Notes: a model not told the origin generated them from the letters alone. A stretch of DNA of 64,000 bases from an uncultured bacterium (GCA_900548385.1 URKJ01000012.1:24101-88100); one strand, 5' to 3'. Shown: positions 1 through 64,000, numbered from the stretch's first letter. Program-made: numbers and translations.

Positions 1-543
1 ATTGCCGAGGACAGTTCCGGCATGATCGCCATGATCAATTCCATGCTGGAGATTACCCGGATTGAAAACAACTTTGAAACTCTGAAAACGACGGATGTTT
101 CGCTCAGTGCCCAACTGCATCAGGCGTATGACATCTTTTCCATGCAGGCGGAAGAGAAAAATCTGGAATTTATCCTTTCCCTGCCGGAACAGGAGGTGGT
201 GATTGCCGCGGATAAACTCAAACTCCAGCGAGTGATTTCGAACCTGTTGGACAATGCGATGAAGTTCACGCCGGAAAACGGACGTGTCATTCTGTCGCTT
301 GCCGTGGAGCCGGGAGCGGCCGTCATGCGGATTTCAGACAGCGGAGTCGGCATTTCCGATGCGGACAAGCAGCATATCTTTGAACGTTTTTTCCGCGCCG
401 ACGCCAGCCGGACCAAGCCGGGCAACGGGCTCGGGCTCTCCATGGTTCACGCCATTGTGCTGGCGCATGGGGCGACAATCGCGGTTTCCGACACCGCCAG
501 TGGCGGGACCACGTTTACGATCCGGTTCCGCCTTCCCGGATAA
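1..543 (+). CDS. sensor histidine kinase, C-terminal catalytic (HATPase_c) part; 5' end outside the window
   Basis: Frame is open from nt 1. N box LLDNAMKF, G1 box DSGVGI, G2 box GNGLGLS. TAA stop at 541-543. Confidence 0.85.
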   Translation: MAEDSSGMIAMINSMLEITRIENNFETLKTTDVSLSAQLHQAYDIFSMQAEEKNLEFILSLPEQEVVIAADKLKLQRVISNLLDNAMKFTPENGRVILSLAVEPGAAVMRISDSGVGISDADKQHIFERFFRADASRTKPGNGLGLSMVHAIVLAHGATIAVSDTASGGTTFTIRFRLPG

Positions 544-549
544 CGGCGC

Positions 550-1806
550 TTATTTGCGGATCAGGATGCCGATGACCTGCCTTTGAAGATTGCGGTGCCG
601 TCCTTCGGGCAGGTTGAACCGTTCGCAGACTTTCTTGATGAGAGTGACAGTGTGTTCCGCCGGAGCGCTGGAGAGGTCGGCGGCGGAGCGTTCCATTTTC
701 AGGCTGATTTCCGGTATCCGGCAGGTGAAGCCGAAATCCTCAGTGTGGAACGGTGTTTCCGTCAGGGAGACGTTTTCCACGCCGCGGATGGAGAGCTGGA
801 GTGTCAGCAGTTCCGGAGAATACCCCATGAAGTCATACAGCTGGGCAATGAATTTGACCGCTTCCGAGAAAAATTTGACGAGGAACTGATACGAAACCCC
901 TTTTTCAAACGGAAAAATGCCGGTGAAATAGAAAAGTCCGGATTGATACAGTTGCCAGAGCCGGTGACGGTCCGCCGAGAATGCCCGCAGGGAAACATTG
1001 GTGAAATAGGCATCCCGTATTTCTTCCGGCTGTATGAAAACCGCATCGGGAAACAGAATGAACGCTTCCTGAAGATGCATCCGCAGTTCGGAAAGGCTGA
1101 ATTTTTCCGCGGTATAATCCGGCGGCATGACCGAGAGTGTGAGACGGAAATTCGGACCGGTTGCGGTGGCGCGGCGTTTGCTGAAAAACTCTTTGGAGTG
1201 CGCGGTCTCCTCCAGAAAACGGGACTGCTGCTGGCGTTCGTTCTGAAAGGAGTGATCTTCGTACAGAATGCCGCGGATCATGCGGCCGAGCATCTCCCGC
1301 TGTGTCCGCAGGGTCCGCTGGATCAGGGCGTGGATCTCGCTGGAACGGTATGCCGGCCGGCTGGAGGCGTCCGGCGTGCGGATGTAGAATGTGCCGAGGG
1401 AAAGCTCGTTTTCGCAGGAGGAGGTGCAGACGTGCGGAAGATTGCGGAACCGCCGGATCACGAATACGACATACCGTTTGCCGTCGACAACCGGACGTTC
1501 CAGTGTAAAATCGACGGCGGGATCGGCGAAGCGGTTGATGAAATTACCGACGTCGGTCGGATCGAACGAGTGGGATTCCTCCTCGGTGAGTCCGGTGAAA
1601 AGCGACGGCTGCCCCGATGCGTCTTCCCCGACTCCGACGACGACGTAACCGCCCTTTGTATTGGCCATCGCGATGCAGTGCCGGACGAATTTTGCCCGTC
1701 CGGCGCGGGATAATGATTTCCAGTTCTGGGCGGCTTTGTAATCAAGTTCGTCGGATTCGATGCCGCGGCAGATGATGGATCTCCAGTCCGTATTGTTCGT
1801 TTCCAT
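550..1806 (-). CDS. AlbA_2 / Schlafen-type putative DNA-binding (divergent AAA) domain protein
   Basis: ORF 550-1842, with start set at ATG 1806 (METNNTDW). The N-terminal ESDELDYK...FVRHCIAMANTKGGYVVVGV resembles the AlbA_2 domain. The C-terminal ~280 aa are unassigned. Confidence 0.5.
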   Translation of the reverse strand: METNNTDWRSIICRGIESDELDYKAAQNWKSLSRAGRAKFVRHCIAMANTKGGYVVVGVGEDASGQPSLFTGLTEEESHSFDPTDVGNFINRFADPAVDFTLERPVVDGKRYVVFVIRRFRNLPHVCTSSCENELSLGTFYIRTPDASSRPAYRSSEIHALIQRTLRTQREMLGRMIRGILYEDHSFQNERQQQSRFLEETAHSKEFFSKRRATATGPNFRLTLSVMPPDYTAEKFSLSELRMHLQEAFILFPDAVFIQPEEIRDAYFTNVSLRAFSADRHRLWQLYQSGLFYFTGIFPFEKGVSYQFLVKFFSEAVKFIAQLYDFMGYSPELLTLQLSIRGVENVSLTETPFHTEDFGFTCRIPEISLKMERSAADLSSAPAEHTVTLIKKVCERFNLPEGRHRNLQRQVIGILIRK

Positions 1807-1973
1807 AGTTGTTCTCCGGCGTTGTCTGTCCGTAGTATACAATCAGTTTGCCGGGAAATCCAGAGGAAAACCGGAAAAAAGCGGTTTTTCTTCCTCTCTG
1901 TCATTGTTTTTTCCCGGTACGGTCTTATATTAGATGACGTCAATTTCCGGAATTTTATTATAAAGAAAAGGGA

Positions 1974-3914
1974 ATGAATCAGGAAATGAAACTTGGAAAA
2001 CTGTTTTCCGATGGTGCGGTCATTCAGCGCCGCCAGTTCGTTCCGGTGTGGGGAGAGACTACGCCGGATTCCGTGGTGAAAGCGACTCTTGCGGGAGTTT
2101 CCGCATTCGGCGCAAGTTCTGCAAGCGGAGACTTTCTGTTCCGGCTTCCGCCGATAGAGCAGGCGGGCGGGCCCCATACACTCGTGGTTGAAAATCTCTC
2201 GAACGGAGACAAAGTTGAGGTCCGCGATATTCTGATCGGCGAAGTCTGGCTTGCTTCCGGGCAGTCCAATATGGAATTCACGACGGGAACCTCTCCCGTT
2301 CAGATGAAAGAGTTTCTGGAGATGAACCGGGATCCCTCCACGCTCCGTATGCTGACCGTTGTAAAGAGCGCCTCCAGCGCTCCTCAGGATTCATTCGAGG
2401 GAGAATGGCTGTATTCGGATGCACAGAATGTTCCCGCGTTTTCCGCAGTGGCGCTCTGGTTCGGCTATAAATTGCGGGAGCGTCTCGGCGTTCCGGTCGG
2501 TATTATTGCAAGCTCCTGGGGCGGAACAATCATTGAAGCGTGGACCAGCCGCAGTACGCTGATGCGCAATCCCGATGTCGCTCCGGCGATTCTGGACTAC
2601 GAACAGCGGATTACCGGTGATCCCGTTTGGAAAGCCGCGGATATCGGAAAGATCATTCCGTCGCGTTTCGGATTGGACGTCAAGCCCGATCCCGGCAACA
2701 GGGGCGAGGGACTCGGCTGGGCAAAACCGGAGTTCGACGATTCCGCCTGGGTTGATTTCACCGTTCCCGGCTGCTGGACTTCGGAAGGGCTCGCCGGAAA
2801 CGGCGCCGTCTGGATCCGCCGCGAATTTGAACTGCCTGCGGAATGGGCGGGAAAAGACCTCGTTCTTGAACTCGGCGGAATCGACAAGCATGATGTCACC
2901 TATTTCAACGGCGTCCGGGTCGGCGCGTCCGGTAAAGGGTTCGATGAAGCGTTCTGGTGCTCGGCGCGGAAGTATACCGTTCCGGGCAGTCTGGTTTCCG
3001 GCGGAAAGGTGCTGATCGCGATCCGGGCGTTTTCGTTCCTGTTCGACGGTTCGTTTAACGGCGACGCTCAGTGGTACCGGATTTATCCCGCCGATTCCGC
3101 CGGGCAGGCGGTAAATCTCGCCGGAACATGGAAATTCGGTGTGGAAGTGGATTTCGGCAAGGTTCCGGAACCGACTCCCCGGACCTCGGCGGGGCCGAAC
3201 GTCCCGAACACATGGTCGATCCTGTTTGACGGCATGATCCGTCCGCTGATTCCGTATGCGATCCGCGGCGCGATCTGGTATCAGGGGGAAAGCAACGCCG
3301 GAACGATAGCCTCTTCCGCCGCTTACAAGCGCCTGATGACCGATATGATCAATGAGTGGCGGTTCTACTGGGGACAGGGCGATTTCCCGTTCCACATGGT
3401 CCAGCTCGCCAATTTCCGGATGCCGTGTTCTTATGACGCGAAAAGCACATGGGCGGTTCTGCGGGAAAGTCAGCGCCGTGCCTGTGAACAGCTTCCCAAT
3501 GTCGGGATGGCGGTTACGGTCGACTGCGGGGACGCGAGCGATATTCATCCGAAGGACAAGCGTTCCGTCGGATTCCGTCTTGCGTACAGTTCCCTGCATA
3601 ACGATTACGGCTGTGAGGACGTCGTTCCCGGCGGTCCGCTTCCGAAGCAGACCGTGATTGAAAACGGAGCGATCCGCGTCCGGTTTGAACATGCGCAGGG
3701 ACTCCGGTTCGACGGCGATCCGCGCGGGTTTTATCTTGCCGGAAGCGACGATGAGTTTTTCCCGGCGGATTCGGTGGTAATCGACGGTCCGGGCGTTGTT
3801 CTGCGCTCCTCGAAAGTCCTTCGTCCGATCCGTGTCCGTTACAGCTGGTCGGATAATCCGGACGGCAATCTGTACAACAATATGCTGCTTCCCGCTTCTC
3901 CGTTTGAAGCGTAA
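1974..3914 (+). CDS. sialate O-acetylesterase-like SGNH hydrolase
   Basis: 646-aa ORF. Serine block WLASGQSNMEF, SSWGGT block, DASDIHP (D-x-x-H). RBS-like AAGGGA before the ATG. No signal peptide. Confidence 0.8.
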   Translation: MNQEMKLGKLFSDGAVIQRRQFVPVWGETTPDSVVKATLAGVSAFGASSASGDFLFRLPPIEQAGGPHTLVVENLSNGDKVEVRDILIGEVWLASGQSNMEFTTGTSPVQMKEFLEMNRDPSTLRMLTVVKSASSAPQDSFEGEWLYSDAQNVPAFSAVALWFGYKLRERLGVPVGIIASSWGGTIIEAWTSRSTLMRNPDVAPAILDYEQRITGDPVWKAADIGKIIPSRFGLDVKPDPGNRGEGLGWAKPEFDDSAWVDFTVPGCWTSEGLAGNGAVWIRREFELPAEWAGKDLVLELGGIDKHDVTYFNGVRVGASGKGFDEAFWCSARKYTVPGSLVSGGKVLIAIRAFSFLFDGSFNGDAQWYRIYPADSAGQAVNLAGTWKFGVEVDFGKVPEPTPRTSAGPNVPNTWSILFDGMIRPLIPYAIRGAIWYQGESNAGTIASSAAYKRLMTDMINEWRFYWGQGDFPFHMVQLANFRMPCSYDAKSTWAVLRESQRRACEQLPNVGMAVTVDCGDASDIHPKDKRSVGFRLAYSSLHNDYGCEDVVPGGPLPKQTVIENGAIRVRFEHAQGLRFDGDPRGFYLAGSDDEFFPADSVVIDGPGVVLRSSKVLRPIRVRYSWSDNPDGNLYNNMLLPASPFEA

Positions 3915-3929
3915 GAGGTTCCGGATCAT

Positions 3930-3977
3930 AAAAAACGGCGGGACGTCCGGAGTTTTCCGGGCTTCCCGCCGTTTTTA
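3930..3977. terminator. bidirectional intrinsic terminator between convergent genes
   Basis: 9-bp stem ACGGCGGGA (3935-3943) / TCCCGCCGT (3964-3972) with an inner CCGG/CCGG pairing. Flanked by an A run (3930-3935) and a T run (3972-3976). Confidence 0.75.
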
Positions 3978-3996
3978 TTTTGATTCTGAATGGAGT

Positions 3997-5718
3997 TTAT
4001 CCCTGTTTCAGCCAGACGCAGATCGTGTTGGTTTCCCTGAACTGGTTTCCGGCGGAGGCGTAATCGCAGAGACGCGTTCCGTCCGGCCATTCGTAGAGTG
4101 CGGCGATCTCCGCATGAGGGATTCGCACCGGCTCCGCTGCCGGCAGAATGCAGGGAGTGTCGACACTACCGATCCGGGAATCCTGAACCAGCAGCACCGG
4201 GCCGCGTCTGATGGCGAACCGGGATGAACCGTCGGGCGCGGGAATCCGGACAATCGGCATCGGCAGCGTCAGGCGGATCCGGTCTCCGGGCGACCAGACT
4301 CGCCGCAGTTCGGCATAGCGTCCCTCCGCGGGGTTCCAGGATTTGCCGCCGGTCTCCAGTTCCGCTCCAAAGCACCAGCCCGGAATGCGCAGGGCAAGCG
4401 TGAATTCGACCGGATGTTCCGGCGAGATTTCCAGCAGAATCGCCCCGTCGTCGGGATAATTCCCGCTGATCTTCAGTTCCAGTGCCGTTCCGCCGACTTC
4501 CGTTTTGAGGGTGAGCGGTTCATAGAAGTTTACGGCGATTCCGCCGTCGCTGCGGCGCATTGCGGCAAACATTCCGCCGACTCCGAGCGCTTCGGGTCCT
4601 TGCGCAAGACAGCAGTCTTCGCCATATCCGGCGATCTGGTCACCTGCCGGACGCTTGAACGAACATCCCGCCAGCGGAGTCGGGTTGCGGTGCATCCACC
4701 AGGAGCCGTCGGCGTTCATTGCGCCGACGACGCCGTTGCAGAGCATGGTTTCCATCACGTCGGCAATCGCGGCGTCTCCGGTCAGACGGAGCAGATGGTT
4801 GGCGAACCGCAGAACGGTCGTCGTGACGCAGGTTTCGCCGAGGGCGGTTTCCGCGTGCGCCTGCATCTGCCGGATTGCTCCGTTGTCCCAGAATTCGCCC
4901 CAGATGTCTTTGAGTCCGCCGGCTCCCGTGATGAACAGTTCATTGCGGACAATATCATGGAAATAGTGCAGAGCGGTTTCAAGCAGCTCCCGGTTTCCGG
5001 TATCGCGGTAGAGTTCCAGCAGGCCTTCAAAACAGGAGGTCATTTCGTAGGCTTTTCCATTGCCGAGATCGGCGGGTTTTCTGCCTGCGCGCGACTCCCG
5101 GAACAGGTTCATGGATTCCGCGCAGCCGGAATCGGCGAGCCTCCGGGCGAATGCGAAGAATTCCTCTTCTCCGGTCATCCGGGCGGCAAGTTCGACCGCG
5201 CCGAGAATGGAATTGGCGGGCATTCCGTCGTGCCAGAGCCCGTCGCCGGGACGTTTCCTGTCCGGAAAACTTGCAATCAGATTTTCCGTCATGCGGCGGA
5301 TCGTTTCAAGAACGCGTGGATCCGCTTCGATGCAGCGGTAATAACGGCAGAGTCCGAGCAGGGCGTATTTGCGCCCCCAGACATCCCAGTCGGCGAGCCG
5401 TTTTTCCGGCGGATAGGTGCTGAGACAGCCGTCCGCTTCCATGCAGTCGCAAAGCCCGTGTACCGCCTGACGGATCATCGTTTCGAGTTCAGGGTCGGGA
5501 TTGGTTTGCAGGATGCGGATGGCGGACCGGACGATCTTTCCCCAGAATTCGCCGCGCCAGCGCCCGTCACAGTCTTCGTGATCGCGGAACGAGCGCACGA
5601 GTTTCCCGTAATCGACTTTTTTCAGCCGGTTTTCCGTTGTGAGCCGGATCGCTTTTCCGAGTCGGCCATTGAGAGTAACGCACCCTGCCGGAAATGCGGA
5701 TAACGGTTCCTGTATCAT
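3997..5718 (-). CDS. GH127-like (DUF1680, beta-L-arabinofuranosidase family) protein
   Basis: 573-aa ORF. Cys-rich motifs GETCVTT and YGEDCCLAQGP resemble the GH127 Cys/Glu metal site. No signal peptide. Confidence 0.6.
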   Translation of the reverse strand: MIQEPLSAFPAGCVTLNGRLGKAIRLTTENRLKKVDYGKLVRSFRDHEDCDGRWRGEFWGKIVRSAIRILQTNPDPELETMIRQAVHGLCDCMEADGCLSTYPPEKRLADWDVWGRKYALLGLCRYYRCIEADPRVLETIRRMTENLIASFPDRKRPGDGLWHDGMPANSILGAVELAARMTGEEEFFAFARRLADSGCAESMNLFRESRAGRKPADLGNGKAYEMTSCFEGLLELYRDTGNRELLETALHYFHDIVRNELFITGAGGLKDIWGEFWDNGAIRQMQAHAETALGETCVTTTVLRFANHLLRLTGDAAIADVMETMLCNGVVGAMNADGSWWMHRNPTPLAGCSFKRPAGDQIAGYGEDCCLAQGPEALGVGGMFAAMRRSDGGIAVNFYEPLTLKTEVGGTALELKISGNYPDDGAILLEISPEHPVEFTLALRIPGWCFGAELETGGKSWNPAEGRYAELRRVWSPGDRIRLTLPMPIVRIPAPDGSSRFAIRRGPVLLVQDSRIGSVDTPCILPAAEPVRIPHAEIAALYEWPDGTRLCDYASAGNQFRETNTICVWLKQG

Positions 5719-5768
5719 TGAAATATCCTCATCTGTTGTATTTGGAAGTGTTGTGCGGGTTGTTCCGT

Positions 5769-8700
5769 TCAGTAGACGATTTCAAAAAACGGAGTTCCGT
5801 TTTTCAGTTTTGACGTGTCCAGCGCAAGGATCAGCCTGCCGTTTTCCAGCGAGCAGGGGAGCTCCGCAAAACGGGTTCCGTCCAAATGAAGCGCGTAGAC
5901 TTTCGGCTTTTTCCCGTGTGTGGTCGCCAGTTCGATTCTGCATTGGATCGACTCCATCAGCACCGGCAGTTCGCCGGGATTCACGCAGCAGAACAGAGAG
6001 GCGTTTTCAAACGTCATGTTCGAGTTGAATGCGTTTGTCGCGACCGTCAGCAGGATGCGGGAAGCGTTTTTCAACGTCTGATCCGCGTTCAGCGATGCCG
6101 CCGTGACCGAGGCGGGAACAGAGACATTCCGCACGGAGAGGGCGGGCAGAACGGCGCTTTGCCCGCGTTTGAGGATCGCTCCTTCCAGTCGCGGCGTGAC
6201 CACGTTCATGGTGAGCCGGTTCGTGTCCAGCGTCAGCTCTCCGGTTTCGCTCTGATAAATGCGTTTGTTCCAGTCGGTTTTATTGGCGGAGGAGAGAATC
6301 CCGCTCTGTCTCAGCTTGGCAAGCAGTTTCGGAAAGTCTGTGCCGTCGGAATTGTCCGCGCTGACGTACCAGCTGGAGACCCGGAGTGGCGAGAATGATT
6401 CCGGTTCCAGCTGGAGAGTCGGCGTGAAACTGCCGACCTTGACGAGCGGTTTTCCTTCCGGATAGAGAATTCCGGTTTTGGTCAGCATGGAGAGCTTGCC
6501 GTAATCGTCGGCGATCGCGGCAAGATAGTTGTCCGGAAACAGCCTGGAGTTTTTGAGCAGAAGCCCGACGGAATGCGGAGCCTCTTTCACATCTTTGCGC
6601 ATGAAAAGCAGTGCGGTGACGGTTTCGGAAGCGTGGGCGATCGGGTCCATTCCATGCTCCATAGTCCACATCGGATCCACGGTCAGCCGGATGGTGTCAT
6701 TATGCGGTGTAAGATTGTCCCATCCCTGAAGAGCCGCATAGGAGCCGAAATAGAGTCCGCGTTCATGGCGGTAGCGGTTGAATGAACTGTGCGAATACTC
6801 CGTGATCATGTACGGACGGTCAAAAAAGCGCGCGGTTGCGGCGGAACGGAAGTAGCTGGAACTCAGCGAGCTCGTCTGGTCGACGGTCATGTCATTATTG
6901 CGTCCGCCCATATAGACCGCCCCTTTGCATTTCGGGACCAGATTCCGGGTCGGTACCGGGTTCGGATGGGCGAAATAGGTGTGCTGGGCGATTGCCGGAA
7001 CCATGGACCGTGCAGGCACTTCCATCGTCCGCATGATCATGTCCCAGTGGTGGAACAGCCCCGGATAACCGGCTTTCCGGACGGTTTTGAAATACCATGC
7101 GGTCATTTCCCGCATCGTTTCGATCAGGAAATCTCCGGTGTCCCGTGCCGCCGTTCCGCCGCCGCGGAGAACGGATTCGCTTACCGTTCCGGCTTTTTCA
7201 AAGGTCACGTCCGCGCCCCATGCCTTGGAGAGAGCCCGTTCCGTTCCGTATTTTGCGCGCAGCCATGCCGCAAACGGTTTCCGGAAACTTTCGATCTCCT
7301 TGGAATTGCCCAGACGGAAGTCCTGTTCGTTGAAAAAGTTGACAAAAGCGACCGCCGGTTCATCTTTCAGTTTCGTTCCGGTGTACGGATTTTCCCGGTT
7401 CATCAGATAATTCACCGCAACTTCCCAGTGCTTCCGGAATTTCGGGTCGAACAGCAGCTGGTTTTTAGTGAGTTCGTCCGGACCTTCCAGATACGCCATT
7501 GAGTACCCCGGTCTGTTCATCAGGTCGATGTTCAGGTAGATTCCGCGGTCTTTGAAGCATTTCACAAGATAGTCGAAACGGTCCATGTTGCCCGGATCGA
7601 ACGGGATCTCTTCCGCCGTCTGCGGCAGTCCCGCCTGTGCGATTGTCCGGTGCGGGCGCTGGTGGATCTTGTAGCCGATCAGATAACGGTTGAGATAATG
7701 GACACGGATCAGGTTGTAACCCTGTGCGGCGATGGCGTCCGCAAACCGTTCAATATCCTGCTTGGTCCAGGTATGCGCCCGCAGCCGCCAGTAACTGGGA
7801 CTGAAGTTCATTCCGAAAAACCGGACGGTTTCATCCGGTTTCTTTTCAAACGCCAGTTTGCCGGCGGAATTGACGATGACGCGTCCATAAGTTCCCGCCG
7901 GTACGCGTTTTCCGTTCAGCTCGGAAAAATCAAGCGCGGTTCCTTTCCGGATCAGAAAACGGTCGTTCGGCAGCGGACGGTATTTTGCGGATTCCGTCAC
8001 TTTGAACAGTCGGAGCCTGGCTTCCGGGTCCGCTACATACGGGACCGCGCCGCAGACGAAGCGGCAGCCGTCACTTCCCGCCAGAACTTTTACCGAAAGC
8101 GTGTTTTTCCCTTTTTTCACCGGGATGTTGAAAACGTGGTTGGCGGGCGCAAACGGTTTGATCCGGTTGCCGTCCCGTTCCGTTCCGTACACCCGTTTTC
8201 CGTTGACCGAGGCGGTGAACCACCAGTCGGCGGCCATGCCGAGCTGCATGAATCCCTCTTCCGGCGATTCAAACTGATTGACGAAAACGAACTTCGTTTT
8301 TTCCGCCGGAGCTTTTCCGTTTTCAAGGACATGGAACGTATTGTCTTTCAGGGTGACGGACTGCGTTTTCCCGTCCGGAGTTGTCAACTGCCACTGCGGG
8401 GCAAGAGCGAGCGGCAGAATTTTCGGCGCATCGGAGAGAGTCGCGGGACCGAAAAAGAGTTCTCCGCTTTCCGGGTAGGAGGCAAGCATCATTCTCGGCA
8501 GAACGTATTCGCCGCCGGGAGTCAGCTCCATTTTGAAATCCAGCGTGCAGGTCTGCCACTCCGGGGAGACGCTCAGGACCCGGAAATTTCCTTTCTGCAG
8601 GGGAGTGTATGGCGCTCCCGCCAGCGCGGGAACGATCCGTATTTCTCCGTTCCGGTTTCCCCTGTACTGGAATTGGATCCGGTAGCTGCGGTCTTTTTCC

Positions 8701-8963
8701 AGTACGCCGCGATACAGAAACGATACCTGGATCGCATGGCCTGGCGCACCGTGCGCCACCTGCTTCAGCGTGACTTTCAGAACGGGTTTCCCATCCGGAG
8801 TGGTTTCGTCTGTGATTGTTTTTTCCAGCATTGACCCTTTTGCCGCATAGAAGATCATACGGTCCGTTTTCAAGTCGCGTTCCGTTTCGTAACTCCATGT
8901 TTTAAGCTCTCCGGCGGAGCAGAGAAGGGTGGAAAACAGCAGTATCGTCAGTAATTTATACAT
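5769..8963 (-). CDS. large secreted glycoside hydrolase, clan GH-A TIM barrel with N-terminal beta-sandwich/CBM-like regions
   Basis: ORF 5769-8993, with start set at ATG 8963 (RBS GGAAAGGAA; signal peptide MYKLLTILLFSTLLCSAGE). FFNEQD (acid/base NE) and MITEYSH (nucleophile E) motifs. F..WLRAKYG....L..AWG pattern. Confidence 0.6.
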   Translation of the reverse strand: MYKLLTILLFSTLLCSAGELKTWSYETERDLKTDRMIFYAAKGSMLEKTITDETTPDGKPVLKVTLKQVAHGAPGHAIQVSFLYRGVLEKDRSYRIQFQYRGNRNGEIRIVPALAGAPYTPLQKGNFRVLSVSPEWQTCTLDFKMELTPGGEYVLPRMMLASYPESGELFFGPATLSDAPKILPLALAPQWQLTTPDGKTQSVTLKDNTFHVLENGKAPAEKTKFVFVNQFESPEEGFMQLGMAADWWFTASVNGKRVYGTERDGNRIKPFAPANHVFNIPVKKGKNTLSVKVLAGSDGCRFVCGAVPYVADPEARLRLFKVTESAKYRPLPNDRFLIRKGTALDFSELNGKRVPAGTYGRVIVNSAGKLAFEKKPDETVRFFGMNFSPSYWRLRAHTWTKQDIERFADAIAAQGYNLIRVHYLNRYLIGYKIHQRPHRTIAQAGLPQTAEEIPFDPGNMDRFDYLVKCFKDRGIYLNIDLMNRPGYSMAYLEGPDELTKNQLLFDPKFRKHWEVAVNYLMNRENPYTGTKLKDEPAVAFVNFFNEQDFRLGNSKEIESFRKPFAAWLRAKYGTERALSKAWGADVTFEKAGTVSESVLRGGGTAARDTGDFLIETMREMTAWYFKTVRKAGYPGLFHHWDMIMRTMEVPARSMVPAIAQHTYFAHPNPVPTRNLVPKCKGAVYMGGRNNDMTVDQTSSLSSSYFRSAATARFFDRPYMITEYSHSSFNRYRHERGLYFGSYAALQGWDNLTPHNDTIRLTVDPMWTMEHGMDPIAHASETVTALLFMRKDVKEAPHSVGLLLKNSRLFPDNYLAAIADDYGKLSMLTKTGILYPEGKPLVKVGSFTPTLQLEPESFSPLRVSSWYVSADNSDGTDFPKLLAKLRQSGILSSANKTDWNKRIYQSETGELTLDTNRLTMNVVTPRLEGAILKRGQSAVLPALSVRNVSVPASVTAASLNADQTLKNASRILLTVATNAFNSNMTFENASLFCCVNPGELPVLMESIQCRIELATTHGKKPKVYALHLDGTRFAELPCSLENGRLILALDTSKLKNGTPFFEIVY

Positions 8964-8989
8964 GGTCGGGTTCCTTTCCGTGGTTTGGT

Positions 8990-9718
8990 TCAATTATATG
9001 GCATCCAGTTTTTCTGCTTCGCCGGCAGCCATTGCTGACTGACGGTGTAATGGTCGTGAGAGCCGACGTGTCCATCGAAAAACAGAACGTTTGCCCGGTT
9101 GTTGTGGGAATAAGCGACACCGCCCTGTTCCGGATTGTTTTCCGGATTGACCCAGTATGCAATATCCCATTTCCCTTCCGAATTGGTGGAGTTTGCCTTG
9201 CCGCGTGTTTCGATCCATTGGAGTTTGGAAGAGGGATTTTTCACTTTCCGCAGGTGCATTGCTTTATAGCCGTTCTGCAGGGTGGCTTGGGAGCAGTTGA
9301 TCGCATAGAAGCTGATCCGTACGGTTCCGATGTATCTCGCCCATACTCCGACAGTGGCTCCGTTATATTCATTACATTTCCAACGTTCGATTTGCGGACA
9401 GAGCACTTTTTTCGGTACCCATGTGGCTGCCCAGTCGTTTTTGTTGAGAAGCATCCGGATGAAGTGCAGGGTATGCGTACCGGTGTTGTACCAGGGGGAA
9501 CCGCCGCTGCCATCAATGTTCGGAAACATCACGTCTTCGTTCTCGCTCAGGTACATCGCGGAAACCGTTCCGATGGTTTTCATGTTGGAGGTGCATTGAA
9601 TCGCCCGCGCGGTTTCCCTCGCTTTGTTCAGCGCCGGAAGAAGCATTCCGGCAAGAATCGCGATAATTGCGATTACTATGAGGAGTTCTATAAGGGTGAA
9701 CTTTGTTCTTTTCTTCAT
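8990..9718 (-). CDS. prepilin-type N-terminal methylation-domain protein, H-X9-DG (DUF1559-like) family
   Basis: ORF 8990-9784, with start set at ATG 9718 (RBS AAGGAG). N-terminus [36 protein letters not shown]-terminal [12 protein letters not shown]. Confidence 0.85.
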
Positions 9719-9755
9719 ATCTGTTTTTCTCCTTTCCATGGTTTTTCTCTGTATC

Positions 9756-9784
9756 ATTATACTATATTTTCCTGTTTTTGACAA
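9756..9784 (-). promoter_or_regulatory. sigma70-type promoter of the pilin-like/GH operon
   Basis: Minus strand: TTGTCA (9784-9779), 17-nt spacer, TATAAT (9761-9756). Lies 37 nt upstream of ATG 9718. Confidence 0.6.
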
Positions 9785-9798
9785 CCCCTGTTTGTGAA

Positions 9799-9824
9799 AA
9801 AATACTGAAATAAAATGAACAATG
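9799..9824 (-). repeat. 26-nt upstream element, copy 1 (identical to 11058-11083)
   Basis: Plus-strand AAAATACTGAAATAAAATGAACAATG. Lies exactly 14 nt upstream of the -35 hexamer at 9784-9779. Confidence 0.9.
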
Positions 9825-9826
9825 AA

Positions 9827-10954
9827 TTATTTCAGCACGTCGTTCACAACGCGTCTGACCGCTTCGAGGCGCGCATAGCCGTACTGTCTGTCCGGTTCCA
9901 GATAGGCACCCTCCGTCCACTCGTTCCAGCAGGCGAGATGCAGCAGTTCGGCGGTTGATTCCGGCGAAGCCGCGAACCGGGCGATGTGGCGCAGTGCCTG
10001 TTCGAACAGCTCCGGCGTGTTGTTGACAACGACCGTTCCGAACGGATAGCCGACTTTCTCGAACATATCCGACTGCACCGTGCGCGGGGAGCAGTCCCAG
10101 CCCGGCGTGACGACCGGATTGTAGGGAACGTTCAGCTTTTCCGTGATTTCCGCGGCAAAATTCCGGTTGCGTTCGAACCAGTCGGCATATTCCATCTTCG
10201 GGAATCCCTCCAGTCCGCTCCAGTTGTAGGCGGAGACCATGTCGAATCCGGCGTCTTTAATGGAAGCGTTGAGCACGTCCGGTTCGTTCCAGCGGTCCCA
10301 GCAGAAAAGATTGGAGTCGAGCGTGAGTGTTCCGAGTCCGGCTTTTTCGACTCTTGCGCGGAAATCGTCGAACAGCATCCGCGCGGCGCGGGGACCGCCG
10401 AGGTCGCGGATCATCCGGGACGGCTGGAAGATCGAAAAGTAAACGCCGCCGTTGACGCGCAGATAGTTCGGCTTGCCGAAATATTCGCGGATGCAGTGAT
10501 CGGTGCAGCGGATAAACGTTTCCGGCGTTGTTCTGCCGATCGTTCCCCAGAGCGGTTCCGCGGGTTTCCAGTAGCTTCCGGGGTGCGCATACATCGGGTC
10601 ATGGTTCGCCCACATCAGAGCGAATTGCAGATCGGCGCAGTTCGGAGCTTTCAGAAATCCTTCCTGAAGGCAGCGTTCCCGGTAGGAACCGTCTTCAAAA
10701 TAATACCAGTCGAAAATGAATGCGTCGATTCCGTGTTTTGTGGCGTCGGCGATTTTGCGTGTCATGACTGCCGGATCGGCTTCGTCGTCGAATCCGTACA
10801 GCGGTTCTTTCGGCTGTTCGTGTCCTTCGAAACGGGGGGTCGCGTACCGGGTCACGCGCCATTCGGTCCATCCTTTTCCGTGGATGCTTTCGTTCCGTGG
10901 GTCGACATGCCAGTTCGGGAAATAATACGAACAGACAATCGGTCTCTTCTTCAT
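9827..10954 (-). CDS. GH99-like / WbsX-family protein
   Basis: 375-aa ORF. YYFPNWH, GWTEW and IDAFIFDWYYF motifs typical of this family. No signal peptide. Confidence 0.7.
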   Translation of the reverse strand: MKKRPIVCSYYFPNWHVDPRNESIHGKGWTEWRVTRYATPRFEGHEQPKEPLYGFDDEADPAVMTRKIADATKHGIDAFIFDWYYFEDGSYRERCLQEGFLKAPNCADLQFALMWANHDPMYAHPGSYWKPAEPLWGTIGRTTPETFIRCTDHCIREYFGKPNYLRVNGGVYFSIFQPSRMIRDLGGPRAARMLFDDFRARVEKAGLGTLTLDSNLFCWDRWNEPDVLNASIKDAGFDMVSAYNWSGLEGFPKMEYADWFERNRNFAAEITEKLNVPYNPVVTPGWDCSPRTVQSDMFEKVGYPFGTVVVNNTPELFEQALRHIARFAASPESTAELLHLACWNEWTEGAYLEPDRQYGYARLEAVRRVVNDVLK

Positions 10955-11014
10955 GATCGGTTTCCTTTGAGTTTTCGTTTTTTACGGCTTTCCGTAAATG
11001 TTCCGTGCAGATTT

Positions 11015-11043
11015 ATTATACAATAATTCCCGGTTTTCCGCAA
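11015..11043 (-). promoter_or_regulatory. sigma70-type promoter of the GH99-like gene
   Basis: Minus strand: TTGCGG (11043-11038), 17-nt spacer, TATAAT (11020-11015). The spacer is 13/17 identical to that of the promoter at 9756-9784. Confidence 0.55.
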
Positions 11044-11057
11044 GAACCGTTCCGGGG

Positions 11058-11083
11058 AAAATACTGAAATAAAATGAACAATG
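11058..11083 (-). repeat. 26-nt upstream element, copy 2 (identical to 9799-9824)
   Basis: Same 26-mer, again exactly 14 nt upstream of a -35 hexamer (11043-11038). On the plus strand it ends 2 nt before TTGACA at 11086-11091. Confidence 0.9.
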
Positions 11084-11140
11084 GCTTGACAAACCGCGCC
11101 GGATGTGGCATGGTATTTCCGGAAATCGGGGAGAACTGCA

Positions 11141-12109
11141 ATGCCGGGAAAAATCACGATGGAGGATCTTGCACGGGAAGCGGGCTGTTCGCGTCCGCAG
11201 GTGTCGCGCGCATTCAACGGAAAACCGAATGTTGCGCCGGAAGTGCGGGAACGCGTGCTCGCCGCCGCGAAGCGTCTCAACTACCGGAACACGGCGAACC
11301 GCCGTCAGATACGGATTGCCGTGATCACGCAATCCATCGGCAGTATTTACGGCTCGGTGATGCTGGATGCTCTGATGAAGCAGGCCTGCGAACGGAACTG
11401 GGTCTGTCACATCGTGCACGAACAGTTCATACATACGATCTCCGATTATTTCTACGACGGCGCGATCAGTCTGATCTTCAACGATTCGTGGGCGCGGAAA
11501 TGGGCCGAGGAACGGACGACTCCGCTGGTGATGGTCAACAGCTACGGGACGGCGCTTGATAAAGTCTGTTCCGTTGATCCGGATTCTTACGACGGCAGCT
11601 GTCTTGTGCTCCGCCATCTGAAGCGGCTTGGGCACAGGAAAATTGCCCGTGTCCATATCGTCGGTCCGGGGGAAGTGACTTATCATCGCGGACAGAACGA
11701 GTTTCTGAGAGCCGCCGCCGAACTCAATCTCGGCGATTCCGTGCGGAATTTTCAGTTTGTGGAGCAGAGTACGCTGAAAAGCGGTCTTCTTTCCGTTCTG
11801 GAACAGGGATTTACGGCGGTGTATATGATTCATCAAAGTCTGGCGGTTCCCGCGGCGAAGGTGATTCTGGATGCGGGATACCGGATTCCGGAAGATGTGT
11901 CGCTGGTGACTTACGAGTTGAACGGCATATCCGCCCATCTCATGCCGCCGCATACCACGCTTGATTTTGATTACAGTGCGCTTGCCCGCCGTGCGTTGGA
12001 AGAGCTCCGTTTGCGGATGCTCGGCAGAGCGACCGGCGGCGGATCGGTTCTGATTCCCAATATTCTCACCGTGCGCGGTTCGACAGGCCCGTGTTCCCGT
12101 AAGAGCTGA
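11141..12109 (+). CDS. LacI-family transcriptional regulator
   Basis: ORF 11105-12109, with start set at ATG 11141 (RBS GGGGAG 7 nt upstream). HTH ITMEDLAREAGCSRPQVSRAFNGKPNVAPEVRERVLAAAKRLNY, followed by a PBP-type sensor domain. Confidence 0.85.
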   Translation: MPGKITMEDLAREAGCSRPQVSRAFNGKPNVAPEVRERVLAAAKRLNYRNTANRRQIRIAVITQSIGSIYGSVMLDALMKQACERNWVCHIVHEQFIHTISDYFYDGAISLIFNDSWARKWAEERTTPLVMVNSYGTALDKVCSVDPDSYDGSCLVLRHLKRLGHRKIARVHIVGPGEVTYHRGQNEFLRAAAELNLGDSVRNFQFVEQSTLKSGLLSVLEQGFTAVYMIHQSLAVPAAKVILDAGYRIPEDVSLVTYELNGISAHLMPPHTTLDFDYSALARRALEELRLRMLGRATGGGSVLIPNILTVRGSTGPCSRKS

Positions 12110-12165
12110 CAGTTCCCGTTTCCCCGCAGCCGGATGCGGTGTTATGAATTTTTCATTTGTGTCTC

Positions 12166-12195
12166 TTGACTTTTCCGGAAACGAGGGCATATTAT
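12166..12195 (+). promoter_or_regulatory. promoter of the second LacI gene with embedded 10-bp palindrome
   Basis: TTGACT (12166-12171), 18-nt spacer, TATTAT (12190-12195). The palindrome TTTCCGGAAA (12172-12181) abuts the -35. Confidence 0.5.
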
Positions 12196-12226
12196 CAGTT
12201 AACCCGGTTTAATCGACAGGAATCGA

Positions 12227-13237
12227 ATGAAAGTAACGATCAAAGACATTGCGCGGAAAGTTCAGGTTTCAAAGACGCTGGTTTCGCTGTATCTGAACGA
12301 TCATCCGCTTTCGGCGAAGATTTCGGCGAAAACCAAGGCACGGATTGATGAAGCGGTCCGGGAGCTTGGGTACCGTCCGAGTTTCGCCGCGCGCGCTCTG
12401 GCGAAAGGACGAACCGGGACGATCGGGATGATCGTCGGGGCGATCCGCGATCCGTTTTCCTATTATCTTGCCGATCTTGCGATGCGGGAGGTGGAACGCT
12501 ATCACTGCCAGCTGTTGCTTATGATGACGAATCAGGACCGGCGGGACCGCAACCGCTGTCTGGAACGGCTGTTGGAGAACCGGGTGGACGGCGTGCTCTG
12601 CTGTTCCGAGCTTCCGTCGGATACTCCGCTGTATGTCGAACTTCTGGCGCGCCGCTTTCCGCTTGTCGCGGTGAACCGGAAACAGGCGGATTTCTCCTGC
12701 ATATACAATGATTTTTCTCCGGCGGTGGATGAGCTGCTCGCCTGTCTGGATTCCATCGGGGCGGAAACGCTTTACCTGATCAGCACGGCAGGCAACCGGA
12801 TCGCCGGGCTTTTGCGTTCCGGCTGTGCGGCACACGGGATCCGCCTGACGGCTTCCCGGAATCTTGTCACCGACTCTGATATGGAGGCGATCTGCGGAAC
12901 CGTTCTGCGGCGTCGGCCTCCGTTTCTGTTTCTGACGAACTGCCGTGCGGCGCGGGTGGTTGTCAACGAGATCCGTCGTGCCGGAATTGACTATTTCCCT
13001 GCGATTTTCACGGTTTATACACTTCCCGCCGATATGATCGACGATTCCCGGATTGCCGGTGCGATCCAGTACAATTTTACCCCGCTGATCACCTGCGGGC
13101 TCGAAATGCTGAACCGTCAGCTGGAAGCCTCCGGAACAGCGGAGCGCGAAGAGACCGTACTGCCCGCGCGTTTTCTCCGGCAGGACCGGTTTTGTGAGCT
13201 TGAAACTCTCGGACGTTACAATTTCAGAACCAGCTAA
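12227..13237 (+). CDS. LacI-family transcriptional regulator
   Basis: 336 aa. HTH VTIKDIARKVQVSKTLVSLYLN...ARIDEAVRELGYRPSFAARAL, followed by a PBP-type sensor domain. Confidence 0.85.
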   Translation: MKVTIKDIARKVQVSKTLVSLYLNDHPLSAKISAKTKARIDEAVRELGYRPSFAARALAKGRTGTIGMIVGAIRDPFSYYLADLAMREVERYHCQLLLMMTNQDRRDRNRCLERLLENRVDGVLCCSELPSDTPLYVELLARRFPLVAVNRKQADFSCIYNDFSPAVDELLACLDSIGAETLYLISTAGNRIAGLLRSGCAAHGIRLTASRNLVTDSDMEAICGTVLRRRPPFLFLTNCRAARVVVNEIRRAGIDYFPAIFTVYTLPADMIDDSRIAGAIQYNFTPLITCGLEMLNRQLEASGTAEREETVLPARFLRQDRFCELETLGRYNFRTS

Positions 13238-13261
13238 CATAGCAGAAAGGATTTTTTCAAG

Positions 13262-15112
13262 ATGAATAATCAGCCTCAGATCCGTGTGCCGGGTTTTCCG
13301 GCAATCGAACTGAACTCCAGTGTGGCGATTGACCGCGCCGCGCCCGAACAGCTCCTTTGGAAAGCGGACGGTTCCGTCTTTACCGCCGCCACTCCGGGCG
13401 GAACATGGAAACTTGTCCTTGCCGAACGCGACGGTCGTATCGACGCCGCCTTTACCGGAACTCTGAACAAGCCGGCGGAATTCCTGGACGTGACGCTGTT
13501 CAATGTTCCGTCATTTGCCGCCGATCATGTTCTGCCGCAGGCGGTCCGCATGGGCGGCTGTCAGGCGTATGACCTGACGGCGATGGAGGATTCCGCCGCG
13601 TTCACCGGGGAGCTGCTCGCCTCCGTTACGAAAAACGGCGTCACGCTTCAGTGTTCGACTCCGTTCCACGGCGGTTTTCCGGTGCTGTTCCAGGGAACGG
13701 CGGAGAAAGGGCATATCCGCGATTTCCGCGTCGTTTCGCCGGTTCATTACCACGGTTCGACGGAGATCGCATTGCCTGTTGTTTCGTTCCGTTCCTCTTC
13801 CGACGGCTTTGCGCTTCTGGAATCTTACGGCGATGAAAACTGCGATGTGAAAAAGACCTTCGACACTCCGTCCGCCGGATGGAACAGCTGGGATTATTAC
13901 CGCTGGACCATCACCGAGGAGGAAGTCCTGAAAAACGCGGAGTTCATCGCAAAGGATCCGGTTCTTTCCCGGCACGTCAAACGGATCATTGTGGATGACG
14001 GCTGGCAGTATTGCTACGGCGAATGGGAAGCGAATTCCTATTTTCCCTCCGGTATGGAATATCTTGCAAAAGAGCTGACGAAGATGGGATTCGAGCCCGG
14101 ACTCTGGTTCGCTCCCGCAATCGCGGAACCGCACAGCCGCATTGCCCAGCTTGATTATGATATGCTTGCCCGTTCCGCCGGCGGACAGCCCTGTCTGGCA
14201 TACGAGTGCATGCGCCGTTTCGGATTCGTACTTGACCCGACGGTGAAGAAGACGGAAGAGTTTATGGAAAAGACTTTCCGCCGTTACGCCGATATGGGCT
14301 ATAAGTACTTCAAGCTTGATTTCCTCTGTTCCATGTTCAAGGCGCCGCGTTTTGCCGATCCGCTTGTGAAGCGCGACGAGCTGATCCCGCGTCTGTTTGA
14401 GCCGATTTATCGCGGAATCGGCGGCCGTGCCGTTCTGCTCGGCTGCAACTATCCTTACACCGCCGGAAACAGCATGGTGGAAGCGGTCCGTATCGGAGCG
14501 GATATCCATGCGCGCTGGGAGAGTACTTCGCGCAACAGCTCCGCGGTTGCCGCACACTTCTGGGCAAACAAGAAACTGTGGCTGAACGATCCCGATTTCG
14601 CGCTTTGCCGTTCCGCCCGGACCTCGAACGATCCCGATCTGAACCGTCTGAATCCGATGTGGCCGTTTGTCACACCGGAAGACGGTTACGATCCGAGTCG
14701 CGAATTCAAACTGGCGTCCATGGATCGCGCCGGACTGGAAGTTCTGCTGAGCGTGGTGCTCGCGGCGGCGGGAGCGGTCAATCTTTCCGACAAGATGACT
14801 CTGCTGAACGATGAGGGACTTTATCTTGCTCGCAAGGTGGTGAGTGCGGAATCCGGCGAGGCGGCGCGTCCGCTGGACCTTTTTTCCTCGGATCGTCCCG
14901 CGCGTTATCTTCAGAAACTGAAATCCGGCTGGCGCGTTCTGCTGATCAACTGGAGCGATGCCGCCCGGACCATGTCGTTCGATCTTGCCGCACACGGCGT
15001 CTGCGCTTCCTCCGCAACGGATTTCTGGAGCGAAAAACCGGTTGCAGTCGGTTCCGGAAAGCTGGAATTTGAACTTGCCCCGCGCAGCTGCAAACTGATC
15101 GAACTCCGGTGA
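13262..15112 (+). CDS. alpha-galactosidase-like glycoside hydrolase (clan GH-D, GH27/GH36-like)
   Basis: 616 aa. Motifs GWNSWDYY, IIVDDGWQ, YKYFKLDFL, LNDPDF. Confidence 0.7.
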   Translation: MNNQPQIRVPGFPAIELNSSVAIDRAAPEQLLWKADGSVFTAATPGGTWKLVLAERDGRIDAAFTGTLNKPAEFLDVTLFNVPSFAADHVLPQAVRMGGCQAYDLTAMEDSAAFTGELLASVTKNGVTLQCSTPFHGGFPVLFQGTAEKGHIRDFRVVSPVHYHGSTEIALPVVSFRSSSDGFALLESYGDENCDVKKTFDTPSAGWNSWDYYRWTITEEEVLKNAEFIAKDPVLSRHVKRIIVDDGWQYCYGEWEANSYFPSGMEYLAKELTKMGFEPGLWFAPAIAEPHSRIAQLDYDMLARSAGGQPCLAYECMRRFGFVLDPTVKKTEEFMEKTFRRYADMGYKYFKLDFLCSMFKAPRFADPLVKRDELIPRLFEPIYRGIGGRAVLLGCNYPYTAGNSMVEAVRIGADIHARWESTSRNSSAVAAHFWANKKLWLNDPDFALCRSARTSNDPDLNRLNPMWPFVTPEDGYDPSREFKLASMDRAGLEVLLSVVLAAAGAVNLSDKMTLLNDEGLYLARKVVSAESGEAARPLDLFSSDRPARYLQKLKSGWRVLLINWSDAARTMSFDLAAHGVCASSATDFWSEKPVAVGSGKLEFELAPRSCKLIELR

Positions 15113-15146
15113 TCCGGAGCTGTCGATGCGGTTTCCCGCATTTGGA

Positions 15147-15185
15147 GGGACACGGAGAAGAAACCTCTTCTCCGTGTCCCGTTTC
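15147..15185 (+). terminator. stem-loop terminator candidate after the alpha-galactosidase-like gene
   Basis: Perfect 15-bp stem GGGACACGGAGAAGA / TCTTCTCCGTGTCCC with an AACC loop, 35 nt after the stop. Only a short GTTTC tract follows. Confidence 0.6.
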
Positions 15186-15215
15186 ATAAAAAACGTATTT
15201 TTTTGGAAAAACAGT

Positions 15216-15244
15216 TTGCATTTGCCAACGATGGCAACTATCTT
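15216..15244 (+). promoter_or_regulatory. promoter with LacI-type operator-like palindrome filling the spacer
   Basis: TTGCAT (15216-15221), 17-nt spacer, TATCTT (15239-15244). The spacer contains TTGCCAAC|GATGGCAA (15222-15237), with 7 of 8 symmetric pairs and a central CG. Confidence 0.5.
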
Positions 15245-15276
15245 AAGCCAGAAACGGAATTCAAACAGGAAAGGGA

Positions 15277-16602
15277 ATGGAAATGACTCAGAAAAAATAT
15301 GTGCTTGTCGGAACCGGTTCCAGATGCGGAATGTATCTGGAAGCGCTTGCCGGAGATTTCAAGGATGCGGGTGACATCTGTGCGCTCTGCGACACCAATC
15401 AGACCCGTATGAACTACTGGAACAAACGGCTTCAGGAAAAATACGGACACGCTCCGCTGCCGACCTACAAGGCAAGTCAGTTTGATCAGATGATCGCCGA
15501 CATCAAGCCGGACAAAGTGATCGTCACCAGCATGGACCGCACACACCACAAGTATATCTGCCGGGCAATGGAACTCGGCTGCGACGTCATTTCCGAGAAA
15601 CCGATGACGGTCGATCCGGAGAAGTGCCAGCAGATCATCGACACCATCAAAGCGACCGGAAGACACCTCACCGTCACGTTCAATTACCGGTATTCTCCGC
15701 GCAATACCAAAATCAAGGAGATTATCCGGAGCGGCATGGTCGGCGAAATTACCAGCATTCATTTTGAATGGCTGCTCGACACGAGTCACGGAGCGGATTA
15801 TTTCCGCCGCTGGCACCGCAACAAGAATAATTCCGGCGGGCTCATGGTCCACAAAGCCACTCACCATTTCGACCTCGTCAACTGGTGGATTGATTCCGCG
15901 CCGAAGACCGTTTTCGCGATGGGCGATCTCAAGTTTTACGGCAAGGAAAATGCCGAGAAGCGCGGCGTAGCCGAATTTTACAGCCGTGCCCGCGGAAGCG
16001 AAACCGCCGCCAAAGACCCGTTTGCCCTGCATGTGACCGAAGAGGACACCACGCTTCAGGAACTCTATTACAATGCCGAGCATGAGGATGGCTATTTCCG
16101 CGATCAGAGCGTATTCGGCGATGGTATTTCCATTGAGGACAATATGGGCGTGATGGTCCGTTATGAGAACAACGTTGTCATGACCTACTCCCTCAATGCG
16201 CACTGTCCGTGGGAAGGCTACCGGGTCTGCTTCAACGGAACGAAAGGACGTCTTGAGTTCAACGTTGTGGAAAAATCCTATGTCAGCGGCGGACACGAGG
16301 ACTTCAATCAGCCCGGTATGCGTGAACTGGAAGGCGACAAGAAGACGCTCGTTCCCGAAATCATTTTCCAGCCGCACTGGGGCAAACCGCAGGTCATTAC
16401 CTATGACGCGGGCGACAAAGGCGGACATGGCGGCGGAGATGTCCGTCTCCTCAATCATGTGTTCCGCGGTGCGCAGGATGATCCGCTGGGTCATGCCGCG
16501 GGATACCTTGATGGCGCCCGCTCCATCCTGACGGGGATTTCCGCCAATATTTCGATGAAGACCGGACTCCCCGTCAACGCAAACGATCTCGTGAAATTCT
16601 GA
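15277..16602 (+). CDS. Gfo/Idh/MocA-family oxidoreductase
   Basis: 441 aa. N-terminal Rossmann-type VLVGTGSRCGMY and a family-typical C-terminal alpha/beta domain. Confidence 0.75.
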   Translation: MEMTQKKYVLVGTGSRCGMYLEALAGDFKDAGDICALCDTNQTRMNYWNKRLQEKYGHAPLPTYKASQFDQMIADIKPDKVIVTSMDRTHHKYICRAMELGCDVISEKPMTVDPEKCQQIIDTIKATGRHLTVTFNYRYSPRNTKIKEIIRSGMVGEITSIHFEWLLDTSHGADYFRRWHRNKNNSGGLMVHKATHHFDLVNWWIDSAPKTVFAMGDLKFYGKENAEKRGVAEFYSRARGSETAAKDPFALHVTEEDTTLQELYYNAEHEDGYFRDQSVFGDGISIEDNMGVMVRYENNVVMTYSLNAHCPWEGYRVCFNGTKGRLEFNVVEKSYVSGGHEDFNQPGMRELEGDKKTLVPEIIFQPHWGKPQVITYDAGDKGGHGGGDVRLLNHVFRGAQDDPLGHAAGYLDGARSILTGISANISMKTGLPVNANDLVKF

Positions 16603-16630
16603 TAAAGTCTGAACAGGAAGGAATACGATT

Positions 16631-18085
16631 ATGAAACTGCTGAAACGTGAAACCGCTCCGACTCTTCCCGTCAAGGTTCTCCAGTTCGGAGAAGGAAATT
16701 TTCTTCGCGCATTCATTGACTGGATGATCCATGAAATGAATAAACAGGGCAAGTTCAACGGACTTGTTCAGCTTGTGCAGCCGCTTCCGACCGGGCTGAC
16801 GGACCTCATCAACGCGCAGGATGGTCTTTACACTCTCATTCTGCGCGGCATTTCCGACGGCAAGGTTGTGGAAAACCGTGAAGTCATTGAATCCGTCAAA
16901 GGCTGTCTGAATCCGTATGCCGACTGGGCGGCGGTCGTCCGGGCGGCGGTCAATCCGGATCTCCGTTTCGTGTTTTCCAACACCACGGAGGCGGGCATTG
17001 AATACAAGCCGGAGCCCTATACGCCGGGTGTCTGCCAGAATACCTATCCCGCCAAACTGACGAGTCTGGTATTTGAACGCTGGAAAGCATTCGGCGGCGA
17101 TGCCTCGAAGGGACTTGTTTTCATTCCCTGCGAGCTTATCGACAGGAACGGCGCGACGCTGAAAACGCACATGCTCCATTATGCCGCCGACTGGGGTTTC
17201 CCGCAGGAATTTTCCGCGTGGCTTGAGAACAGCTGTCTGTTCATCAACACGCTGGTGGACCGCATTGTCGCCGGTTATCCGCGTGCCGAGGCGGAAAAGA
17301 TTTGCGCGGAACTCGGTTATCAGGACAATCTGCTCGACTGCGGCGAAATTTTCCATTTCTTCGTGATGGAGGGACCGGAATCCATTCTCCGGGAACTGCC
17401 GCTGAAGGAGTGCGGGCTGAATGTGGTTGTGACGGATAATCAGACGCCGTACCGCACCCGCAAGGTGCGTTTCCTGAACGGCGCGCATACCGCGAATGTG
17501 TTGGCGTCGATTCTCGGCGGGCTCACATTTGTCGATGAGATGATGAATGATCCCGTTTTCGGGAAAATGGTCCGCAAGGCGATTTACGGCGAGATTTTCC
17601 ATACAGTCAATCTGCCGGAAAATGAAAAACAGTTCTTTGCGGATTCAATCGTGGAACGCTTCCTGAATCCGTTTGCTCAGCACCGTCTGCTTTCGATTTC
17701 GCTGAACTCCGTTTCAAAATGGAAAGTGCGCGTTCTGCCGAGTCTGCTCGACTATACGGAACTCAAGGGCGAACTGCCCGCCGTGCTTGCGTTCTCGCTT
17801 GCCGCCCTGTTGCGTTTCTACCGTCTGACCGTGGATGCGGACGGCAAGGCGTCCGGCTCTTACAACGGCATCACATGGCCGGTTTCCGATTCGGAGGATG
17901 TGATCCGTTTCTTTGCCGGGATTTCCGGCGAACCGGTTGCGGAATATGTCCGCAAGGCGTTGGCGAATACGGCATTCTGGGAGATGGATCTCAACACCGT
18001 TCCCGGACTGACCGACTATGTGACCGCAAAGCTGGAGGCGATCGACGGTATCGGCATCCGCGACGCTGTGAAAACCGTGCTGTAA
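16631..18085 (+). CDS. uxaB: tagaturonate reductase (altronate oxidoreductase), mannitol dehydrogenase family
   Basis: 484 aa. N-terminus VLQFGEGNFLRAFIDWMI is typical of UxaB. Lies immediately upstream of uxaA. RBS AGGAAGGA. Confidence 0.8.
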   Translation: MKLLKRETAPTLPVKVLQFGEGNFLRAFIDWMIHEMNKQGKFNGLVQLVQPLPTGLTDLINAQDGLYTLILRGISDGKVVENREVIESVKGCLNPYADWAAVVRAAVNPDLRFVFSNTTEAGIEYKPEPYTPGVCQNTYPAKLTSLVFERWKAFGGDASKGLVFIPCELIDRNGATLKTHMLHYAADWGFPQEFSAWLENSCLFINTLVDRIVAGYPRAEAEKICAELGYQDNLLDCGEIFHFFVMEGPESILRELPLKECGLNVVVTDNQTPYRTRKVRFLNGAHTANVLASILGGLTFVDEMMNDPVFGKMVRKAIYGEIFHTVNLPENEKQFFADSIVERFLNPFAQHRLLSISLNSVSKWKVRVLPSLLDYTELKGELPAVLAFSLAALLRFYRLTVDADGKASGSYNGITWPVSDSEDVIRFFAGISGEPVAEYVRKALANTAFWEMDLNTVPGLTDYVTAKLEAIDGIGIRDAVKTVL

Positions 18086-18097
18086 GGATTCGTGACC

Positions 18098-19534
18098 ATG
18101 CAGAGCATCCGGATCAATCCTTTGGACAATGTGGCGGTCATGCTGGATGAGTCCTCGGCGGAAATCCCGCGCGGACACAAGTTCGCACTCCGGGATATTG
18201 CCGCAGGCGAGAACATCATCAAATACGGTATGCCGATCGGCCGTGCGACGCGCGGAATCCGCAAGGGCGGGCATGTTCACACGCAGAACATGAAAACAAA
18301 CCTCGACGGGATTCTGGAATATTCTTATGAGCCGGTCGAAATCCCGGTTCATCCGGCTGCCGGAACGGAAACGTTTTCCGGATTCCGCCGCAAAAACGGA
18401 TCGGTCGGGATCCGCAACCATATTTTCATCATTCCGACGGTCGGCTGTGTGAACAAACTGGCGCATACGCTGGCGGAGCGGCTGAACCGCACGCTTCCCG
18501 TCGGAAGCGTGGACCGCGCCGTCGCGATGGAGCATCCGTTCGGTTGTTCCCAGCTTGGCGGCGACCATGAGATGACCCGCGCCATTCTTTGCGGACTCGT
18601 CAAACATCCGAACGCGGGCGGCGTGCTCGTGGTCGGGCTCGGATGTGAAAACAACACGATTGATTCCTTCCGGGAAAAACTCGGAGAGATTGATTCGGAC
18701 CGCATCAAATTTCTGGTTTCGCAGAAAGAATCGGATGAAGTCGCCGCCGGAATGGAGATCCTGAACGGGCTTGTCAGAGTTGCATCGCAGGATGTCCGCA
18801 CGGAAATTCCTGTCGGCGAGCTTGTCGTCGGACTCAAATGCGGCGGTTCGGACGGACTCAGCGGAATCACGGCGAATCCGCTTGTCGGGCGTTTTTCCGA
18901 TTGGCTGACCGCGCGCGGCGGAAGTACGATTCTCAGCGAAGTGCCGGAGATGTTCGGCGCGGAGACGCTTCTGATGGCACGCTGCCGCAGCCGTGAGGTG
19001 TTTGACAAATGCGTAAAGATGGTGAACGAATTCAAACAGTATTTCACCCGTTACGGACAGACCATTTACGAAAATCCTTCTCCCGGCAATAAAGCGGGCG
19101 GGATTTCGAGCTTGGAAGACAAATCGCTCGGCTGCACGCAGAAAGCGGGCAGTTCCGCGGTCAACGATGTCCTGCTGCCCGGTGAACATGTCCGGGAAAA
19201 AGGACTCAATCTGCTGACGGGCCCCGGCAACGACATGGTTGCTTCGACTCTTCTGGCGTCTTCCGGCGCGCACATCATTCTGTTCACCACCGGACGCGGT
19301 ACGCCGTTCGGTTCGGTCGTTCCGACGCTGAAAATTTCCTCCAATACCGCGCTGGCGGAATTCAAGCCGAACTGGATCGACTTTGACGCCGGCCGTGTTT
19401 TGAATGAAGATCCTGCCGTTGTCGACCGCGAATTTTTCGCAAAGGTTCTTTCCGTCGCCGATGGAGAGGAAGCCGCGAATGAGCGCAACGGTTACGAAGA
19501 GATTTCCATTTTTAAGGATGGCGTGACGCTTTGA
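18098..19534 (+). CDS. uxaA: altronate dehydratase
   Basis: ORF from GTG 18092; ATG 18098 is preferred because AGGA lies 8 nt upstream. SAF-domain N-terminus IRINPLDNVAV and a UxaA/GarD-type C-terminal domain. Confidence 0.85.
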   Translation: MQSIRINPLDNVAVMLDESSAEIPRGHKFALRDIAAGENIIKYGMPIGRATRGIRKGGHVHTQNMKTNLDGILEYSYEPVEIPVHPAAGTETFSGFRRKNGSVGIRNHIFIIPTVGCVNKLAHTLAERLNRTLPVGSVDRAVAMEHPFGCSQLGGDHEMTRAILCGLVKHPNAGGVLVVGLGCENNTIDSFREKLGEIDSDRIKFLVSQKESDEVAAGMEILNGLVRVASQDVRTEIPVGELVVGLKCGGSDGLSGITANPLVGRFSDWLTARGGSTILSEVPEMFGAETLLMARCRSREVFDKCVKMVNEFKQYFTRYGQTIYENPSPGNKAGGISSLEDKSLGCTQKAGSSAVNDVLLPGEHVREKGLNLLTGPGNDMVASTLLASSGAHIILFTTGRGTPFGSVVPTLKISSNTALAEFKPNWIDFDAGRVLNEDPAVVDREFFAKVLSVADGEEAANERNGYEEISIFKDGVTL

Positions 19535-19702
19535 CCCCGTTTTTCGACGACAATGACTCTGTTCCGCGCAGGAGCCGTGGCCGGAGTCATTGAAGAGAAG
19601 ACGGGCTTCTGCCGGCGGTTTATTTTTTCGTTTATTCCGGAAAATTCCGGGAATAATAAAGACGGCAGCCGCTGATTTCCCGGAAAATTTTTGTTTCTTA
19701 TC

Positions 19703-19731
19703 TTGAAGAATTCTTGTTTCCGATGTAGAAT
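19703..19731 (+). promoter_or_regulatory. candidate mutS promoter
   Basis: TTGAAG (19703-19708), 17-nt spacer, TAGAAT (19726-19731). Lies 38 nt upstream of ATG 19770. Confidence 0.5.
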
Positions 19732-19769
19732 ACGGAGTTGTTTAAGATTGAAACTTATGGAGTCTTCCG

Positions 19770-22334
19770 ATGCCCGATGATAAAAGTCTGACGCCCATGA
19801 TGCAGCAATACGTCAAAGTGAAGGCTGAAGCGCCGAAGGACGCGGTTCTTCTCTTCCGTATGGGCGATTTCTATGAAATGTTTTTCAATGATGCGAAGAT
19901 TGCGAGTCCGATTCTGGAAATTGCCCTGACCACCCGCGCCGGGTATCCGATGTGCGGTGTGCCGTATCATGCGCTCGACATTTATCTGCCGAAACTTCTG
20001 GAAGCCGGGGTGAAAGTCGCGATTGCGGAGCAGCTGGAAAATCCGGCGCTTGTCAAGGGAAATGCGATTGTTAAACGCGGTATCACCCGCGTCATCACGC
20101 CCGGTTCCATTACCGAAGGCCCGCTGCTGAAACCGTCCGACAACAATTTTCTCTGCTCCTATTTCAGTATTCCGTCGAAAAATGTTTATGCTTTGGCATG
20201 GCTCGACATCAGCACCGGGGAATTTCTCGCCGCTGAATTCCGCAATATCCAGGAAGTTTCCGACGAACTGGCAAAGCTGCATCCGCGCGAATGTGTCGTT
20301 CCGGCGTCGCTGCTCGCCGAATGGCGCAAGGACTCCGTTTCCAAGCCCGATACTCCGCAGAATCTGTTGTGGACCGAGCTGGATGACTGGATCTTCACCT
20401 ATGAAAACGCATCCGGACTTCTGAACCGTCATTTCGGCACTATCACGCTGGAAGGGTTCGGGTTCAAGCAGAAAGAGACGAACGCGGTCCGTGCGGCGGG
20501 TGCGGTTCTTGCCTACACCGAGGACAACCTGAAGTGCCAGACCGGGCATATCCGCAAGATCAGCCTCAAGTCGCGGGACGAAGTTCTGCTGATCGACCCC
20601 TCCAGCCGGCGCAATCTGGAACTTGCCGATCCGATGCTTGGTTCCGCGAAAGATTCCACGCTGCTGCATGTGCTGGACTGTTCCAAAACGCCGATGGGCG
20701 GACGTCTGCTGCGTCAATGGGTGCTGAATCCGCTCCGGAGTGTCCAGCGCATTATCGAGCGGCAGGACATCGTCGGTACGTTCAAGGACGATCCGCTGAC
20801 GCTTGCCGAATTGCGGGAGACCATTTCCGGCATCCGGGATCTTGCGCGCATCACGACCAAACTCAATATGAACACCGCGAATCCGCGTGATCTGATTTCG
20901 CTCAGTGCGAGTCTTTCCCTGATCCCCGGAGTCAAAAACATTCTGGCGATTTTCGATCTGCCGCTGATCGGCGACATCAATACGCGGCTTTGTGAACTGG
21001 ACGAGCTTACCGGAAGAATCCTCAATACGCTGATTGATTCACCCCCGGCTTCCGCGACCGATGGCGGAGTGATCCGGGAAGGATGCAATTCCGAACTTGA
21101 CGAGCTCCGTTCCGCCGCCACCGAAGGGCGGAACTGGGTTGCCCGGCTTCAGGCGAAAGAGCAGGAGCGTACCGGAATCAAATCATTGAAAGTGCATTAC
21201 AACCGCGTATTCGGATTTTATATTGAAGTGACGAAATCCAATCTGGAGAGCGTTCCGGCGGATTATATCCGCAAACAGACTCTCGTAAATTGTGAACGGT
21301 TTATTACACCTGAACTCAAGGAAATGGAATCCAGGATTCTCGGTGCCGATGACAAGGCGAAAGCGCTGGAGATTAAAATTTTCGAGGAACTGCGTCAATA
21401 CGCCGCCGGATTTACGCGCGAGATTCAGCAGAACGCCGAAGCGCTGGCGGAGATCGACGCCCTTTGCGCCCTTGCCGATTGCGCATCGCGCTATTCCTAC
21501 TGCCGCCCGCATATTGACGACAGCGATATGCTCGTCATCAAGGGCGGTCGTCACCCCGTGCTTGACGCCGCCATGCAGGACTCCCGTTTCATTCCCAACG
21601 ACACCATTCTGGACGGCGAAGAAAATCGGATGATGATCATTACCGGCCCCAACATGGCGGGTAAATCAACGTATATCCGCCAGACCGCCCTGCTGGTCAT
21701 CATGGCGCAGATGGGATCGTTCATTCCCGCCGACAGCGCCGTGATCGGCGTCACGGACAAGATTTTTACCCGCGTCGGCGCCGCGGACGATATTTCCCGC
21801 GGACAGAGCACGTTCATGGTCGAGATGCTGGAAACGGCGAATATTCTCAATAATGCCACGCCGCGGAGCCTGATTATTCTGGATGAGATCGGGCGCGGAA
21901 CCAGCACGTTTGACGGGCTTTCCATCGCGTGGTCCGTCGCCGAATACATCCTTGATCATCCCTCCTGCCGTGCAAGGACGCAGTTCGCGACTCATTACCA
22001 CGAGCTGACGGAACTGGCGATGGTGCGGAAAGGCGTCCGGAATTACAATGTCGCCGTCCGGGAATACGGAGATCAGATCATTTTTCTCCGTCAGATCGTT
22101 CCCGGCGCCGCCGATAAAAGCTATGGAATCCATGTCGCCAAACTGGCGGGACTGCCGGACAAGGTGGTCAAGCGGGCAAAAGAAATCCTTGCGAATCTGG
22201 AAGAAAATGCGATCGGCGAAGCGAATCTGCCGTCAGTCACCGTTGCCCGCGAGAAGCGCGGACGCTACCGGGCAAAAAATGACGGTCCTCCGCAGCCGAA
22301 GCCTGCAATCCTCCAGCCTTCCCTGTTCGATTGA
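19770..22334 (+). CDS. mutS: DNA mismatch repair protein MutS
   Basis: 854 aa. N-terminus TPMMQQY, Walker A GPNMAGKST, STFMVEM motif. Confidence 0.97.
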   Translation: MPDDKSLTPMMQQYVKVKAEAPKDAVLLFRMGDFYEMFFNDAKIASPILEIALTTRAGYPMCGVPYHALDIYLPKLLEAGVKVAIAEQLENPALVKGNAIVKRGITRVITPGSITEGPLLKPSDNNFLCSYFSIPSKNVYALAWLDISTGEFLAAEFRNIQEVSDELAKLHPRECVVPASLLAEWRKDSVSKPDTPQNLLWTELDDWIFTYENASGLLNRHFGTITLEGFGFKQKETNAVRAAGAVLAYTEDNLKCQTGHIRKISLKSRDEVLLIDPSSRRNLELADPMLGSAKDSTLLHVLDCSKTPMGGRLLRQWVLNPLRSVQRIIERQDIVGTFKDDPLTLAELRETISGIRDLARITTKLNMNTANPRDLISLSASLSLIPGVKNILAIFDLPLIGDINTRLCELDELTGRILNTLIDSPPASATDGGVIREGCNSELDELRSAATEGRNWVARLQAKEQERTGIKSLKVHYNRVFGFYIEVTKSNLESVPADYIRKQTLVNCERFITPELKEMESRILGADDKAKALEIKIFEELRQYAAGFTREIQQNAEALAEIDALCALADCASRYSYCRPHIDDSDMLVIKGGRHPVLDAAMQDSRFIPNDTILDGEENRMMIITGPNMAGKSTYIRQTALLVIMAQMGSFIPADSAVIGVTDKIFTRVGAADDISRGQSTFMVEMLETANILNNATPRSLIILDEIGRGTSTFDGLSIAWSVAEYILDHPSCRARTQFATHYHELTELAMVRKGVRNYNVAVREYGDQIIFLRQIVPGAADKSYGIHVAKLAGLPDKVVKRAKEILANLEENAIGEANLPSVTVAREKRGRYRAKNDGPPQPKPAILQPSLFD

Positions 22335-22365
22335 AAAACAGATCCTGAACATCCGGATTTTTATG

Positions 22366-22392
22366 AAAACGCGGCATTCCCCGCGTTTTTTT
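22366..22392 (+). terminator. intrinsic terminator after mutS
   Basis: Stem AAAACGCGG / CCGCGTTTT with a 6-nt loop, followed by a T run to 22392. Confidence 0.75.
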
Positions 22393-22394
22393 AT

Positions 22395-22422
22395 TTGATT
22401 TTTTATAAAAGGATGTTATTAT
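22395..22422 (+). promoter_or_regulatory. candidate extended -10 promoter of uxuA-like gene
   Basis: TTGATT (22395-22400), 16-nt spacer ending in TGT, TATTAT (22417-22422). Confidence 0.5.
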
Positions 22423-22463
22423 AGAATATATCATATTCAATACAGAATAAAGGAGACGTTGAA

Positions 22464-23426
22464 ATGAAATTGGGTCTGATGCTTCCGGTCAACCGGACGA
22501 TTCAGTGGGATGTGGCGGCTCAGCTCGGGGTGGAGTATGCGGTTACGAAAGCCGCGCCGGAGCTCAGCGGATTGTCCGATCCGTCGGATTTCAAGGCGCT
22601 GGAAACCGTGGTGAACCGGTTCCGGGAACGTGGATTTTATCTTTATGCGCTGGAGGGAGACGAGTTTGACATGTCCCGTATCAAACTTGGGCTTCCGGGA
22701 TTTGAAGAGGATATTGAACGGTACCGGCAGATGCTGCGCAATATGGGAAAACTCGGAATCCGGTTGCTGTGTTATAACTTTATGGCGGGCGTCGGCTGGT
22801 TCCGTTCCCGCAACGATCTGCCGGAGCGCGGAGGGGCGCTCACCAGCGGCTTCGACATCCGGGAGATCAGGAATGACGTTCCGCTGAAAGTGACGGAGGA
22901 GCAGATGTGGGAAAACTACACGCGGTTTATCCGGGCGGTGATCCCCGCTGCCGAGGAAGCCGGAGTGAAAATGGGGCTTCACCCGGATGATCCGCCGGTT
23001 TCTCCCCTGCTTGGATATTCGAGGATTCTGACGAACGCCGATGCCTACCGTCGCGCAATGAGGATCGTTGACAGTCCGTCGCACGGCATAACGTTCTGTC
23101 AGGCGACGTTCCGCGCGATGGGGGAAGACGTATTTTCCCTGATCAGGGAGTTCGGTCCGAAAATTTTCTTTTTCCATTTCCGCGATATTACCGGAACAAA
23201 AACCTGTTTCCGCGAGACGTTCCATGACAACGGTCCGACGGACATGGCGGCTCTTCTGGAGACCGTCTCCCGGTATGCGCCGGACTGCCTGATCCGTCCG
23301 GATCATACGCCGACGATGGCGGGGGAAAGCAATGAGAATTTCGGCTATGCGATGCTCGGCAATATTTTTGCCGTCGGCTATCTCAAAGGATTGCTGGAGA
23401 AAAAACAGGTACCGTCCGGAGATTGA
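22464..23426 (+). CDS. uxuA: mannonate dehydratase family protein
   Basis: 320 aa. The segment IERYRQMLRNMGKLGIRLLCYNFMAGVGWFRSR matches the UxuA signature region (..NL...GI...CYNFMP...W.R). RBS AAAGGAG. Confidence 0.7.
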   Translation: MKLGLMLPVNRTIQWDVAAQLGVEYAVTKAAPELSGLSDPSDFKALETVVNRFRERGFYLYALEGDEFDMSRIKLGLPGFEEDIERYRQMLRNMGKLGIRLLCYNFMAGVGWFRSRNDLPERGGALTSGFDIREIRNDVPLKVTEEQMWENYTRFIRAVIPAAEEAGVKMGLHPDDPPVSPLLGYSRILTNADAYRRAMRIVDSPSHGITFCQATFRAMGEDVFSLIREFGPKIFFFHFRDITGTKTCFRETFHDNGPTDMAALLETVSRYAPDCLIRPDHTPTMAGESNENFGYAMLGNIFAVGYLKGLLEKKQVPSGD

Positions 23427-23450
23427 CAAAACCGGAGAACATGCTATATT
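23423..23450 (+). promoter_or_regulatory. strong extended -10 promoter driving the structured leader
   Basis: TTGACA (23423-23428, overlapping the uxuA stop), 16-nt spacer ending in TGC, TATATT (23445-23450). Confidence 0.6.
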
Positions 23451-23515
23451 ATTCCGACTGCGGCATACAGGATGCCGCAGATGTTGTTTGACATTCCGTT
23501 ACTATTTCAGCAAAA

Positions 23516-23699
23516 GCACTGAAAACCGACCAAGTTAAAAAGTTGTTTGCTGTCACAAGGGATGCTTATTGTCCGGATTTTTGCCAGTATATACGCCCGG
23601 ATTCCATCCCGTTGAAATGGCCCCGGAGTTTGTGTTGTTCACAAACTTAGCCGGGCGCTTCTTCGTGTGACAGCGGGTTCTTGGTCGGACCTTCAGTGC
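23516..23699 (+). ncRNA. 184-nt highly structured RNA element (three-way junction, family unassigned; 6S-like size or novel leader/riboswitch)
   Basis: Interrupted 26-bp basal stem: 23516-23523/23692-23699, 23526-23534/23680-23688 and 23549-23557/23666-23674. Two inner hairpins: 23559-23564/23605-23610, and 23622-23634/23640-23655. Strand is inferred from the upstream promoter. Confidence 0.45.
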
Positions 23700-23805
23700 A
23701 ATGATTTGAAGCGTTCGGCTTTTTTCATCATTCCGCCGGTCCGGCGTTCCGCGATCGGGATTGTTTGTTGAGTGTTTACGGAATCAACAGGCATGGAGGA
23801 TTTTG

Positions 23806-25707
23806 ATGAATACTGATACCGCTGTTCAACGGGGGAATATGCCGGAAAAAACGTCTGCATTCCGGGAGGAACGTTTTTCCGTCACAGTTCCGTTCCAGCC
23901 GTTCTCCGGAGTGGAAACGGATCGTTTTCCGGCTGTTTCCATTTTGATTCCCACTTACGAACGCAAGTCTTTGCTGAAAGAGACTCTTGCCACGGTATTG
24001 AAACAGTCGTTTCAGGATTTTGAGATCATTGTGCTTGATGACGGTTCGCGTGAGCGGCCTGACCGTGAAATTTGTGAAATCGCCGCCGCATTGCCGGATC
24101 CCGACAGGAAAATCCGCTATTACCGTCAGCCGAACAGCGGACCTTCCGCCGCACGGAACCGGCTGCTGACTTTGGCGCGCGGGAGATGGATCCTGTTTCT
24201 GGATGACGATGACCGGATGACTCCGGATATGCTGCAACGGCTGGTCTCAGAAGCGGAGGCGTCGCCGGAACCGGTTGCCGCTTATTGCGGATATTGCCGG
24301 ATTGATGAACATGGGAACTTCTGCGGGATTCCGAATAAAGTAGAGAATCTGCCGTCCGGATGGATCACGGATCAGCTGTACCGGCGGATTTTTCTCTCTT
24401 CCAGTCAGGTTCTGATTCCGCGTGATGTTCTGCTGAAGCATTCGATCCGTTTCCGGAAGGAACTCCGCCTTTTTGAAGATACCGTATTTTTTCTGGAACT
24501 CTCCCTGCATATTCCATTCCGGGCGGTGAATTCTCCGCTGCTCTGCCGCCGCCGGCATTCCGGCAATCTATCCTCTTCGGGAAAGAACGCGGTTCATCAG
24601 CTATATGTCTGGATCTGGCTGATGAGAAAACCGGAATTCGCCTGCCGTCTGACGCAGAAGACTTTAAATGAACGGTTTGCCCAGCTCTATTTTCGTGCGG
24701 CAGGAGAAGAGACGGCGCCGGAACGGAAGATGCGGTACCGGAAGCGTTCTCTGCAATATCGCCGGAGGATGAAGACGGTGTTTTTATATTGGATGGACCG
24801 TCTCCGGTGCATCGTGACCACTGCTGTTCAGAAAACGGTTTTTCAAATCATATGCATCCGGAATGAATTCTGCCGGAAAGGGGGCACTCTGACGGTGTCT
24901 TATTACAGGGATCCGGAAAAAGCGCCGTTGGAGTCATCCAATTTCGGCGACGATCTGAACAGAACTTTTCTGTCGGAACTGACCGGGAAAGAAGTAATTC
25001 CGTATTCGTTCAGTGTCGCTTCCCGCTGTTTTTCCCGTCCCCATTACCTGTGTATCGGTTCGATCCTTCACCGCTGCTCCCGTCCGGGAGCGGTGGTATG
25101 GGGGAGCGGGATGAAATCTCCGGCGACTCTGCGGGGTAAACGGAAACGGATCCGGGTTTGCGCGGTCCGCGGTCCTCTGACGCGTGCCCGGCTTCTGGAA
25201 TCGGGAGTTGACTGCCCGCCGGTTTACGGAGATCCGGCAATTCTGATGCCGCTGCTGTATCATCCTGCCGTTCCGGAAAAGCGGTACCGGATCGGTTTGA
25301 TTCCGCATTTGCATGATCTGCATTATCCGGTTGTTTCCTGGTATGCGGAACAGCCTGGAGTGCACCTGTTTGACCTTCGGAAATATCCGCGGTGGCGGCA
25401 GTTCGTGGATGAACTTTTAAGTTGTGAAATGGTTCTTTCCTCTTCGCTGCATGGGTGCATTCTTGCGGATGCTTACGGCATTCCGAATTTGCAGGTGAAA
25501 TTTGTTGCGGATCTGGAACGGGAAAACTTCAAATTTGAAGATTATCATCTCTCCTGCCGGGCTTCCGTTCCGGTTCCGCTGGATCTGGGGTATGCGGACC
25601 GGACGGTTGAAGAACTGGCGGCGATGAAAACGGAATGGGTGCCGCCTGTATTCGATCGTGAAAGTCTGATGAAAGCGGCTCCGTTTCCGTTGAACATTCC
25701 GCGATAA
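23806..25707 (+). CDS. fusion protein: family-2 glycosyltransferase (N-terminal) + polysaccharide pyruvyl transferase (C-terminal)
   Basis: ORF 23761-25707, with start set at ATG 23806 (RBS GGAGGA). GT2 block VSILIPTYERKSLLKETLATVLKQSFQDFEIIVLDDGS. Pyruvyl-transferase blocks SSNFGDDLN, IGSIL, VWGSGM, VRGPLT. Confidence 0.7.
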   Translation: MNTDTAVQRGNMPEKTSAFREERFSVTVPFQPFSGVETDRFPAVSILIPTYERKSLLKETLATVLKQSFQDFEIIVLDDGSRERPDREICEIAAALPDPDRKIRYYRQPNSGPSAARNRLLTLARGRWILFLDDDDRMTPDMLQRLVSEAEASPEPVAAYCGYCRIDEHGNFCGIPNKVENLPSGWITDQLYRRIFLSSSQVLIPRDVLLKHSIRFRKELRLFEDTVFFLELSLHIPFRAVNSPLLCRRRHSGNLSSSGKNAVHQLYVWIWLMRKPEFACRLTQKTLNERFAQLYFRAAGEETAPERKMRYRKRSLQYRRRMKTVFLYWMDRLRCIVTTAVQKTVFQIICIRNEFCRKGGTLTVSYYRDPEKAPLESSNFGDDLNRTFLSELTGKEVIPYSFSVASRCFSRPHYLCIGSILHRCSRPGAVVWGSGMKSPATLRGKRKRIRVCAVRGPLTRARLLESGVDCPPVYGDPAILMPLLYHPAVPEKRYRIGLIPHLHDLHYPVVSWYAEQPGVHLFDLRKYPRWRQFVDELLSCEMVLSSSLHGCILADAYGIPNLQVKFVADLERENFKFEDYHLSCRASVPVPLDLGYADRTVEELAAMKTEWVPPVFDRESLMKAAPFPLNIPR

Positions 25708-25787
25708 AGGCGGTGTTTGCCGTTTTCTGCAACGGCTTCCTATTGAAAAAGATAAGGCTCGAAACAGGAAGTTTTGATGCCGCTTCA

Positions 25788-25815
25788 TTGATTTTTTGGA
25801 AAATGATGCTATATT
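25788..25815 (+). promoter_or_regulatory. candidate extended -10 promoter of ptsH-ptsI
   Basis: TTGATT (25788-25793), 16-nt spacer ending in TGC, TATATT (25810-25815). Confidence 0.55.
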
Positions 25816-25856
25816 ATCCGGCATTGATTCCGACTAAAACAGGAAAGGGATGCCGG

Positions 25857-26135
25857 ATGGGAGCCGTCTCAAGAACGACAGAATGCACAATAAAAAACAA
25901 ACTGGGCCTTCATGCAAGACCGGCGTCCCTGTTTGTGCAGACCGCATCGAAATTCGACAGCGATATTACCGTTTCAAAAGATGCGGAAACCGCAAACGGA
26001 AAGAGTTTGATGAGTATGCTTGTTCTTTCTGCCGCCTGCGGTTCCAAACTCACGATCACCGCCTGCGGACATGACGCAGAAGATGCACTCAAGGCTCTTA
26101 ACGATTTGGTTGACAGACGATTCGATGAAGAATGA
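25857..26135 (+). CDS. ptsH: phosphocarrier protein HPr
   Basis: 92 aa from ATG 25857. His-15 region GLHARPAS and Ser-46 region GKSLMSML. Confidence 0.9.
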   Translation: MGAVSRTTECTIKNKLGLHARPASLFVQTASKFDSDITVSKDAETANGKSLMSMLVLSAACGSKLTITACGHDAEDALKALNDLVDRRFDEE

Positions 26136-27951
26136 TGCAACAGTTGGTTCCACCGTTCCGCAGTTGCCGCCTGAAGCGCGAAAAGAAGTGATGTATCACG
26201 GCATTCCGGCTTCTTCCGGGATCGCCATCGGAATCGCGCTGATTGTCGGCAGAGTCGGCCGCTCCTCCCTGGATGTTGAACCGAAACCGATCACGGAATC
26301 GGAGGTCCCCTGCGAGATTTCCCGTTTCACGGCGGCGCTTGACAGAACCCGGCGCCAGATCATGGAGTTGCAGTCCCGTGTCAAATCCTCGCTGGCTTCC
26401 GAAGAAGCCAGTATTTTCGATGCTCATCTGCTGATCGTTGACGATAAAGTGCTGACGCAGGAGGTGATTGAGGGCATCCGCAAGGAACTCCAGGCGGCGG
26501 ATGTGGTGTTCGCGCGGATTATTCAGCGGTATGTTTCCGCAATTTCCGCGGTCGATGACCAGTATCTCAAAGAACGCGCTTCCGACGTTGCCGACGTCGC
26601 ATACCGTATTTTGGATAACCTCAGCGGGGAAGAACGGCAGCTTCTGGACCGGCTTCCCGGACAGAGAATCCTGATTTCCAAAGATCTGGCGCCGTCCGAC
26701 ACCGCGATGCTTGACCGTGAAAATGTACAGGCATTTGCAACGGAGACTGGAAGCCGGACTTCCCACACCGCGATTCTGGCGCGTTCCATGCGCATTCCGG
26801 CGGTCGTAGGGGTTCCCGGACTGCTTGCCGGCATTCACAACGGGGATGTGCTGATTATTGACGGGTACGCCGGCACGATTATCACCAATCCTGCACAGGA
26901 GACACTGGAACTCTATGCCCAGAAAGAGGTTTCCAAAGAACAGTTCTTCAATGAACTGCAGCAGGAAAGTTCGCTTCTGCCTGAAACCATCGACGGATAC
27001 CGGATTCATCTTGCCGCCAATCTTGACGACTCCGGAAATATCGGCGAGGTCCATAAATCCGGAGCATCGGGAATCGGACTGTTCCGCACGGAATATCTGT
27101 TCATGGGGAACCGGATTCCGACGGAAGAGGAGCAATTCGAAGTTTACCGGAGAATCGCGGAGGGGATGAACGGCGAGGCGACCATTATCCGGACGCTGGA
27201 TCTCGGCGGCGACAAGCTTTCTTCGCTGATCAATGTCACGCACGATGCGAACCCGTTTCTCGGACAGCGGTCGATCCGGCTGTGTCTGGCTTATCCCGAA
27301 TTGCTGATTCCCCAGCTCCGTGCGATCCTCCGGGCAAGCGTGTTCGGGCATATCCGCATGATGTTTCCGATGGTCACCTGCGAGGACGAGATCGACCAGC
27401 TGCTGGAAATTCTCGACAGGGTCCGGGAAGAGCTGCGGGCGGAGAAAAAGAAATTTGATGAACATCTGGAAGTCGGCATCATGGTGGAAACTCCCGCCGC
27501 CGCGCTGTTTGCGGAGCATCTTGCCCGGAAAGTCGATTTCTTCAGCATCGGGACCAATGACCTTGTTCAGTATACAATGGCGGTGGACCGCGGCAATGAA
27601 AAGATTGCCTTCCTGTACCGTCCGGCGCACCCGGTGATCCTGATGCTGATTGACCGGATCGTCAAGGCGGCGAATGCCGCGGGGATCTGGGTCAGCGTCT
27701 GCGGGGAAATGGCATCGGATCCCCGGTTCATTCCGCTGCTGATCGGGCTCGGAGTGCAGGAGCTCAGCATGAGCACGGGATCGCTCGGCGTTGCCCGCCG
27801 TGTGATCCGCAGTCTCCGCATGTACGAAGCGGAGCAGTTCGCGGAGGAAGCGATGAAGTGCGGCGATCACCGGCAGGTTCTGGATATGTCGGATGCGTTT
27901 TTGCAGCGGGTCGCCCCCGATGTCGTAAGTCTCGCCATGAAAGGTGTTTAA
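26125..27951 (+). CDS. ptsI: phosphoenolpyruvate-protein phosphotransferase (PTS enzyme I)
   Basis: Start at ATG 26125 (11-nt overlap with ptsH); ATG 26191 is an alternative. Active-site His region SHTAILARSMRIPAVVG. PEP-utilising C-terminal FFSIGTNDL. Confidence 0.92.
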   Translation: MKNDATVGSTVPQLPPEARKEVMYHGIPASSGIAIGIALIVGRVGRSSLDVEPKPITESEVPCEISRFTAALDRTRRQIMELQSRVKSSLASEEASIFDAHLLIVDDKVLTQEVIEGIRKELQAADVVFARIIQRYVSAISAVDDQYLKERASDVADVAYRILDNLSGEERQLLDRLPGQRILISKDLAPSDTAMLDRENVQAFATETGSRTSHTAILARSMRIPAVVGVPGLLAGIHNGDVLIIDGYAGTIITNPAQETLELYAQKEVSKEQFFNELQQESSLLPETIDGYRIHLAANLDDSGNIGEVHKSGASGIGLFRTEYLFMGNRIPTEEEQFEVYRRIAEGMNGEATIIRTLDLGGDKLSSLINVTHDANPFLGQRSIRLCLAYPELLIPQLRAILRASVFGHIRMMFPMVTCEDEIDQLLEILDRVREELRAEKKKFDEHLEVGIMVETPAAALFAEHLARKVDFFSIGTNDLVQYTMAVDRGNEKIAFLYRPAHPVILMLIDRIVKAANAAGIWVSVCGEMASDPRFIPLLIGLGVQELSMSTGSLGVARRVIRSLRMYEAEQFAEEAMKCGDHRQVLDMSDAFLQRVAPDVVSLAMKGV

Positions 27952-27969
27952 TACAACTAAGGAACAAAA

Positions 27970-28473
27970 ATGGGAACCAAAGTAAAACTGACAACAGGAA
28001 TGGGTGATATTGAGCTGGAGCTCTTTGATAAGGAGACTCCGGTCACCGTCCGTAATTTTCTTGATTATGTGAAGAGCGGCCACTACAACGGTACGATCTT
28101 CCACCGTGTTATCGACGGTTTCATGATCCAGGGCGGCGGTATGGATGCCGATATGAACGAACTTGACACCGAACCGCCGATTAAGAACGAGGCGCATGTC
28201 GCTCCTTCCAACAAACGCGGCACTGTCGCAATGGCGCGAACCAACGTGGTGGACAGCGCCACGGCGCAGTTCTTCATCAATCTTGTGGACAATGATTTTC
28301 TTGATCATAAGTCCAAATCGCCGTCGGGTTACGGCTACTGCGTTTTCGGCAAGGTGACAAAGGGAATGAATGTCGTCGATAAGATCGGCAAAGTCGAAAC
28401 GGGACCGTACGGCTATCATGACGATGTTCCGGTGGAACCTGTTGTTATCGAACGCGCGGAAGAGCTTTCCTGA
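27970..28473 (+). CDS. ppiB: cyclophilin-type peptidyl-prolyl cis-trans isomerase
   Basis: 167 aa. [24 protein letters not shown] motifs. No signal peptide. Confidence 0.92.
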
Positions 28474-28500
28474 CGGAGCTTCCGGAATGCGCGGTCCGGT

Positions 28501-28540
28501 CCGGCATTTTGACAGAAGTCGTCAATGCCGGATTTTTCTT
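28501..28540 (+). terminator. intrinsic terminator after ppiB
   Basis: Stem CCGGCATT..GAC / GTC.AATGCCGG (28501-28531) followed by TTTTT (28533-28537). Confidence 0.8.
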
Positions 28541-28717
28541 TAATAAGAACCGGAAAAATCATCAGATCCGCGCCGGTTTTACAATAAGGTCCGAAACAGA
28601 TCAAGATGTTCCAGTATGGACGGCGTCGTCGTGTTCCTTTTTATTTCCGGTTTTCCCGGAATGATGGACAATATTGGTGATTTTTTGGTTTTCTTTCCGT
28701 GCAGTGCATTTCTTTTA

Positions 28718-28746
28718 TTGACAGAATGGGGAAACGGTTGTAAATT
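28718..28746 (+). promoter_or_regulatory. candidate promoter of adk-map-infA
   Basis: TTGACA (28718-28723), 17-nt spacer, TAAATT (28741-28746). Confidence 0.5.
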
Positions 28747-28791
28747 ATAGGATTATAAAAAATTTTAACTTTATTCAATGAGGAAGTGAAA

Positions 28792-29445
28792 ATGATCACG
28801 AAAAAGAATATCGTTCTTCTCGGCCCTCCGGGAGCGGGAAAAGGTACACTCTCTGAAATTCTTCTGAGAGATGAGAATCTTGCACATGTTTCCACGGGAG
28901 ACATTTTCCGCGCCGAGATCGGAAAAGGAAGCGAAATCGGAAAACTGGCGAAGAGTTATATTGACGCAGGAAAACTGGTTCCCGATGAAGTCGTTGCCGA
29001 TATGGTCGCCGGAAAACTGATCTCCGAAGAGTGCGCGAACGGATTTCTGCTTGATGGTTTTCCGCGCACGATCAAACAGGCGGAACTGCTGGAAGCCGCG
29101 CTTGCAAAAGCCGGAAAAAAACTGGATGCCGTTGTTCTGTTCGATGCTCCGGAAGAGCTGCTGATCCAGAGACTCACGGCCCGTCTTACCTGCCGTAAAT
29201 GCGGTGCAAGCTACAACAGAATCTTCTCCAGACCGAAACAGGAAGGCGTTTGCGATTCCTGCGGCGGAGAGCTCTACCAGCGTACCGACGACTCTTTGGA
29301 AACGGCGAAGAACCGTCTTTCCGTTTACAAGGAACAGACGTTCCCGCTGATCGAATACTATACCGGAAAATCCCTGCTTTCGAAAATAGATTCCTCGCTT
29401 CCCAAAGCCGAGGGATATGCCGCGCTCCGCGCGATTCTGAGCTGA
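28792..29445 (+). CDS. adk: adenylate kinase
   Basis: ATG 28792 is preferred (RBS GAGGAAG 5 nt upstream). P-loop GPPGAGKGT. Zn-lid CRKCG...CDSCGG. Confidence 0.95.
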   Translation: MITKKNIVLLGPPGAGKGTLSEILLRDENLAHVSTGDIFRAEIGKGSEIGKLAKSYIDAGKLVPDEVVADMVAGKLISEECANGFLLDGFPRTIKQAELLEAALAKAGKKLDAVVLFDAPEELLIQRLTARLTCRKCGASYNRIFSRPKQEGVCDSCGGELYQRTDDSLETAKNRLSVYKEQTFPLIEYYTGKSLLSKIDSSLPKAEGYAALRAILS

Positions 29446-29449
29446 TAAA

Positions 29450-30214
29450 ATGGGCAGAGATTACATCATTCATACGCCGGAGGAGATCGCGCATATCCGC
29501 GTTGCCGCGGCGATGGCGGGCAAGGCGCGCGATCGGATCGCGGAGTTCATCCGTCCGGGAATGAGTACCAAAGAGCTGGATATGGTCGCCGGAGAGGTCA
29601 TTGCCTCCATGGGCGGCCGGTGTGCGTTTCTGGGGTATCACGGATATCCCGGAAACATCTGTATTTCCGTGAATGATGAGGTCGTTCACGGAATCGGCGA
29701 TCCCAACCGCTTTATCCTGAAAGGCGATCTCGTCAGTATTGACATCGGTGTTGACTATGAGGGCGGGATCGGCGATACCGCACTTACTGTTTATGTGGGA
29801 GACGAACCGGTTCCGGCGGAAGACCGGAAGCTGATGGACGTGACCCGCGAAGCGTTGGAAGCCGGGATCAAGGCGGCGCTGCCGGGCAATTACATCCGTG
29901 ATATTTCCGCCGCGGTTCAGCAGGTTGCCAAAAAGAACGGTATTGCAGTTGTCCGTGATTTTGTCGGACACGGTTGCGGAGTCAAGCTGCACGAACCGCC
30001 GGAGGTTCCCAATTATGTGACTCCGATGCGCGGTCCGCGCCTGCAGCCGGGCATGGTCCTTGCGATTGAACCGATGTTCAATCTCGGCACTTATAAAGTC
30101 TATGTGGAACGCAATCAATGGACGGTCCGCACCCGCGACGGCAGAAAATCGGCTCATTTTGAGCATATGGTCCTTATCACAAATGAACAACCGGAGGTTT
30201 TAACCCGTGCCTAA
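29450..30214 (+). CDS. map: type I methionine aminopeptidase
   Basis: 254 aa. MAP type-I fold motifs (VHGIG, DIGV..GG..GD, GHG.G...HE..). Position adk-map-infA. Confidence 0.95.
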
Positions 30215-30425
30215 AGATGACGTCATAAAAGTAGAGGGTGTAGTAAAGGAACTGCTCCCCAACACCATGTTTAAAGTGGAACTGTCGAACGGACATTGCG
30301 TTCTCGCCCACATCAGCGGCAAGATGCGTCTGAATTTCATCCGTATTCTTCCCGGTGACGCCGTGACGCTTGAAATGTCGCCTTACGATCTGACGAAGGG
30401 CAGAATCGTGTTCCGCCAGAAATAA
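30207..30425 (+). CDS. infA: translation initiation factor IF-1
   Basis: 72 aa. [30 protein letters not shown]...[14 protein letters not shown]. 8-nt overlap with map. Confidence 0.97.
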
Positions 30426-30535
30426 GCCGGATGGAAATACGCAGGAAAAAATAAAAATTTTTCAGATTTCCATTTGACTTTTTCAAAGAATGATGTATCT
30501 TATAGACATCTGCCAAAGATAAGATGAACTCGAGT

Positions 30536-30611
30536 GAGTCGGTAGCTCAGTCGGTAGAGCATCGCCCTTTTAAGGCGGTGGTCCCGGGTTCGAGCCCCGG
30601 CCGACTCACCA
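30536..30611 (+). tRNA. tRNA-Lys (anticodon UUU), CCA encoded
   Basis: Cloverleaf read by eye. Acceptor GAGTCGG/CCGACTC, D arm GCTC-AGTCGGTA-GAGC, anticodon loop CTTTTAA, T arm CCGGG-TTCGAGC-CCCGG, discriminator A plus CCA. Confidence 0.93.
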
Positions 30612-30720
30612 TTTATTTCTCCAGTCTTATGAACCATGCCGGTTATCCGCTTTTGCAGACATGTTTTCATCCGTTCCGCAAATCCGCCGTTTGCCGGTCT
30701 TATTTCCGGAGTCAAATTCC

Positions 30721-31347
30721 ATGAGTGATATACAGCGTCTCGGAATCGCCCTGATCCTTTCCGGTCCCAGCGGATCGGGAAAGTCAAGCATTTGCAAGGA
30801 AGTGATGAAACGTCACCCCGATGTGACATTTTCGATCTCCTGCACCACACGCGCCCCGCGCGGTACGGAGCAGGACGGCGTGGATTACCATTTTCTTTCC
30901 CGTGATGAATTCAAGGCGAAGATCGAAGCGGATGAATTTATCGAATATGCCGAAGTTCACGGCAATTTCTACGGCACCCTGAAATCCGAGGTCGTGAACC
31001 GTGTGACGAAAGGGATTGACGTGATTCTTGACATTGATGTTCAGGGGGCCGCGAAAGTGCACGAGCTCTGCCGGACCGATGAAGTTTTCCGCGATTGTGC
31101 GGAATTTGTGTTTGTCACTCCACCCTCCCATGCCGAGCTGGAGCGGCGTCTGCGCGGCCGCGGGACCGATGCTGAAACGGTTATTTTAAAGCGTTTGGAG
31201 AATTCCAGACTTGAAATTTCCCGCTGGAGGGAGTATTCGTATCTCCTGATAAACGATGATTTCGGGAGCGCGGTGGAGAGATTCAACGCTCTGCTCCTCG
31301 CATTCAGAATGTCCACCAAACGATGGAAAGAGGATATCAATGTCTGA
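30721..31347 (+). CDS. gmk: guanylate kinase
   Basis: Start at ATG 30721 (MSDIQRLG). P-loop GPSGSGKSS. Also TTR.PR..E..G.DY.F. Confidence 0.93.
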   Translation: MSDIQRLGIALILSGPSGSGKSSICKEVMKRHPDVTFSISCTTRAPRGTEQDGVDYHFLSRDEFKAKIEADEFIEYAEVHGNFYGTLKSEVVNRVTKGIDVILDIDVQGAAKVHELCRTDEVFRDCAEFVFVTPPSHAELERRLRGRGTDAETVILKRLENSRLEISRWREYSYLLINDDFGSAVERFNALLLAFRMSTKRWKEDINV

Positions 31348-31885
31348 CCCTGATGCTGTTCTTCTCGGCGTGACCGGCGGAGTTGCCATTTATAAAGCCG
31401 CGGATCTCTGCTCCAAATTGTCCGCCGCCGGATACGATGTTCATGTGATGATGACCGATTCCGCGCGTCATCTGATCTCCGATAAACTGTTTTTCACGCT
31501 TTCCCGCAATCCGGTGATTTTTGATCTCTGGGATACTCCCACATGGAAGCCGGGTCATATTGAGATTTCCGAACTGGCGTCCCTGATGGTGATTGCACCC
31601 TGTACGGCGAATTTCCTGGGAAAATACGCCAACGGGATCGCCGATGATGCACTCACCACGTCCGCAATCGCGTATCAGGGAGCCGTTCTCCTGGCACCCG
31701 CGATGAATACACGCATGTGGCAGAATCCGGCGGTTCAGCGCAACTGCGCGACGCTGCGTGCACAAGGCGTCCATTTTGTCGGTCCCGGCAAGGGACGTCT
31801 TGCCTGCGGAGACAATGGCGAGGGCCGGATGGCGGAAGTCTCCGAAATTCTGGAAGCGATCGAATCCATCCGCAAAAACGCCTGA
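31340..31885 (+). CDS. coaC: phosphopantothenoylcysteine decarboxylase-type flavoprotein (CoaC-only, no CoaB half)
   Basis: 181 aa. GVTGGVAIYKA FMN-binding start and APAMNTRMW motif. 8-nt overlap with the gmk stop. Confidence 0.7.
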   Translation: MSDPDAVLLGVTGGVAIYKAADLCSKLSAAGYDVHVMMTDSARHLISDKLFFTLSRNPVIFDLWDTPTWKPGHIEISELASLMVIAPCTANFLGKYANGIADDALTTSAIAYQGAVLLAPAMNTRMWQNPAVQRNCATLRAQGVHFVGPGKGRLACGDNGEGRMAEVSEILEAIESIRKNA

Positions 31886-31896
31886 CGGGGTTTGCA

Positions 31897-32706
31897 ATGT
31901 CCGCTTCGACCGTTCATCTGAATGCTCCGGAAATTCATCTGGGGGCGGTTTCCAAGACCCGGCTGACGGCGTTCTGGAATCATTTGACGCTGGGTGGATA
32001 CTACTGGCGGCTTTATCATCACACCGCCTGCGGAGCGGGAGTATTCCTTGATGGACAGAGGATTGAGCTGACGCCGGATAAGCTCTATCTGCTTCCGCCG
32101 AATTGCAATCTGAGAACATGGTCCGGCGGTGCGCCGGAGCAGCTCTATATTCATTTTGAAGTGGAAAATATTTCCGGCAGCCGCGCTCATCTGGTGAATG
32201 CGATCGACCTTGAGGGATCGGGGTGTGTCGCGGTGATTCTGAAAGAGCTGCACGATTGTTTTGCCGCGGAGAATTGCCCGCCGGCGCGGCGCAAACTGCT
32301 TGGCCTATCCCTTGTCACAGCATCAATAGCGAAACTTCCGCCGGAAGCGTTTTCCGAGATCGACTGCGACCGCCGCATTATCGACGCCTGTGACTATATC
32401 CGTTCGAATATCGACAAAGAGATCAATCTTGCGACTCTTTCCCGGATTGCGGGACTTTCGGAAAATGTATTCCTGCGGGATTTCAAGTCCCAGACGGGCA
32501 GTACTCCGTATCAGTATCTTCTGCATGTCCGGTATACGCAGGCGGCGCGTCTGCTTCAGTTCGGAAACTGTACGATCGACGAGATTTGTTATTCAATCGG
32601 CGTCAACGACCGCTTTCATTTTTCCCGCACATTCAAGCGGATGTACGGCGTTCCGCCTGCGCAGTACCGCAAACATCTTCAGGAACACTCCGTATTTACG
32701 GAGTGA
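31897..32706 (+). CDS. AraC-family transcriptional regulator
   Basis: Start at ATG 31897. Cupin-like N-terminus. C-terminal double HTH LSRIAGLSENVFLRDFKSQTGSTPYQYLLHVRYTQAARLL...FSRTFKRMYGVPP. Confidence 0.8.
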   Translation: MSASTVHLNAPEIHLGAVSKTRLTAFWNHLTLGGYYWRLYHHTACGAGVFLDGQRIELTPDKLYLLPPNCNLRTWSGGAPEQLYIHFEVENISGSRAHLVNAIDLEGSGCVAVILKELHDCFAAENCPPARRKLLGLSLVTASIAKLPPEAFSEIDCDRRIIDACDYIRSNIDKEINLATLSRIAGLSENVFLRDFKSQTGSTPYQYLLHVRYTQAARLLQFGNCTIDEICYSIGVNDRFHFSRTFKRMYGVPPAQYRKHLQEHSVFTE

Positions 32707-32928
32707 TTCCGGTATGATTTACGGGCACATAAAGAGGCTATTTCAAAAGTTTTTAATTTCAATATATTCAGGGATAAATCCTTATTCTGAAGGATGGGCG
32801 TGTTCAGGCAAGAGCCTCCGTGGATATTCTGACGGCGGGGACCTTCAGGGAGCCTTCGGTTTGTTTCGGGAAACGTGCGGGATTTTGCCTCCGGACTCTC
32901 TTTTTTCTCTTTTTTTTCAAAAGGCCTA

Positions 32929-32957
32929 TTGACAAAATTCGCAGAATGTTGTATAAT
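32929..32957 (+). promoter_or_regulatory. consensus sigma70 promoter of cassette b
   Basis: TTGACA (32929-32934), 17-nt spacer, TATAAT (32952-32957). A T-rich tract lies upstream. Shares TTGACAAAATT with the promoter at 55146. Confidence 0.65.
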
Positions 32958-33005
32958 ATAAATAAATGACACAGTAACTCTACTAATATCAACTTCGGAC
33001 GGAAA

Positions 33006-34037
33006 ATGGCGGATACGGCGGTTTCAGAATACATGAAAATACGGCGTTATGTGGTCAATCTGATTTACAAAGCGCGCGGAAAATCAATTCAGGTCCCGAC
33101 GATTTTGGAACTGGCGAAACAGTTTGGCGTAAGTCATGCGACGGTGAGCAAGGCGATGAAGGAGCTTACGACAGAGGGCTTTATCATCGGCCGGCGCGGT
33201 ATCGGATCGTTCACGAATCCGCGTCTGAGTGCTGCCGGCGGTATCCGGGAGCTGCCGGTGATCGGGATTCTGATGGAGGACGGCATGGGGGTGCATTTCG
33301 ACAAATACCTGGCACCCATTCTCGGGCAGATGCTTCAGCAGTTGGTCTGCCTGCCGGCGACGGTTCATCTCCTGACTCTGGGGAGCCTTGACCCTGAAGT
33401 TATGCACCGTGAGATTGTCAACGAGCAGCTCGACGGGCTCCTGTGGAATTGTCCCGAGGAAAGAGGCGTTGAGGTTGCCCGGCGGCTGCGGAGGGACGGG
33501 CTCCCTGTTGTTCTTCTCGGGAAGAAAGCCGAGGGGCTCTCCTCCGCCATGTTCGATTTTGAAGGATGGGGGATGGAGTGCGGAAAACAACTGCTGAAAG
33601 AGGGGCGGCGGAACGTCGTATTCCTGCCGGATGTGTTTCCGTGGAACCGTTCTTTCGGCGGAATTCGCGGAGTATACCGGGAAGCGGGCATTTCCCTCAA
33701 TGAGAATTTGTTTCTGAAGGACAGCTTCTCCTGTCTGGAGGAGTTGAAGCGGGTGATTGCGTACGGAGTTCCTGTCGATGCGGTCTGCAATACGCTTTTT
33801 TCGGAAAACGAGGTGAATGACGTTTTGCTGGCGGCGGATCCGGGGATCGTCTCCCGGTGCTGTCTGGTTCAAAGCTCCCTTGCGGCGGCACCGCACCCGG
33901 GCTTTCACCGGATCATCTATGGACTGCCGTTCGAGGAACTGATCGGAGAAGGAGTGGCTTTGATGAGGCTGGCTCTGGAGAAAAAAGATTCTCCCGGAGA
34001 GTGCCGGAAGGTCAGGCTGCCGATGATAATAAAATAA
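33006..34037 (+). CDS. AraR-type regulator (GntR winged-HTH + LacI/PBP-type sugar-sensor domain)
   Basis: 343 aa. wHTH PTILELAKQFGVSHATVSKAMKELTTEGFIIGRRGIGSFT, then a LacI-like periplasmic-binding-fold domain. Confidence 0.75.
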   Translation: MADTAVSEYMKIRRYVVNLIYKARGKSIQVPTILELAKQFGVSHATVSKAMKELTTEGFIIGRRGIGSFTNPRLSAAGGIRELPVIGILMEDGMGVHFDKYLAPILGQMLQQLVCLPATVHLLTLGSLDPEVMHREIVNEQLDGLLWNCPEERGVEVARRLRRDGLPVVLLGKKAEGLSSAMFDFEGWGMECGKQLLKEGRRNVVFLPDVFPWNRSFGGIRGVYREAGISLNENLFLKDSFSCLEELKRVIAYGVPVDAVCNTLFSENEVNDVLLAADPGIVSRCCLVQSSLAAAPHPGFHRIIYGLPFEELIGEGVALMRLALEKKDSPGECRKVRLPMIIK

Positions 34038-34052
34038 CGGGAGGTGTTTTTT

Positions 34053-34787
34053 ATGAAAGGAAAAGTGAAAAAATTTACGCTTCTAGAACTTTTAATTGCA
34101 ATTTCTGTAATTGCCATTCTTGCAGGACTTTTGCTTCCGGCATTGAACAAGGCCCGGGAGAGGGCGTACCAGGTCAAGTGCATGGGAACGATGAAGACGA
34201 TGATTTTCGCCGCACTGCAGTATGCCGATGACAGCGGCGGCAGGATGCTGCCGAGACAGACGACCTCCGATTTCATGGGATCGACCTGGGCCAGGAATGA
34301 ACATTTTCTGGAATTCGCGGGAATCAAATTCAGCAAGAACTATCCGATGTATTGGTATAAGCCGTTCATGTGTCCGACGGTGGATTTGACAAAGAAAGGC
34401 TGGAACCGGGAGGACATCGGAATGGCAACCAGTATTTACGGTATGCAGGATAAGATGGATCCTCTGACTCTGGAAGAGAGCCGGGAAACCGGAGTAATGC
34501 TGAATCAGGTGTTTGCCCCTTCATCTAAAATCTTTTTTCAGGAGTCAACCTATGGAGGACATCCGGTTGTTGGCAGCGGAACAAATCGCTCCTGGACATT
34601 GACTTATGGAGAAAATTTTGGTCAGGAGGGGCTGTCGGCGGGACAGAACTGGATCACATACCGCCACAATGGCCAATCCGCATCGAACAACGCTTATTAC
34701 GACGGTCATGTGGAGTGTAATGGCTATGCGTCCATGACTGATTCTTCTTCCCGCAGAAACAAACGGCTTTATTATAAGTATAAATGA
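34053..34787 (+). CDS. prepilin-type N-terminal methylation-domain protein, H-X9-DG-like family
   Basis: ATG 34053 is preferred (GGGAGG 9 nt upstream; the ORF track starts at GTG 34044). N-terminus [37 protein letters not shown]-terminal H-x11-DGHV. Confidence 0.85.
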   Translation: MKGKVKKFTLLELLIAISVIAILAGLLLPALNKARERAYQVKCMGTMKTMIFAALQYADDSGGRMLPRQTTSDFMGSTWARNEHFLEFAGIKFSKNYPMYWYKPFMCPTVDLTKKGWNREDIGMATSIYGMQDKMDPLTLEESRETGVMLNQVFAPSSKIFFQESTYGGHPVVGSGTNRSWTLTYGENFGQEGLSAGQNWITYRHNGQSASNNAYYDGHVECNGYASMTDSSSRRNKRLYYKYK

Positions 34788-34799
34788 AAGGAGCATTTC

Positions 34800-37700
34800 A
34801 TGAAAGTTAAATGGATCTTTTGTGTCCTGACCGCTGCGCTGTTTTTATGCGCCGCGGAAAAACCGGAAGATTTTCAGCCGGATTTCAAGACCTGGGACAT
34901 CTATCTGCCGCACCTGAACCGGACCTATCTTTCCGGCTGGTGGAAGTTGAAAAAAGTCTCGTCGGATCGCAGAAACGATCCCCTCGACGAAGGTACGAAG
35001 CGGAAGTTTCATCTCCCCGAAACGGATGACTCCGGCTGGGGGAAAGATCTTGTCCCGAACAATCTTCATGCACCGTTTTTGAGTCCGAATGCCACACGGG
35101 AGGAAAGAACTTGGGGCGGAGTCGCGTGGTTCCGGAAAGAATTTACCGCCCCCGAATTGAAGAAAGGGGAACGCGCGATCCTGCATTTCAATGAAGTGCT
35201 CGGCATATTCAAAGTCTGGGTGAACGGAACGCTTGTCGGCGAACAGGATTTCACCATGCCGACAAAATATTCGGATTACAAAGGTCCCGGAGACCAGTAT
35301 GATTATGATGTAACGGAACAGCTGCGTCCGGGTGCGAAAAATACGATTGCCGTGCGGTTGTTCCATACCGGGGAACCTGTGATGTGGAAAATCTGGGCGC
35401 CTTACTGCGGAATTCTGGGAACGGTGTATCTTGATGTAAAGCCCCCCGCATGGAGCGACCGGATTCTTGTCACGCCCGAAAAGAATCTCCGGGACGTTTC
35501 GTTCGAGTGTCTGCTCTCCGGTTCGGAGAACACGGAGGACACTGATTCCTGGAACGCGGAGATTTTTGAATGGAATAGCGGAAAGCGCGTGGCTTCGGCG
35601 GTGTTCGGGAAGGCTTATGCAGGGGATGGCGGACGTTATGTCGCGGGGAAGGCCTCCATTGAAGATGCGAAACTCTGGTCGCCGGAATCGCCGTTCCTTT
35701 ACGGAGTGAAACTCCGGAACCGGAAGGGGGAAGTGACCGGCGTTCAGCGGTTCGGAATGCGCACTTTCGGCGTGAAAGACGGCAATTTCGTGCTGAACGG
35801 AAAACCCGTCATGCTTCGCGGAATCTGCCAGGGGAACGAATATCCGCGGAACAGTCACGGCTATTCGTTTGCCATGACGACGAACGAGGGTGACGCCCTG
35901 CGCCGGTATTGGCAGGCATACAGGGATTCGAACGTCAATCACATCCGCATTCACAGCTGCGAACATTCGCCGAATACATACGACATCATGGACGAGCTCG
36001 GCTTCATTCTGACCGATGAACTCACCTATCCGACGGTCCACCTGAAAAACGCGGTTCTGGCGGAACTGATCGATACGAAAAGTTTTGACAGCGCCAGCGA
36101 CAAGACCGGAAAGCTGCTTCCGCAGTTTATCGGAAAGATCACCCGCCGGATTCACCGCAACTATTCGCATCCCTCCATCTGCACATACAGTTTCGGCAAC
36201 GAACTTCGCGATTATTCCGGACGCGCCGCAACGATGCTGAACAACCTTTACGATCTGTACCACCGGATCGACCGGCAGGGACGTCCGGTTACTTCCTCGT
36301 CCGGCAGATTCTGGAAGGACGGCAGCAATGTCGAAGAGCTCTGCAAAACGGAAAAAATGGATTATGCCGATACCCATGACTACACCGGGAGCATCAACAA
36401 TATGCCTTTGGCATACTGCCAGCCGGTGGCGGAACATTTTGTTTCGCTGCTCAAAAAACACTTTCCCGGCGGAAAGGTGCCGATCGTGAACGGAGAGACT
36501 GTTTATTTCGCCCAGCATTATTATGCCGGCATCACAGATGGAATCTGGCCGGAGGAAAGCGATAATTCTCCGAATTGGAAAAAGGCGCTGTTTGCACTCA
36601 ACGACTGGCATGCCAAAGAGCGCGGAACCGCTTTCCTCGCTCTCTACTGGATACGAAACTGGGGAATGAAAAATTACAAATTCCATCGTGATCTCGGCCG
36701 CGGAATTTACACGGACCGGATTCTGGAAGTCCAGCGGAAACTCTGGCCGGATATGGACGGTTTCGAGGCGCTTTCCGGTCCGTTCTTCCGGATGCCGAAA
36801 TCGGCGTATCCGTTTGACCGCCTGAAGTTTGAACCGAATGAAGCGTATTCCTACCTGCGCCGTGTTTGTGCGCCGCAGATCGTGATCCTTGATTATGTCG
36901 CGCCCAACCGGTTTACGGGAGAAACGGTTTCGACAAATGCGTATCTGATTAACAATTCGGAACGCGATGTGGAAAATGCCGTTCTTGAAATCGGTTTTGA
37001 ACGGAACGGAAAGTCCGTCGGCGGAACGCTGGCAAAAAAGATCGGCACGGTAAAAAGCAATGAGAAGAAAATCATCCCTGTTGAATTCAAACTTCCCGGA
37101 CGGGACGGGGCGTACCGGCTGGTGTACCGTTTCCTGTCCGGCGGAAAAGAGCTGAACCGCAGGGACGGCGATCTGAATCTCCGGAGCCGCGCGGAACTCT
37201 TTGCTCCGTTGAAGACTGCGAAGAGGATTGCGCTTTACGATGCTTCCGCCGTTTTCGGCGGTCTCAAACCTTACAGTTCGACGAAAGTGCTGAAGGCGTT
37301 CGGTGTGCCGTTCGTTCCCGTGGAGGATTTCAAAGAACTGAGGAAATATGATGTCCTGGTGATCGGCAACGGCTCCGTGGACGGGAAAGTGGCGGATGGC
37401 GCGGACGGAATCAGGGCATTCGTTGAAAACGGCGGGCGTCTGCTCGTTTTCGATCAGACCGTTTCCGGTCGGATTCCGTTCCTGCCGGAACTGGAATACT
37501 CGCTTGCGGGACCGGGGCAGTTCTCCGAGATTCTTCAGTTCGACCATCCCGTATTGAAGGGAATGACGCAGAAGGAGTTCTTCTGCTGGAATCAGAAAGA
37601 CTGGTCCGTGTACCGGGCTTACATCCGTCCTGTTTCGGAAGCTGCGCTGACGGTCGGCGGCAATTCCGGATCGTGGGGTGCCGACGCATTCGGCATGGTG

Positions 37701-38492
37701 TCCGCTCATTTGAAGCTCGGAAAAGGCGATGTGCTGATGACGCAGGCGGAAGTCACTTCCACGTTCCGGTCGGATTCCGGTGCCGCGCTTTTGGCCCGCC
37801 GTCTTTTGGAAACCGTTCTGGACGATGCAACCCGGAAAAACGCCTCGCCGTTTCGCGGGTACGAGGTCAAGGTTAAAGGACTGAAAGCGTCCCGCGCAAA
37901 GTTCATTTCCCTGAAAAATGCCGCGAATATGGCGTTTGCAGACGAGATTGCCAGAGACGGGAAGGGCGGGTGGACCGATCAGGGAGCCGTCAACGATCTT
38001 TCCCCGTTTCCCGTCGGCAGACGGATTTTCGGCGGTGTTCCGTTTCAAATCATTGATCCTGCGGAAAACGGCGGCCGCTCCTGCGTCGTCGTTTCCGGCA
38101 ACAGGACGCTTCCGTTTCAGCCGCGGAGCCGGAGTATCGAAATCGGCGGGCGGGTGAAGCGTCTTCTGTTCCTGCATTCCGGCGCGTGGATCGCTCCCGA
38201 CGGCGGACAGGTCGGCGAATATGAGGTTCGGTATGCTTCCGGGAAAACGTGGTCGATTCCGGTTGTGGAAGGGGTGAACATTACAGACTGGTGGGGACCA
38301 TCCAAAAAATTGAAATCGGCGATGTGCGGGTGGAGCGGTATGAATAAGAGCGGGGTCGTGGGTGCGTTCCTGTATTCCTGGGACAATCCGCATCCCGAAG
38401 ATCAGATAAGTTCGATCGTGTTGAAAACAAAAGGAAACGCCGTGGTGGGTCTGCTTGGCCTGACGGCAGAAAAAACGGAGGAGTCCGAATGA
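34800..38492 (+). CDS. secreted GH2-family glycoside hydrolase with ~600-aa C-terminal extension
   Basis: 1230 aa. Signal peptide MKVKWIFCVLTAALFLCAAE. GH2 blocks WFRKEFTAP..., LWSPESPFLY, NGKPVMLRG, acid/base FGNEL. The extension includes a flavodoxin/GATase1-like stretch YDVLVIGNGS...ENGGRLLVFDQ. Confidence 0.75.
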   Translation: MKVKWIFCVLTAALFLCAAEKPEDFQPDFKTWDIYLPHLNRTYLSGWWKLKKVSSDRRNDPLDEGTKRKFHLPETDDSGWGKDLVPNNLHAPFLSPNATREERTWGGVAWFRKEFTAPELKKGERAILHFNEVLGIFKVWVNGTLVGEQDFTMPTKYSDYKGPGDQYDYDVTEQLRPGAKNTIAVRLFHTGEPVMWKIWAPYCGILGTVYLDVKPPAWSDRILVTPEKNLRDVSFECLLSGSENTEDTDSWNAEIFEWNSGKRVASAVFGKAYAGDGGRYVAGKASIEDAKLWSPESPFLYGVKLRNRKGEVTGVQRFGMRTFGVKDGNFVLNGKPVMLRGICQGNEYPRNSHGYSFAMTTNEGDALRRYWQAYRDSNVNHIRIHSCEHSPNTYDIMDELGFILTDELTYPTVHLKNAVLAELIDTKSFDSASDKTGKLLPQFIGKITRRIHRNYSHPSICTYSFGNELRDYSGRAATMLNNLYDLYHRIDRQGRPVTSSSGRFWKDGSNVEELCKTEKMDYADTHDYTGSINNMPLAYCQPVAEHFVSLLKKHFPGGKVPIVNGETVYFAQHYYAGITDGIWPEESDNSPNWKKALFALNDWHAKERGTAFLALYWIRNWGMKNYKFHRDLGRGIYTDRILEVQRKLWPDMDGFEALSGPFFRMPKSAYPFDRLKFEPNEAYSYLRRVCAPQIVILDYVAPNRFTGETVSTNAYLINNSERDVENAVLEIGFERNGKSVGGTLAKKIGTVKSNEKKIIPVEFKLPGRDGAYRLVYRFLSGGKELNRRDGDLNLRSRAELFAPLKTAKRIALYDASAVFGGLKPYSSTKVLKAFGVPFVPVEDFKELRKYDVLVIGNGSVDGKVADGADGIRAFVENGGRLLVFDQTVSGRIPFLPELEYSLAGPGQFSEILQFDHPVLKGMTQKEFFCWNQKDWSVYRAYIRPVSEAALTVGGNSGSWGADAFGMVSAHLKLGKGDVLMTQAEVTSTFRSDSGAALLARRLLETVLDDATRKNASPFRGYEVKVKGLKASRAKFISLKNAANMAFADEIARDGKGGWTDQGAVNDLSPFPVGRRIFGGVPFQIIDPAENGGRSCVVVSGNRTLPFQPRSRSIEIGGRVKRLLFLHSGAWIAPDGGQVGEYEVRYASGKTWSIPVVEGVNITDWWGPSKKLKSAMCGWSGMNKSGVVGAFLYSWDNPHPEDQISSIVLKTKGNAVVGLLGLTAEKTEESE

Positions 38493-39247
38493 AAAAACAA
38501 AATTGGATTTTGGGGGCGGTTCTCGCGGTCTGCGGAGCCGGAGCACTTGCAGCGGAAACGTACACCAGTGACGGTTTCAGTGCAAGGATCACGAACAGCG
38601 GAATGATCGAGAACCTGCGGTACAGGGAGCAGCTGCTCTGCAAACTGATTCAGCTGAATGGTTCCTATCGGCTGCCGCCGGATGCGCAGAAATACGATGC
38701 GCGGTTTTTCCAGTCGTGGGACGGTTCCGGAAAGGCGGTCTGCAAACGGGACGGCGACACGATGATGGTTACGATTGATTCGAAGCTTGGGAACAAGGTT
38801 CTGAAGGATGCCGCGGATTACAAAGTCGAAACCATGTTGACTCCGAACCGGATCACGGTCCGCACCTCCGTCAAGTTGAACGTTCCCCTGCAGACAACTT
38901 TCAACCTTTTCCAGACGATCATGAACATGCCTCCCGCATTTTTCGGCCGCGGAGTGAAGTGTACGGACGGTTCAGCTCCGGAACGGTTTGAGATCCTGCC
39001 CGAAACTTACAATAAAGCGTTCCGGTTGAAAGGCGATTCAATCGCCGTTTCCACGGGCAAAGGGGTTTTCCTCGTTGCGGGCGGCAAAGGAGTGACCGTC
39101 AATTTCATGGATTCCCGCATGTGGGGCGGCAAGGATTTTTCATTTACCGTCGCCGGTCCTGCGAAGTGGACACCGAAGGCGGTGGAGCATCCTGCGGGCA
39201 GCACTTTCAGCTGGGAGTTTACGCTCTCTTTTGAACCGGAGAAGTAG
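38489..39247 (+). CDS. secreted hypothetical protein, translationally coupled to the GH2 gene
   Basis: 252 aa. ATGA start/stop overlap with the GH2 gene. Signal peptide MKKQNWILGAVLAVCGAGALAAE. No recognisable motif. Confidence 0.55.
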   Translation: MKKQNWILGAVLAVCGAGALAAETYTSDGFSARITNSGMIENLRYREQLLCKLIQLNGSYRLPPDAQKYDARFFQSWDGSGKAVCKRDGDTMMVTIDSKLGNKVLKDAADYKVETMLTPNRITVRTSVKLNVPLQTTFNLFQTIMNMPPAFFGRGVKCTDGSAPERFEILPETYNKAFRLKGDSIAVSTGKGVFLVAGGKGVTVNFMDSRMWGGKDFSFTVAGPAKWTPKAVEHPAGSTFSWEFTLSFEPEK

Positions 39248-39262
39248 TCGGCATGGTTATGG

Positions 39263-39308
39263 AAAAAGGGCTGCCGCGTACCCGGAGGTTTTGCGACAGC
39301 CACTTTTT
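39263..39308. terminator. bidirectional terminator between convergent cassettes
   Basis: Stem GGCTGCCGC (39269-39277) / GCGACAGCC (39293-39301), 8 of 9 pairs. Flanked by AAAAA (39263-39267) and TTTTT (39304-39308). Confidence 0.6.
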
Positions 39309-39329
39309 CCGCCGTTGAACGGGCGAATG

Positions 39330-42300
39330 TTATTCCGGCCGGACCAATATGCCGCCTGCCCTGGAACGGTCGCGCAGATCGACGTTGAAACCGAGGAACC
39401 GGATCGGAAAGTCGATTGTCCCATTGCGTTTTCCGCCGTACCGGATCACCTTTTTGCCGAAGATTTCCGTCGGCTTGAACGTCAGACTTTGCCATACTCC
39501 CGGTTTTACATTGCGGAGCTCCTGCTTTAACTGGAATGTTTCGCCGGAATGGTCCAGCAGGAGCAGACTGACGGCTTTGACATTGTCCGTTTCCGGGAGA
39601 AAACGGAATTCGACGGTGCGTTTCAGTTCTTTTGCCGAGGCGGCGAACGGATAGGGTACGGTACGGAAAATATTGCCGTATCCGCGCTGCGGCGAGGCGA
39701 TCCAGGAAAGTCGCAGAGCAGTCTCTTTTTCGGCGCCTTTCAACTGGAAACCTTTGGAATAGTTGCACCAGCTTCCGGTTTTGAGCTTTGCCGGAGCCGA
39801 GATCAGCATTACGCGATCGGTGAACTGCCGTCCATCCGCCGTTTGGAACAGAGCGGTCAGATAACGGTAATCTCCGGTCGGGAAATCGGCGGGAACGTAC
39901 AGTGTAAACGTCGCGGTTCCCATTCCGTCCGCCGGGATCGTCAGATGCCGTTCCGCCGGTGTGACTTTCCACAGGAATTCCCGCCACGAAGCGGAAGCAT
40001 CCAGACGGATAGTTCCTGTCAGCGGCGCTGCCGACTGATTGTAAATCCGGACAGTGACGGTTTTTGCCTGTTTCGGGGCGGCGTTCAGCCGGACGCCTTT
40101 CATTTCATCGCAGCCGCGTCCCATGTTGTCCGCATCCGGCAGAATACGGACCGTTGCGGCGGTTTCCGGGAATATTTTTCTGCCTGCCGTGGTTTTAACG
40201 GTTTCCAGTTCCGGAGTCAGTTTTCCGCGGACAAATACCGGATATTCGTCCACGGGGACCGCGATTTCACCGTTCCGGTTTTTCAATGTGGATACAACGC
40301 CGTCCGAGGAGACAAGTTCCGCATCGCCGGAGGCTTTGATCCGGACCGTTTCCGCCGGATGAATGAGTTCTGCAAACGGGATTTCGAACCGGTCATAGCC
40401 GTAGGCGTCGTTGCGCCAGAATGCCAGAACGTCGCGTCCGGCTTTGTCGCGGAATGCGAAACCGGCGATCTTTCCCGCGGCAAAGGAGTGTCCTTTGATA
40501 AAGCCCCGGAATGCGGCATCGCCGATCATCCGTGCAGTGGTGCGGTATGCCGCCGCTCCGGGTTTCGGAAGACCGTAGCGGTTGGTCATTCCGAAATCCT
40601 CTTCCAGATAATCAAGCGGAACATCGCGGAATGTGTAGACCAGCACTTTCGAGGCACCGAACGCTTTTCCGCCGACCATCGTTTTCGGAACGTGGAGAGC
40701 AATATAGCGCGCGACTTCCTCCGGGGAACGCTGCGGGATGACGTGGCGGGCGCTGTAAGTCGAAACGCCGATTTCCGTCAGCCAGACCGGTTTTTCCGCG
40801 ATTCCCGCGGCTTCCATGGAACTGTTCAGCTGACGGCATTTTCCGGCGATTCCCCAGAAACCGGGAACATAGAAGCCGTAGATATGCGCGGCGACCGCAT
40901 CGGTCAGTTTTCCGGTTCCGAGCCGCAGGACGGGATCGTGGTGTGCGGAAACGTCGCCGAGAATGATGTTGGCTTGCGGATCCGCAAGCCGGATCGCCTT
41001 TGCCAGCGTTTTGGCATACTGCGCATAATCTTCCGGCATCATTTTCCAGTAATAGGGTTCGTTGCCGAGTTCCCAGTCGTGGATGTCGTTCTTGTATTTC
41101 TGAACCATTTGGAAGACTTCTTCCGCCGCGTTTGCGAACTCCGGCGCAATACCGTGTTCCGCCCATTTTGCGCAGACCGCACTGTTTGCGCGGCTCTGTT
41201 CCATCTGCCTGGGACTATAGCCGCGGCAGATCAGAAGCGGCCGGAAGCCATGTTTGCGGACGACCCGGAAGAGGTCGCGTGCACCTTCGCGCTCGTTTCC
41301 CGCGTCATTGCGGATGATGCTCACGCCGAGTTCCCGGAGAATGTCAAAATCAGGCAGTTCGTTTGTGTAGGAGTTTGCCCAGCGCTGAAGATGAACCGTG
41401 AACCCGAAATCTCCATCGGCTCCGTAATCCGGCATTTTCTCCCGCATGACGGCAAACGGAATCCGGACCGCCTTTCCTTCGTATGCCGGATCGTCCGGGA
41501 ATACGGAAAGTTCATAATAGCCGTCTTTGGCGGGGAGCGGGAAACGATGGATGCTGACTCCCTGTTTCAGATCGGTTTTGACCGTGTTTTCGGAAACGGT
41601 TTCTCCCCGTGCGTTGCGGATTTCAAGTTTCAGGACCGCCTGTTTCCGGGCGTTTGCCGAACGGATTTTCAACTCTCCCTGTGACGGAGCATCCGCAAAG
41701 AAGAAGTTCTTTTTTGTGTTCAGCAGCGGAGCGATTGCAAGATCGGAAGTGGAGGCAACACGGAATCCGCCGTATTCTTCTTCGGAATTGTCGTTTCTCT
41801 GCAGGAAGCGGATCGTGTTGAGCAGATCGGGATCCTGTTGTTTGTCGTTTGCGCCCAGAAAGACCGGGGCTCCGGCGTAGTACTTGTTTTCCATCCATTC
41901 GCTGACTCCGGAGGCGTGATTGCGGATGCCGTAATGGGACGGTTTTCCGGCGTCTGCTTTGGTGATGACGGGATAACCGCCTTTGCCGTCATAGAATCCC
42001 GCTTTGTAGAATTCGTGCATGTCAGGCAGAAAATAGAGACGCGGCGAATCCGGCGTCGTCAGATCCCGCCAGCCGATGATGCCGGGGGCGGAAGAGCCGT
42101 TCGGGCGTGTCCCCCGGAAAATCCGGTAGACCGGTCCCCTGGAGAGCCAGTTGCAATACCGGGCGGCATCGACGCGGCTTACATGGTTAACGGGTTTTTC
42201 CGCGTCTTCCGGCGAAACTTCGTACCGGTATGCGCCCTCGTTTCCGGTGCGGCGGATCCGCATTTTCGGATTGTACAGGCCGTCAGGATCACTTGCTGCG

Positions 42301-42506
42301 ACGGCGTTCAGAAATTTTACATATTCCGCGTTGGTGACTTCCGTTTCGGCGATGCGGTAAGGATAGGAGACCGTACCGCGCGGATAGCCTTTTTTAGAGG
42401 TGAACGGTACGACTTTTCCCGGATTTCCAAGGTCGCCGATGGTGATGAAATTCCCGGCGGTGGCGGAAAGGGCGGTCAGCAGAGCAAGATTCAACAGTTT
42501 TTTCAT
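39330..42506 (-). CDS. secreted fusion: SUMF1/FGE-type domain + clan GH-A glycoside hydrolase + C-terminal beta-sandwich regions
   Basis: Start at ATG 42506 (RBS GAGGTG; signal peptide MKKLLNLALLTALSATAG). FGE-type blocks VTNAEYVKFLN, VNHVSRVDAARYCNWLS, SGVSEWM, GGFRVAS. GH-A motifs WELGNEPYYW and VWLTEIGVS. Confidence 0.65.
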   Translation of the reverse strand: MKKLLNLALLTALSATAGNFITIGDLGNPGKVVPFTSKKGYPRGTVSYPYRIAETEVTNAEYVKFLNAVAASDPDGLYNPKMRIRRTGNEGAYRYEVSPEDAEKPVNHVSRVDAARYCNWLSRGPVYRIFRGTRPNGSSAPGIIGWRDLTTPDSPRLYFLPDMHEFYKAGFYDGKGGYPVITKADAGKPSHYGIRNHASGVSEWMENKYYAGAPVFLGANDKQQDPDLLNTIRFLQRNDNSEEEYGGFRVASTSDLAIAPLLNTKKNFFFADAPSQGELKIRSANARKQAVLKLEIRNARGETVSENTVKTDLKQGVSIHRFPLPAKDGYYELSVFPDDPAYEGKAVRIPFAVMREKMPDYGADGDFGFTVHLQRWANSYTNELPDFDILRELGVSIIRNDAGNEREGARDLFRVVRKHGFRPLLICRGYSPRQMEQSRANSAVCAKWAEHGIAPEFANAAEEVFQMVQKYKNDIHDWELGNEPYYWKMMPEDYAQYAKTLAKAIRLADPQANIILGDVSAHHDPVLRLGTGKLTDAVAAHIYGFYVPGFWGIAGKCRQLNSSMEAAGIAEKPVWLTEIGVSTYSARHVIPQRSPEEVARYIALHVPKTMVGGKAFGASKVLVYTFRDVPLDYLEEDFGMTNRYGLPKPGAAAYRTTARMIGDAAFRGFIKGHSFAAGKIAGFAFRDKAGRDVLAFWRNDAYGYDRFEIPFAELIHPAETVRIKASGDAELVSSDGVVSTLKNRNGEIAVPVDEYPVFVRGKLTPELETVKTTAGRKIFPETAATVRILPDADNMGRGCDEMKGVRLNAAPKQAKTVTVRIYNQSAAPLTGTIRLDASASWREFLWKVTPAERHLTIPADGMGTATFTLYVPADFPTGDYRYLTALFQTADGRQFTDRVMLISAPAKLKTGSWCNYSKGFQLKGAEKETALRLSWIASPQRGYGNIFRTVPYPFAASAKELKRTVEFRFLPETDNVKAVSLLLLDHSGETFQLKQELRNVKPGVWQSLTFKPTEIFGKKVIRYGGKRNGTIDFPIRFLGFNVDLRDRSRAGGILVRPE

Positions 42507-42516
42507 GGGAACCACC

Positions 42517-43200
42517 TCACCACGGAGCCGTTGCTATGCCGCTTTCCCAGGAGAGATATCCCCACCAGGCATAACGAGTTTCCGGAAATTCCCGGTTCAT
42601 AGTATCTCCGACACGGCGGAAACGGATGCTTTGGACGTGACCGTCGAGGAATGCGCCGTTCATGTTCATGCCATGATCCCAGCGCAGTTGTTTGTAGGCG
42701 GTCGCATCGCCGAAAAAGTGATAACTGACGATCCAACTGGTTGTTTCCAGAATGGTCGGGCATTTGGTCGGACGGGACACTTTTTCGATTCTGACCGGAG
42801 ATTTCGGGGATTTCTGACTGTCCATTCCGTGCCACATGATGAGATTGTTTCCGCCGTAACCCTGTGTTCCGTTCATCGGTTTGCGATTGGAAGGGCATTG
42901 CCAGACTTTATTGTTCATTTTCTGATTTCTCTGCCGTCCGCCGAGATACATACGGTCCAGAATCCCGTGCCACTGATTGTCGAATTCCATGGAAGTGGTG
43001 GAAGAGACGCACGGAACAATGAAGCCGGTATCATTCGCATACATGGTGACGGCTGATATCTGCTGTTTCATGTTCCCCATGCATGCCATCTGCTGCCCTT
43101 TTTCCCGTGCCTTGTTCAGTGCCGGCAGGAGCATTGCTGCGAGAATTGCAATGATTGCGATTACGACGAGGAGCTCTATGAGGGTAAATCTCCGTTTCAT
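42517..43200 (-). CDS. prepilin-type N-terminal methylation-domain protein, H-X9-DG family
   Basis: 227 aa. N-terminus [34 protein letters not shown]-terminal [18 protein letters not shown] overlap with the regulator gene. Confidence 0.88.
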
Positions 43201-44324
43201 TGTGACTTTCCTTTTTTGATTGATTTGTTATTTTGAACCGTTTTGATGCTTTTTCGTTCGATGATTTCCTGTTCACAGAAGAAGAAATGTTCGTCAAGGA
43301 ATTTTCCTCCCGCGATTTCCGTTGCCCGTTTGCACATGCCGTCGTAATGCGGGCAGACCGCAGAGAGCGGCGGATTGCTGTATTCCAGCCAGGTGGATTC
43401 TCCTTCGGAGATCAGGCTGATGTCATCCGGCACGGCGAAGCCGCCTTCCACCAGAATGGGAATTGCCGCAACGGCACCCACGCCGGAGGTGTAGACCAGT
43501 GCGGAAAGTTTCTGTTTCCGGATATTGTCCAGATTTTTTGCAGTGATCTGACGGGCGGCGTTCAGGGAGTTTTCCCATGGGCGGATCGTTTCCGAGAAGA
43601 TATGGGATGCCGGTATCACGGCTCCGTTCCGGCGGAGTGTTTTGACAAAGGCGTTCTGTTTCCGGATTCCGTAATCGCTTTGCGGTTCATTGCGTACATA
43701 ACCGACCCGCTCGTGCCCGTGCTGCAGCAGACATTCCGCCATGAGACGCCCGGAAAGCTCCGGTTCGTGTGACACAATATAAAGATTTTCCGGCATGTCT
43801 TCGTAATAGGATTGACTGTCCAGCAGAACCACGGGAACGGATTGTCTGCCGAGAATTTCCAGCTCTTCATGACTGTAACGGTCCGGAGTCGGAATGATCA
43901 GAATTTCCCGGCAGTTCGGATAACGCGCCGCCGCTTCTGTGATGGCCCGGACCGTGGTGTCCGGCTGCATTTTGTAGGAGATTACCTGAAAACCGCTCTG
44001 TTTGGCGTATTGTTCCGTCATGAATTCAAGTCTCCAGAGCTGTTCCGACGGATAATCCGGATATGCGAAAAAGATGGATGCCGCGTTCTGCGCCGCATCG
44101 GGAACTTCCGGATTCTGCGGCATGCGCGCCGCCACAATACCCCGTCCCTGCTGACGGATGATCACATTTTCGTGTTCCAGTTCGATCAAAGCCTGATTCA
44201 CGGTTGCCATTGCAACGCTGAATCTGCGCAACAAAGTGCGTACCGAGGGCATGGAAGTGATTGCTTCCGGTTTCAGCGCCTCCGCTTTCAGATATTCTTT
44301 GATCTGCACATATTTTGGAACCAT
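43197..44324 (-). CDS. AraR-type regulator (GntR winged-HTH + LacI/PBP-type sugar-sensor domain)
   Basis: 375 aa. w[44 protein letters not shown], followed by a LacI-like sensor domain. Confidence 0.7.
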
Positions 44325-44367
44325 CGCCGTTATCCTGTTTAATGACCAGTGTTCTAGTACAGTTATA

Positions 44368-44396
44368 ATTATACAACAAAATCATGAAAATGTCAA
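44368..44396 (-). promoter_or_regulatory. consensus sigma70 promoter of cassette c
   Basis: Minus strand: TTGACA (44396-44391), 17-nt spacer, TATAAT (44373-44368), preceded by ccctc and a T-rich tract. Lies 43 nt upstream of ATG 44324. Confidence 0.65.
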
Positions 44397-44558
44397 GAGG
44401 GTAATTCAGAAAAAAATTGAATTTTGTCAGAATGCGAATGGACAAAGCGGAGATCATTTTATAAAACAGCTGTTGAAAATCACCGTAAAAAACAGCGGTT
44501 TCTTAGGAAGCAGAGCGGAATTTTTGAGACTTTATATGCATTTTCTTATTTTTAAGAG

Positions 44559-44587
44559 TTGACTTTTGAAGAAAAATAGCATATAAT
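44559..44587 (+). promoter_or_regulatory. orphan near-consensus sigma70 promoter
   Basis: TTGACT (44559-44564), 17-nt spacer, TATAAT (44582-44587). No ORF start lies within 200 nt. Confidence 0.6.
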
Positions 44588-44593
44588 TTAAAA

Positions 44594-44700
44594 AGAGGCG
44601 GAAGAGTGTTTTGAAAGACTTCCGCTATTTTCTGTGCGACCCTCCAATCCGGTCGGATGATTCTTCCTCGTCTGAGGAGTCTGACGGCCGGATTCTTTTT
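44594..44700 (+). ncRNA. candidate small RNA or attenuating leader (two terminator-like hairpins)
   Basis: Hairpin 1: GCGGAAG (44598-44604) / CTTCCGC (44619-44625), then TATTTTCT. Hairpin 2: AATCCGGTCG (44646-44655) / CGGCCGGATT (44685-44694) with inner TCCTC-GTCT-GAGGA, then TCTTTTT. Confidence 0.35.
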
Positions 44701-44805
44701 ATCTGTCTTTTTTGCGAATTATTTTCGTTCCGGAAATTGCTAATTCAGTTTCCGCGTGTAAATTACTTTCACACATATAATTTTTTTTAAAAAACGGAGT
44801 TCGGA

Positions 44806-46158
44806 TTGAAAACGCAGGAAGAAACACCGCGCATGGTCTGTATTGTCAGCCTCGGGTGTCCGAAAAATTTTGTCGATACGGAAATCGCCGCAGGGTCGCT
44901 TCTTTGCCGCGGACTTGGGATCACCGGGGATGAAGATGAGGCGGATGTCATGCTGATTAATACCTGTGCCTTCATTGACACCGCGCGCAAAGAGTCTGTC
45001 GATGTGATCAGGGGAGCGATCCGCTGGAAGAAGCGCCGTGCCGGTCGCCGCATTGTTGTGGCGGGGTGTCTGGTGCAGTGGAAAAAGGCGGATTCCGTGC
45101 GGGAAAAATTTCCGGAAGTCGATCTTTGGACCGGTATCGACTCCGTGGAACAGATGGGGGAACTGCTTGCCGGACTGGATGCCGGGACGTCCGCGGAACC
45201 GTCCGCGGAACCTTGTTATCTTTATAACGAAAAGACTTCCCGCGTTCTTCTGACGCCGGAGCATTATGCCTATATCAAGATTGCCGATGGCTGCGACAAC
45301 CGTTGTTCGTACTGTTCCATTCCGGATATTCGCGGTTCCCTGCGCAGCCGGACGGAAAAGTCGGTGCTGACCGAGGCGCAGTCATTGATCGACAACGGCG
45401 TGAAGGAGCTTATTATTATTGCGCAGGACACAACGGCGTTCCGCCGCGACAGGGGAGACAGGGACGCCGCGGCGAAACTGATCCGCAAGTTGGATCGGCT
45501 CAAGGGGGATTACTGGTTCCGTCTGATGTATCTGCACCCCGCTTCGGTGACGGATGCAGTGATCGGTGCGATGGCGGATGCCCGTCACCTCGCGCGCTGC
45601 GTGGAGATGCCGCTTCAGCATATTTCCGACCGGATTCTCCTTTCCATGGGCAGAAAAGTCGGCGAAGAGGCGACCCGCGAAGCGGTCCGCCGGGTCCGGG
45701 AAGAGGCGCATTGCGCGATCCGGACCACTTTCATGACCGGTTTTCCCGGAGAGACGGCGGAGGATTTTGAAAAGCTGCTCCGTTATGTTCAGGAACAGAG
45801 ATTTGCGCGCCTCGGTGCGTTTTACTATTCGCCGGAGGAGGGAACGCCCGCGGCGGCGTTCCGGAATCAGGTTCCGCGCAAACTGGCGATGGAGCGTTAT
45901 GAGAGGATCATGCAGGCGCAGAATGCGATTTCTCTTGCCACCAACAAGGCGTTGATCGGAACGGAGATCGAGGTGATGGTCGATTCCGTGGAGGGGCGCG
46001 GCAAAGCTCTCGGACGGAGCATGCTGGATGCGCCGCAGATCGACAATCAGATCGTATTGAAAAAGGTCCCGGCCGGTGTTGTTCCGGGAATGTTCGTGCG
46101 GGCGGCTGTCCGTTCTGCAAAAGCGTATGATATTACAGCGGATGTCACCGCGTTCTAG
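44806..46158 (+). CDS. rimO: ribosomal protein S12 methylthiotransferase RimO
   Basis: 450 aa from TTG 44806 (GGAG 6 nt upstream); ATG 44833 is an alternative. MTTase N-terminus SLGCPKN, radical-SAM CDNRCSYC, TRAM C-terminus. Confidence 0.9.
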   Translation: MKTQEETPRMVCIVSLGCPKNFVDTEIAAGSLLCRGLGITGDEDEADVMLINTCAFIDTARKESVDVIRGAIRWKKRRAGRRIVVAGCLVQWKKADSVREKFPEVDLWTGIDSVEQMGELLAGLDAGTSAEPSAEPCYLYNEKTSRVLLTPEHYAYIKIADGCDNRCSYCSIPDIRGSLRSRTEKSVLTEAQSLIDNGVKELIIIAQDTTAFRRDRGDRDAAAKLIRKLDRLKGDYWFRLMYLHPASVTDAVIGAMADARHLARCVEMPLQHISDRILLSMGRKVGEEATREAVRRVREEAHCAIRTTFMTGFPGETAEDFEKLLRYVQEQRFARLGAFYYSPEEGTPAAAFRNQVPRKLAMERYERIMQAQNAISLATNKALIGTEIEVMVDSVEGRGKALGRSMLDAPQIDNQIVLKKVPAGVVPGMFVRAAVRSAKAYDITADVTAF

Positions 46159-46171
46159 GGAGGAATGGACA

Positions 46172-46786
46172 GTGACTTACAGTATGAAAAATTTGCCGAA
46201 CCGGATAACTCTGAGCCGGATCCTGCTGATCTTTGTCTTTGTGGCGCTTGCGAATATCCGCAGCGACAGTGTCGGTTTTTTCATTCCGACGGTCAGCCCG
46301 GAATCGGCGCAGGTCTGTCATATTATTGCTTATATCGTGGCGATTCTTGCCGCGTTCACCGACATGCTGGACGGCTATCTTGCGCGCCGGTTTCATCTGG
46401 AAAGCGATTTCGGGCGTCTGGTTGACCCGCTTGCGGATAAGATTTTCGTGGTGGGAACGTTCGTAATGATGGCGGAATACAAGCTCATGCCGGGGTGGAT
46501 CATTATTGTGGTTCTGACCCGTGAATTCATGGTGACGGGACTCCGTATGCTGGCAACTCACAAAGGCGTTGTAATCTCCGCGGACAAATGGGGCAAACTC
46601 AAGACGATTCTGCAAATGATCTCGCTGCTGATCGGCGGAGCCGCCTGGGTGCAGATGTTTGACATTCATCAGAAAACAATCTGGGTCGTCTGGTACATTC
46701 TTCTTCTGGTCATGACGCTGGTCACGATCCTTTCCGGGATCGGCTATTTCCTGAAAAACAAACATCTCTACATGGAAAATACATGA
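46172..46786 (+). CDS. pgsA: CDP-diacylglycerol--glycerol-3-phosphate 3-phosphatidyltransferase (CDP-alcohol phosphatidyltransferase family)
   Basis: GTG 46172 (GGAGG 8 nt upstream) or ATG 46184. Motif DMLDGYLARRFHLESDFGRLVDPLADK. Multiple TM helices. Confidence 0.8.
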   Translation: MTYSMKNLPNRITLSRILLIFVFVALANIRSDSVGFFIPTVSPESAQVCHIIAYIVAILAAFTDMLDGYLARRFHLESDFGRLVDPLADKIFVVGTFVMMAEYKLMPGWIIIVVLTREFMVTGLRMLATHKGVVISADKWGKLKTILQMISLLIGGAAWVQMFDIHQKTIWVVWYILLLVMTLVTILSGIGYFLKNKHLYMENT

Positions 46787-48129
46787 CGCAAAACCTTACA
46801 GCGGAAAAAATGGATGAATTTTCCCAGACGGAAACCGCTGCGGAAAAGAAACCGAAGTCCGGAGCGTTTCTGGTCGGCGTGACGGAGCAGGGAGAACTCC
46901 CGCAGGATGCCCGTGAACATCTTGACGAGCTCCGCGAGCTGGTTTCGACTTTGGGATTTCCCGTCGTCGGGGAAATGATGACGGTGATCCGTGTTCCGAA
47001 TGTAAAGTTTTATCTGGGTTCCGGCAAGGCGGAAGAAGTCTGCAATGCGGCGAAACAGGCCGGCGCGGAACTGATTGTATTTGATACGGAGCTGGGTCCC
47101 TCCCAGCAACGCAATCTGGAGCGTCTTGCGCGGACGAATGTCGTGGACCGTCAGGAGATTATTCTTGATATTTTTGCCGAGCGTGCGCAGACCCGGGAAG
47201 CGGTTTTGCAGGTGGAACTGGCGCGCAACAAATATTTCCTGCCCCGTCTCACGCGCGCGTGGAGTCATCTTTCCCGTCAGCGCGGCGGAGCGAAAGGAAC
47301 ACGCGGCGAGGGGGAGAAGCAGATCGAATATGACCGCCGCATGGTCAAACAGCGCATTTCCCAGCTGGAAGTGGAACTTGCGACGGTCCGCAGGCAGCGG
47401 GATGTGCAGCGGAAAGGGCGTATCCGGCGGGCGATGCCGCTTGCGGCGATCGTCGGTTACACCAATGCGGGGAAATCTTCTCTGCTGAATGCGCTGACCG
47501 GATCGGAGGCATTGGTGGAAAACAAGCTCTTTGCCACGCTTGATCCCACGACCCGCAAACTGGTGCTTCCCAATAAGAGCGAACTTCTGCTGACCGATAC
47601 GGTTGGATTTGTCCGTAAATTGCCTCATTCGCTGATCGAAGCGTTCAAATCGACGCTGGAGGAGGCGGTTCTTGCCGATTTCCTTGTAATGGTGCTGGAT
47701 ATTTCGAGTCCGGATGTGGAATCGCACTGGCAGACGACGCTTTCGGTGCTTTCCGAACTCGGAGCGCAGGAAAAACCGATGCTGACGGTGTTCAACAAGA
47801 GCGACCGCCAGAAAGATGCGCTGATCCGGACGCGTCTGCGTTCGCTGGATCCGGACGGGGTGTTCATCTCCTGCCGTACCGGAGAAGGGCTTGACGACCT
47901 GCGCAAGTCTCTGATCGCATTCATGAAGAAACGGACGCTGATTGACGATCTTCTGATTCCGCCGGACCGCCCCGACGCTGTGGCGGCGGTCTATTCCAGG
48001 GCTTCGCTGCTGGACGGGGAGTATCTGGATGACGGTTCGTTCTGCTGTACGGTGCGTATTCCCGATGCGCAGAGTGAGTTTTTTGCACCGTTTTCCCGCT
48101 TGATAATTGAAAATAAAATGGAGGAATAA
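46783..48129 (+). CDS. hflX: GTPase HflX
   Basis: 448 aa. ATGA overlap with pgsA. HflX N-domain and G1 GYTNAGKSSLLNALT. Confidence 0.9.
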   Translation: MTQNLTAEKMDEFSQTETAAEKKPKSGAFLVGVTEQGELPQDAREHLDELRELVSTLGFPVVGEMMTVIRVPNVKFYLGSGKAEEVCNAAKQAGAELIVFDTELGPSQQRNLERLARTNVVDRQEIILDIFAERAQTREAVLQVELARNKYFLPRLTRAWSHLSRQRGGAKGTRGEGEKQIEYDRRMVKQRISQLEVELATVRRQRDVQRKGRIRRAMPLAAIVGYTNAGKSSLLNALTGSEALVENKLFATLDPTTRKLVLPNKSELLLTDTVGFVRKLPHSLIEAFKSTLEEAVLADFLVMVLDISSPDVESHWQTTLSVLSELGAQEKPMLTVFNKSDRQKDALIRTRLRSLDPDGVFISCRTGEGLDDLRKSLIAFMKKRTLIDDLLIPPDRPDAVAAVYSRASLLDGEYLDDGSFCCTVRIPDAQSEFFAPFSRLIIENKMEE

Positions 48130-48132
48130 TAT

Positions 48133-51100
48133 ATGAAATTCAAGTTGATGGCTGCATTGGCGCTTGCTGTGGCGCTTCCGGTTCAGCCGGTGTTTTCGCA
48201 GAGTGGGTCCGGAGCGTCGTCTCAGGCGTCGTCCGATGTCTGGAGCACCTGGCGCAAAGGATTCGAGAGCTATGAGCAGGCGGAAAAAGCGGTAAAAAAT
48301 AAAGATTACAGCCTTGCGATCTCCCATTACCGGATGTCTCTGAATTCATTCCGGGCGGTAAGAAAATCGAATCCGAACTGGAACCGCAGTGTGATCAGCT
48401 ACCGGATTGACCTCTGTCTCCGCCGGATCCGGGCGGCGCAGGAATTGCAGGTTGCCGCTGCGAAGAAAGCGGTTCCCGAAAAACCGAAAGCCGTGGTCAA
48501 CGCTGTTCCGAAACGTCCGGTTCCCCAGCGTGAGGACTTTGTGACGCAGTCGCTGAAAATGCGCGCGCGTCTTGCCGAAGCGGAAAAGGAAATCGCTGCG
48601 TTGAAACGTTCGATTGAACTCAATACGAAAGCCGCGGAGCAGGTGAAGAATCTGATCAAAGAGAAAAATGAGCTCGTGGAAAAGAACAATATGCTCACGC
48701 TTCTCCTTGAGGATTCCAAAGAAAAGCTCAAACGTGCGGACCGTAACCGTGACCGTGACCGCCGGATCGTGGAGGAAAAAGCCAAAGTCACGGCGCTCTC
48801 CGATAAACTCCGCAGTCTGGAAGTGGAGATGGATACGCTGAAACGTCAGAAAGCGGAAGCACAGAACCGCCGGAATGAAGCGGAACTCGCGTTACGGCAG
48901 AATGTGCAGCAGATCACCGCCTTGACCGCCGCGGTCGAGACTTCAAGACTGGTTCAGAAAGAGAATCAGCTTCTGCTCGCTCAGGTCGTGGAAATGAAAA
49001 AGGACCGGACCGAACTGGAAAAGAAACTGAATGAAGCGACCCGGAAGATTGCAGATCTGAACTCCCAGCTGACGAAAATCCGCGAGGGAATCGACCTGCC
49101 GGAAAATATCCGCCGGATTCAGGATAATGCCAATGTGGTCATGAAAGACAACGAGTATCTCCGGACACTGAATACAAAAAATATGAAAGAACTGGAGCTG
49201 CTCCGTAAAAGCAATCAGGCGTCCGCCGCCGAACTGGCGAAAGTTACGGCGCAGTACAAGGAGGCTGCCGCCGGCTACAGCCTGGCGTCCCGGCAGGCGC
49301 TCCAGGCGCAGACTCAGCTTTCCGCAACCGAAAAACTGGCTGAATCGTACCGGAATTCCGTGGAATTGCTGCAAAAAGAGCGCGACGGGCTCAAAAACGA
49401 GCTTTCCGCGTTTGCTTCCCGTTATGAATCCCTGCTGAAAAACGCATCGCGTTCGGATTCTCTCTCCGCGGAACTGCTGAAAAAGGAAAAGGAACTGCAG
49501 GAGCTTGCGAAGAAGACAACGGCACTGGATCTTGCATTTTCCAAACTCAAACAGGAACATGCCGCCGCCTTGCAGCTCAGTTCGGAGCTGCAAGCCAATA
49601 CGGCACGTCTTTCCGCAGAAAATCTGAAATTGAAAACCGATGCCGAAAAACTGCGCTCTGCGGCCTCCCGTGCGGAAGAACTCGGACAGAAATTCCGGCT
49701 TCTGGCGGCTGAAAATGAAACGCTCCGGAAGGAAGCCGCCTCTTTCCGTGCGGCTATGGATAAATTCGGCGTGGAAGCCGCCGCAGGTCAAGTGTTGGCC
49801 CGTGAAAAAGCCGCACTCGCCGCCGAACACGCCCGGTTGAAACAGCGTGCCGATTCCCTGAAACAGGATTTCGACCGGGTTTCTGCGGAACGCACAAAAC
49901 TGCTGGCGGAAAAAAATGTTGCGAAAGACAGCGCTGATCTTCTGCGGAAATACAAGGAAGTCGTGGCTAACAATAATCGTCTTTCCGCGGAATACGCCGG
50001 TTTGAAGCAGGAATTTGAGCGGTTCAAAGCGTCTGCCGCAAAGGTGAATCAGGCAGGATTCTCTTCCGGAAAAACCGTTGAGGAGAATGAGCGCCTGAAA
50101 CGCGAAGCCGCGGAATTGCGCGGAAAACTTACTGATTATATGAGAAAAGCGGATGCGTCTGCCGCATCCATTGCCGGATTGACAGAGGAAAACAACCGTT
50201 TGAAGCAGAGCATTGACGCTTCCGTCAAGAGTGCCGGGCAGTTTGAAGCGGAAAATGCCAGACTCAAAAAAGAGTTTGACGCATTGAAGACCACGCTTGA
50301 CGCTCAGGCTGTGGACAATGCCGGATTGAAAAAGGCGCTTGCCGAACAGCAGGCTTTGCAGGAGCGTTCCAATACTTTGATCGCGGAAAACCGGAAACTC
50401 CGGGCGGAACTCGACGATTTGAGAAAAACAGCATCCGGAAGCGATCTTTCCGCCCGTATTAAAACCCTGAGTTCGCAAAACGATTCTCTGCGGACCGAAG
50501 TCGCCACTCTGAAAGGCAGTGTGGCACGGCTGATCAAACTGGCGGAACATCCGGAGCTTGCTTCTCAGCAGCTCGAACAGACCGTTCAGGAAAACAGCGG
50601 GATGAAATTGGAAATGCAGAAATTGAAAGCGCATGTGGAAACGCTCAATGCCCAGCTGGCGGAAAATGAGAAGCGGCGTAAAGAGAACGATGCCCGGCTT
50701 GTCGCCTTGCTGGCATCGGTGCGTAATTCGCAGGCGTTTATCAAACAGCGGGATGAAACGATCCGCGGGCTCACGGAGCAGATTGAGCGGCTCAAGCGTC
50801 TTGACTCGACTTCCGCGGCGAAAGAGATCACCCAGCTTTCCGCAACCGTTACCGAGCTCAAGGAGGGAAAGGTGCAGTTTGAAACCGCGCTTGCGAATTT
50901 GAACGCTGCCCGCAAGAAACTTGAAACGGAGAATGCCGGATTGAAAGCCCGTCTTGAACTGGCGGGACGTGAAACCGAAGCACTCAAAAAACAGCTTGGT
51001 CAGCCCCGTCCGCAGGGCGAACTGGAACGCCGCAACCTTGAACTGCTGGAAGCCGCGTCAAAATATGAAAAACTGTATTCGCAGACATCCAAAGAGCGCA

Positions 51101-51882
51101 GCGAGCTTTCCGGACGCGTCAAAAATCTGGATAAGGAGATCGCAGAAGCGAAACAGCGTCTTGCGGAATCCGGTTCCACGATTGAACTGATGCGGAAAGA
51201 GCTGAAACGGTGGACCGACGATCCCATCAGCATGAACGATCAGACCGTTTATAAAAAGAATCTTGCTCTGGATTCGATTGTCGGCGAGAATGAAACGCTC
51301 CGTCGTGAAGTGGAGCGTCTCAAGACGGAACTTTCCGTTTCCAACGATTCTCTCCGCAAGAGCAGGCTGGCGATGGTCGGCATGGAAAAACGGTTCCGGG
51401 AAGTCCTGTTTTCCCTGAAAGAGTATAAACAGGAGAATCCGTCCGCCGTTCTTCTGATCGACAGCCGGAAACAGCAGGAAGAGGACCGCGCGGAGGAAGA
51501 GAAGCTGAAAAAACATCAGGCGATTATCGCCAAATCCAGAGAACAGCAGCAGAAAAAGAACACGGAAAAAGCCGTCGGGAAGAAAGCTGTTCCCGTCGTG
51601 AAAGCAGAACCGGAAAAAGGAAAAGCTGCTGACGAAGCGAAGTATAAATCCGCGATGTCGATTGCCGTGAAAGCGGAGAAAGAGAAAAATATGGCGGTGG
51701 CGCTGATGAATTACTGGCGCGCAGTCGATGCGTGGCCGGAAAGCGTGGAGGCTTATTCCGGTCTGACGCGGGTTTATCTGGCGCGCGGCGATAAGGCCAG
51801 CGCACAGAAAGCATACGAGACCGCCCGGAAATTCGGGCTTGAACAATCCAAAGAACTGGAAAACAAACTTTACGGAGAATAA
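48133..51882 (+). CDS. exported giant coiled-coil protein with TPR-like termini
   Basis: 1249 aa. Signal peptide MKFKLMAALALAVALPVQPVFSQ. About 1000 aa are heptad-rich and dominated by E/K/L/A/R, with recurring EN.RLK.E units. TPR-like helices at both ends. RBS GGAGG. Confidence 0.75.
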   Translation: MKFKLMAALALAVALPVQPVFSQSGSGASSQASSDVWSTWRKGFESYEQAEKAVKNKDYSLAISHYRMSLNSFRAVRKSNPNWNRSVISYRIDLCLRRIRAAQELQVAAAKKAVPEKPKAVVNAVPKRPVPQREDFVTQSLKMRARLAEAEKEIAALKRSIELNTKAAEQVKNLIKEKNELVEKNNMLTLLLEDSKEKLKRADRNRDRDRRIVEEKAKVTALSDKLRSLEVEMDTLKRQKAEAQNRRNEAELALRQNVQQITALTAAVETSRLVQKENQLLLAQVVEMKKDRTELEKKLNEATRKIADLNSQLTKIREGIDLPENIRRIQDNANVVMKDNEYLRTLNTKNMKELELLRKSNQASAAELAKVTAQYKEAAAGYSLASRQALQAQTQLSATEKLAESYRNSVELLQKERDGLKNELSAFASRYESLLKNASRSDSLSAELLKKEKELQELAKKTTALDLAFSKLKQEHAAALQLSSELQANTARLSAENLKLKTDAEKLRSAASRAEELGQKFRLLAAENETLRKEAASFRAAMDKFGVEAAAGQVLAREKAALAAEHARLKQRADSLKQDFDRVSAERTKLLAEKNVAKDSADLLRKYKEVVANNNRLSAEYAGLKQEFERFKASAAKVNQAGFSSGKTVEENERLKREAAELRGKLTDYMRKADASAASIAGLTEENNRLKQSIDASVKSAGQFEAENARLKKEFDALKTTLDAQAVDNAGLKKALAEQQALQERSNTLIAENRKLRAELDDLRKTASGSDLSARIKTLSSQNDSLRTEVATLKGSVARLIKLAEHPELASQQLEQTVQENSGMKLEMQKLKAHVETLNAQLAENEKRRKENDARLVALLASVRNSQAFIKQRDETIRGLTEQIERLKRLDSTSAAKEITQLSATVTELKEGKVQFETALANLNAARKKLETENAGLKARLELAGRETEALKKQLGQPRPQGELERRNLELLEAASKYEKLYSQTSKERSELSGRVKNLDKEIAEAKQRLAESGSTIELMRKELKRWTDDPISMNDQTVYKKNLALDSIVGENETLRREVERLKTELSVSNDSLRKSRLAMVGMEKRFREVLFSLKEYKQENPSAVLLIDSRKQQEEDRAEEEKLKKHQAIIAKSREQQQKKNTEKAVGKKAVPVVKAEPEKGKAADEAKYKSAMSIAVKAEKEKNMAVALMNYWRAVDAWPESVEAYSGLTRVYLARGDKASAQKAYETARKFGLEQSKELENKLYGE

Positions 51883-51886
51883 TGCA

Positions 51887-52225
51887 ATGTCGATGTTCGG
51901 TTCCCTCGGTGAAATGGCCAATCTGATGAAGAAGTTCGGCGAAATTCAGAGCAATATGAAAAAAATGCAGGCGGAGCTTGCGGCGATCGAAGTGCGCGGC
52001 ACGTCATATTCCAATATCGCGGAGGTTGTGATGTCCGGCGATATGGTTGTCAAGAGCGTGAAACTGGATCCCGCGGCGCTTTCCGCTCAGAACCGCGAAC
52101 TGGTGGAAAACGCCGTACAGGAGGCAGTCGCTTCCGCGCTTCAGCAGGCGAAAATGGAAGGGGCGAAGCGTCTTTCCAATGCGACCGGCGGAATCAGCAT
52201 TCCCGGCCTGACGCCCGGAGCGTAA
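51887..52225 (+). CDS. ybaB: YbaB/EbfC-family nucleoid-associated protein
   Basis: Start at ATG 51887. MSMFGSLGEMANLMKKFGEIQSNMKKMQAEL... is typical of the family. Lies immediately upstream of recR. Confidence 0.85.
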   Translation: MSMFGSLGEMANLMKKFGEIQSNMKKMQAELAAIEVRGTSYSNIAEVVMSGDMVVKSVKLDPAALSAQNRELVENAVQEAVASALQQAKMEGAKRLSNATGGISIPGLTPGA

Positions 52226-52230
52226 CAGAA

Positions 52231-52851
52231 ATGAATTCCGCCGCATATCCGGAAGCGCTCCAGGAATTGATGGATCTTCTGCGCGGACTTCCCGGCGTCG
52301 GCCGGCGCAGTGCGGAGAGGATGGCACTTCAGCTTTACAGTTGGGATCCCGCCCGGCTGGAAGCTCTTGCGGAAACTCTCGGCACGCTGCATGAGCGGGT
52401 GGGAGTCTGCCCCGAATGCGGCGGTATGTCGTCCGGCAAAGAGGAACTGTGCGGGATCTGTTCCTCGCCGCTGCGTGATGCCGCACAAATTTGTGTGGTG
52501 GAGGATTTTCCGCAGATCCGTTCGATCGAAGCCGGAGGCGTGTACAAAGGGCGTTATCACGTTCTCGGCGGCACGCTTGCGCCGCTGGAGGGACGTCTCG
52601 CCGATTCGCTTTCCATTGAACCGCTTCTGAAACGGATCGCTGCCGGAGGTGTCCGGGAGGTGATTCTTGCGCTCAGTCCCGATGTGGAAGGACAGGCAAC
52701 TTCCATTTATCTTGCCAATTTACTGAAAGACAAACCGGTTAAGATCAGCCGTCCGGCGCAGGGGCTTCCGGCAGGTTCGGATCTCAGTTATGCGGATCCT
52801 GCAACGATTGCCGTGGCTTTGAACGGACGTACCGATTTCGGCCGCTCATAA
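52231..52851 (+). CDS. recR: recombination protein RecR
   Basis: 206 aa. HhH N-terminus LPGVGRRSAERMA, Cys4 finger CPECG...CGIC, Toprim VVEDF. Confidence 0.95.
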   Translation: MNSAAYPEALQELMDLLRGLPGVGRRSAERMALQLYSWDPARLEALAETLGTLHERVGVCPECGGMSSGKEELCGICSSPLRDAAQICVVEDFPQIRSIEAGGVYKGRYHVLGGTLAPLEGRLADSLSIEPLLKRIAAGGVREVILALSPDVEGQATSIYLANLLKDKPVKISRPAQGLPAGSDLSYADPATIAVALNGRTDFGRS

Positions 52852-52863
52852 CGGAGATTTATC

Positions 52864-54273
52864 ATGTCCAAATACCTGCTGCGTTCCACGCCGGAGTCCG
52901 TGGGGATTCCGTCATCCGCCCTGATCCGTCTCATTGCCGAACTGAAAAAACTGGATTCCCTGAACAGCATCATGGTTCTGCGCCACGGGCATGTCTGTGC
53001 GGAGGGATGGTGGAAACCGTATTCTCCGGATATTCCGCATATCCTGTTTTCTCTCAGCAAGAGTTTCACGTCGGTGGCGGTCGGTCTGGCGCAGGACGAG
53101 GGGCTGCTGAAGATTTCCGATACTCTGATCTCTTATTTCCCGGAATATGATGCGGTTGTCACCGATCCGCGTATGCGGAGTGTCACCCTGCGGAACCTGC
53201 TGACGATGGCGAGCGGACACGCCTCCTGTGCGCGTCCCGCGATGCTTGCCGATCCCGACGGGGACTGGGTGCGCGGTTTTCTTGCTTCCGCTTTGGAATA
53301 TGAGCCGGGCAGCCGTTTTGTTTACAATTCCGCCGCGACTTATATGCTGGCGGCAGTTCTGCGGAAAGTCACCGGAACGAATGTGCGGGAGTATCTGATT
53401 CCGCGTCTGTTTGATCCGCTCTGCATAACCCCCGGCATGTGGGAATGCTGCCCGAAGGGAACAAATGCCGGCGGATGGGGATTTTATCTCAAGACCGAGG
53501 ATCTTGCCAAATTCGCGCAGCTTCTTCTTGACGGCGGCGTCTGGAATGGCAGACCGCTGATCCCTGCCGACTATCTCCGGGAAGCCACGGGCAGGCAGAT
53601 TGACAATTCCATGAATGAAGCGCCCGACTGGAAACTTGGATACGGCTATCAGTTCTGGCAGAACCGGTACGGCTTCCGCGGCGACGGTGCATCCGGGCAG
53701 TATGCGATCGTGCTTCCGGAGCAGGATATTGCGATTGCCACGACTTCTGGACTTCCCGACATGCAGCGGATCCTGACGCTGATCTGGGATATTCTGCTCC
53801 CCGCCGTGACTTGCGACACTCTTCCGGAGAACCCGGCGGATCAGAACGAACTGACCGGACTTCTGAGTACGCTGTCGATTCCGCTTGCATCGGGGGATCT
53901 GACACGCCGTCATGCTCCCGCTGTCTGGAAGTTCCGTCCCAACGAGGCGGGAATCACGGATGTCGCCGTCTCGTTCGGCGAAAAAGACTGTCTGCTGGAA
54001 TTTCATTCAAGGCACGGCACGGAAAAACTGCGCGCCGGTTTCGGGTTCAACTGCGATAATCTTCTGCGTCTGAACGACAGCCTTCCGCGCCGCACCGCCG
54101 CGAGTGCCGCCTGGATTTCGGAAAACGTTCTGGAGATCAGACTCTGCTGTTACGAGGCGTCGTTCCGCGGGGAGTTCCGGCTTGATTTCGCGTCGATGGA
54201 AAAGCCGCTTGCAGGGTCCTGCCGCTTCTGTACATTCCGTACTCCGTTCCTGCCGGAACTGACAGCGGAATAG
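52864..54273 (+). CDS. beta-lactamase-family serine hydrolase
   Basis: 469 aa. S-x-x-K (SLSKSF) and Y-x-N (VYNSAAT) motifs. No signal peptide. Confidence 0.75.
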   Translation: MSKYLLRSTPESVGIPSSALIRLIAELKKLDSLNSIMVLRHGHVCAEGWWKPYSPDIPHILFSLSKSFTSVAVGLAQDEGLLKISDTLISYFPEYDAVVTDPRMRSVTLRNLLTMASGHASCARPAMLADPDGDWVRGFLASALEYEPGSRFVYNSAATYMLAAVLRKVTGTNVREYLIPRLFDPLCITPGMWECCPKGTNAGGWGFYLKTEDLAKFAQLLLDGGVWNGRPLIPADYLREATGRQIDNSMNEAPDWKLGYGYQFWQNRYGFRGDGASGQYAIVLPEQDIAIATTSGLPDMQRILTLIWDILLPAVTCDTLPENPADQNELTGLLSTLSIPLASGDLTRRHAPAVWKFRPNEAGITDVAVSFGEKDCLLEFHSRHGTEKLRAGFGFNCDNLLRLNDSLPRRTAASAAWISENVLEIRLCCYEASFRGEFRLDFASMEKPLAGSCRFCTFRTPFLPELTAE

Positions 54274-54285
54274 AGCCGGTTGACG

Positions 54286-55116
54286 ATGGATAACGGCAGC
54301 GGTTTCTGCGGGAAGTTCAATTATGATTTTCTGCAAACGCATCATACGCTGGTGCAGTTGAAGATCCTTGAACTCGCGTTTGCCCGGTTTGTCTGGAAAG
54401 GGCGCAACAGTTATTCTTTCAACCGCTGTTTTCTGATCCTCAAAGGGGAAGGCTGGATTTGCAATCATACCGGTTCGCAACAGCTGACCATGTCCGCCGG
54501 AAACGGTTATTTCATGCCGCCGGGCATTGATCTTTCCTTTGATTTTCCGCCGGGACTCGAACTGCTCAGCATTCATTTCAACGCTTTTCTGCTGCCCGGA
54601 ATGGATGTGTTTGCCAAAGAGACGCAATGCCTGGAATTTCCGGTCGGGACGGCGCGTCTGGAGGAATTCCGGCTTCTTTTGGAACGGGCTGACGGCTGGG
54701 GATCGCTCTGCCGGTTTGAAAGTATTCTGTGGGAACTGCTTTCCGGGATCAATCTGCCGGGGATGGATCATTTCGGCAGTGTTCCCGCTCTTCAGAAACG
54801 GTATGGGTCGCTGCTGCAGTATATTCATGACAATATTTCCGCCCGGACCGGGATCGGGGAGTTGAGTGCGGTGGCTGGAGTGGGAAGCGATACGCTGTCC
54901 CGTCGCTTTTCCCGTGATTTCGGAATTCCGCTGAAAACGTTTCTGATGAAAGAGCTGATTTCCGTTGCAGAACGTCATCTGCTTGGCGGCGACCTGTCGA
55001 TCCGGGAGATCGCGGAAAAACTGGAGTTCAGCAGCGAGTACTATTTTTCCTCGTTTTTCAAACGGATGAAAGGAATTTCGCCAACCATATTCCGTTCCAT
55101 GCGCGGAAAATTGTAA
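54286..55116 (+). CDS. AraC-family transcriptional regulator
   Basis: ATG 54286 (the ORF track starts at TTG 54280). C-terminal HTH LSAVAGVGSDTLSRRFSRDFG...IREIAEKLEFSSEYYFSSFFKRMKGISP. Confidence 0.75.
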   Translation: MDNGSGFCGKFNYDFLQTHHTLVQLKILELAFARFVWKGRNSYSFNRCFLILKGEGWICNHTGSQQLTMSAGNGYFMPPGIDLSFDFPPGLELLSIHFNAFLLPGMDVFAKETQCLEFPVGTARLEEFRLLLERADGWGSLCRFESILWELLSGINLPGMDHFGSVPALQKRYGSLLQYIHDNISARTGIGELSAVAGVGSDTLSRRFSRDFGIPLKTFLMKELISVAERHLLGGDLSIREIAEKLEFSSEYYFSSFFKRMKGISPTIFRSMRGKL

Positions 55117-55145
55117 AAAATCTTTCTTTTTTTCTGTTTCCCCTC

Positions 55146-55174
55146 TTGACAAAATTATATTTATGTGCTAAAAT
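55146..55174 (+). promoter_or_regulatory. near-consensus sigma70 promoter of cassette d
   Basis: TTGACA (55146-55151), 17-nt spacer, TAAAAT (55169-55174), preceded by ccctc and a T-rich tract. Confidence 0.6.
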
Positions 55175-55217
55175 TTATAGCAGATAACTAAAATATTTAA
55201 CAAAAAGCGGTTTTTCA

Positions 55218-56324
55218 ATGACACGGCAATACTCCGGGACAAAGGCGCAGCAGATCAGAGATGAATTGTTGCGGCAGATACGGATCGGGAATTTTCCACG
55301 CGGCTCCCAGCTGCCCTCGGAACAAAGACTGTCAGAGCAGCTTGGAGTCAGCCACATGACGGTCCGTAAAGCGGTGGCGGATTTGACTGCTTCCGGATAT
55401 TTGCGTAAAGAGCCGCGGATCGGCACGTTCATCAACGAAGAGATTTCCGGCAGCAAACTGCAAAAGCAGCTTGGCATTGTCTGTCCGGCATGGCCGCATC
55501 CCATGTTTAACGAGTCGATGATGCATTTGAGCCGGATTTTTGAACGGGAAGGCTGGATTTGCCGTTATGCGTTTGCGCGGCATTGGGAAGACCGGATGAT
55601 CGAGGAGGTCTGGAAGAGTTCGGATGCGCTGGTTCTGTTTCCGATCCGGTCACGGGAACAGATTCCGCCGGAGCTTCTTCAACGTCTGGAGTCGCAGGAA
55701 AAGCCGGTGGTGTATGTCGGCAACCCGGATGTGTTCCGGACGGATACCGTGTCGTTTGATGATGAGGCGGGGATCGGAATGCTGTTGCGGGAGCTCCGCA
55801 AGTTCGGGCACACCTGCATCGGACGTCTTTCCCAACGGATCCCGGAGAGGAAGCTGCGTCCGCGTGACGAACGGCTGTTTCTGGAAGCCGCGGCGGAAAA
55901 CCCGTGGTGCCGCATTGTGGACTTTGATGTGGAATGCCCTTATTTTGAATCTCCGGTGAATGCGGTTTACCGGAAAATCCGGGAGCAGGGGATCGGAGAA
56001 TGCACGGTTCTTGCCGGGAGTTACAGTATGATTCTTGCCGCCCATGCCGCGTTGGTCGACAGCGGATTCCGGGTGCCGGAAGACGTGTCGCTGGTTGTTC
56101 TTGGAGAAAACGGCGATTTGCAGTTCCTCCGTCCGCGTCCGGCCCATTGCTCGTTTTCAGTTGAGGTGCAGGCAAAACTGATTTTAGAACTGATTCTCCG
56201 CCGGATTGCGGATCCGGACCGTCCGGTCCGCAACCCGAAAGTCCCGCCCTGTTTTTATCACGGGGAGACTCTGGCGGAATCTCATGCAGCAATACGGAAC
56301 AATAACACAGGAGAGTACAGATGA
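55218..56324 (+). CDS. AraR-type regulator (GntR winged-HTH + LacI/PBP-type sugar-sensor domain)
   Basis: 368 aa. wHTH LPSEQRLSEQLGVSHMTVRKAVADLTASGYLRKEPRIGTFI, followed by a LacI-like sensor domain. Confidence 0.75.
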   Translation: MTRQYSGTKAQQIRDELLRQIRIGNFPRGSQLPSEQRLSEQLGVSHMTVRKAVADLTASGYLRKEPRIGTFINEEISGSKLQKQLGIVCPAWPHPMFNESMMHLSRIFEREGWICRYAFARHWEDRMIEEVWKSSDALVLFPIRSREQIPPELLQRLESQEKPVVYVGNPDVFRTDTVSFDDEAGIGMLLRELRKFGHTCIGRLSQRIPERKLRPRDERLFLEAAAENPWCRIVDFDVECPYFESPVNAVYRKIREQGIGECTVLAGSYSMILAAHAALVDSGFRVPEDVSLVVLGENGDLQFLRPRPAHCSFSVEVQAKLILELILRRIADPDRPVRNPKVPPCFYHGETLAESHAAIRNNNTGEYR

Positions 56325-57073
56325 AAAAAGGAAAAAACAACGTCAGGAAATTTACCATTATAGAACTCTTAATAGTTGTTTCTATTATATCAATTCTTGC
56401 CGCTATGCTGCTTCCGGCTTTGAACAAGGCGAGAGAAAGAGCCCGTACAATAACCTGTGTCAACCGGAAAAAAGAGTGTATGCTGGCGTTGTTTCAATAT
56501 GGCAGTGATTACGGCATGATCGCCGGGATCACCAAGGATTCAAAGTGCTGGTACAATCTGATTGTGACGGGAAACCGGCCGGAAAATCTCGGCTATCTGA
56601 AACCGGGAATGCTGATCTGTCCGTCCAACCGTTATGTTCCGCCGGATCTTGTTTCATTCAGCGACGATCAGGTATCCTATGGAATGGAGCGGATCGCCCA
56701 TTACATGGAAGCGGACTTGCTGGAGGCGAACGGGGCAGGCAGCTGTTTTGATGTTTCCCGGAACAATACCTGGGGCTTTCTTCAGCCTGAAAGAGTCCGG
56801 ACGCCCTCGCGTCTGCTGCTGATCGCGGACAGCGCGCGCGGCGGACATCAGAAGCCGTGGACCGGTTATCAGAACGGCGGAGGCGGGAGCAGTTTTTTCT
56901 ATACTTACCAACCGCATGAACGGCGCATTCATCTGATCCATGAGGAGAGAACGGTTGCCGGATTTGTGGACGGGCATGTGGCGTCGCTTTCGTTTTCCGG
57001 TCTTTATTATGATACGACCAATCGGATCCGTTACGTTTATGCGCAGGACGGAACGACTCTGCTGAACCGCTGA
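56321..57073 (+). CDS. prepilin-type N-terminal methylation-domain protein, H-X9-DG family
   Basis: 250 aa. ATGA overlap with the regulator. N-terminus [40 protein letters not shown]-terminal H-EERTVAGFV-DGHV. Confidence 0.88.
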   Translation: MKKGKNNVRKFTIIELLIVVSIISILAAMLLPALNKARERARTITCVNRKKECMLALFQYGSDYGMIAGITKDSKCWYNLIVTGNRPENLGYLKPGMLICPSNRYVPPDLVSFSDDQVSYGMERIAHYMEADLLEANGAGSCFDVSRNNTWGFLQPERVRTPSRLLLIADSARGGHQKPWTGYQNGGGGSSFFYTYQPHERRIHLIHEERTVAGFVDGHVASLSFSGLYYDTTNRIRYVYAQDGTTLLNR

Positions 57074-57088
57074 TAATGGGGGATCGTT

Positions 57089-59740
57089 ATGAAAATCCAG
57101 TTTTCCGTATTTCTTTCTGTGTTTGTCCTGTTTCTTGGCGGGGCGGAATATCGCATCGGGGACCGGGCGGGAGTGCCGTGGATCATGCGGGATGGCATCC
57201 CGGTTTCCCCCCGCATGGTTTATGTGAGCCGGACCGCTCAGGAGATCGCGACTGTCGGGCCGCAATGGAAAGAGTTCACGCTTCGTTTTTCAATTTTGAA
57301 GAGCTGTGACAATGCCGCTCTGCATTTGCGTTTTTTCAGCATGGCATTCCGCAGGGAACCGGAATCGGTTCAGTTTTCCAGAATCGAAGTGCAGGAAGCA
57401 TCATCGGGTCGTGTGGTCAAGTCGTTCCGGTTCGACGGGGAGAAGCCGGATCCCTCCATTGATTTCTGGTGCACCGGGAAATGGAAAAACGGAAAACGGA
57501 TGCCGGTTCCTGTGGAATTTGCCAATCGCCGGCTTCCGGGTGCTCCGGACGGAGCGTTCTGTGTGACTTCCAAGGGCGATCCCGGCGGCAGGCTCGGCGA
57601 ATTTCATCTGATTCTTTACGGAATCCCCGTGGAGAAAGAACGGGATTATCAGATTATCTGCCGTGCGCGTGCCGACCGGGAACAGAACCTGACGTCGTCG
57701 CTTTATCATCAGATCGCCGTTCCGCAGGCGCTGGCATATCCCGGAACGACTCTGCGGGAACAGGTGAGACTCGCTGCCGACGCAGGGGTTGATTTTGTCA
57801 CGTTTCCGGTTGACGGGATTTGGCGGAAAGCCGGCGAGCCTGCCGATTACTCCGTTCTGGACCGGATTTGCCGTACAGTTCTGGAAGTCAATCCGCGTGC
57901 CCGGCTGATTCCGCGTGTTGATCTGAGGACGCCGCCGGAATGGTGGCAGAAAAAATATCCCGGAGAGATGATGAAATTCACGTCCGGCGGAAACGGCGGT
58001 TATCCGTCGGTCTCTTCGCTTCAGTACCGCCGGGATGCGGCGGAGGCGCTCCGGGAGGTGATCCGGTTCTGTGAAACACGTTTCAAAGACAATATGGCGG
58101 GGTATCATCCGACGGGCGGCAACACGCATGAATGGTTTTATTACCGTTCCCAGAGGCGGATTCTGAGCGGGTATGATGAGGCGACCCGTTCCGCATGGCG
58201 TCGCTTTCTGCGCAGAACTTACAACGATGACAGGAGTCTCAGGACTGCGTGGAATATGCCGGATGTCTCGCTGGCCTCCGCGGAAATACCGTCGCCGGAA
58301 TATCGCCGCCGGAATCGCCCGGTTTCTCTGCTTTCTCCGTTATCTGATCGTCCGCTGATTGATTTCAACCGTTTTTTGCAGGAAGAAATGTCGGAAACCG
58401 TTTTATCGCTGGCCCGTGTGATCCGGACGGAAACGGGCGGGACGCGTCTCAGCGTGGTGTTTTACGGTTATCTCTTTGAACTTTCCGCGATTGCAAACGG
58501 ACCCGCCTGCTCCGGGCATTATGCACTGCGGCGGATTCTCGCTTCGCCGGATGTTGATCTTGTCGCCGGACCGATTTCTTATTTGGATCGTCAGCCGGGA
58601 GGTGGGACGACAACCATGACGGCGGCGGATTCCGTGATGCTGTCCGGCAAACTCTGGCTGAATGAGGATGATACCAGTACGCATACCGCTTACCGGAACG
58701 GCAATCGTGCCCCCGGTTGGAAGAGCGGAGCAATGACGCAGGAGCAGAGTCTTCTTCTGCTGCGCCGGAATCTGTCGGTGTCGGCGTTCCATGGATTCGG
58801 GATCTGGTGGATGGATCTGTTTGGTGCCGGATGGTTTACCGATCCTGTGCTGTGGAAACTGATGCGGCAGTTTGCCGCTCTGGATACCGCCATGCGGCAG
58901 CCTGCGGACACACAGCTTGCAGAAATCATTGATGAAAATTCTCTGCTGTATCTCTCTCCTGCCGGTTTTGAACGGAATTACAATTCCGCCGTCAGCGGAC
59001 CGCTGATCAAAAACGGACGCGCAGCTCGCGGACGGACCGGCGCTTCTTCGGGGCAATATCTGCTGGATGATCTGCTTGCGGGCAAAGTCAAATCCGGATT
59101 GAATGTAATCACTTCCGCCTGGGCGCTTGACGGCGTTCAGAGAAAGAAACTCCGGGCATTGTCGGAACAGGTCCCTGCGTTCTGGTGCTGGGCGCCCGGC
59201 TATCTTGACCTTGATTCCGGAAAATTCTCGTTGAAAGCCGTGGAAGAGACGACAGGATTCCAGGTCCGCAAGCAGGTGCGGGGGAGCTTTGCGATCCGTC
59301 CGACCGCCGCCGGCTTGAAGTTCGGTTTGACGGATTCCGTTTCCGTCGCCCGGGAGTCTGTTGATCCGGTTCTTTCCCCGGTTTGCCGCAACGGGGATAT
59401 TGTGCTTGCCGAATACCTGGACGGTGCTCCGGCTGTTGTCCTCCGTCCGGGAAAAGTTCCCGCTTTGTTCTGCGGCATTACCGATATTCCCGCCGGACTC
59501 TACCGCAGTTTTGCCGCGTTTGCGGGGATTCATCTGTATACAGACCGTCCGGCTTATGTTCTGCGGCGCGGAGAGTGGCTGAGTGTCACAGCGCCGGAAC
59601 AGGGATTTTATAAGATCAGCACCGGAACCGGTGACGGGATTGTGGATTTCTTTTCCGGCAGAAAACTTGGAACCGGTCCGGAACTCAGGATTTTTTTCCG
59701 GAAAGGGGAAAACCGGATATTCCGGTTGAATCCGGAATGA
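57089..59740 (+). CDS. secreted GH42-like / clan GH-A-like hypothetical glycoside hydrolase (family unassigned)
   Basis: 883 aa. Signal peptide MKIQFSVFLSVFVLFLGGAE. TIM-barrel-like region with GGNTHEWFYY and WRRFLRRTYNDDRSLRTAWN (the GH42-style F..WL...Y....L..AW pattern). Confidence 0.5.
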   Translation: MKIQFSVFLSVFVLFLGGAEYRIGDRAGVPWIMRDGIPVSPRMVYVSRTAQEIATVGPQWKEFTLRFSILKSCDNAALHLRFFSMAFRREPESVQFSRIEVQEASSGRVVKSFRFDGEKPDPSIDFWCTGKWKNGKRMPVPVEFANRRLPGAPDGAFCVTSKGDPGGRLGEFHLILYGIPVEKERDYQIICRARADREQNLTSSLYHQIAVPQALAYPGTTLREQVRLAADAGVDFVTFPVDGIWRKAGEPADYSVLDRICRTVLEVNPRARLIPRVDLRTPPEWWQKKYPGEMMKFTSGGNGGYPSVSSLQYRRDAAEALREVIRFCETRFKDNMAGYHPTGGNTHEWFYYRSQRRILSGYDEATRSAWRRFLRRTYNDDRSLRTAWNMPDVSLASAEIPSPEYRRRNRPVSLLSPLSDRPLIDFNRFLQEEMSETVLSLARVIRTETGGTRLSVVFYGYLFELSAIANGPACSGHYALRRILASPDVDLVAGPISYLDRQPGGGTTTMTAADSVMLSGKLWLNEDDTSTHTAYRNGNRAPGWKSGAMTQEQSLLLLRRNLSVSAFHGFGIWWMDLFGAGWFTDPVLWKLMRQFAALDTAMRQPADTQLAEIIDENSLLYLSPAGFERNYNSAVSGPLIKNGRAARGRTGASSGQYLLDDLLAGKVKSGLNVITSAWALDGVQRKKLRALSEQVPAFWCWAPGYLDLDSGKFSLKAVEETTGFQVRKQVRGSFAIRPTAAGLKFGLTDSVSVARESVDPVLSPVCRNGDIVLAEYLDGAPAVVLRPGKVPALFCGITDIPAGLYRSFAAFAGIHLYTDRPAYVLRRGEWLSVTAPEQGFYKISTGTGDGIVDFFSGRKLGTGPELRIFFRKGENRIFRLNPE

Positions 59741-60202
59741 AATACCGGACAGGCTGTCTGAAACTCAAAAGAAAACATGCCGGGCGGGATTCAAACATTT
59801 GATTGTTGTAAAGAGCCGGAGCCGCCGGGAGCACAGATTCAATTAAAAGATCGTTTTTCTGTCAAAAAATGTTCACTGTTTTCCATGTATGGATATGGAG
59901 TGTGGAGCGCACAGACGCGGCGGCTTCTTGAAAACTGCTTTTTTCATCGCCGCGGAGTCAATCCGGAACACTCCGGCAGACCGTCCGGAACTTAAAGAAA
60001 AAATGGTTTACCGGATAAAATTCCGGTATAATTATTTTAAAACCGGTATTGAAAATTTTTGTTTTCAGTGTATGTTACCTGCAACAATAGAGAGATGCGA
60101 TAATTTTATTTTTGTTGGAATGTTTTTCGGGGTTCATTAAGGGGATGGATTCCGTTCGGGGGAAATTTTTTTATTTTATCATGAAAGAAGAGGAGACACT
60201 TC

Positions 60203-61240
60203 ATGTATGATTCACACCTGTTGAGAATTGGAATTTTTTATGACGGTAATTATTTTTATCATGTCAGCAATTACTATTGCTATGCACATGAACGCCGTTC
60301 CCGTCTCAGTATTTCCGGACTTCATGATTTCATCAAGCGTCTTGCCGGAAGATTCGAGGGAGTGGAATCGAAATTCTGTCAGATCGTTGACTGTCACTAT
60401 TTCCGCGGGCGTCTTCCCGCAATGGAGGCGAATGCCCGTCAGATCCTGCTGAATGAGCGCATGTTTGATGATATTCTCATGCGGGAAGGTGTGGTGACGC
60501 ATTATCTGCCTGTGACCCGCGGCGGTGAAAAAGGTGTGGATGTATGTCTCGCGTTGGAAGCACTGGAATTGAATATTTTCAAAAAATTCGATGTCGTAGC
60601 TCTGATCGCCAGCGATGGCGACTATGTTCCGCTCGTGCGCAAACTGAACGCCCTCGGAACGCGCGTCATGGTGCTTGGTTGGGATTTTGAATATATTGAC
60701 GATAACGGCAATGAACGTTATACCGCCACTTCCGGCAAAATGATGAATGAAGTCACCTATCCGATCTGGATGCATAAAGTGATTGACGGACAGGACGGCC
60801 GGTTCGAGGCGAACGAAGTCAATGCGTTGTTTGTTCCCTCCGGCCTGCGTGATTCTTCCGGCTGTTCAAAAGAGGAGTTGAAAAACGGCAGGGATGAAGG
60901 TTACGGGCATTCCACTCCGAATTATGATGAAGTTCAACCGGATTCGTCGCGCGGCGCCCATTACGGCGTCGATGATTCCAGCGACTCCATGCAGACCGTC
61001 GTTCCCGAAGCCCCGGAGGGACGCCGGTGCAGCCGGATCCTTCAGCTGAAGAATGGTTACGGGTTCCTTTCCAATGAACCGTCGCCGAAAAATCTCTTTT
61101 TCTTCTGGGAAGATTTGGAGGGAATTGATTTCAATGAACTCAATGTCGGCGATATTTTAGAGTATGAGATCGGGGAAAATGAGCGCGGAGAATGTGCGCG
61201 GCATATCACCCGCGTTTCTTCGCAGTCCGACAACCTGTAA
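60203..61240 (+). CDS. NYN (LabA-like) nuclease domain fused to a C-terminal cold-shock/OB-like domain
   Basis: 345 aa. NYN blocks IGIFYDGNYF, GEKGVDVCLALEALE, VALIASDGDYVPLVRKL. Acidic/Ser-rich linker. C-terminal LKNGYGFLS...FFFWEDLEG...GDILEYEIGENERGECARHI. RBS AGAGGAG. Confidence 0.6.
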   Translation: MYDSHLLRIGIFYDGNYFYHVSNYYCYAHERRSRLSISGLHDFIKRLAGRFEGVESKFCQIVDCHYFRGRLPAMEANARQILLNERMFDDILMREGVVTHYLPVTRGGEKGVDVCLALEALELNIFKKFDVVALIASDGDYVPLVRKLNALGTRVMVLGWDFEYIDDNGNERYTATSGKMMNEVTYPIWMHKVIDGQDGRFEANEVNALFVPSGLRDSSGCSKEELKNGRDEGYGHSTPNYDEVQPDSSRGAHYGVDDSSDSMQTVVPEAPEGRRCSRILQLKNGYGFLSNEPSPKNLFFFWEDLEGIDFNELNVGDILEYEIGENERGECARHITRVSSQSDNL

Positions 61241-61255
61241 CCGGAGATTTGGTTC

Positions 61256-62077
61256 ATGCGGGGTGTGGCGCGGAAACTGATCGCTCAGGTGGGGGAAGCG
61301 ACGGCTGACGCCGCGCGGGACTCCGTGCAGCTGATCACATTTACCGGAGAGACGATTTCGGAGTTTGTTTCCGCATTGCGCCATCCCCGTCTGATCCGCC
61401 GCAAAGAGACCCTGTATTACATGAATCTTTGCGGTGCGAACGCGTTTCCCATCAGTTCGCTGATTTGCCTGCTGATGGGGCTGATCCTCGGTTATCAGTC
61501 TGCCGTTCAGATGCACAAGTACGGAGCGGATTCGTTTCTTCCCGCTCTGGTCGGCTGTTCGATTGTCCGGGAGCTCGGCCCGCTGATGGTCGCTGTGATT
61601 GCCACCGGCCGTGCGGGGTCGGCGTTTGCCGCGGAGATCGCCACGATGAAGGCGTCGGAAGAGATCAACGCCATGCTGACGATGGGATTTTCACCCTGGC
61701 GTTTTCTCGTGATTCCGAAACTGCTGGCGATGATCTGCATGATGCCGCTTCTGACGTTTTTCGGGGATATTTTCGGCATCATCGGCGGGATGTTCGTCGG
61801 TACATTTGAACTTGACATGCCAGCGTCGGTTTATTACCGGCAGACGATTTACTGGGTTCCGCTCCGCTTTTTTATTGAAAGTCTTGTCAAAAGCATCGTA
61901 TTTGCCGTGATTATCACGGGTATTTGCTGTATGCGCGGATTCGATGCGAAGGAGGATTCGCTCGGAGTCGGGCGTGCCACGACTTCCGCAGTGGTGACGA
62001 GCATTATCTGGATCATTCTTGCGGACAGTCTGATGGCGCGCATGTTCAATTTGATTTTCTACGGATCGGCGGTGTAA
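61256..62077 (+). CDS. mlaE: MlaE-family ABC transporter permease
   Basis: 273 aa. RELGPLMVAVIATGRAGSAFAAEIATMKASEEINAM signature. Followed by mlaF and mlaD. Confidence 0.85.
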   Translation: MRGVARKLIAQVGEATADAARDSVQLITFTGETISEFVSALRHPRLIRRKETLYYMNLCGANAFPISSLICLLMGLILGYQSAVQMHKYGADSFLPALVGCSIVRELGPLMVAVIATGRAGSAFAAEIATMKASEEINAMLTMGFSPWRFLVIPKLLAMICMMPLLTFFGDIFGIIGGMFVGTFELDMPASVYYRQTIYWVPLRFFIESLVKSIVFAVIITGICCMRGFDAKEDSLGVGRATTSAVVTSIIWIILADSLMARMFNLIFYGSAV

Positions 62078-62078
62078 G

Positions 62079-62855
62079 ATGGCGGAAACTGCGGTAACGG
62101 TGGAAAATGTAACGGTCGGATATGGGGAGCGCACCATTCTGGAGCATGTTTCATTCGGGATTCATCACGGGGAGATCGTCGCGTTGCTCGGCGGTTCCGG
62201 CTGCGGGAAAAGCACGATGCTGAAAGCGGTCATCGGTCTGCTGCCGGTCCGGCAGGGAGATATCCGGATAGAAAATGAGAGCATCGTCAAAGCCGTCGGG
62301 GAGCGGAAGCGGGCGATTATGCGCCGGTTCGGCGTGGCATTTCAGGGAGGGGCGCTGTTCCGTTCCTATACGATCCGTGAAAATATTGCGCTTCCGTTGG
62401 AAGAATATACCGATTATCCGCGTGACACGATCAACCGTCTTGTCAGCGAAAAACTGGAAATGGTGGGGATGAAAGGGACCGAGGATATGATGCCCGGCGA
62501 TCTTTCCGGCGGAATGATCAAGCGTGCCGCTGTGGCGCGTGCGTTGGCGCTGGACCCGAAGATTATTTTCTTCGACGAACCTTCCGCCGGACTCGATCCG
62601 CTGAATTCGGCAAATCTGGATGAACTGATATTGGATATCCGCGACCGCTGCAATGCCGCGATCGGGATTGTAACCCACGAACTTGACAGTATTTTCACGA
62701 TTGCCGACCGCGCGGTGTTTCTTGACCGCGATGCGAAGACGGTGATCGCCGATGGTCCGCCGGCGGAACTGCGTGACCATTGTCCCGTTGAAAAAGTGCG
62801 CGTCTTCCTGAATCGCGGACGCCTTAAAGAAGGAGAAAGAAATCATGGCCATTGA
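62079..62855 (+). CDS. mlaF: MlaF-type ABC transporter ATP-binding protein
   Basis: 258 aa. Walker A GGSGCGKST, signature LSGGMIKR, Walker B IIFFDEP. Confidence 0.9.
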   Translation: MAETAVTVENVTVGYGERTILEHVSFGIHHGEIVALLGGSGCGKSTMLKAVIGLLPVRQGDIRIENESIVKAVGERKRAIMRRFGVAFQGGALFRSYTIRENIALPLEEYTDYPRDTINRLVSEKLEMVGMKGTEDMMPGDLSGGMIKRAAVARALALDPKIIFFDEPSAGLDPLNSANLDELILDIRDRCNAAIGIVTHELDSIFTIADRAVFLDRDAKTVIADGPPAELRDHCPVEKVRVFLNRGRLKEGERNHGH

Positions 62856-63825
62856 AACCGATAAATTCAAACTCGGACTATTTGTAACAGTTTCGTTTAT
62901 CTCGCTCTGTATTCTGTTTATTGTATTCGGCCTGTTCGACTTCGTCAATACGAAAGTTCCGGTGTATTCCCTGTTTCAGGAGAGTGTGCAGGGGCTGGAA
63001 TCCGGAGCGCTGGTCAAATACCGCGGTGTGCCGATTGGCAAGGTGACGGACATCACGCTTTCGACTTCCAACAATCTGATCCGGGTGGATATGGAAGTGA
63101 ATCTGAGCAAAATGCGTTCCGATCCGGAACACGGTCATGCCGCGGAGACGATTTCCGAACCGGAGTTTTATACTTATATGGAACGCGAAATCCGGCGCGG
63201 TCTGCGTGCACGGCTTGAATTGAACGGCATCAGCGGTTTCAAGTATATTGAGCTCGATTATCTCGATCCGGAAGTTCCCGTAAAGGACGGCTATGATGAG
63301 ATCGGGCTCAATCAGGAGGGATTTTTCTATGTACCGTCCGAACCGTCCATGTTGAGCGGACTGCGTTCGGGCATCACCGAAACGATCGCCAAGATCGCTT
63401 CCATTGATTACAAGCAGATCAGCGACAAGTTGGAAAGCGCTCTCAACAACGCCAATTCCCTGCTGGCTGATCCGAAACTCAAGGTCATGCTTGCCAATTC
63501 CGAGAAGCTGACCGGCGAACTTTCGCAGACGGTGCGTTCTTTGAATGCGGCGTTTACTCCCCAGCGTTTTGAGGAACTTTCCGCGAAGACCGCCGCCGCT
63601 TTGGAGCAGGTGCAGGAGCTGTCGAAGAAACTGGACAGGGCAATCGAAGAATCGAAGATCCCGGATACTTCCGCCTCGTTCCGCAATGCGGCGCTCTCCC
63701 TGCGGGATTCGGAACAGGCGTTCAACAATACGATGGCGAAATTCAATGACACTCTGGATGCGCTTTCGGAACTCATCAAAACTCTGGACGACAATCCGTC
63801 GTCACTGCTCAGCGGCAAAAAGTAA
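62845..63825 (+). CDS. mlaD: MlaD/MCE-domain protein with C-terminal coiled coil
   Basis: 326 aa. N-terminal TM helix, MCE block GLESGALVKYRGVPIGKV, helical C-terminus. 11-nt overlap with mlaF. Confidence 0.8.
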   Translation: MAIETDKFKLGLFVTVSFISLCILFIVFGLFDFVNTKVPVYSLFQESVQGLESGALVKYRGVPIGKVTDITLSTSNNLIRVDMEVNLSKMRSDPEHGHAAETISEPEFYTYMEREIRRGLRARLELNGISGFKYIELDYLDPEVPVKDGYDEIGLNQEGFFYVPSEPSMLSGLRSGITETIAKIASIDYKQISDKLESALNNANSLLADPKLKVMLANSEKLTGELSQTVRSLNAAFTPQRFEELSAKTAAALEQVQELSKKLDRAIEESKIPDTSASFRNAALSLRDSEQAFNNTMAKFNDTLDALSELIKTLDDNPSSLLSGKK

Positions 63826-63946
63826 AAAGACGCGGTTCCGGGCTTTCCGGGTTTTTTGATACTTTTTCGTGAAAAGGATTTTACGAAACGGAAAGTCGGT
63901 GTATATTACCGGGATGAAAACTGAAACAGGGAGGTTTTATACTCAG

Positions 63947-64000
63947 ATGAATGCGAATCAACTCAGATCGAAATTTTTGGAATTTTTCAAGAGCAAAGGG
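63947..64000 (+). CDS. alaS: alanine--tRNA ligase, first 18 codons (3' end outside the window)
   Basis: MNANQLRSKFLEFFKSKG matches the typical AlaS N-terminus (..R..FL.FF..KGH). GGGAGG lies upstream. An in-frame ATG at 63914 is an alternative start. Confidence 0.65.
   Translation, partial: MNANQLRSKFLEFFKSKG

Follow-up and report, generated by a model that had tools for sequence, protein, structure and literature searches.

A sugar-type regulator, a pilin-like protein and an exported glycosidase form a recurrent three-gene module in Lentisphaerota

AraR of Bacillus subtilis, a GntR/LacI chimeric repressor, controls arabinan and arabinose utilisation genes: it represses genes for glycoside hydrolases, as well as its own, and sugar lifts this repression. 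The characterised enzymes of glycoside hydrolase family GH42, beta-galactosidases and alpha-L-arabinopyranosidases, are mostly cytoplasmic. In Bacteroidota, polysaccharide utilisation loci (PULs) of 5-30 genes are self-contained, glycan-specific, individually regulated units that occur in many paralogous copies per genome, with interchangeable enzyme content, a non-catalytic envelope protein, and control by hybrid two-component or ECF/anti-sigma systems. The pseudopilins of type II secretion systems (T2SS) and the minor or modular type IV pilins have a short basic leader followed by Phe +1 and Glu +5; their alpha1 helix is long and hydrophobic, and their globular head is rich in beta structure. 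Finally, proteins of the DUF1559/H-X9-DG family are the largest paralogue group in Planctopirus limnophila, with 68 copies of no known function, two of them essential (PMC10632474). The locus described here, module d, resembles each of these systems in part and departs from each of them.

The DNA analysed (the window) is a stretch of 64,000 nucleotides from a human-gut Victivallales species, in which positions 55146-59740 had been predicted from sequence to hold a third regulator-pilin-hydrolase module. A promoter and three tightly packed genes on the plus strand are indeed present, and the gene-level description of that prediction was correct throughout: an AraR-type regulator of 368 aa (55218-56324), an H-X9-DG pilin-like protein of 250 aa (56321-57073), and a GH42-like enzyme of 883 aa (57089-59740). 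The start codon of the pilin-like gene, with an AGGAG Shine-Dalgarno sequence 5' of it, overlaps the regulator stop codon (ATGA), and the enzyme starts 15 nt past the pilin-like stop, with GGGGGA as Shine-Dalgarno sequence 5' of the start codon; no internal promoter better than the one at 55146-55174 was found in the module. Downstream, a hairpin then T-run readable on both strands (60009-60028) might be the operon terminator, terminator-like sites showing no enrichment over shuffles. The AraC-family regulator gene that adjoins the module upstream (54280-55116, plus strand) has counterparts upstream of just 3 of 17 modules and is not a constant part.

Two further triples lie in the window. Module b (32929-39247, plus strand) has a promoter matching 12 of 12 consensus positions (32929-32957), a regulator (33006-34037), a pilin-like gene starting at 34044 or 34053 and ending at 34787, and a GH2 gene (34800-38492), with an extra gene (38489-39247) for an exported 252-aa protein. 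Module c (44396-39330, minus strand) likewise has a 12/12 promoter (44396-44368), followed by a regulator (44324-43197), a pilin-like gene (43200-42517), and a gene (42515-39330) whose product matches FGE-sulfatase and, weakly, GH5 in Pfam. The 252-aa protein had been a candidate fourth pilin-like protein and was rejected as not pilin-like; the real fourth is at 8990-9784 on the minus strand, in module a (9784-5769), a pilin-enzyme pair without an adjoining regulator in which an 11/12 promoter (9784-9756) precedes the pilin-like gene, which probably starts at 9718 and stops at 8990, and then a 1074-aa GH5/GH42-like gene (8993-5769). A fifth module, LacI-pilin-GH51, lies immediately beyond the window end, and about five pilin-like copies fall within 72 kb here.

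The regulator of module d has the two-domain plan of the AraR subfamily: an N-terminal GntR winged helix-turn-helix (HTH; PF00392, E 1e-16, residues 10-72) and a C-terminal LacI/GalR-type sugar-binding domain of periplasmic-binding-protein fold (PF13377, Peripla_BP_3, residues 191-351, E 1e-6, 29.2 bits against a cut-off of 26.5). PDB sequence matches are to AraR-NTD (4egy, E 2e-6) and a LacI-family protein (3kke, E 4e-4), the identity to AraR being confined to the HTH. By analogy with AraR, it would repress a glycoside hydrolase gene and its own gene until a sugar relieves the repression. In contrast to the AraR regulon, the regulator is here the first gene of the operon that it presumably controls, a pilin-like gene stands between regulator and enzyme, and the layout has one regulator per enzyme, with no transporter or catabolic genes in the unit.

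The promoter of module d (55146-55174) is of sigma70 type and matches 11 of 12 consensus positions (shuffle P = 0.002): a -35 hexamer TTGACA (55146-55151), a 17-nt spacer, and a -10 hexamer TAAAAT (55169-55174) with the TG of an extended -10 immediately 5' of it. An A/T-rich, UP-element-like tract ending in CCCTC (55117-55145) directly precedes the -35 hexamer. The exact pattern TTGACA-N16-18-TANAAT occurs at three sites in 64 kb, against 0.03 expected, and these are the promoters of modules b, c, and d (32929, 44396 on the minus strand, and 55146). The shared features claimed for them can all be seen in the sequence: the flank ccctcTTGACA in d and c, TTGACAAAATT in d and b, and T-rich tracts 5' of all three. 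Nor does the likeness vanish as loci are added, for consensus hexamers, UP-like A/T tracts, and a CCT(C/A) flank persist across 17-20 aligned loci. Aligning 17 module promoters on the -35 hexamer gives an AT content of 0.88-1.0 at -19..-14 and of 0.76-1.0 at -29..-24, with C at -4/-3 in 10-11 promoters and T at -2 in 13. Among 20 modules, drawn from several genera, 16 have a promoter score of 10/12 or better, and 22-56 nt separate the end of the -10 hexamer from the regulator start codon. Lentisphaerota loci totalling about 600 kb contain 24 near-perfect promoters, 16 of them upstream of GntR/LacI-type regulators. Spacers and leaders show no conservation between paralogues at the 17-20 aligned loci, and the likeness appears to be the signature of a promoter class, made of those three elements, rather than a trace of common descent. 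For sigma70 promoters, a consensus sequence fits repression better than activation. A candidate operator or transcription start region is the 43-nt leader (55175-55217) together with the 20-nt block GTGCTAAAATTTATAGCAGA around the -10 and start region (55165-55184), which recurs without change in the 70% orthologue L093; the promoter hexamers are kept in L093 and in a second orthologue, L011. A dyad search found no clear dyad in the window copy of the leader, and AT-rich dyads in both orthologues.

The product of the third gene is predicted to be an exported glycosidase of clan GH-A whose three-domain fold is GH42-like. Its N-terminus is signal-peptide-like, residues 221-458 match the Pfam GH42 TIM-barrel profile (Glyco_hydro_42, PF02449) at 26.3 bits, above the gathering cut-off of 21, and most of its homologues carry PF02449. 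Foldseek matches the AlphaFold model (pLDDT 92) to GH42 beta-galactosidases (1kwg, 4uzs, 5xb7, and others) at E 1e-21 to 1e-23 and TM 0.5-0.67 (target-normalised 0.63-0.67) over about 750 columns. As modelled, the enzyme would share with GH42 beta-galactosidases and alpha-L-arabinopyranosidases a TIM barrel, an alpha/beta domain, a beta-sandwich, and two invariant glutamates; these, E348 and E526, are invariant among homologues and, by this conservation, candidate catalytic residues. It differs from characterised GH42 enzymes in an added N-terminal beta-sandwich (about residues 20-207) and a signal peptide, and its identity to solved GH42 enzymes is just 12-16%, with no match to PDB by sequence and none in NCBIfam. 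Because the GH35-like glucosyltransferase 7vl3 is as good a Foldseek match as GH42, and GH164 a weaker one, its assignment to GH42 and a beta-galactosidase or arabinopyranosidase activity are tentative.

The pilin-like protein begins with a leader, MKKGKNNVRK, followed by the prepilin motif F-T-x-x-E (F11-T-I-I-E15, with F11 and E15 invariant in the alignment) and a long, hydrophobic alpha1 helix, so that Phe +1, Glu +5, and the roughly 20-residue alpha1-N helix of type IV pilins are all present. It matches TIGR02532 at 16.6 bits (cut-off 16.3), the family profile matches PilA4 (E 1.6e-16) and GspG (E 4e-6), and one protein of its 90% cluster is annotated by NCBI as 'type II secretion system protein'. 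The C-terminal H207-X9-D217-G218-H219 motif lies in HEERTVAGFVDG; among 94 sequences H207 is invariant and D217/G218 nearly so, and cysteines C46 and C100 are invariant as well. The AlphaFold model (pLDDT 88) has a helix at 13-64 plus beta strands, suggesting a beta-rich head like that of T2SS and type IV pilins, though in Foldseek the alpha1 helix alone matches solved pilins, and structure and profile searches found no solved relative of the globular domain (about 190 aa). The protein further differs from those pilins in carrying the H-X9-DG motif, in being encoded outside any gsp or pil cluster, at one copy per CAZyme operon, and in having Lys at -1 in place of the canonical Gly (rarely Ala) for prepilin peptidase. 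Gly at -1 is rare in Lentisphaerota generally (4 of 47 copies; 43 lack it), whereas all 54 Planctomycetota and Verrucomicrobiota copies have Gly or Ala there; its absence makes processing and filament assembly of the protein uncertain. Motif and weak Pfam/NCBIfam matches place it in one family with the DUF1559/H-X9-DG paralogues of those two phyla: it scores 18.9 bits against PF07596, below the cut-off of 23.3, and the module a paralogue 30.4 bits, above it, and 18.8 against TIGR04294 (cut-off 19). The Planctomycetota copies are longer (median 351 aa), and neither phylum's copies have flanking sugar regulators and CAZymes.

This last contrast comes from a neighbour scan of 80 genome loci chosen via the pilin N-terminal motif, with crude ORF calling and taxon labels taken from MAG titles. 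A regulator stands directly upstream of at least 13 of 35 Lentisphaerota pilin-like genes in the scan-only subset (10 by phmmer, 3 more by Pfam) and of none of the 50 from Verrucomicrobiota (0/30) and Planctomycetota (0/20), whose neighbours are heterogeneous. When hand-selected loci are added, a regulator precedes 19 of 46 Lentisphaerota pilin-like genes and an ORF of 450 aa or longer follows 24 of 40; full triples account for 14 of 39. The cargo varies widely: GH2, GH42-like, and GH5-like in the window, where different families had been predicted, and DUF4838, GH78, GH20, GH123, heparinase II/III, and beta-helix proteins elsewhere, with a signal-peptide-like N-terminus in 20 of 24 cargo proteins. 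Three orthologous loci keep all three genes together in different, non-syntenic flanks, with regulator/pilin/enzyme identities to module d of 70/70/67% (L093), 63/47/65% (L010), and 46/42/57% (L011). It could be argued that the pilin-like gene is functionally unconnected with its neighbours and, belonging to a hugely expanded family found in many operons, sits here by chance or hitch-hikes on strong regulated promoters; the 48,616 cluster representatives of the family at E <= 1e-30, the local copy number, and the heterogeneous neighbours in other phyla would fit. We consider this highly improbable in view of the fixed order and strand (regulator, pilin, exported CAZyme), the overlapping start and stop codons, the lineage contrast of 13/35 against 0/50, and the retention of the triple in orthologues down to 46% regulator identity. 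The original prediction of a modular unit rather than chance adjacency is thus upheld by a lineage-specific layout, translational coupling, orthologue retention, and exported-CAZyme cargo from many families. The open literature searched holds no description of the layout. Like Bacteroidota PULs, the modules are self-contained, presumably glycan-specific and individually regulated, present in many paralogous copies per genome, and interchangeable in enzyme content, but they comprise three genes, their non-catalytic partner is pilin-like, their regulators are of the GntR, LacI, and AraC types, and Pfam finds no SusC, SusD, or TonB-dependent transporter families in the module genes or the rest of the window.

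A further part of the original prediction was that promoter, regulator, and pilin-like gene duplicate as one front end, later re-paired with new catalytic cargo. Re-pairing does occur: at L007 an enzyme 66% identical to that of module d lies behind an unrelated regulator (23%) and pilin-like protein (28%, mostly N-terminal), and at L008 a 41% homologue lies behind a c-like regulator; the promoter class common to all modules also accords with the proposal. Duplication of the front end as a unit is improbable, however. The in-window regulators have just 25-36% identity over partial lengths, likeness among the in-window pilin-like proteins is confined to the N-terminal helix, or 60 residues, the 5' DNA of the pilin-like genes has no long identical runs, and the promoters have no common sequence beyond consensus elements. 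Across 16 modules regulator and pilin-like protein do not co-vary (Mantel r 0.04, p 0.36; negative without the module d orthologues). Regulators of the clade formed by module d, L012-L096, and L097 (33-39% identity) stand beside unrelated pilins and three different cargos, and even L012 and L096, with regulators 79% identical, have pilin globular domains that cannot be aligned. The nearest paralogue of the module d pilin-like protein accompanies a divergent AraC regulator and different cargo, and regulators of different modules come from different families altogether (GntR-PBP, LacI, GntR-FCD, AraC). Shuffling of the three slots is independent, regulator, pilin-like gene, and enzyme each re-pairing on its own at the paralogue level, and the likeness of the in-window modules seems to lie in a common layout and ancient paralogy, not in recent front-end duplication.

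Module d is probably one instance of a compact module for glycan utilisation, typical of Lentisphaerota: a miniature utilisation locus that represses itself and is derepressed by sugar. A single, very strong sigma70 promoter would give a tricistronic mRNA for the AraR-type repressor, the pilin-like protein, and the Sec-exported CAZyme. When inducer is lacking, the repressor would close its own near-consensus promoter; a sugar freed from the target glycan would bind its LacI-type domain and derepress all three genes together. The enzyme would leave the cell via Sec, and the pilin-like protein, its alpha1 helix inserted in the inner membrane, would be its envelope partner. Our best guess is that it acts as a module-specific (pseudo)pilin subunit on the cell's shared type II secretion or type IV filament machinery and may transport the enzyme, or its glycan, to the cell surface or keep it there. 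Against this explanation we count the lack of a convincing operator in the window copy and of T2SS/T4P machinery genes within the 64-kb window (Pfam and other searches of window genes). Homologous cargos (41-66% identity) occur beside unrelated pilin globular domains, which argues against fold-specific pilin-enzyme docking. A possible but rather unlikely alternative is that the pilin-like protein is no secretion adaptor but a glycan-binding surface or periplasmic protein, comparable to SusD or a surface glycan-binding protein, which catches the polysaccharide cut by the co-expressed enzyme. The large globular domain, with no solved relative, and the protein's failure to follow the cargo fold would accord with such a role; at longer range the protein diverges faster than both neighbours and is swapped between otherwise related modules, as changing ligand specificity might require, and the two invariant cysteines suggest an extracytoplasmic site. 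Glycan-binding minor pilins and polysaccharide-regulated pili are reported elsewhere. However, Pfam, NCBIfam, and Foldseek find no carbohydrate-binding module or lectin fold in the protein, and family members in Planctomycetota and Verrucomicrobiota have no CAZyme link.

Whichever part the pilin-like protein plays, each exported sugar-cutting enzyme of this Victivallales bacterium is packaged with its own putative sugar-sensing repressor and a pilin-like protein, in a layout that recurs in the phylum. For the very large DUF1559/H-X9-DG family, this three-gene layout offers a first testable role.

The observation on 55146-59740, which we call module d, was confirmed throughout, and the interpretation that the original prediction placed on it was supported in part. 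The predicted promoter is present at 55146-55174 as TTGACA, 17 nt and TAAAAT, with an extended -10 TG. The regulator behind it (55218-56324) combines a GntR helix-turn-helix with a Peripla_BP_3 domain, and among its sequence matches in the PDB are a LacI-family protein and the DNA-binding domain of AraR; on this domain content and these matches, "AraR-type" is an accurate label for what is an AraR-like protein. The pilin-like gene (56321-57073) starts in an ATGA overlap with AGGAG ahead of it, and its product, a member of the DUF1559/H-X9-DG family (PMC10632474), carries an F-T-x-x-E prepilin motif and H207-X9-D217-G218, as had been read from the sequence. The enzyme gene (57089-59740) begins 15 nt beyond the pilin-like gene with GGGGGA ahead of its start, and the 883-aa product has the expected signal-peptide-like N-terminus and passes the Pfam gathering score for GH42. 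Its AlphaFold model (pLDDT 92, built on 62 homologues) matches GH42 beta-galactosidases and a related glucosyltransferase in Foldseek, and GH164 more weakly (E 1e-15 to 1e-23, identity 11-16%), with an additional beta-sandwich at the N-terminus; E348 and E526 are invariant, and the enzyme is a distant member of the GH42 fold in clan GH-A. Identical copies of this protein and its neighbours occur on many human-gut metagenome contigs. The window derives from the chromosome of a Victivallales species (Lentisphaerota) of the human gut, and its housekeeping genes (mutS, hflX, miaB, recR, adk, map, gmk, and ptsI) are mixed with carbohydrate genes. The 90% clusters of the MutS, HflX and pilin-like proteins include members to which NCBI gives the name Victivallales bacterium.

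The upstream region of the module belongs to a recurrent promoter class. Exact matches to TTGACA-N16-18-TANAAT number three in the window against 0.03 expected, each at a module. In a set of 20 modules drawn from several genera, a promoter matching at least 10 of 12 positions is present in 16, mostly with a 17-nt spacer (shuffle P <=0.014 for 13 of these 16). The distance from the end of the -10 element to the regulator start codon is 22-56 nt. Anchoring 17 promoters on the -35 element reveals A/T tracts at about -29 to -24 and -19 to -12, resembling an UP element, and a (G/C)CCT(C/A) motif immediately 5' of TTGACA. The flanking matches among the three window promoters had been taken as a sign of common descent, but paralogous modules show no conservation of spacer or leader, and the matches therefore reflect a promoter class instead. 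Among orthologous module d promoters, a 20-nt block is conserved around the -10 element and the start. The Lentisphaerota loci, about 600 kb in all, contain 24 near-perfect promoters, and GntR- or LacI-type regulators lie downstream of 16 of these. Two housekeeping genes of the window, miaB and adk, likewise have good promoters (10-11 of 12), but the CCT flank is absent from them; specificity of this flank for regulator promoters was considered and is suggestive only, C occupying -3 in 11/16 regulator promoters versus 2/8 others. Having a consensus promoter before a repressor gene is consistent with tight negative autoregulation, and the promoter-regulator pairs of the modules are compact and strong, and probably tightly repressed. 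An inverted-repeat search of the three window promoters and two orthologues found AT-rich dyads at two loci carrying module d orthologues, L093 and L011, and none in the window's module d promoter. A palindrome read by eye after the module c promoter, TGTnCTAGnACA, was not returned as such by this search, and we claim no operator. An Rfam search of the window for RNA elements gave one tRNA and no leader RNA element, and matches in a terminator scan were not enriched relative to shuffles.

Arrangements of this kind recur in Lentisphaerota. With 11 aligned pilin-like proteins as query, a scan that took a single genome from each species gave 80 loci spanning Lentisphaerota, Verrucomicrobiota, Planctomycetota, and others, at which same-strand neighbours were examined. 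Over all Lentisphaerota loci, a sugar-type regulator stands directly upstream in 19/46, the next gene downstream is an ORF of 450 aa or more in 24/40, and the full triple of regulator, pilin-like gene, and such an ORF is present in 14/39. The upstream and downstream counts are 0/30 and 0/29 in Verrucomicrobiota and 0/20 and 2/22 in Planctomycetota; neither phylum yields triples, and the neighbours of its pilin-like genes are heterogeneous. When the Lentisphaerota count is restricted to loci that the scan found, the unbiased subset, phmmer places a regulator upstream in 10/35, and Pfam identifies three more (GntR-PBP, GntR-FCD, and AraC). Signal-peptide-like N-termini are found in 20 of the 24 downstream proteins, and the downstream CAZymes are GH2, GH42-like, and GH5-like in the window and DUF4838, GH78, GH20, GH123, heparinase II/III, and pectate-lyase-like beta-helices elsewhere. 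Compared with known systems, the module works like a minimal polysaccharide utilisation locus (PUL) without SusC or SusD, and it is distinct from gsp and pil clusters. In the open full-text literature, as distinct from subscription-only papers, we found no description of a function for DUF1559/H-X9-DG proteins or of regulator-pilin-CAZyme modules.

Whether the front end of promoter, regulator, and pilin has been duplicated as a block and re-paired with new enzymes, as originally proposed, has a divided answer: re-pairing stands, duplication of a regulator-pilin block does not, and what is conserved is the layout. Regulators in the window share 25-36% identity over partial lengths, and the pilins are alike only over their first ~60 residues; judged by sequence, the in-window modules are old paralogues. 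Regulator and pilin-head similarities, compared across 16 modules, are uncorrelated (Mantel r 0.04, p 0.36), contrary to the predicted co-duplication, and a regulator-cargo correlation (r 0.28) vanishes once the module d orthologues are removed. Individual comparisons show the slots changing independently, and on these grounds we regard re-pairing as real. Locus L007 has a module d-type enzyme (66% identity) with a regulator and pilin unrelated to those of module d, and at L008 a homologue of the enzyme (41% identity) sits behind a regulator like that of module c (37% identity). Relatives of the module d regulator at 33-39% identity (L012/L096 and L097) accompany unrelated pilins and two other cargo types. 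Between L012 (7119-7850) and L096 (6125-6796), the regulators are 79% and the beta-helix cargos 47% identical, and the pilins align only over the N-terminal 58 residues, so that the head has been either replaced or diverged past recognition. The nearest paralogue of the module d pilin, 35% identical to it, is accompanied by a divergent AraC regulator and by a cargo akin to the module a enzyme. Recombination through the conserved pilin 5' end was considered as a shuffling mechanism and rejected: in five paralogues, mean column identity of the DNA is 77%, synonymous differences are scattered through this segment, and long identical runs are absent, so that there is no sign of recent exchange. 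Another close paralogue of the module d pilin (33% identity; L094, 5001-6980) follows oxidoreductase and glycyl-radical enzyme genes, and the transposase fragments next downstream (DUF772 and DDE_Tnp_1) are a possible trace of mobility or disruption.

Module d orthologues, traced through both the enzyme and the regulator, keep their three genes together in unrelated flanks. Identities to the module d regulator, pilin, and enzyme are 70%, 70%, and 67% at L093, 63%, 47%, and 65% at L010, and 46%, 42%, and 57% at L011, where one gene is inserted. The triple is inherited as a unit. A homologous enzyme in a Chthoniobacter genome stands alone. At L011 (1681-11091), two modules lie head to head across a 278-bp intergenic region, and the gene inserted between regulator and pilin of the module d orthologue encodes a 220-aa Laminin_G_3 protein.

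Domain searches bore out the predicted contents of modules b and c, and several further features surround the modules. The fourth of the window's pilin-like genes (8990-9784, minus strand) lies ahead of the 1074-aa GH5/GH42-like gene of module a without an adjacent regulator. A TTGTCA-N17-TATAAT promoter (11/12; 9784-9756) falls within its longest ORF, and its true start is probably Met23 at 9718, giving the usual short leader. A divergent LacI gene (12227-13237), with a 10/12 promoter and a tctcTTGACT flank (region 12166-13237) and a melibiase-like gene downstream, faces the WbsX-like/unknown/pilin/GH cluster of module a and may be its regulator. Just past the right end of the window (L001, 20294-22652) lies a further module, encoding a 338-aa LacI-type regulator, a 241-aa pilin-like protein, and a GH51 alpha-L-arabinofuranosidase, whose 11/12 promoter has the same gcctaTTGAC flank as module b. 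The fourth gene of module b (38489-39247), which overlaps the GH2 stop by ATGA, has a 252-aa product with a signal peptide but with neither a pilin motif nor a match in Pfam or NCBIfam. AraC-family genes lie on the same strand immediately 5' of modules b (31717-32706) and d (54280-55116), and their products are 29% alike over 100 aa; AraC is rejected as a constant fourth module gene, being upstream of only 3/17 modules (L018 is another). An 83-aa ORF at 59889-60140, called as a gene on public contigs and without a family match, contains a bidirectional hairpin (60009-60028), and the segment may be non-coding intergenic sequence with the operon terminator. CCGGA-N2-7-TCCGG palindromes occur 17 times in the whole window against 1.5 expected (for example, 59713-59725, 59963-59976, 60011-60026, and 55725-56226); those near the operon end are rejected as a module feature because they are explained by a genome-wide excess of CCGGA/TCCGG, the second commonest 5-mer (4.7-fold). 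Between hflX and ybaB/recR, 48133-51882 encodes a 1249-aa protein with only weak Pfam coiled-coil matches, in a region of markedly positive AT skew (0.18-0.25) relative to the rest of the window.

The pilin-like protein is modelled (pLDDT 88) as a 52-residue alpha1 helix with a beta-rich head. Solved pilins match the helix only, in both fold and profile, and Foldseek and profile searches of the PDB returned no structural relative of the head. C46, C100, and H207 are invariant, and D217, G218, and H219 nearly so. The leader of the Lentisphaerota copies is unusual: position -1, next to the F-T-L-I-E prepilin motif, holds Gly or Ala in 54/54 Planctomycetota and Verrucomicrobiota copies, and Gly in 4/47 Lentisphaerota copies and 0/14 triples (sites include 56321-56353, 34044-34787, 42517-43200 and 8990-9784 on the minus strand, and loci L007-L097). 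K, R, N, T, S, C, P, and other residues take its place, Gly sometimes being shifted to -2, while F+1 and E+5 remain invariant, Lentisphaerota copies included. Loss of the Gly(-1) cleavage site would imply that the specificity of the prepilin peptidase has changed, or else that these proteins function unprocessed and anchored in the membrane. As partner of the enzyme, the pilin-like protein would use a shared type IV-filament machine to display or secrete it, or would bind the glycan. Pilin heads do not track cargo fold, which weakens a strict docking model, and a secretion or display adaptor and a glycan binder are both live options.

In a model planctomycete, no paralogue group is larger than the H-X9-DG/DUF1559 family, which has two essential copies there and no assigned function (PMC10632474). 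The profile built here matches 48,616 cluster representatives at E <= 1e-30, a number that rises to 395,813 at E <= 1e-3. We suggest, tentatively and as a possibility we consider on the doubtful side, that the Lentisphaerota proteins, having lost Gly(-1), form the substrate-specific envelope part of an unrecognised type of polysaccharide utilisation in which every exported CAZyme comes with a dedicated repressor and pilin-like partner. The finding connects a very large family of unassigned function with inducible breakdown of glycans and reveals an unusual leader sequence. The Lentisphaerota copies are individually linked to repressors that sense sugars and to exported CAZymes, which gives a testable hypothesis of their role; each copy is expected to be inducible by one glycan, an experimental handle, and the promoter-regulator pairs are potentially useful as sugar-inducible switches. 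For an abundant, little-studied phylum of the human gut, these modules would indicate how glycan degradation is organised without Sus-type transporters.
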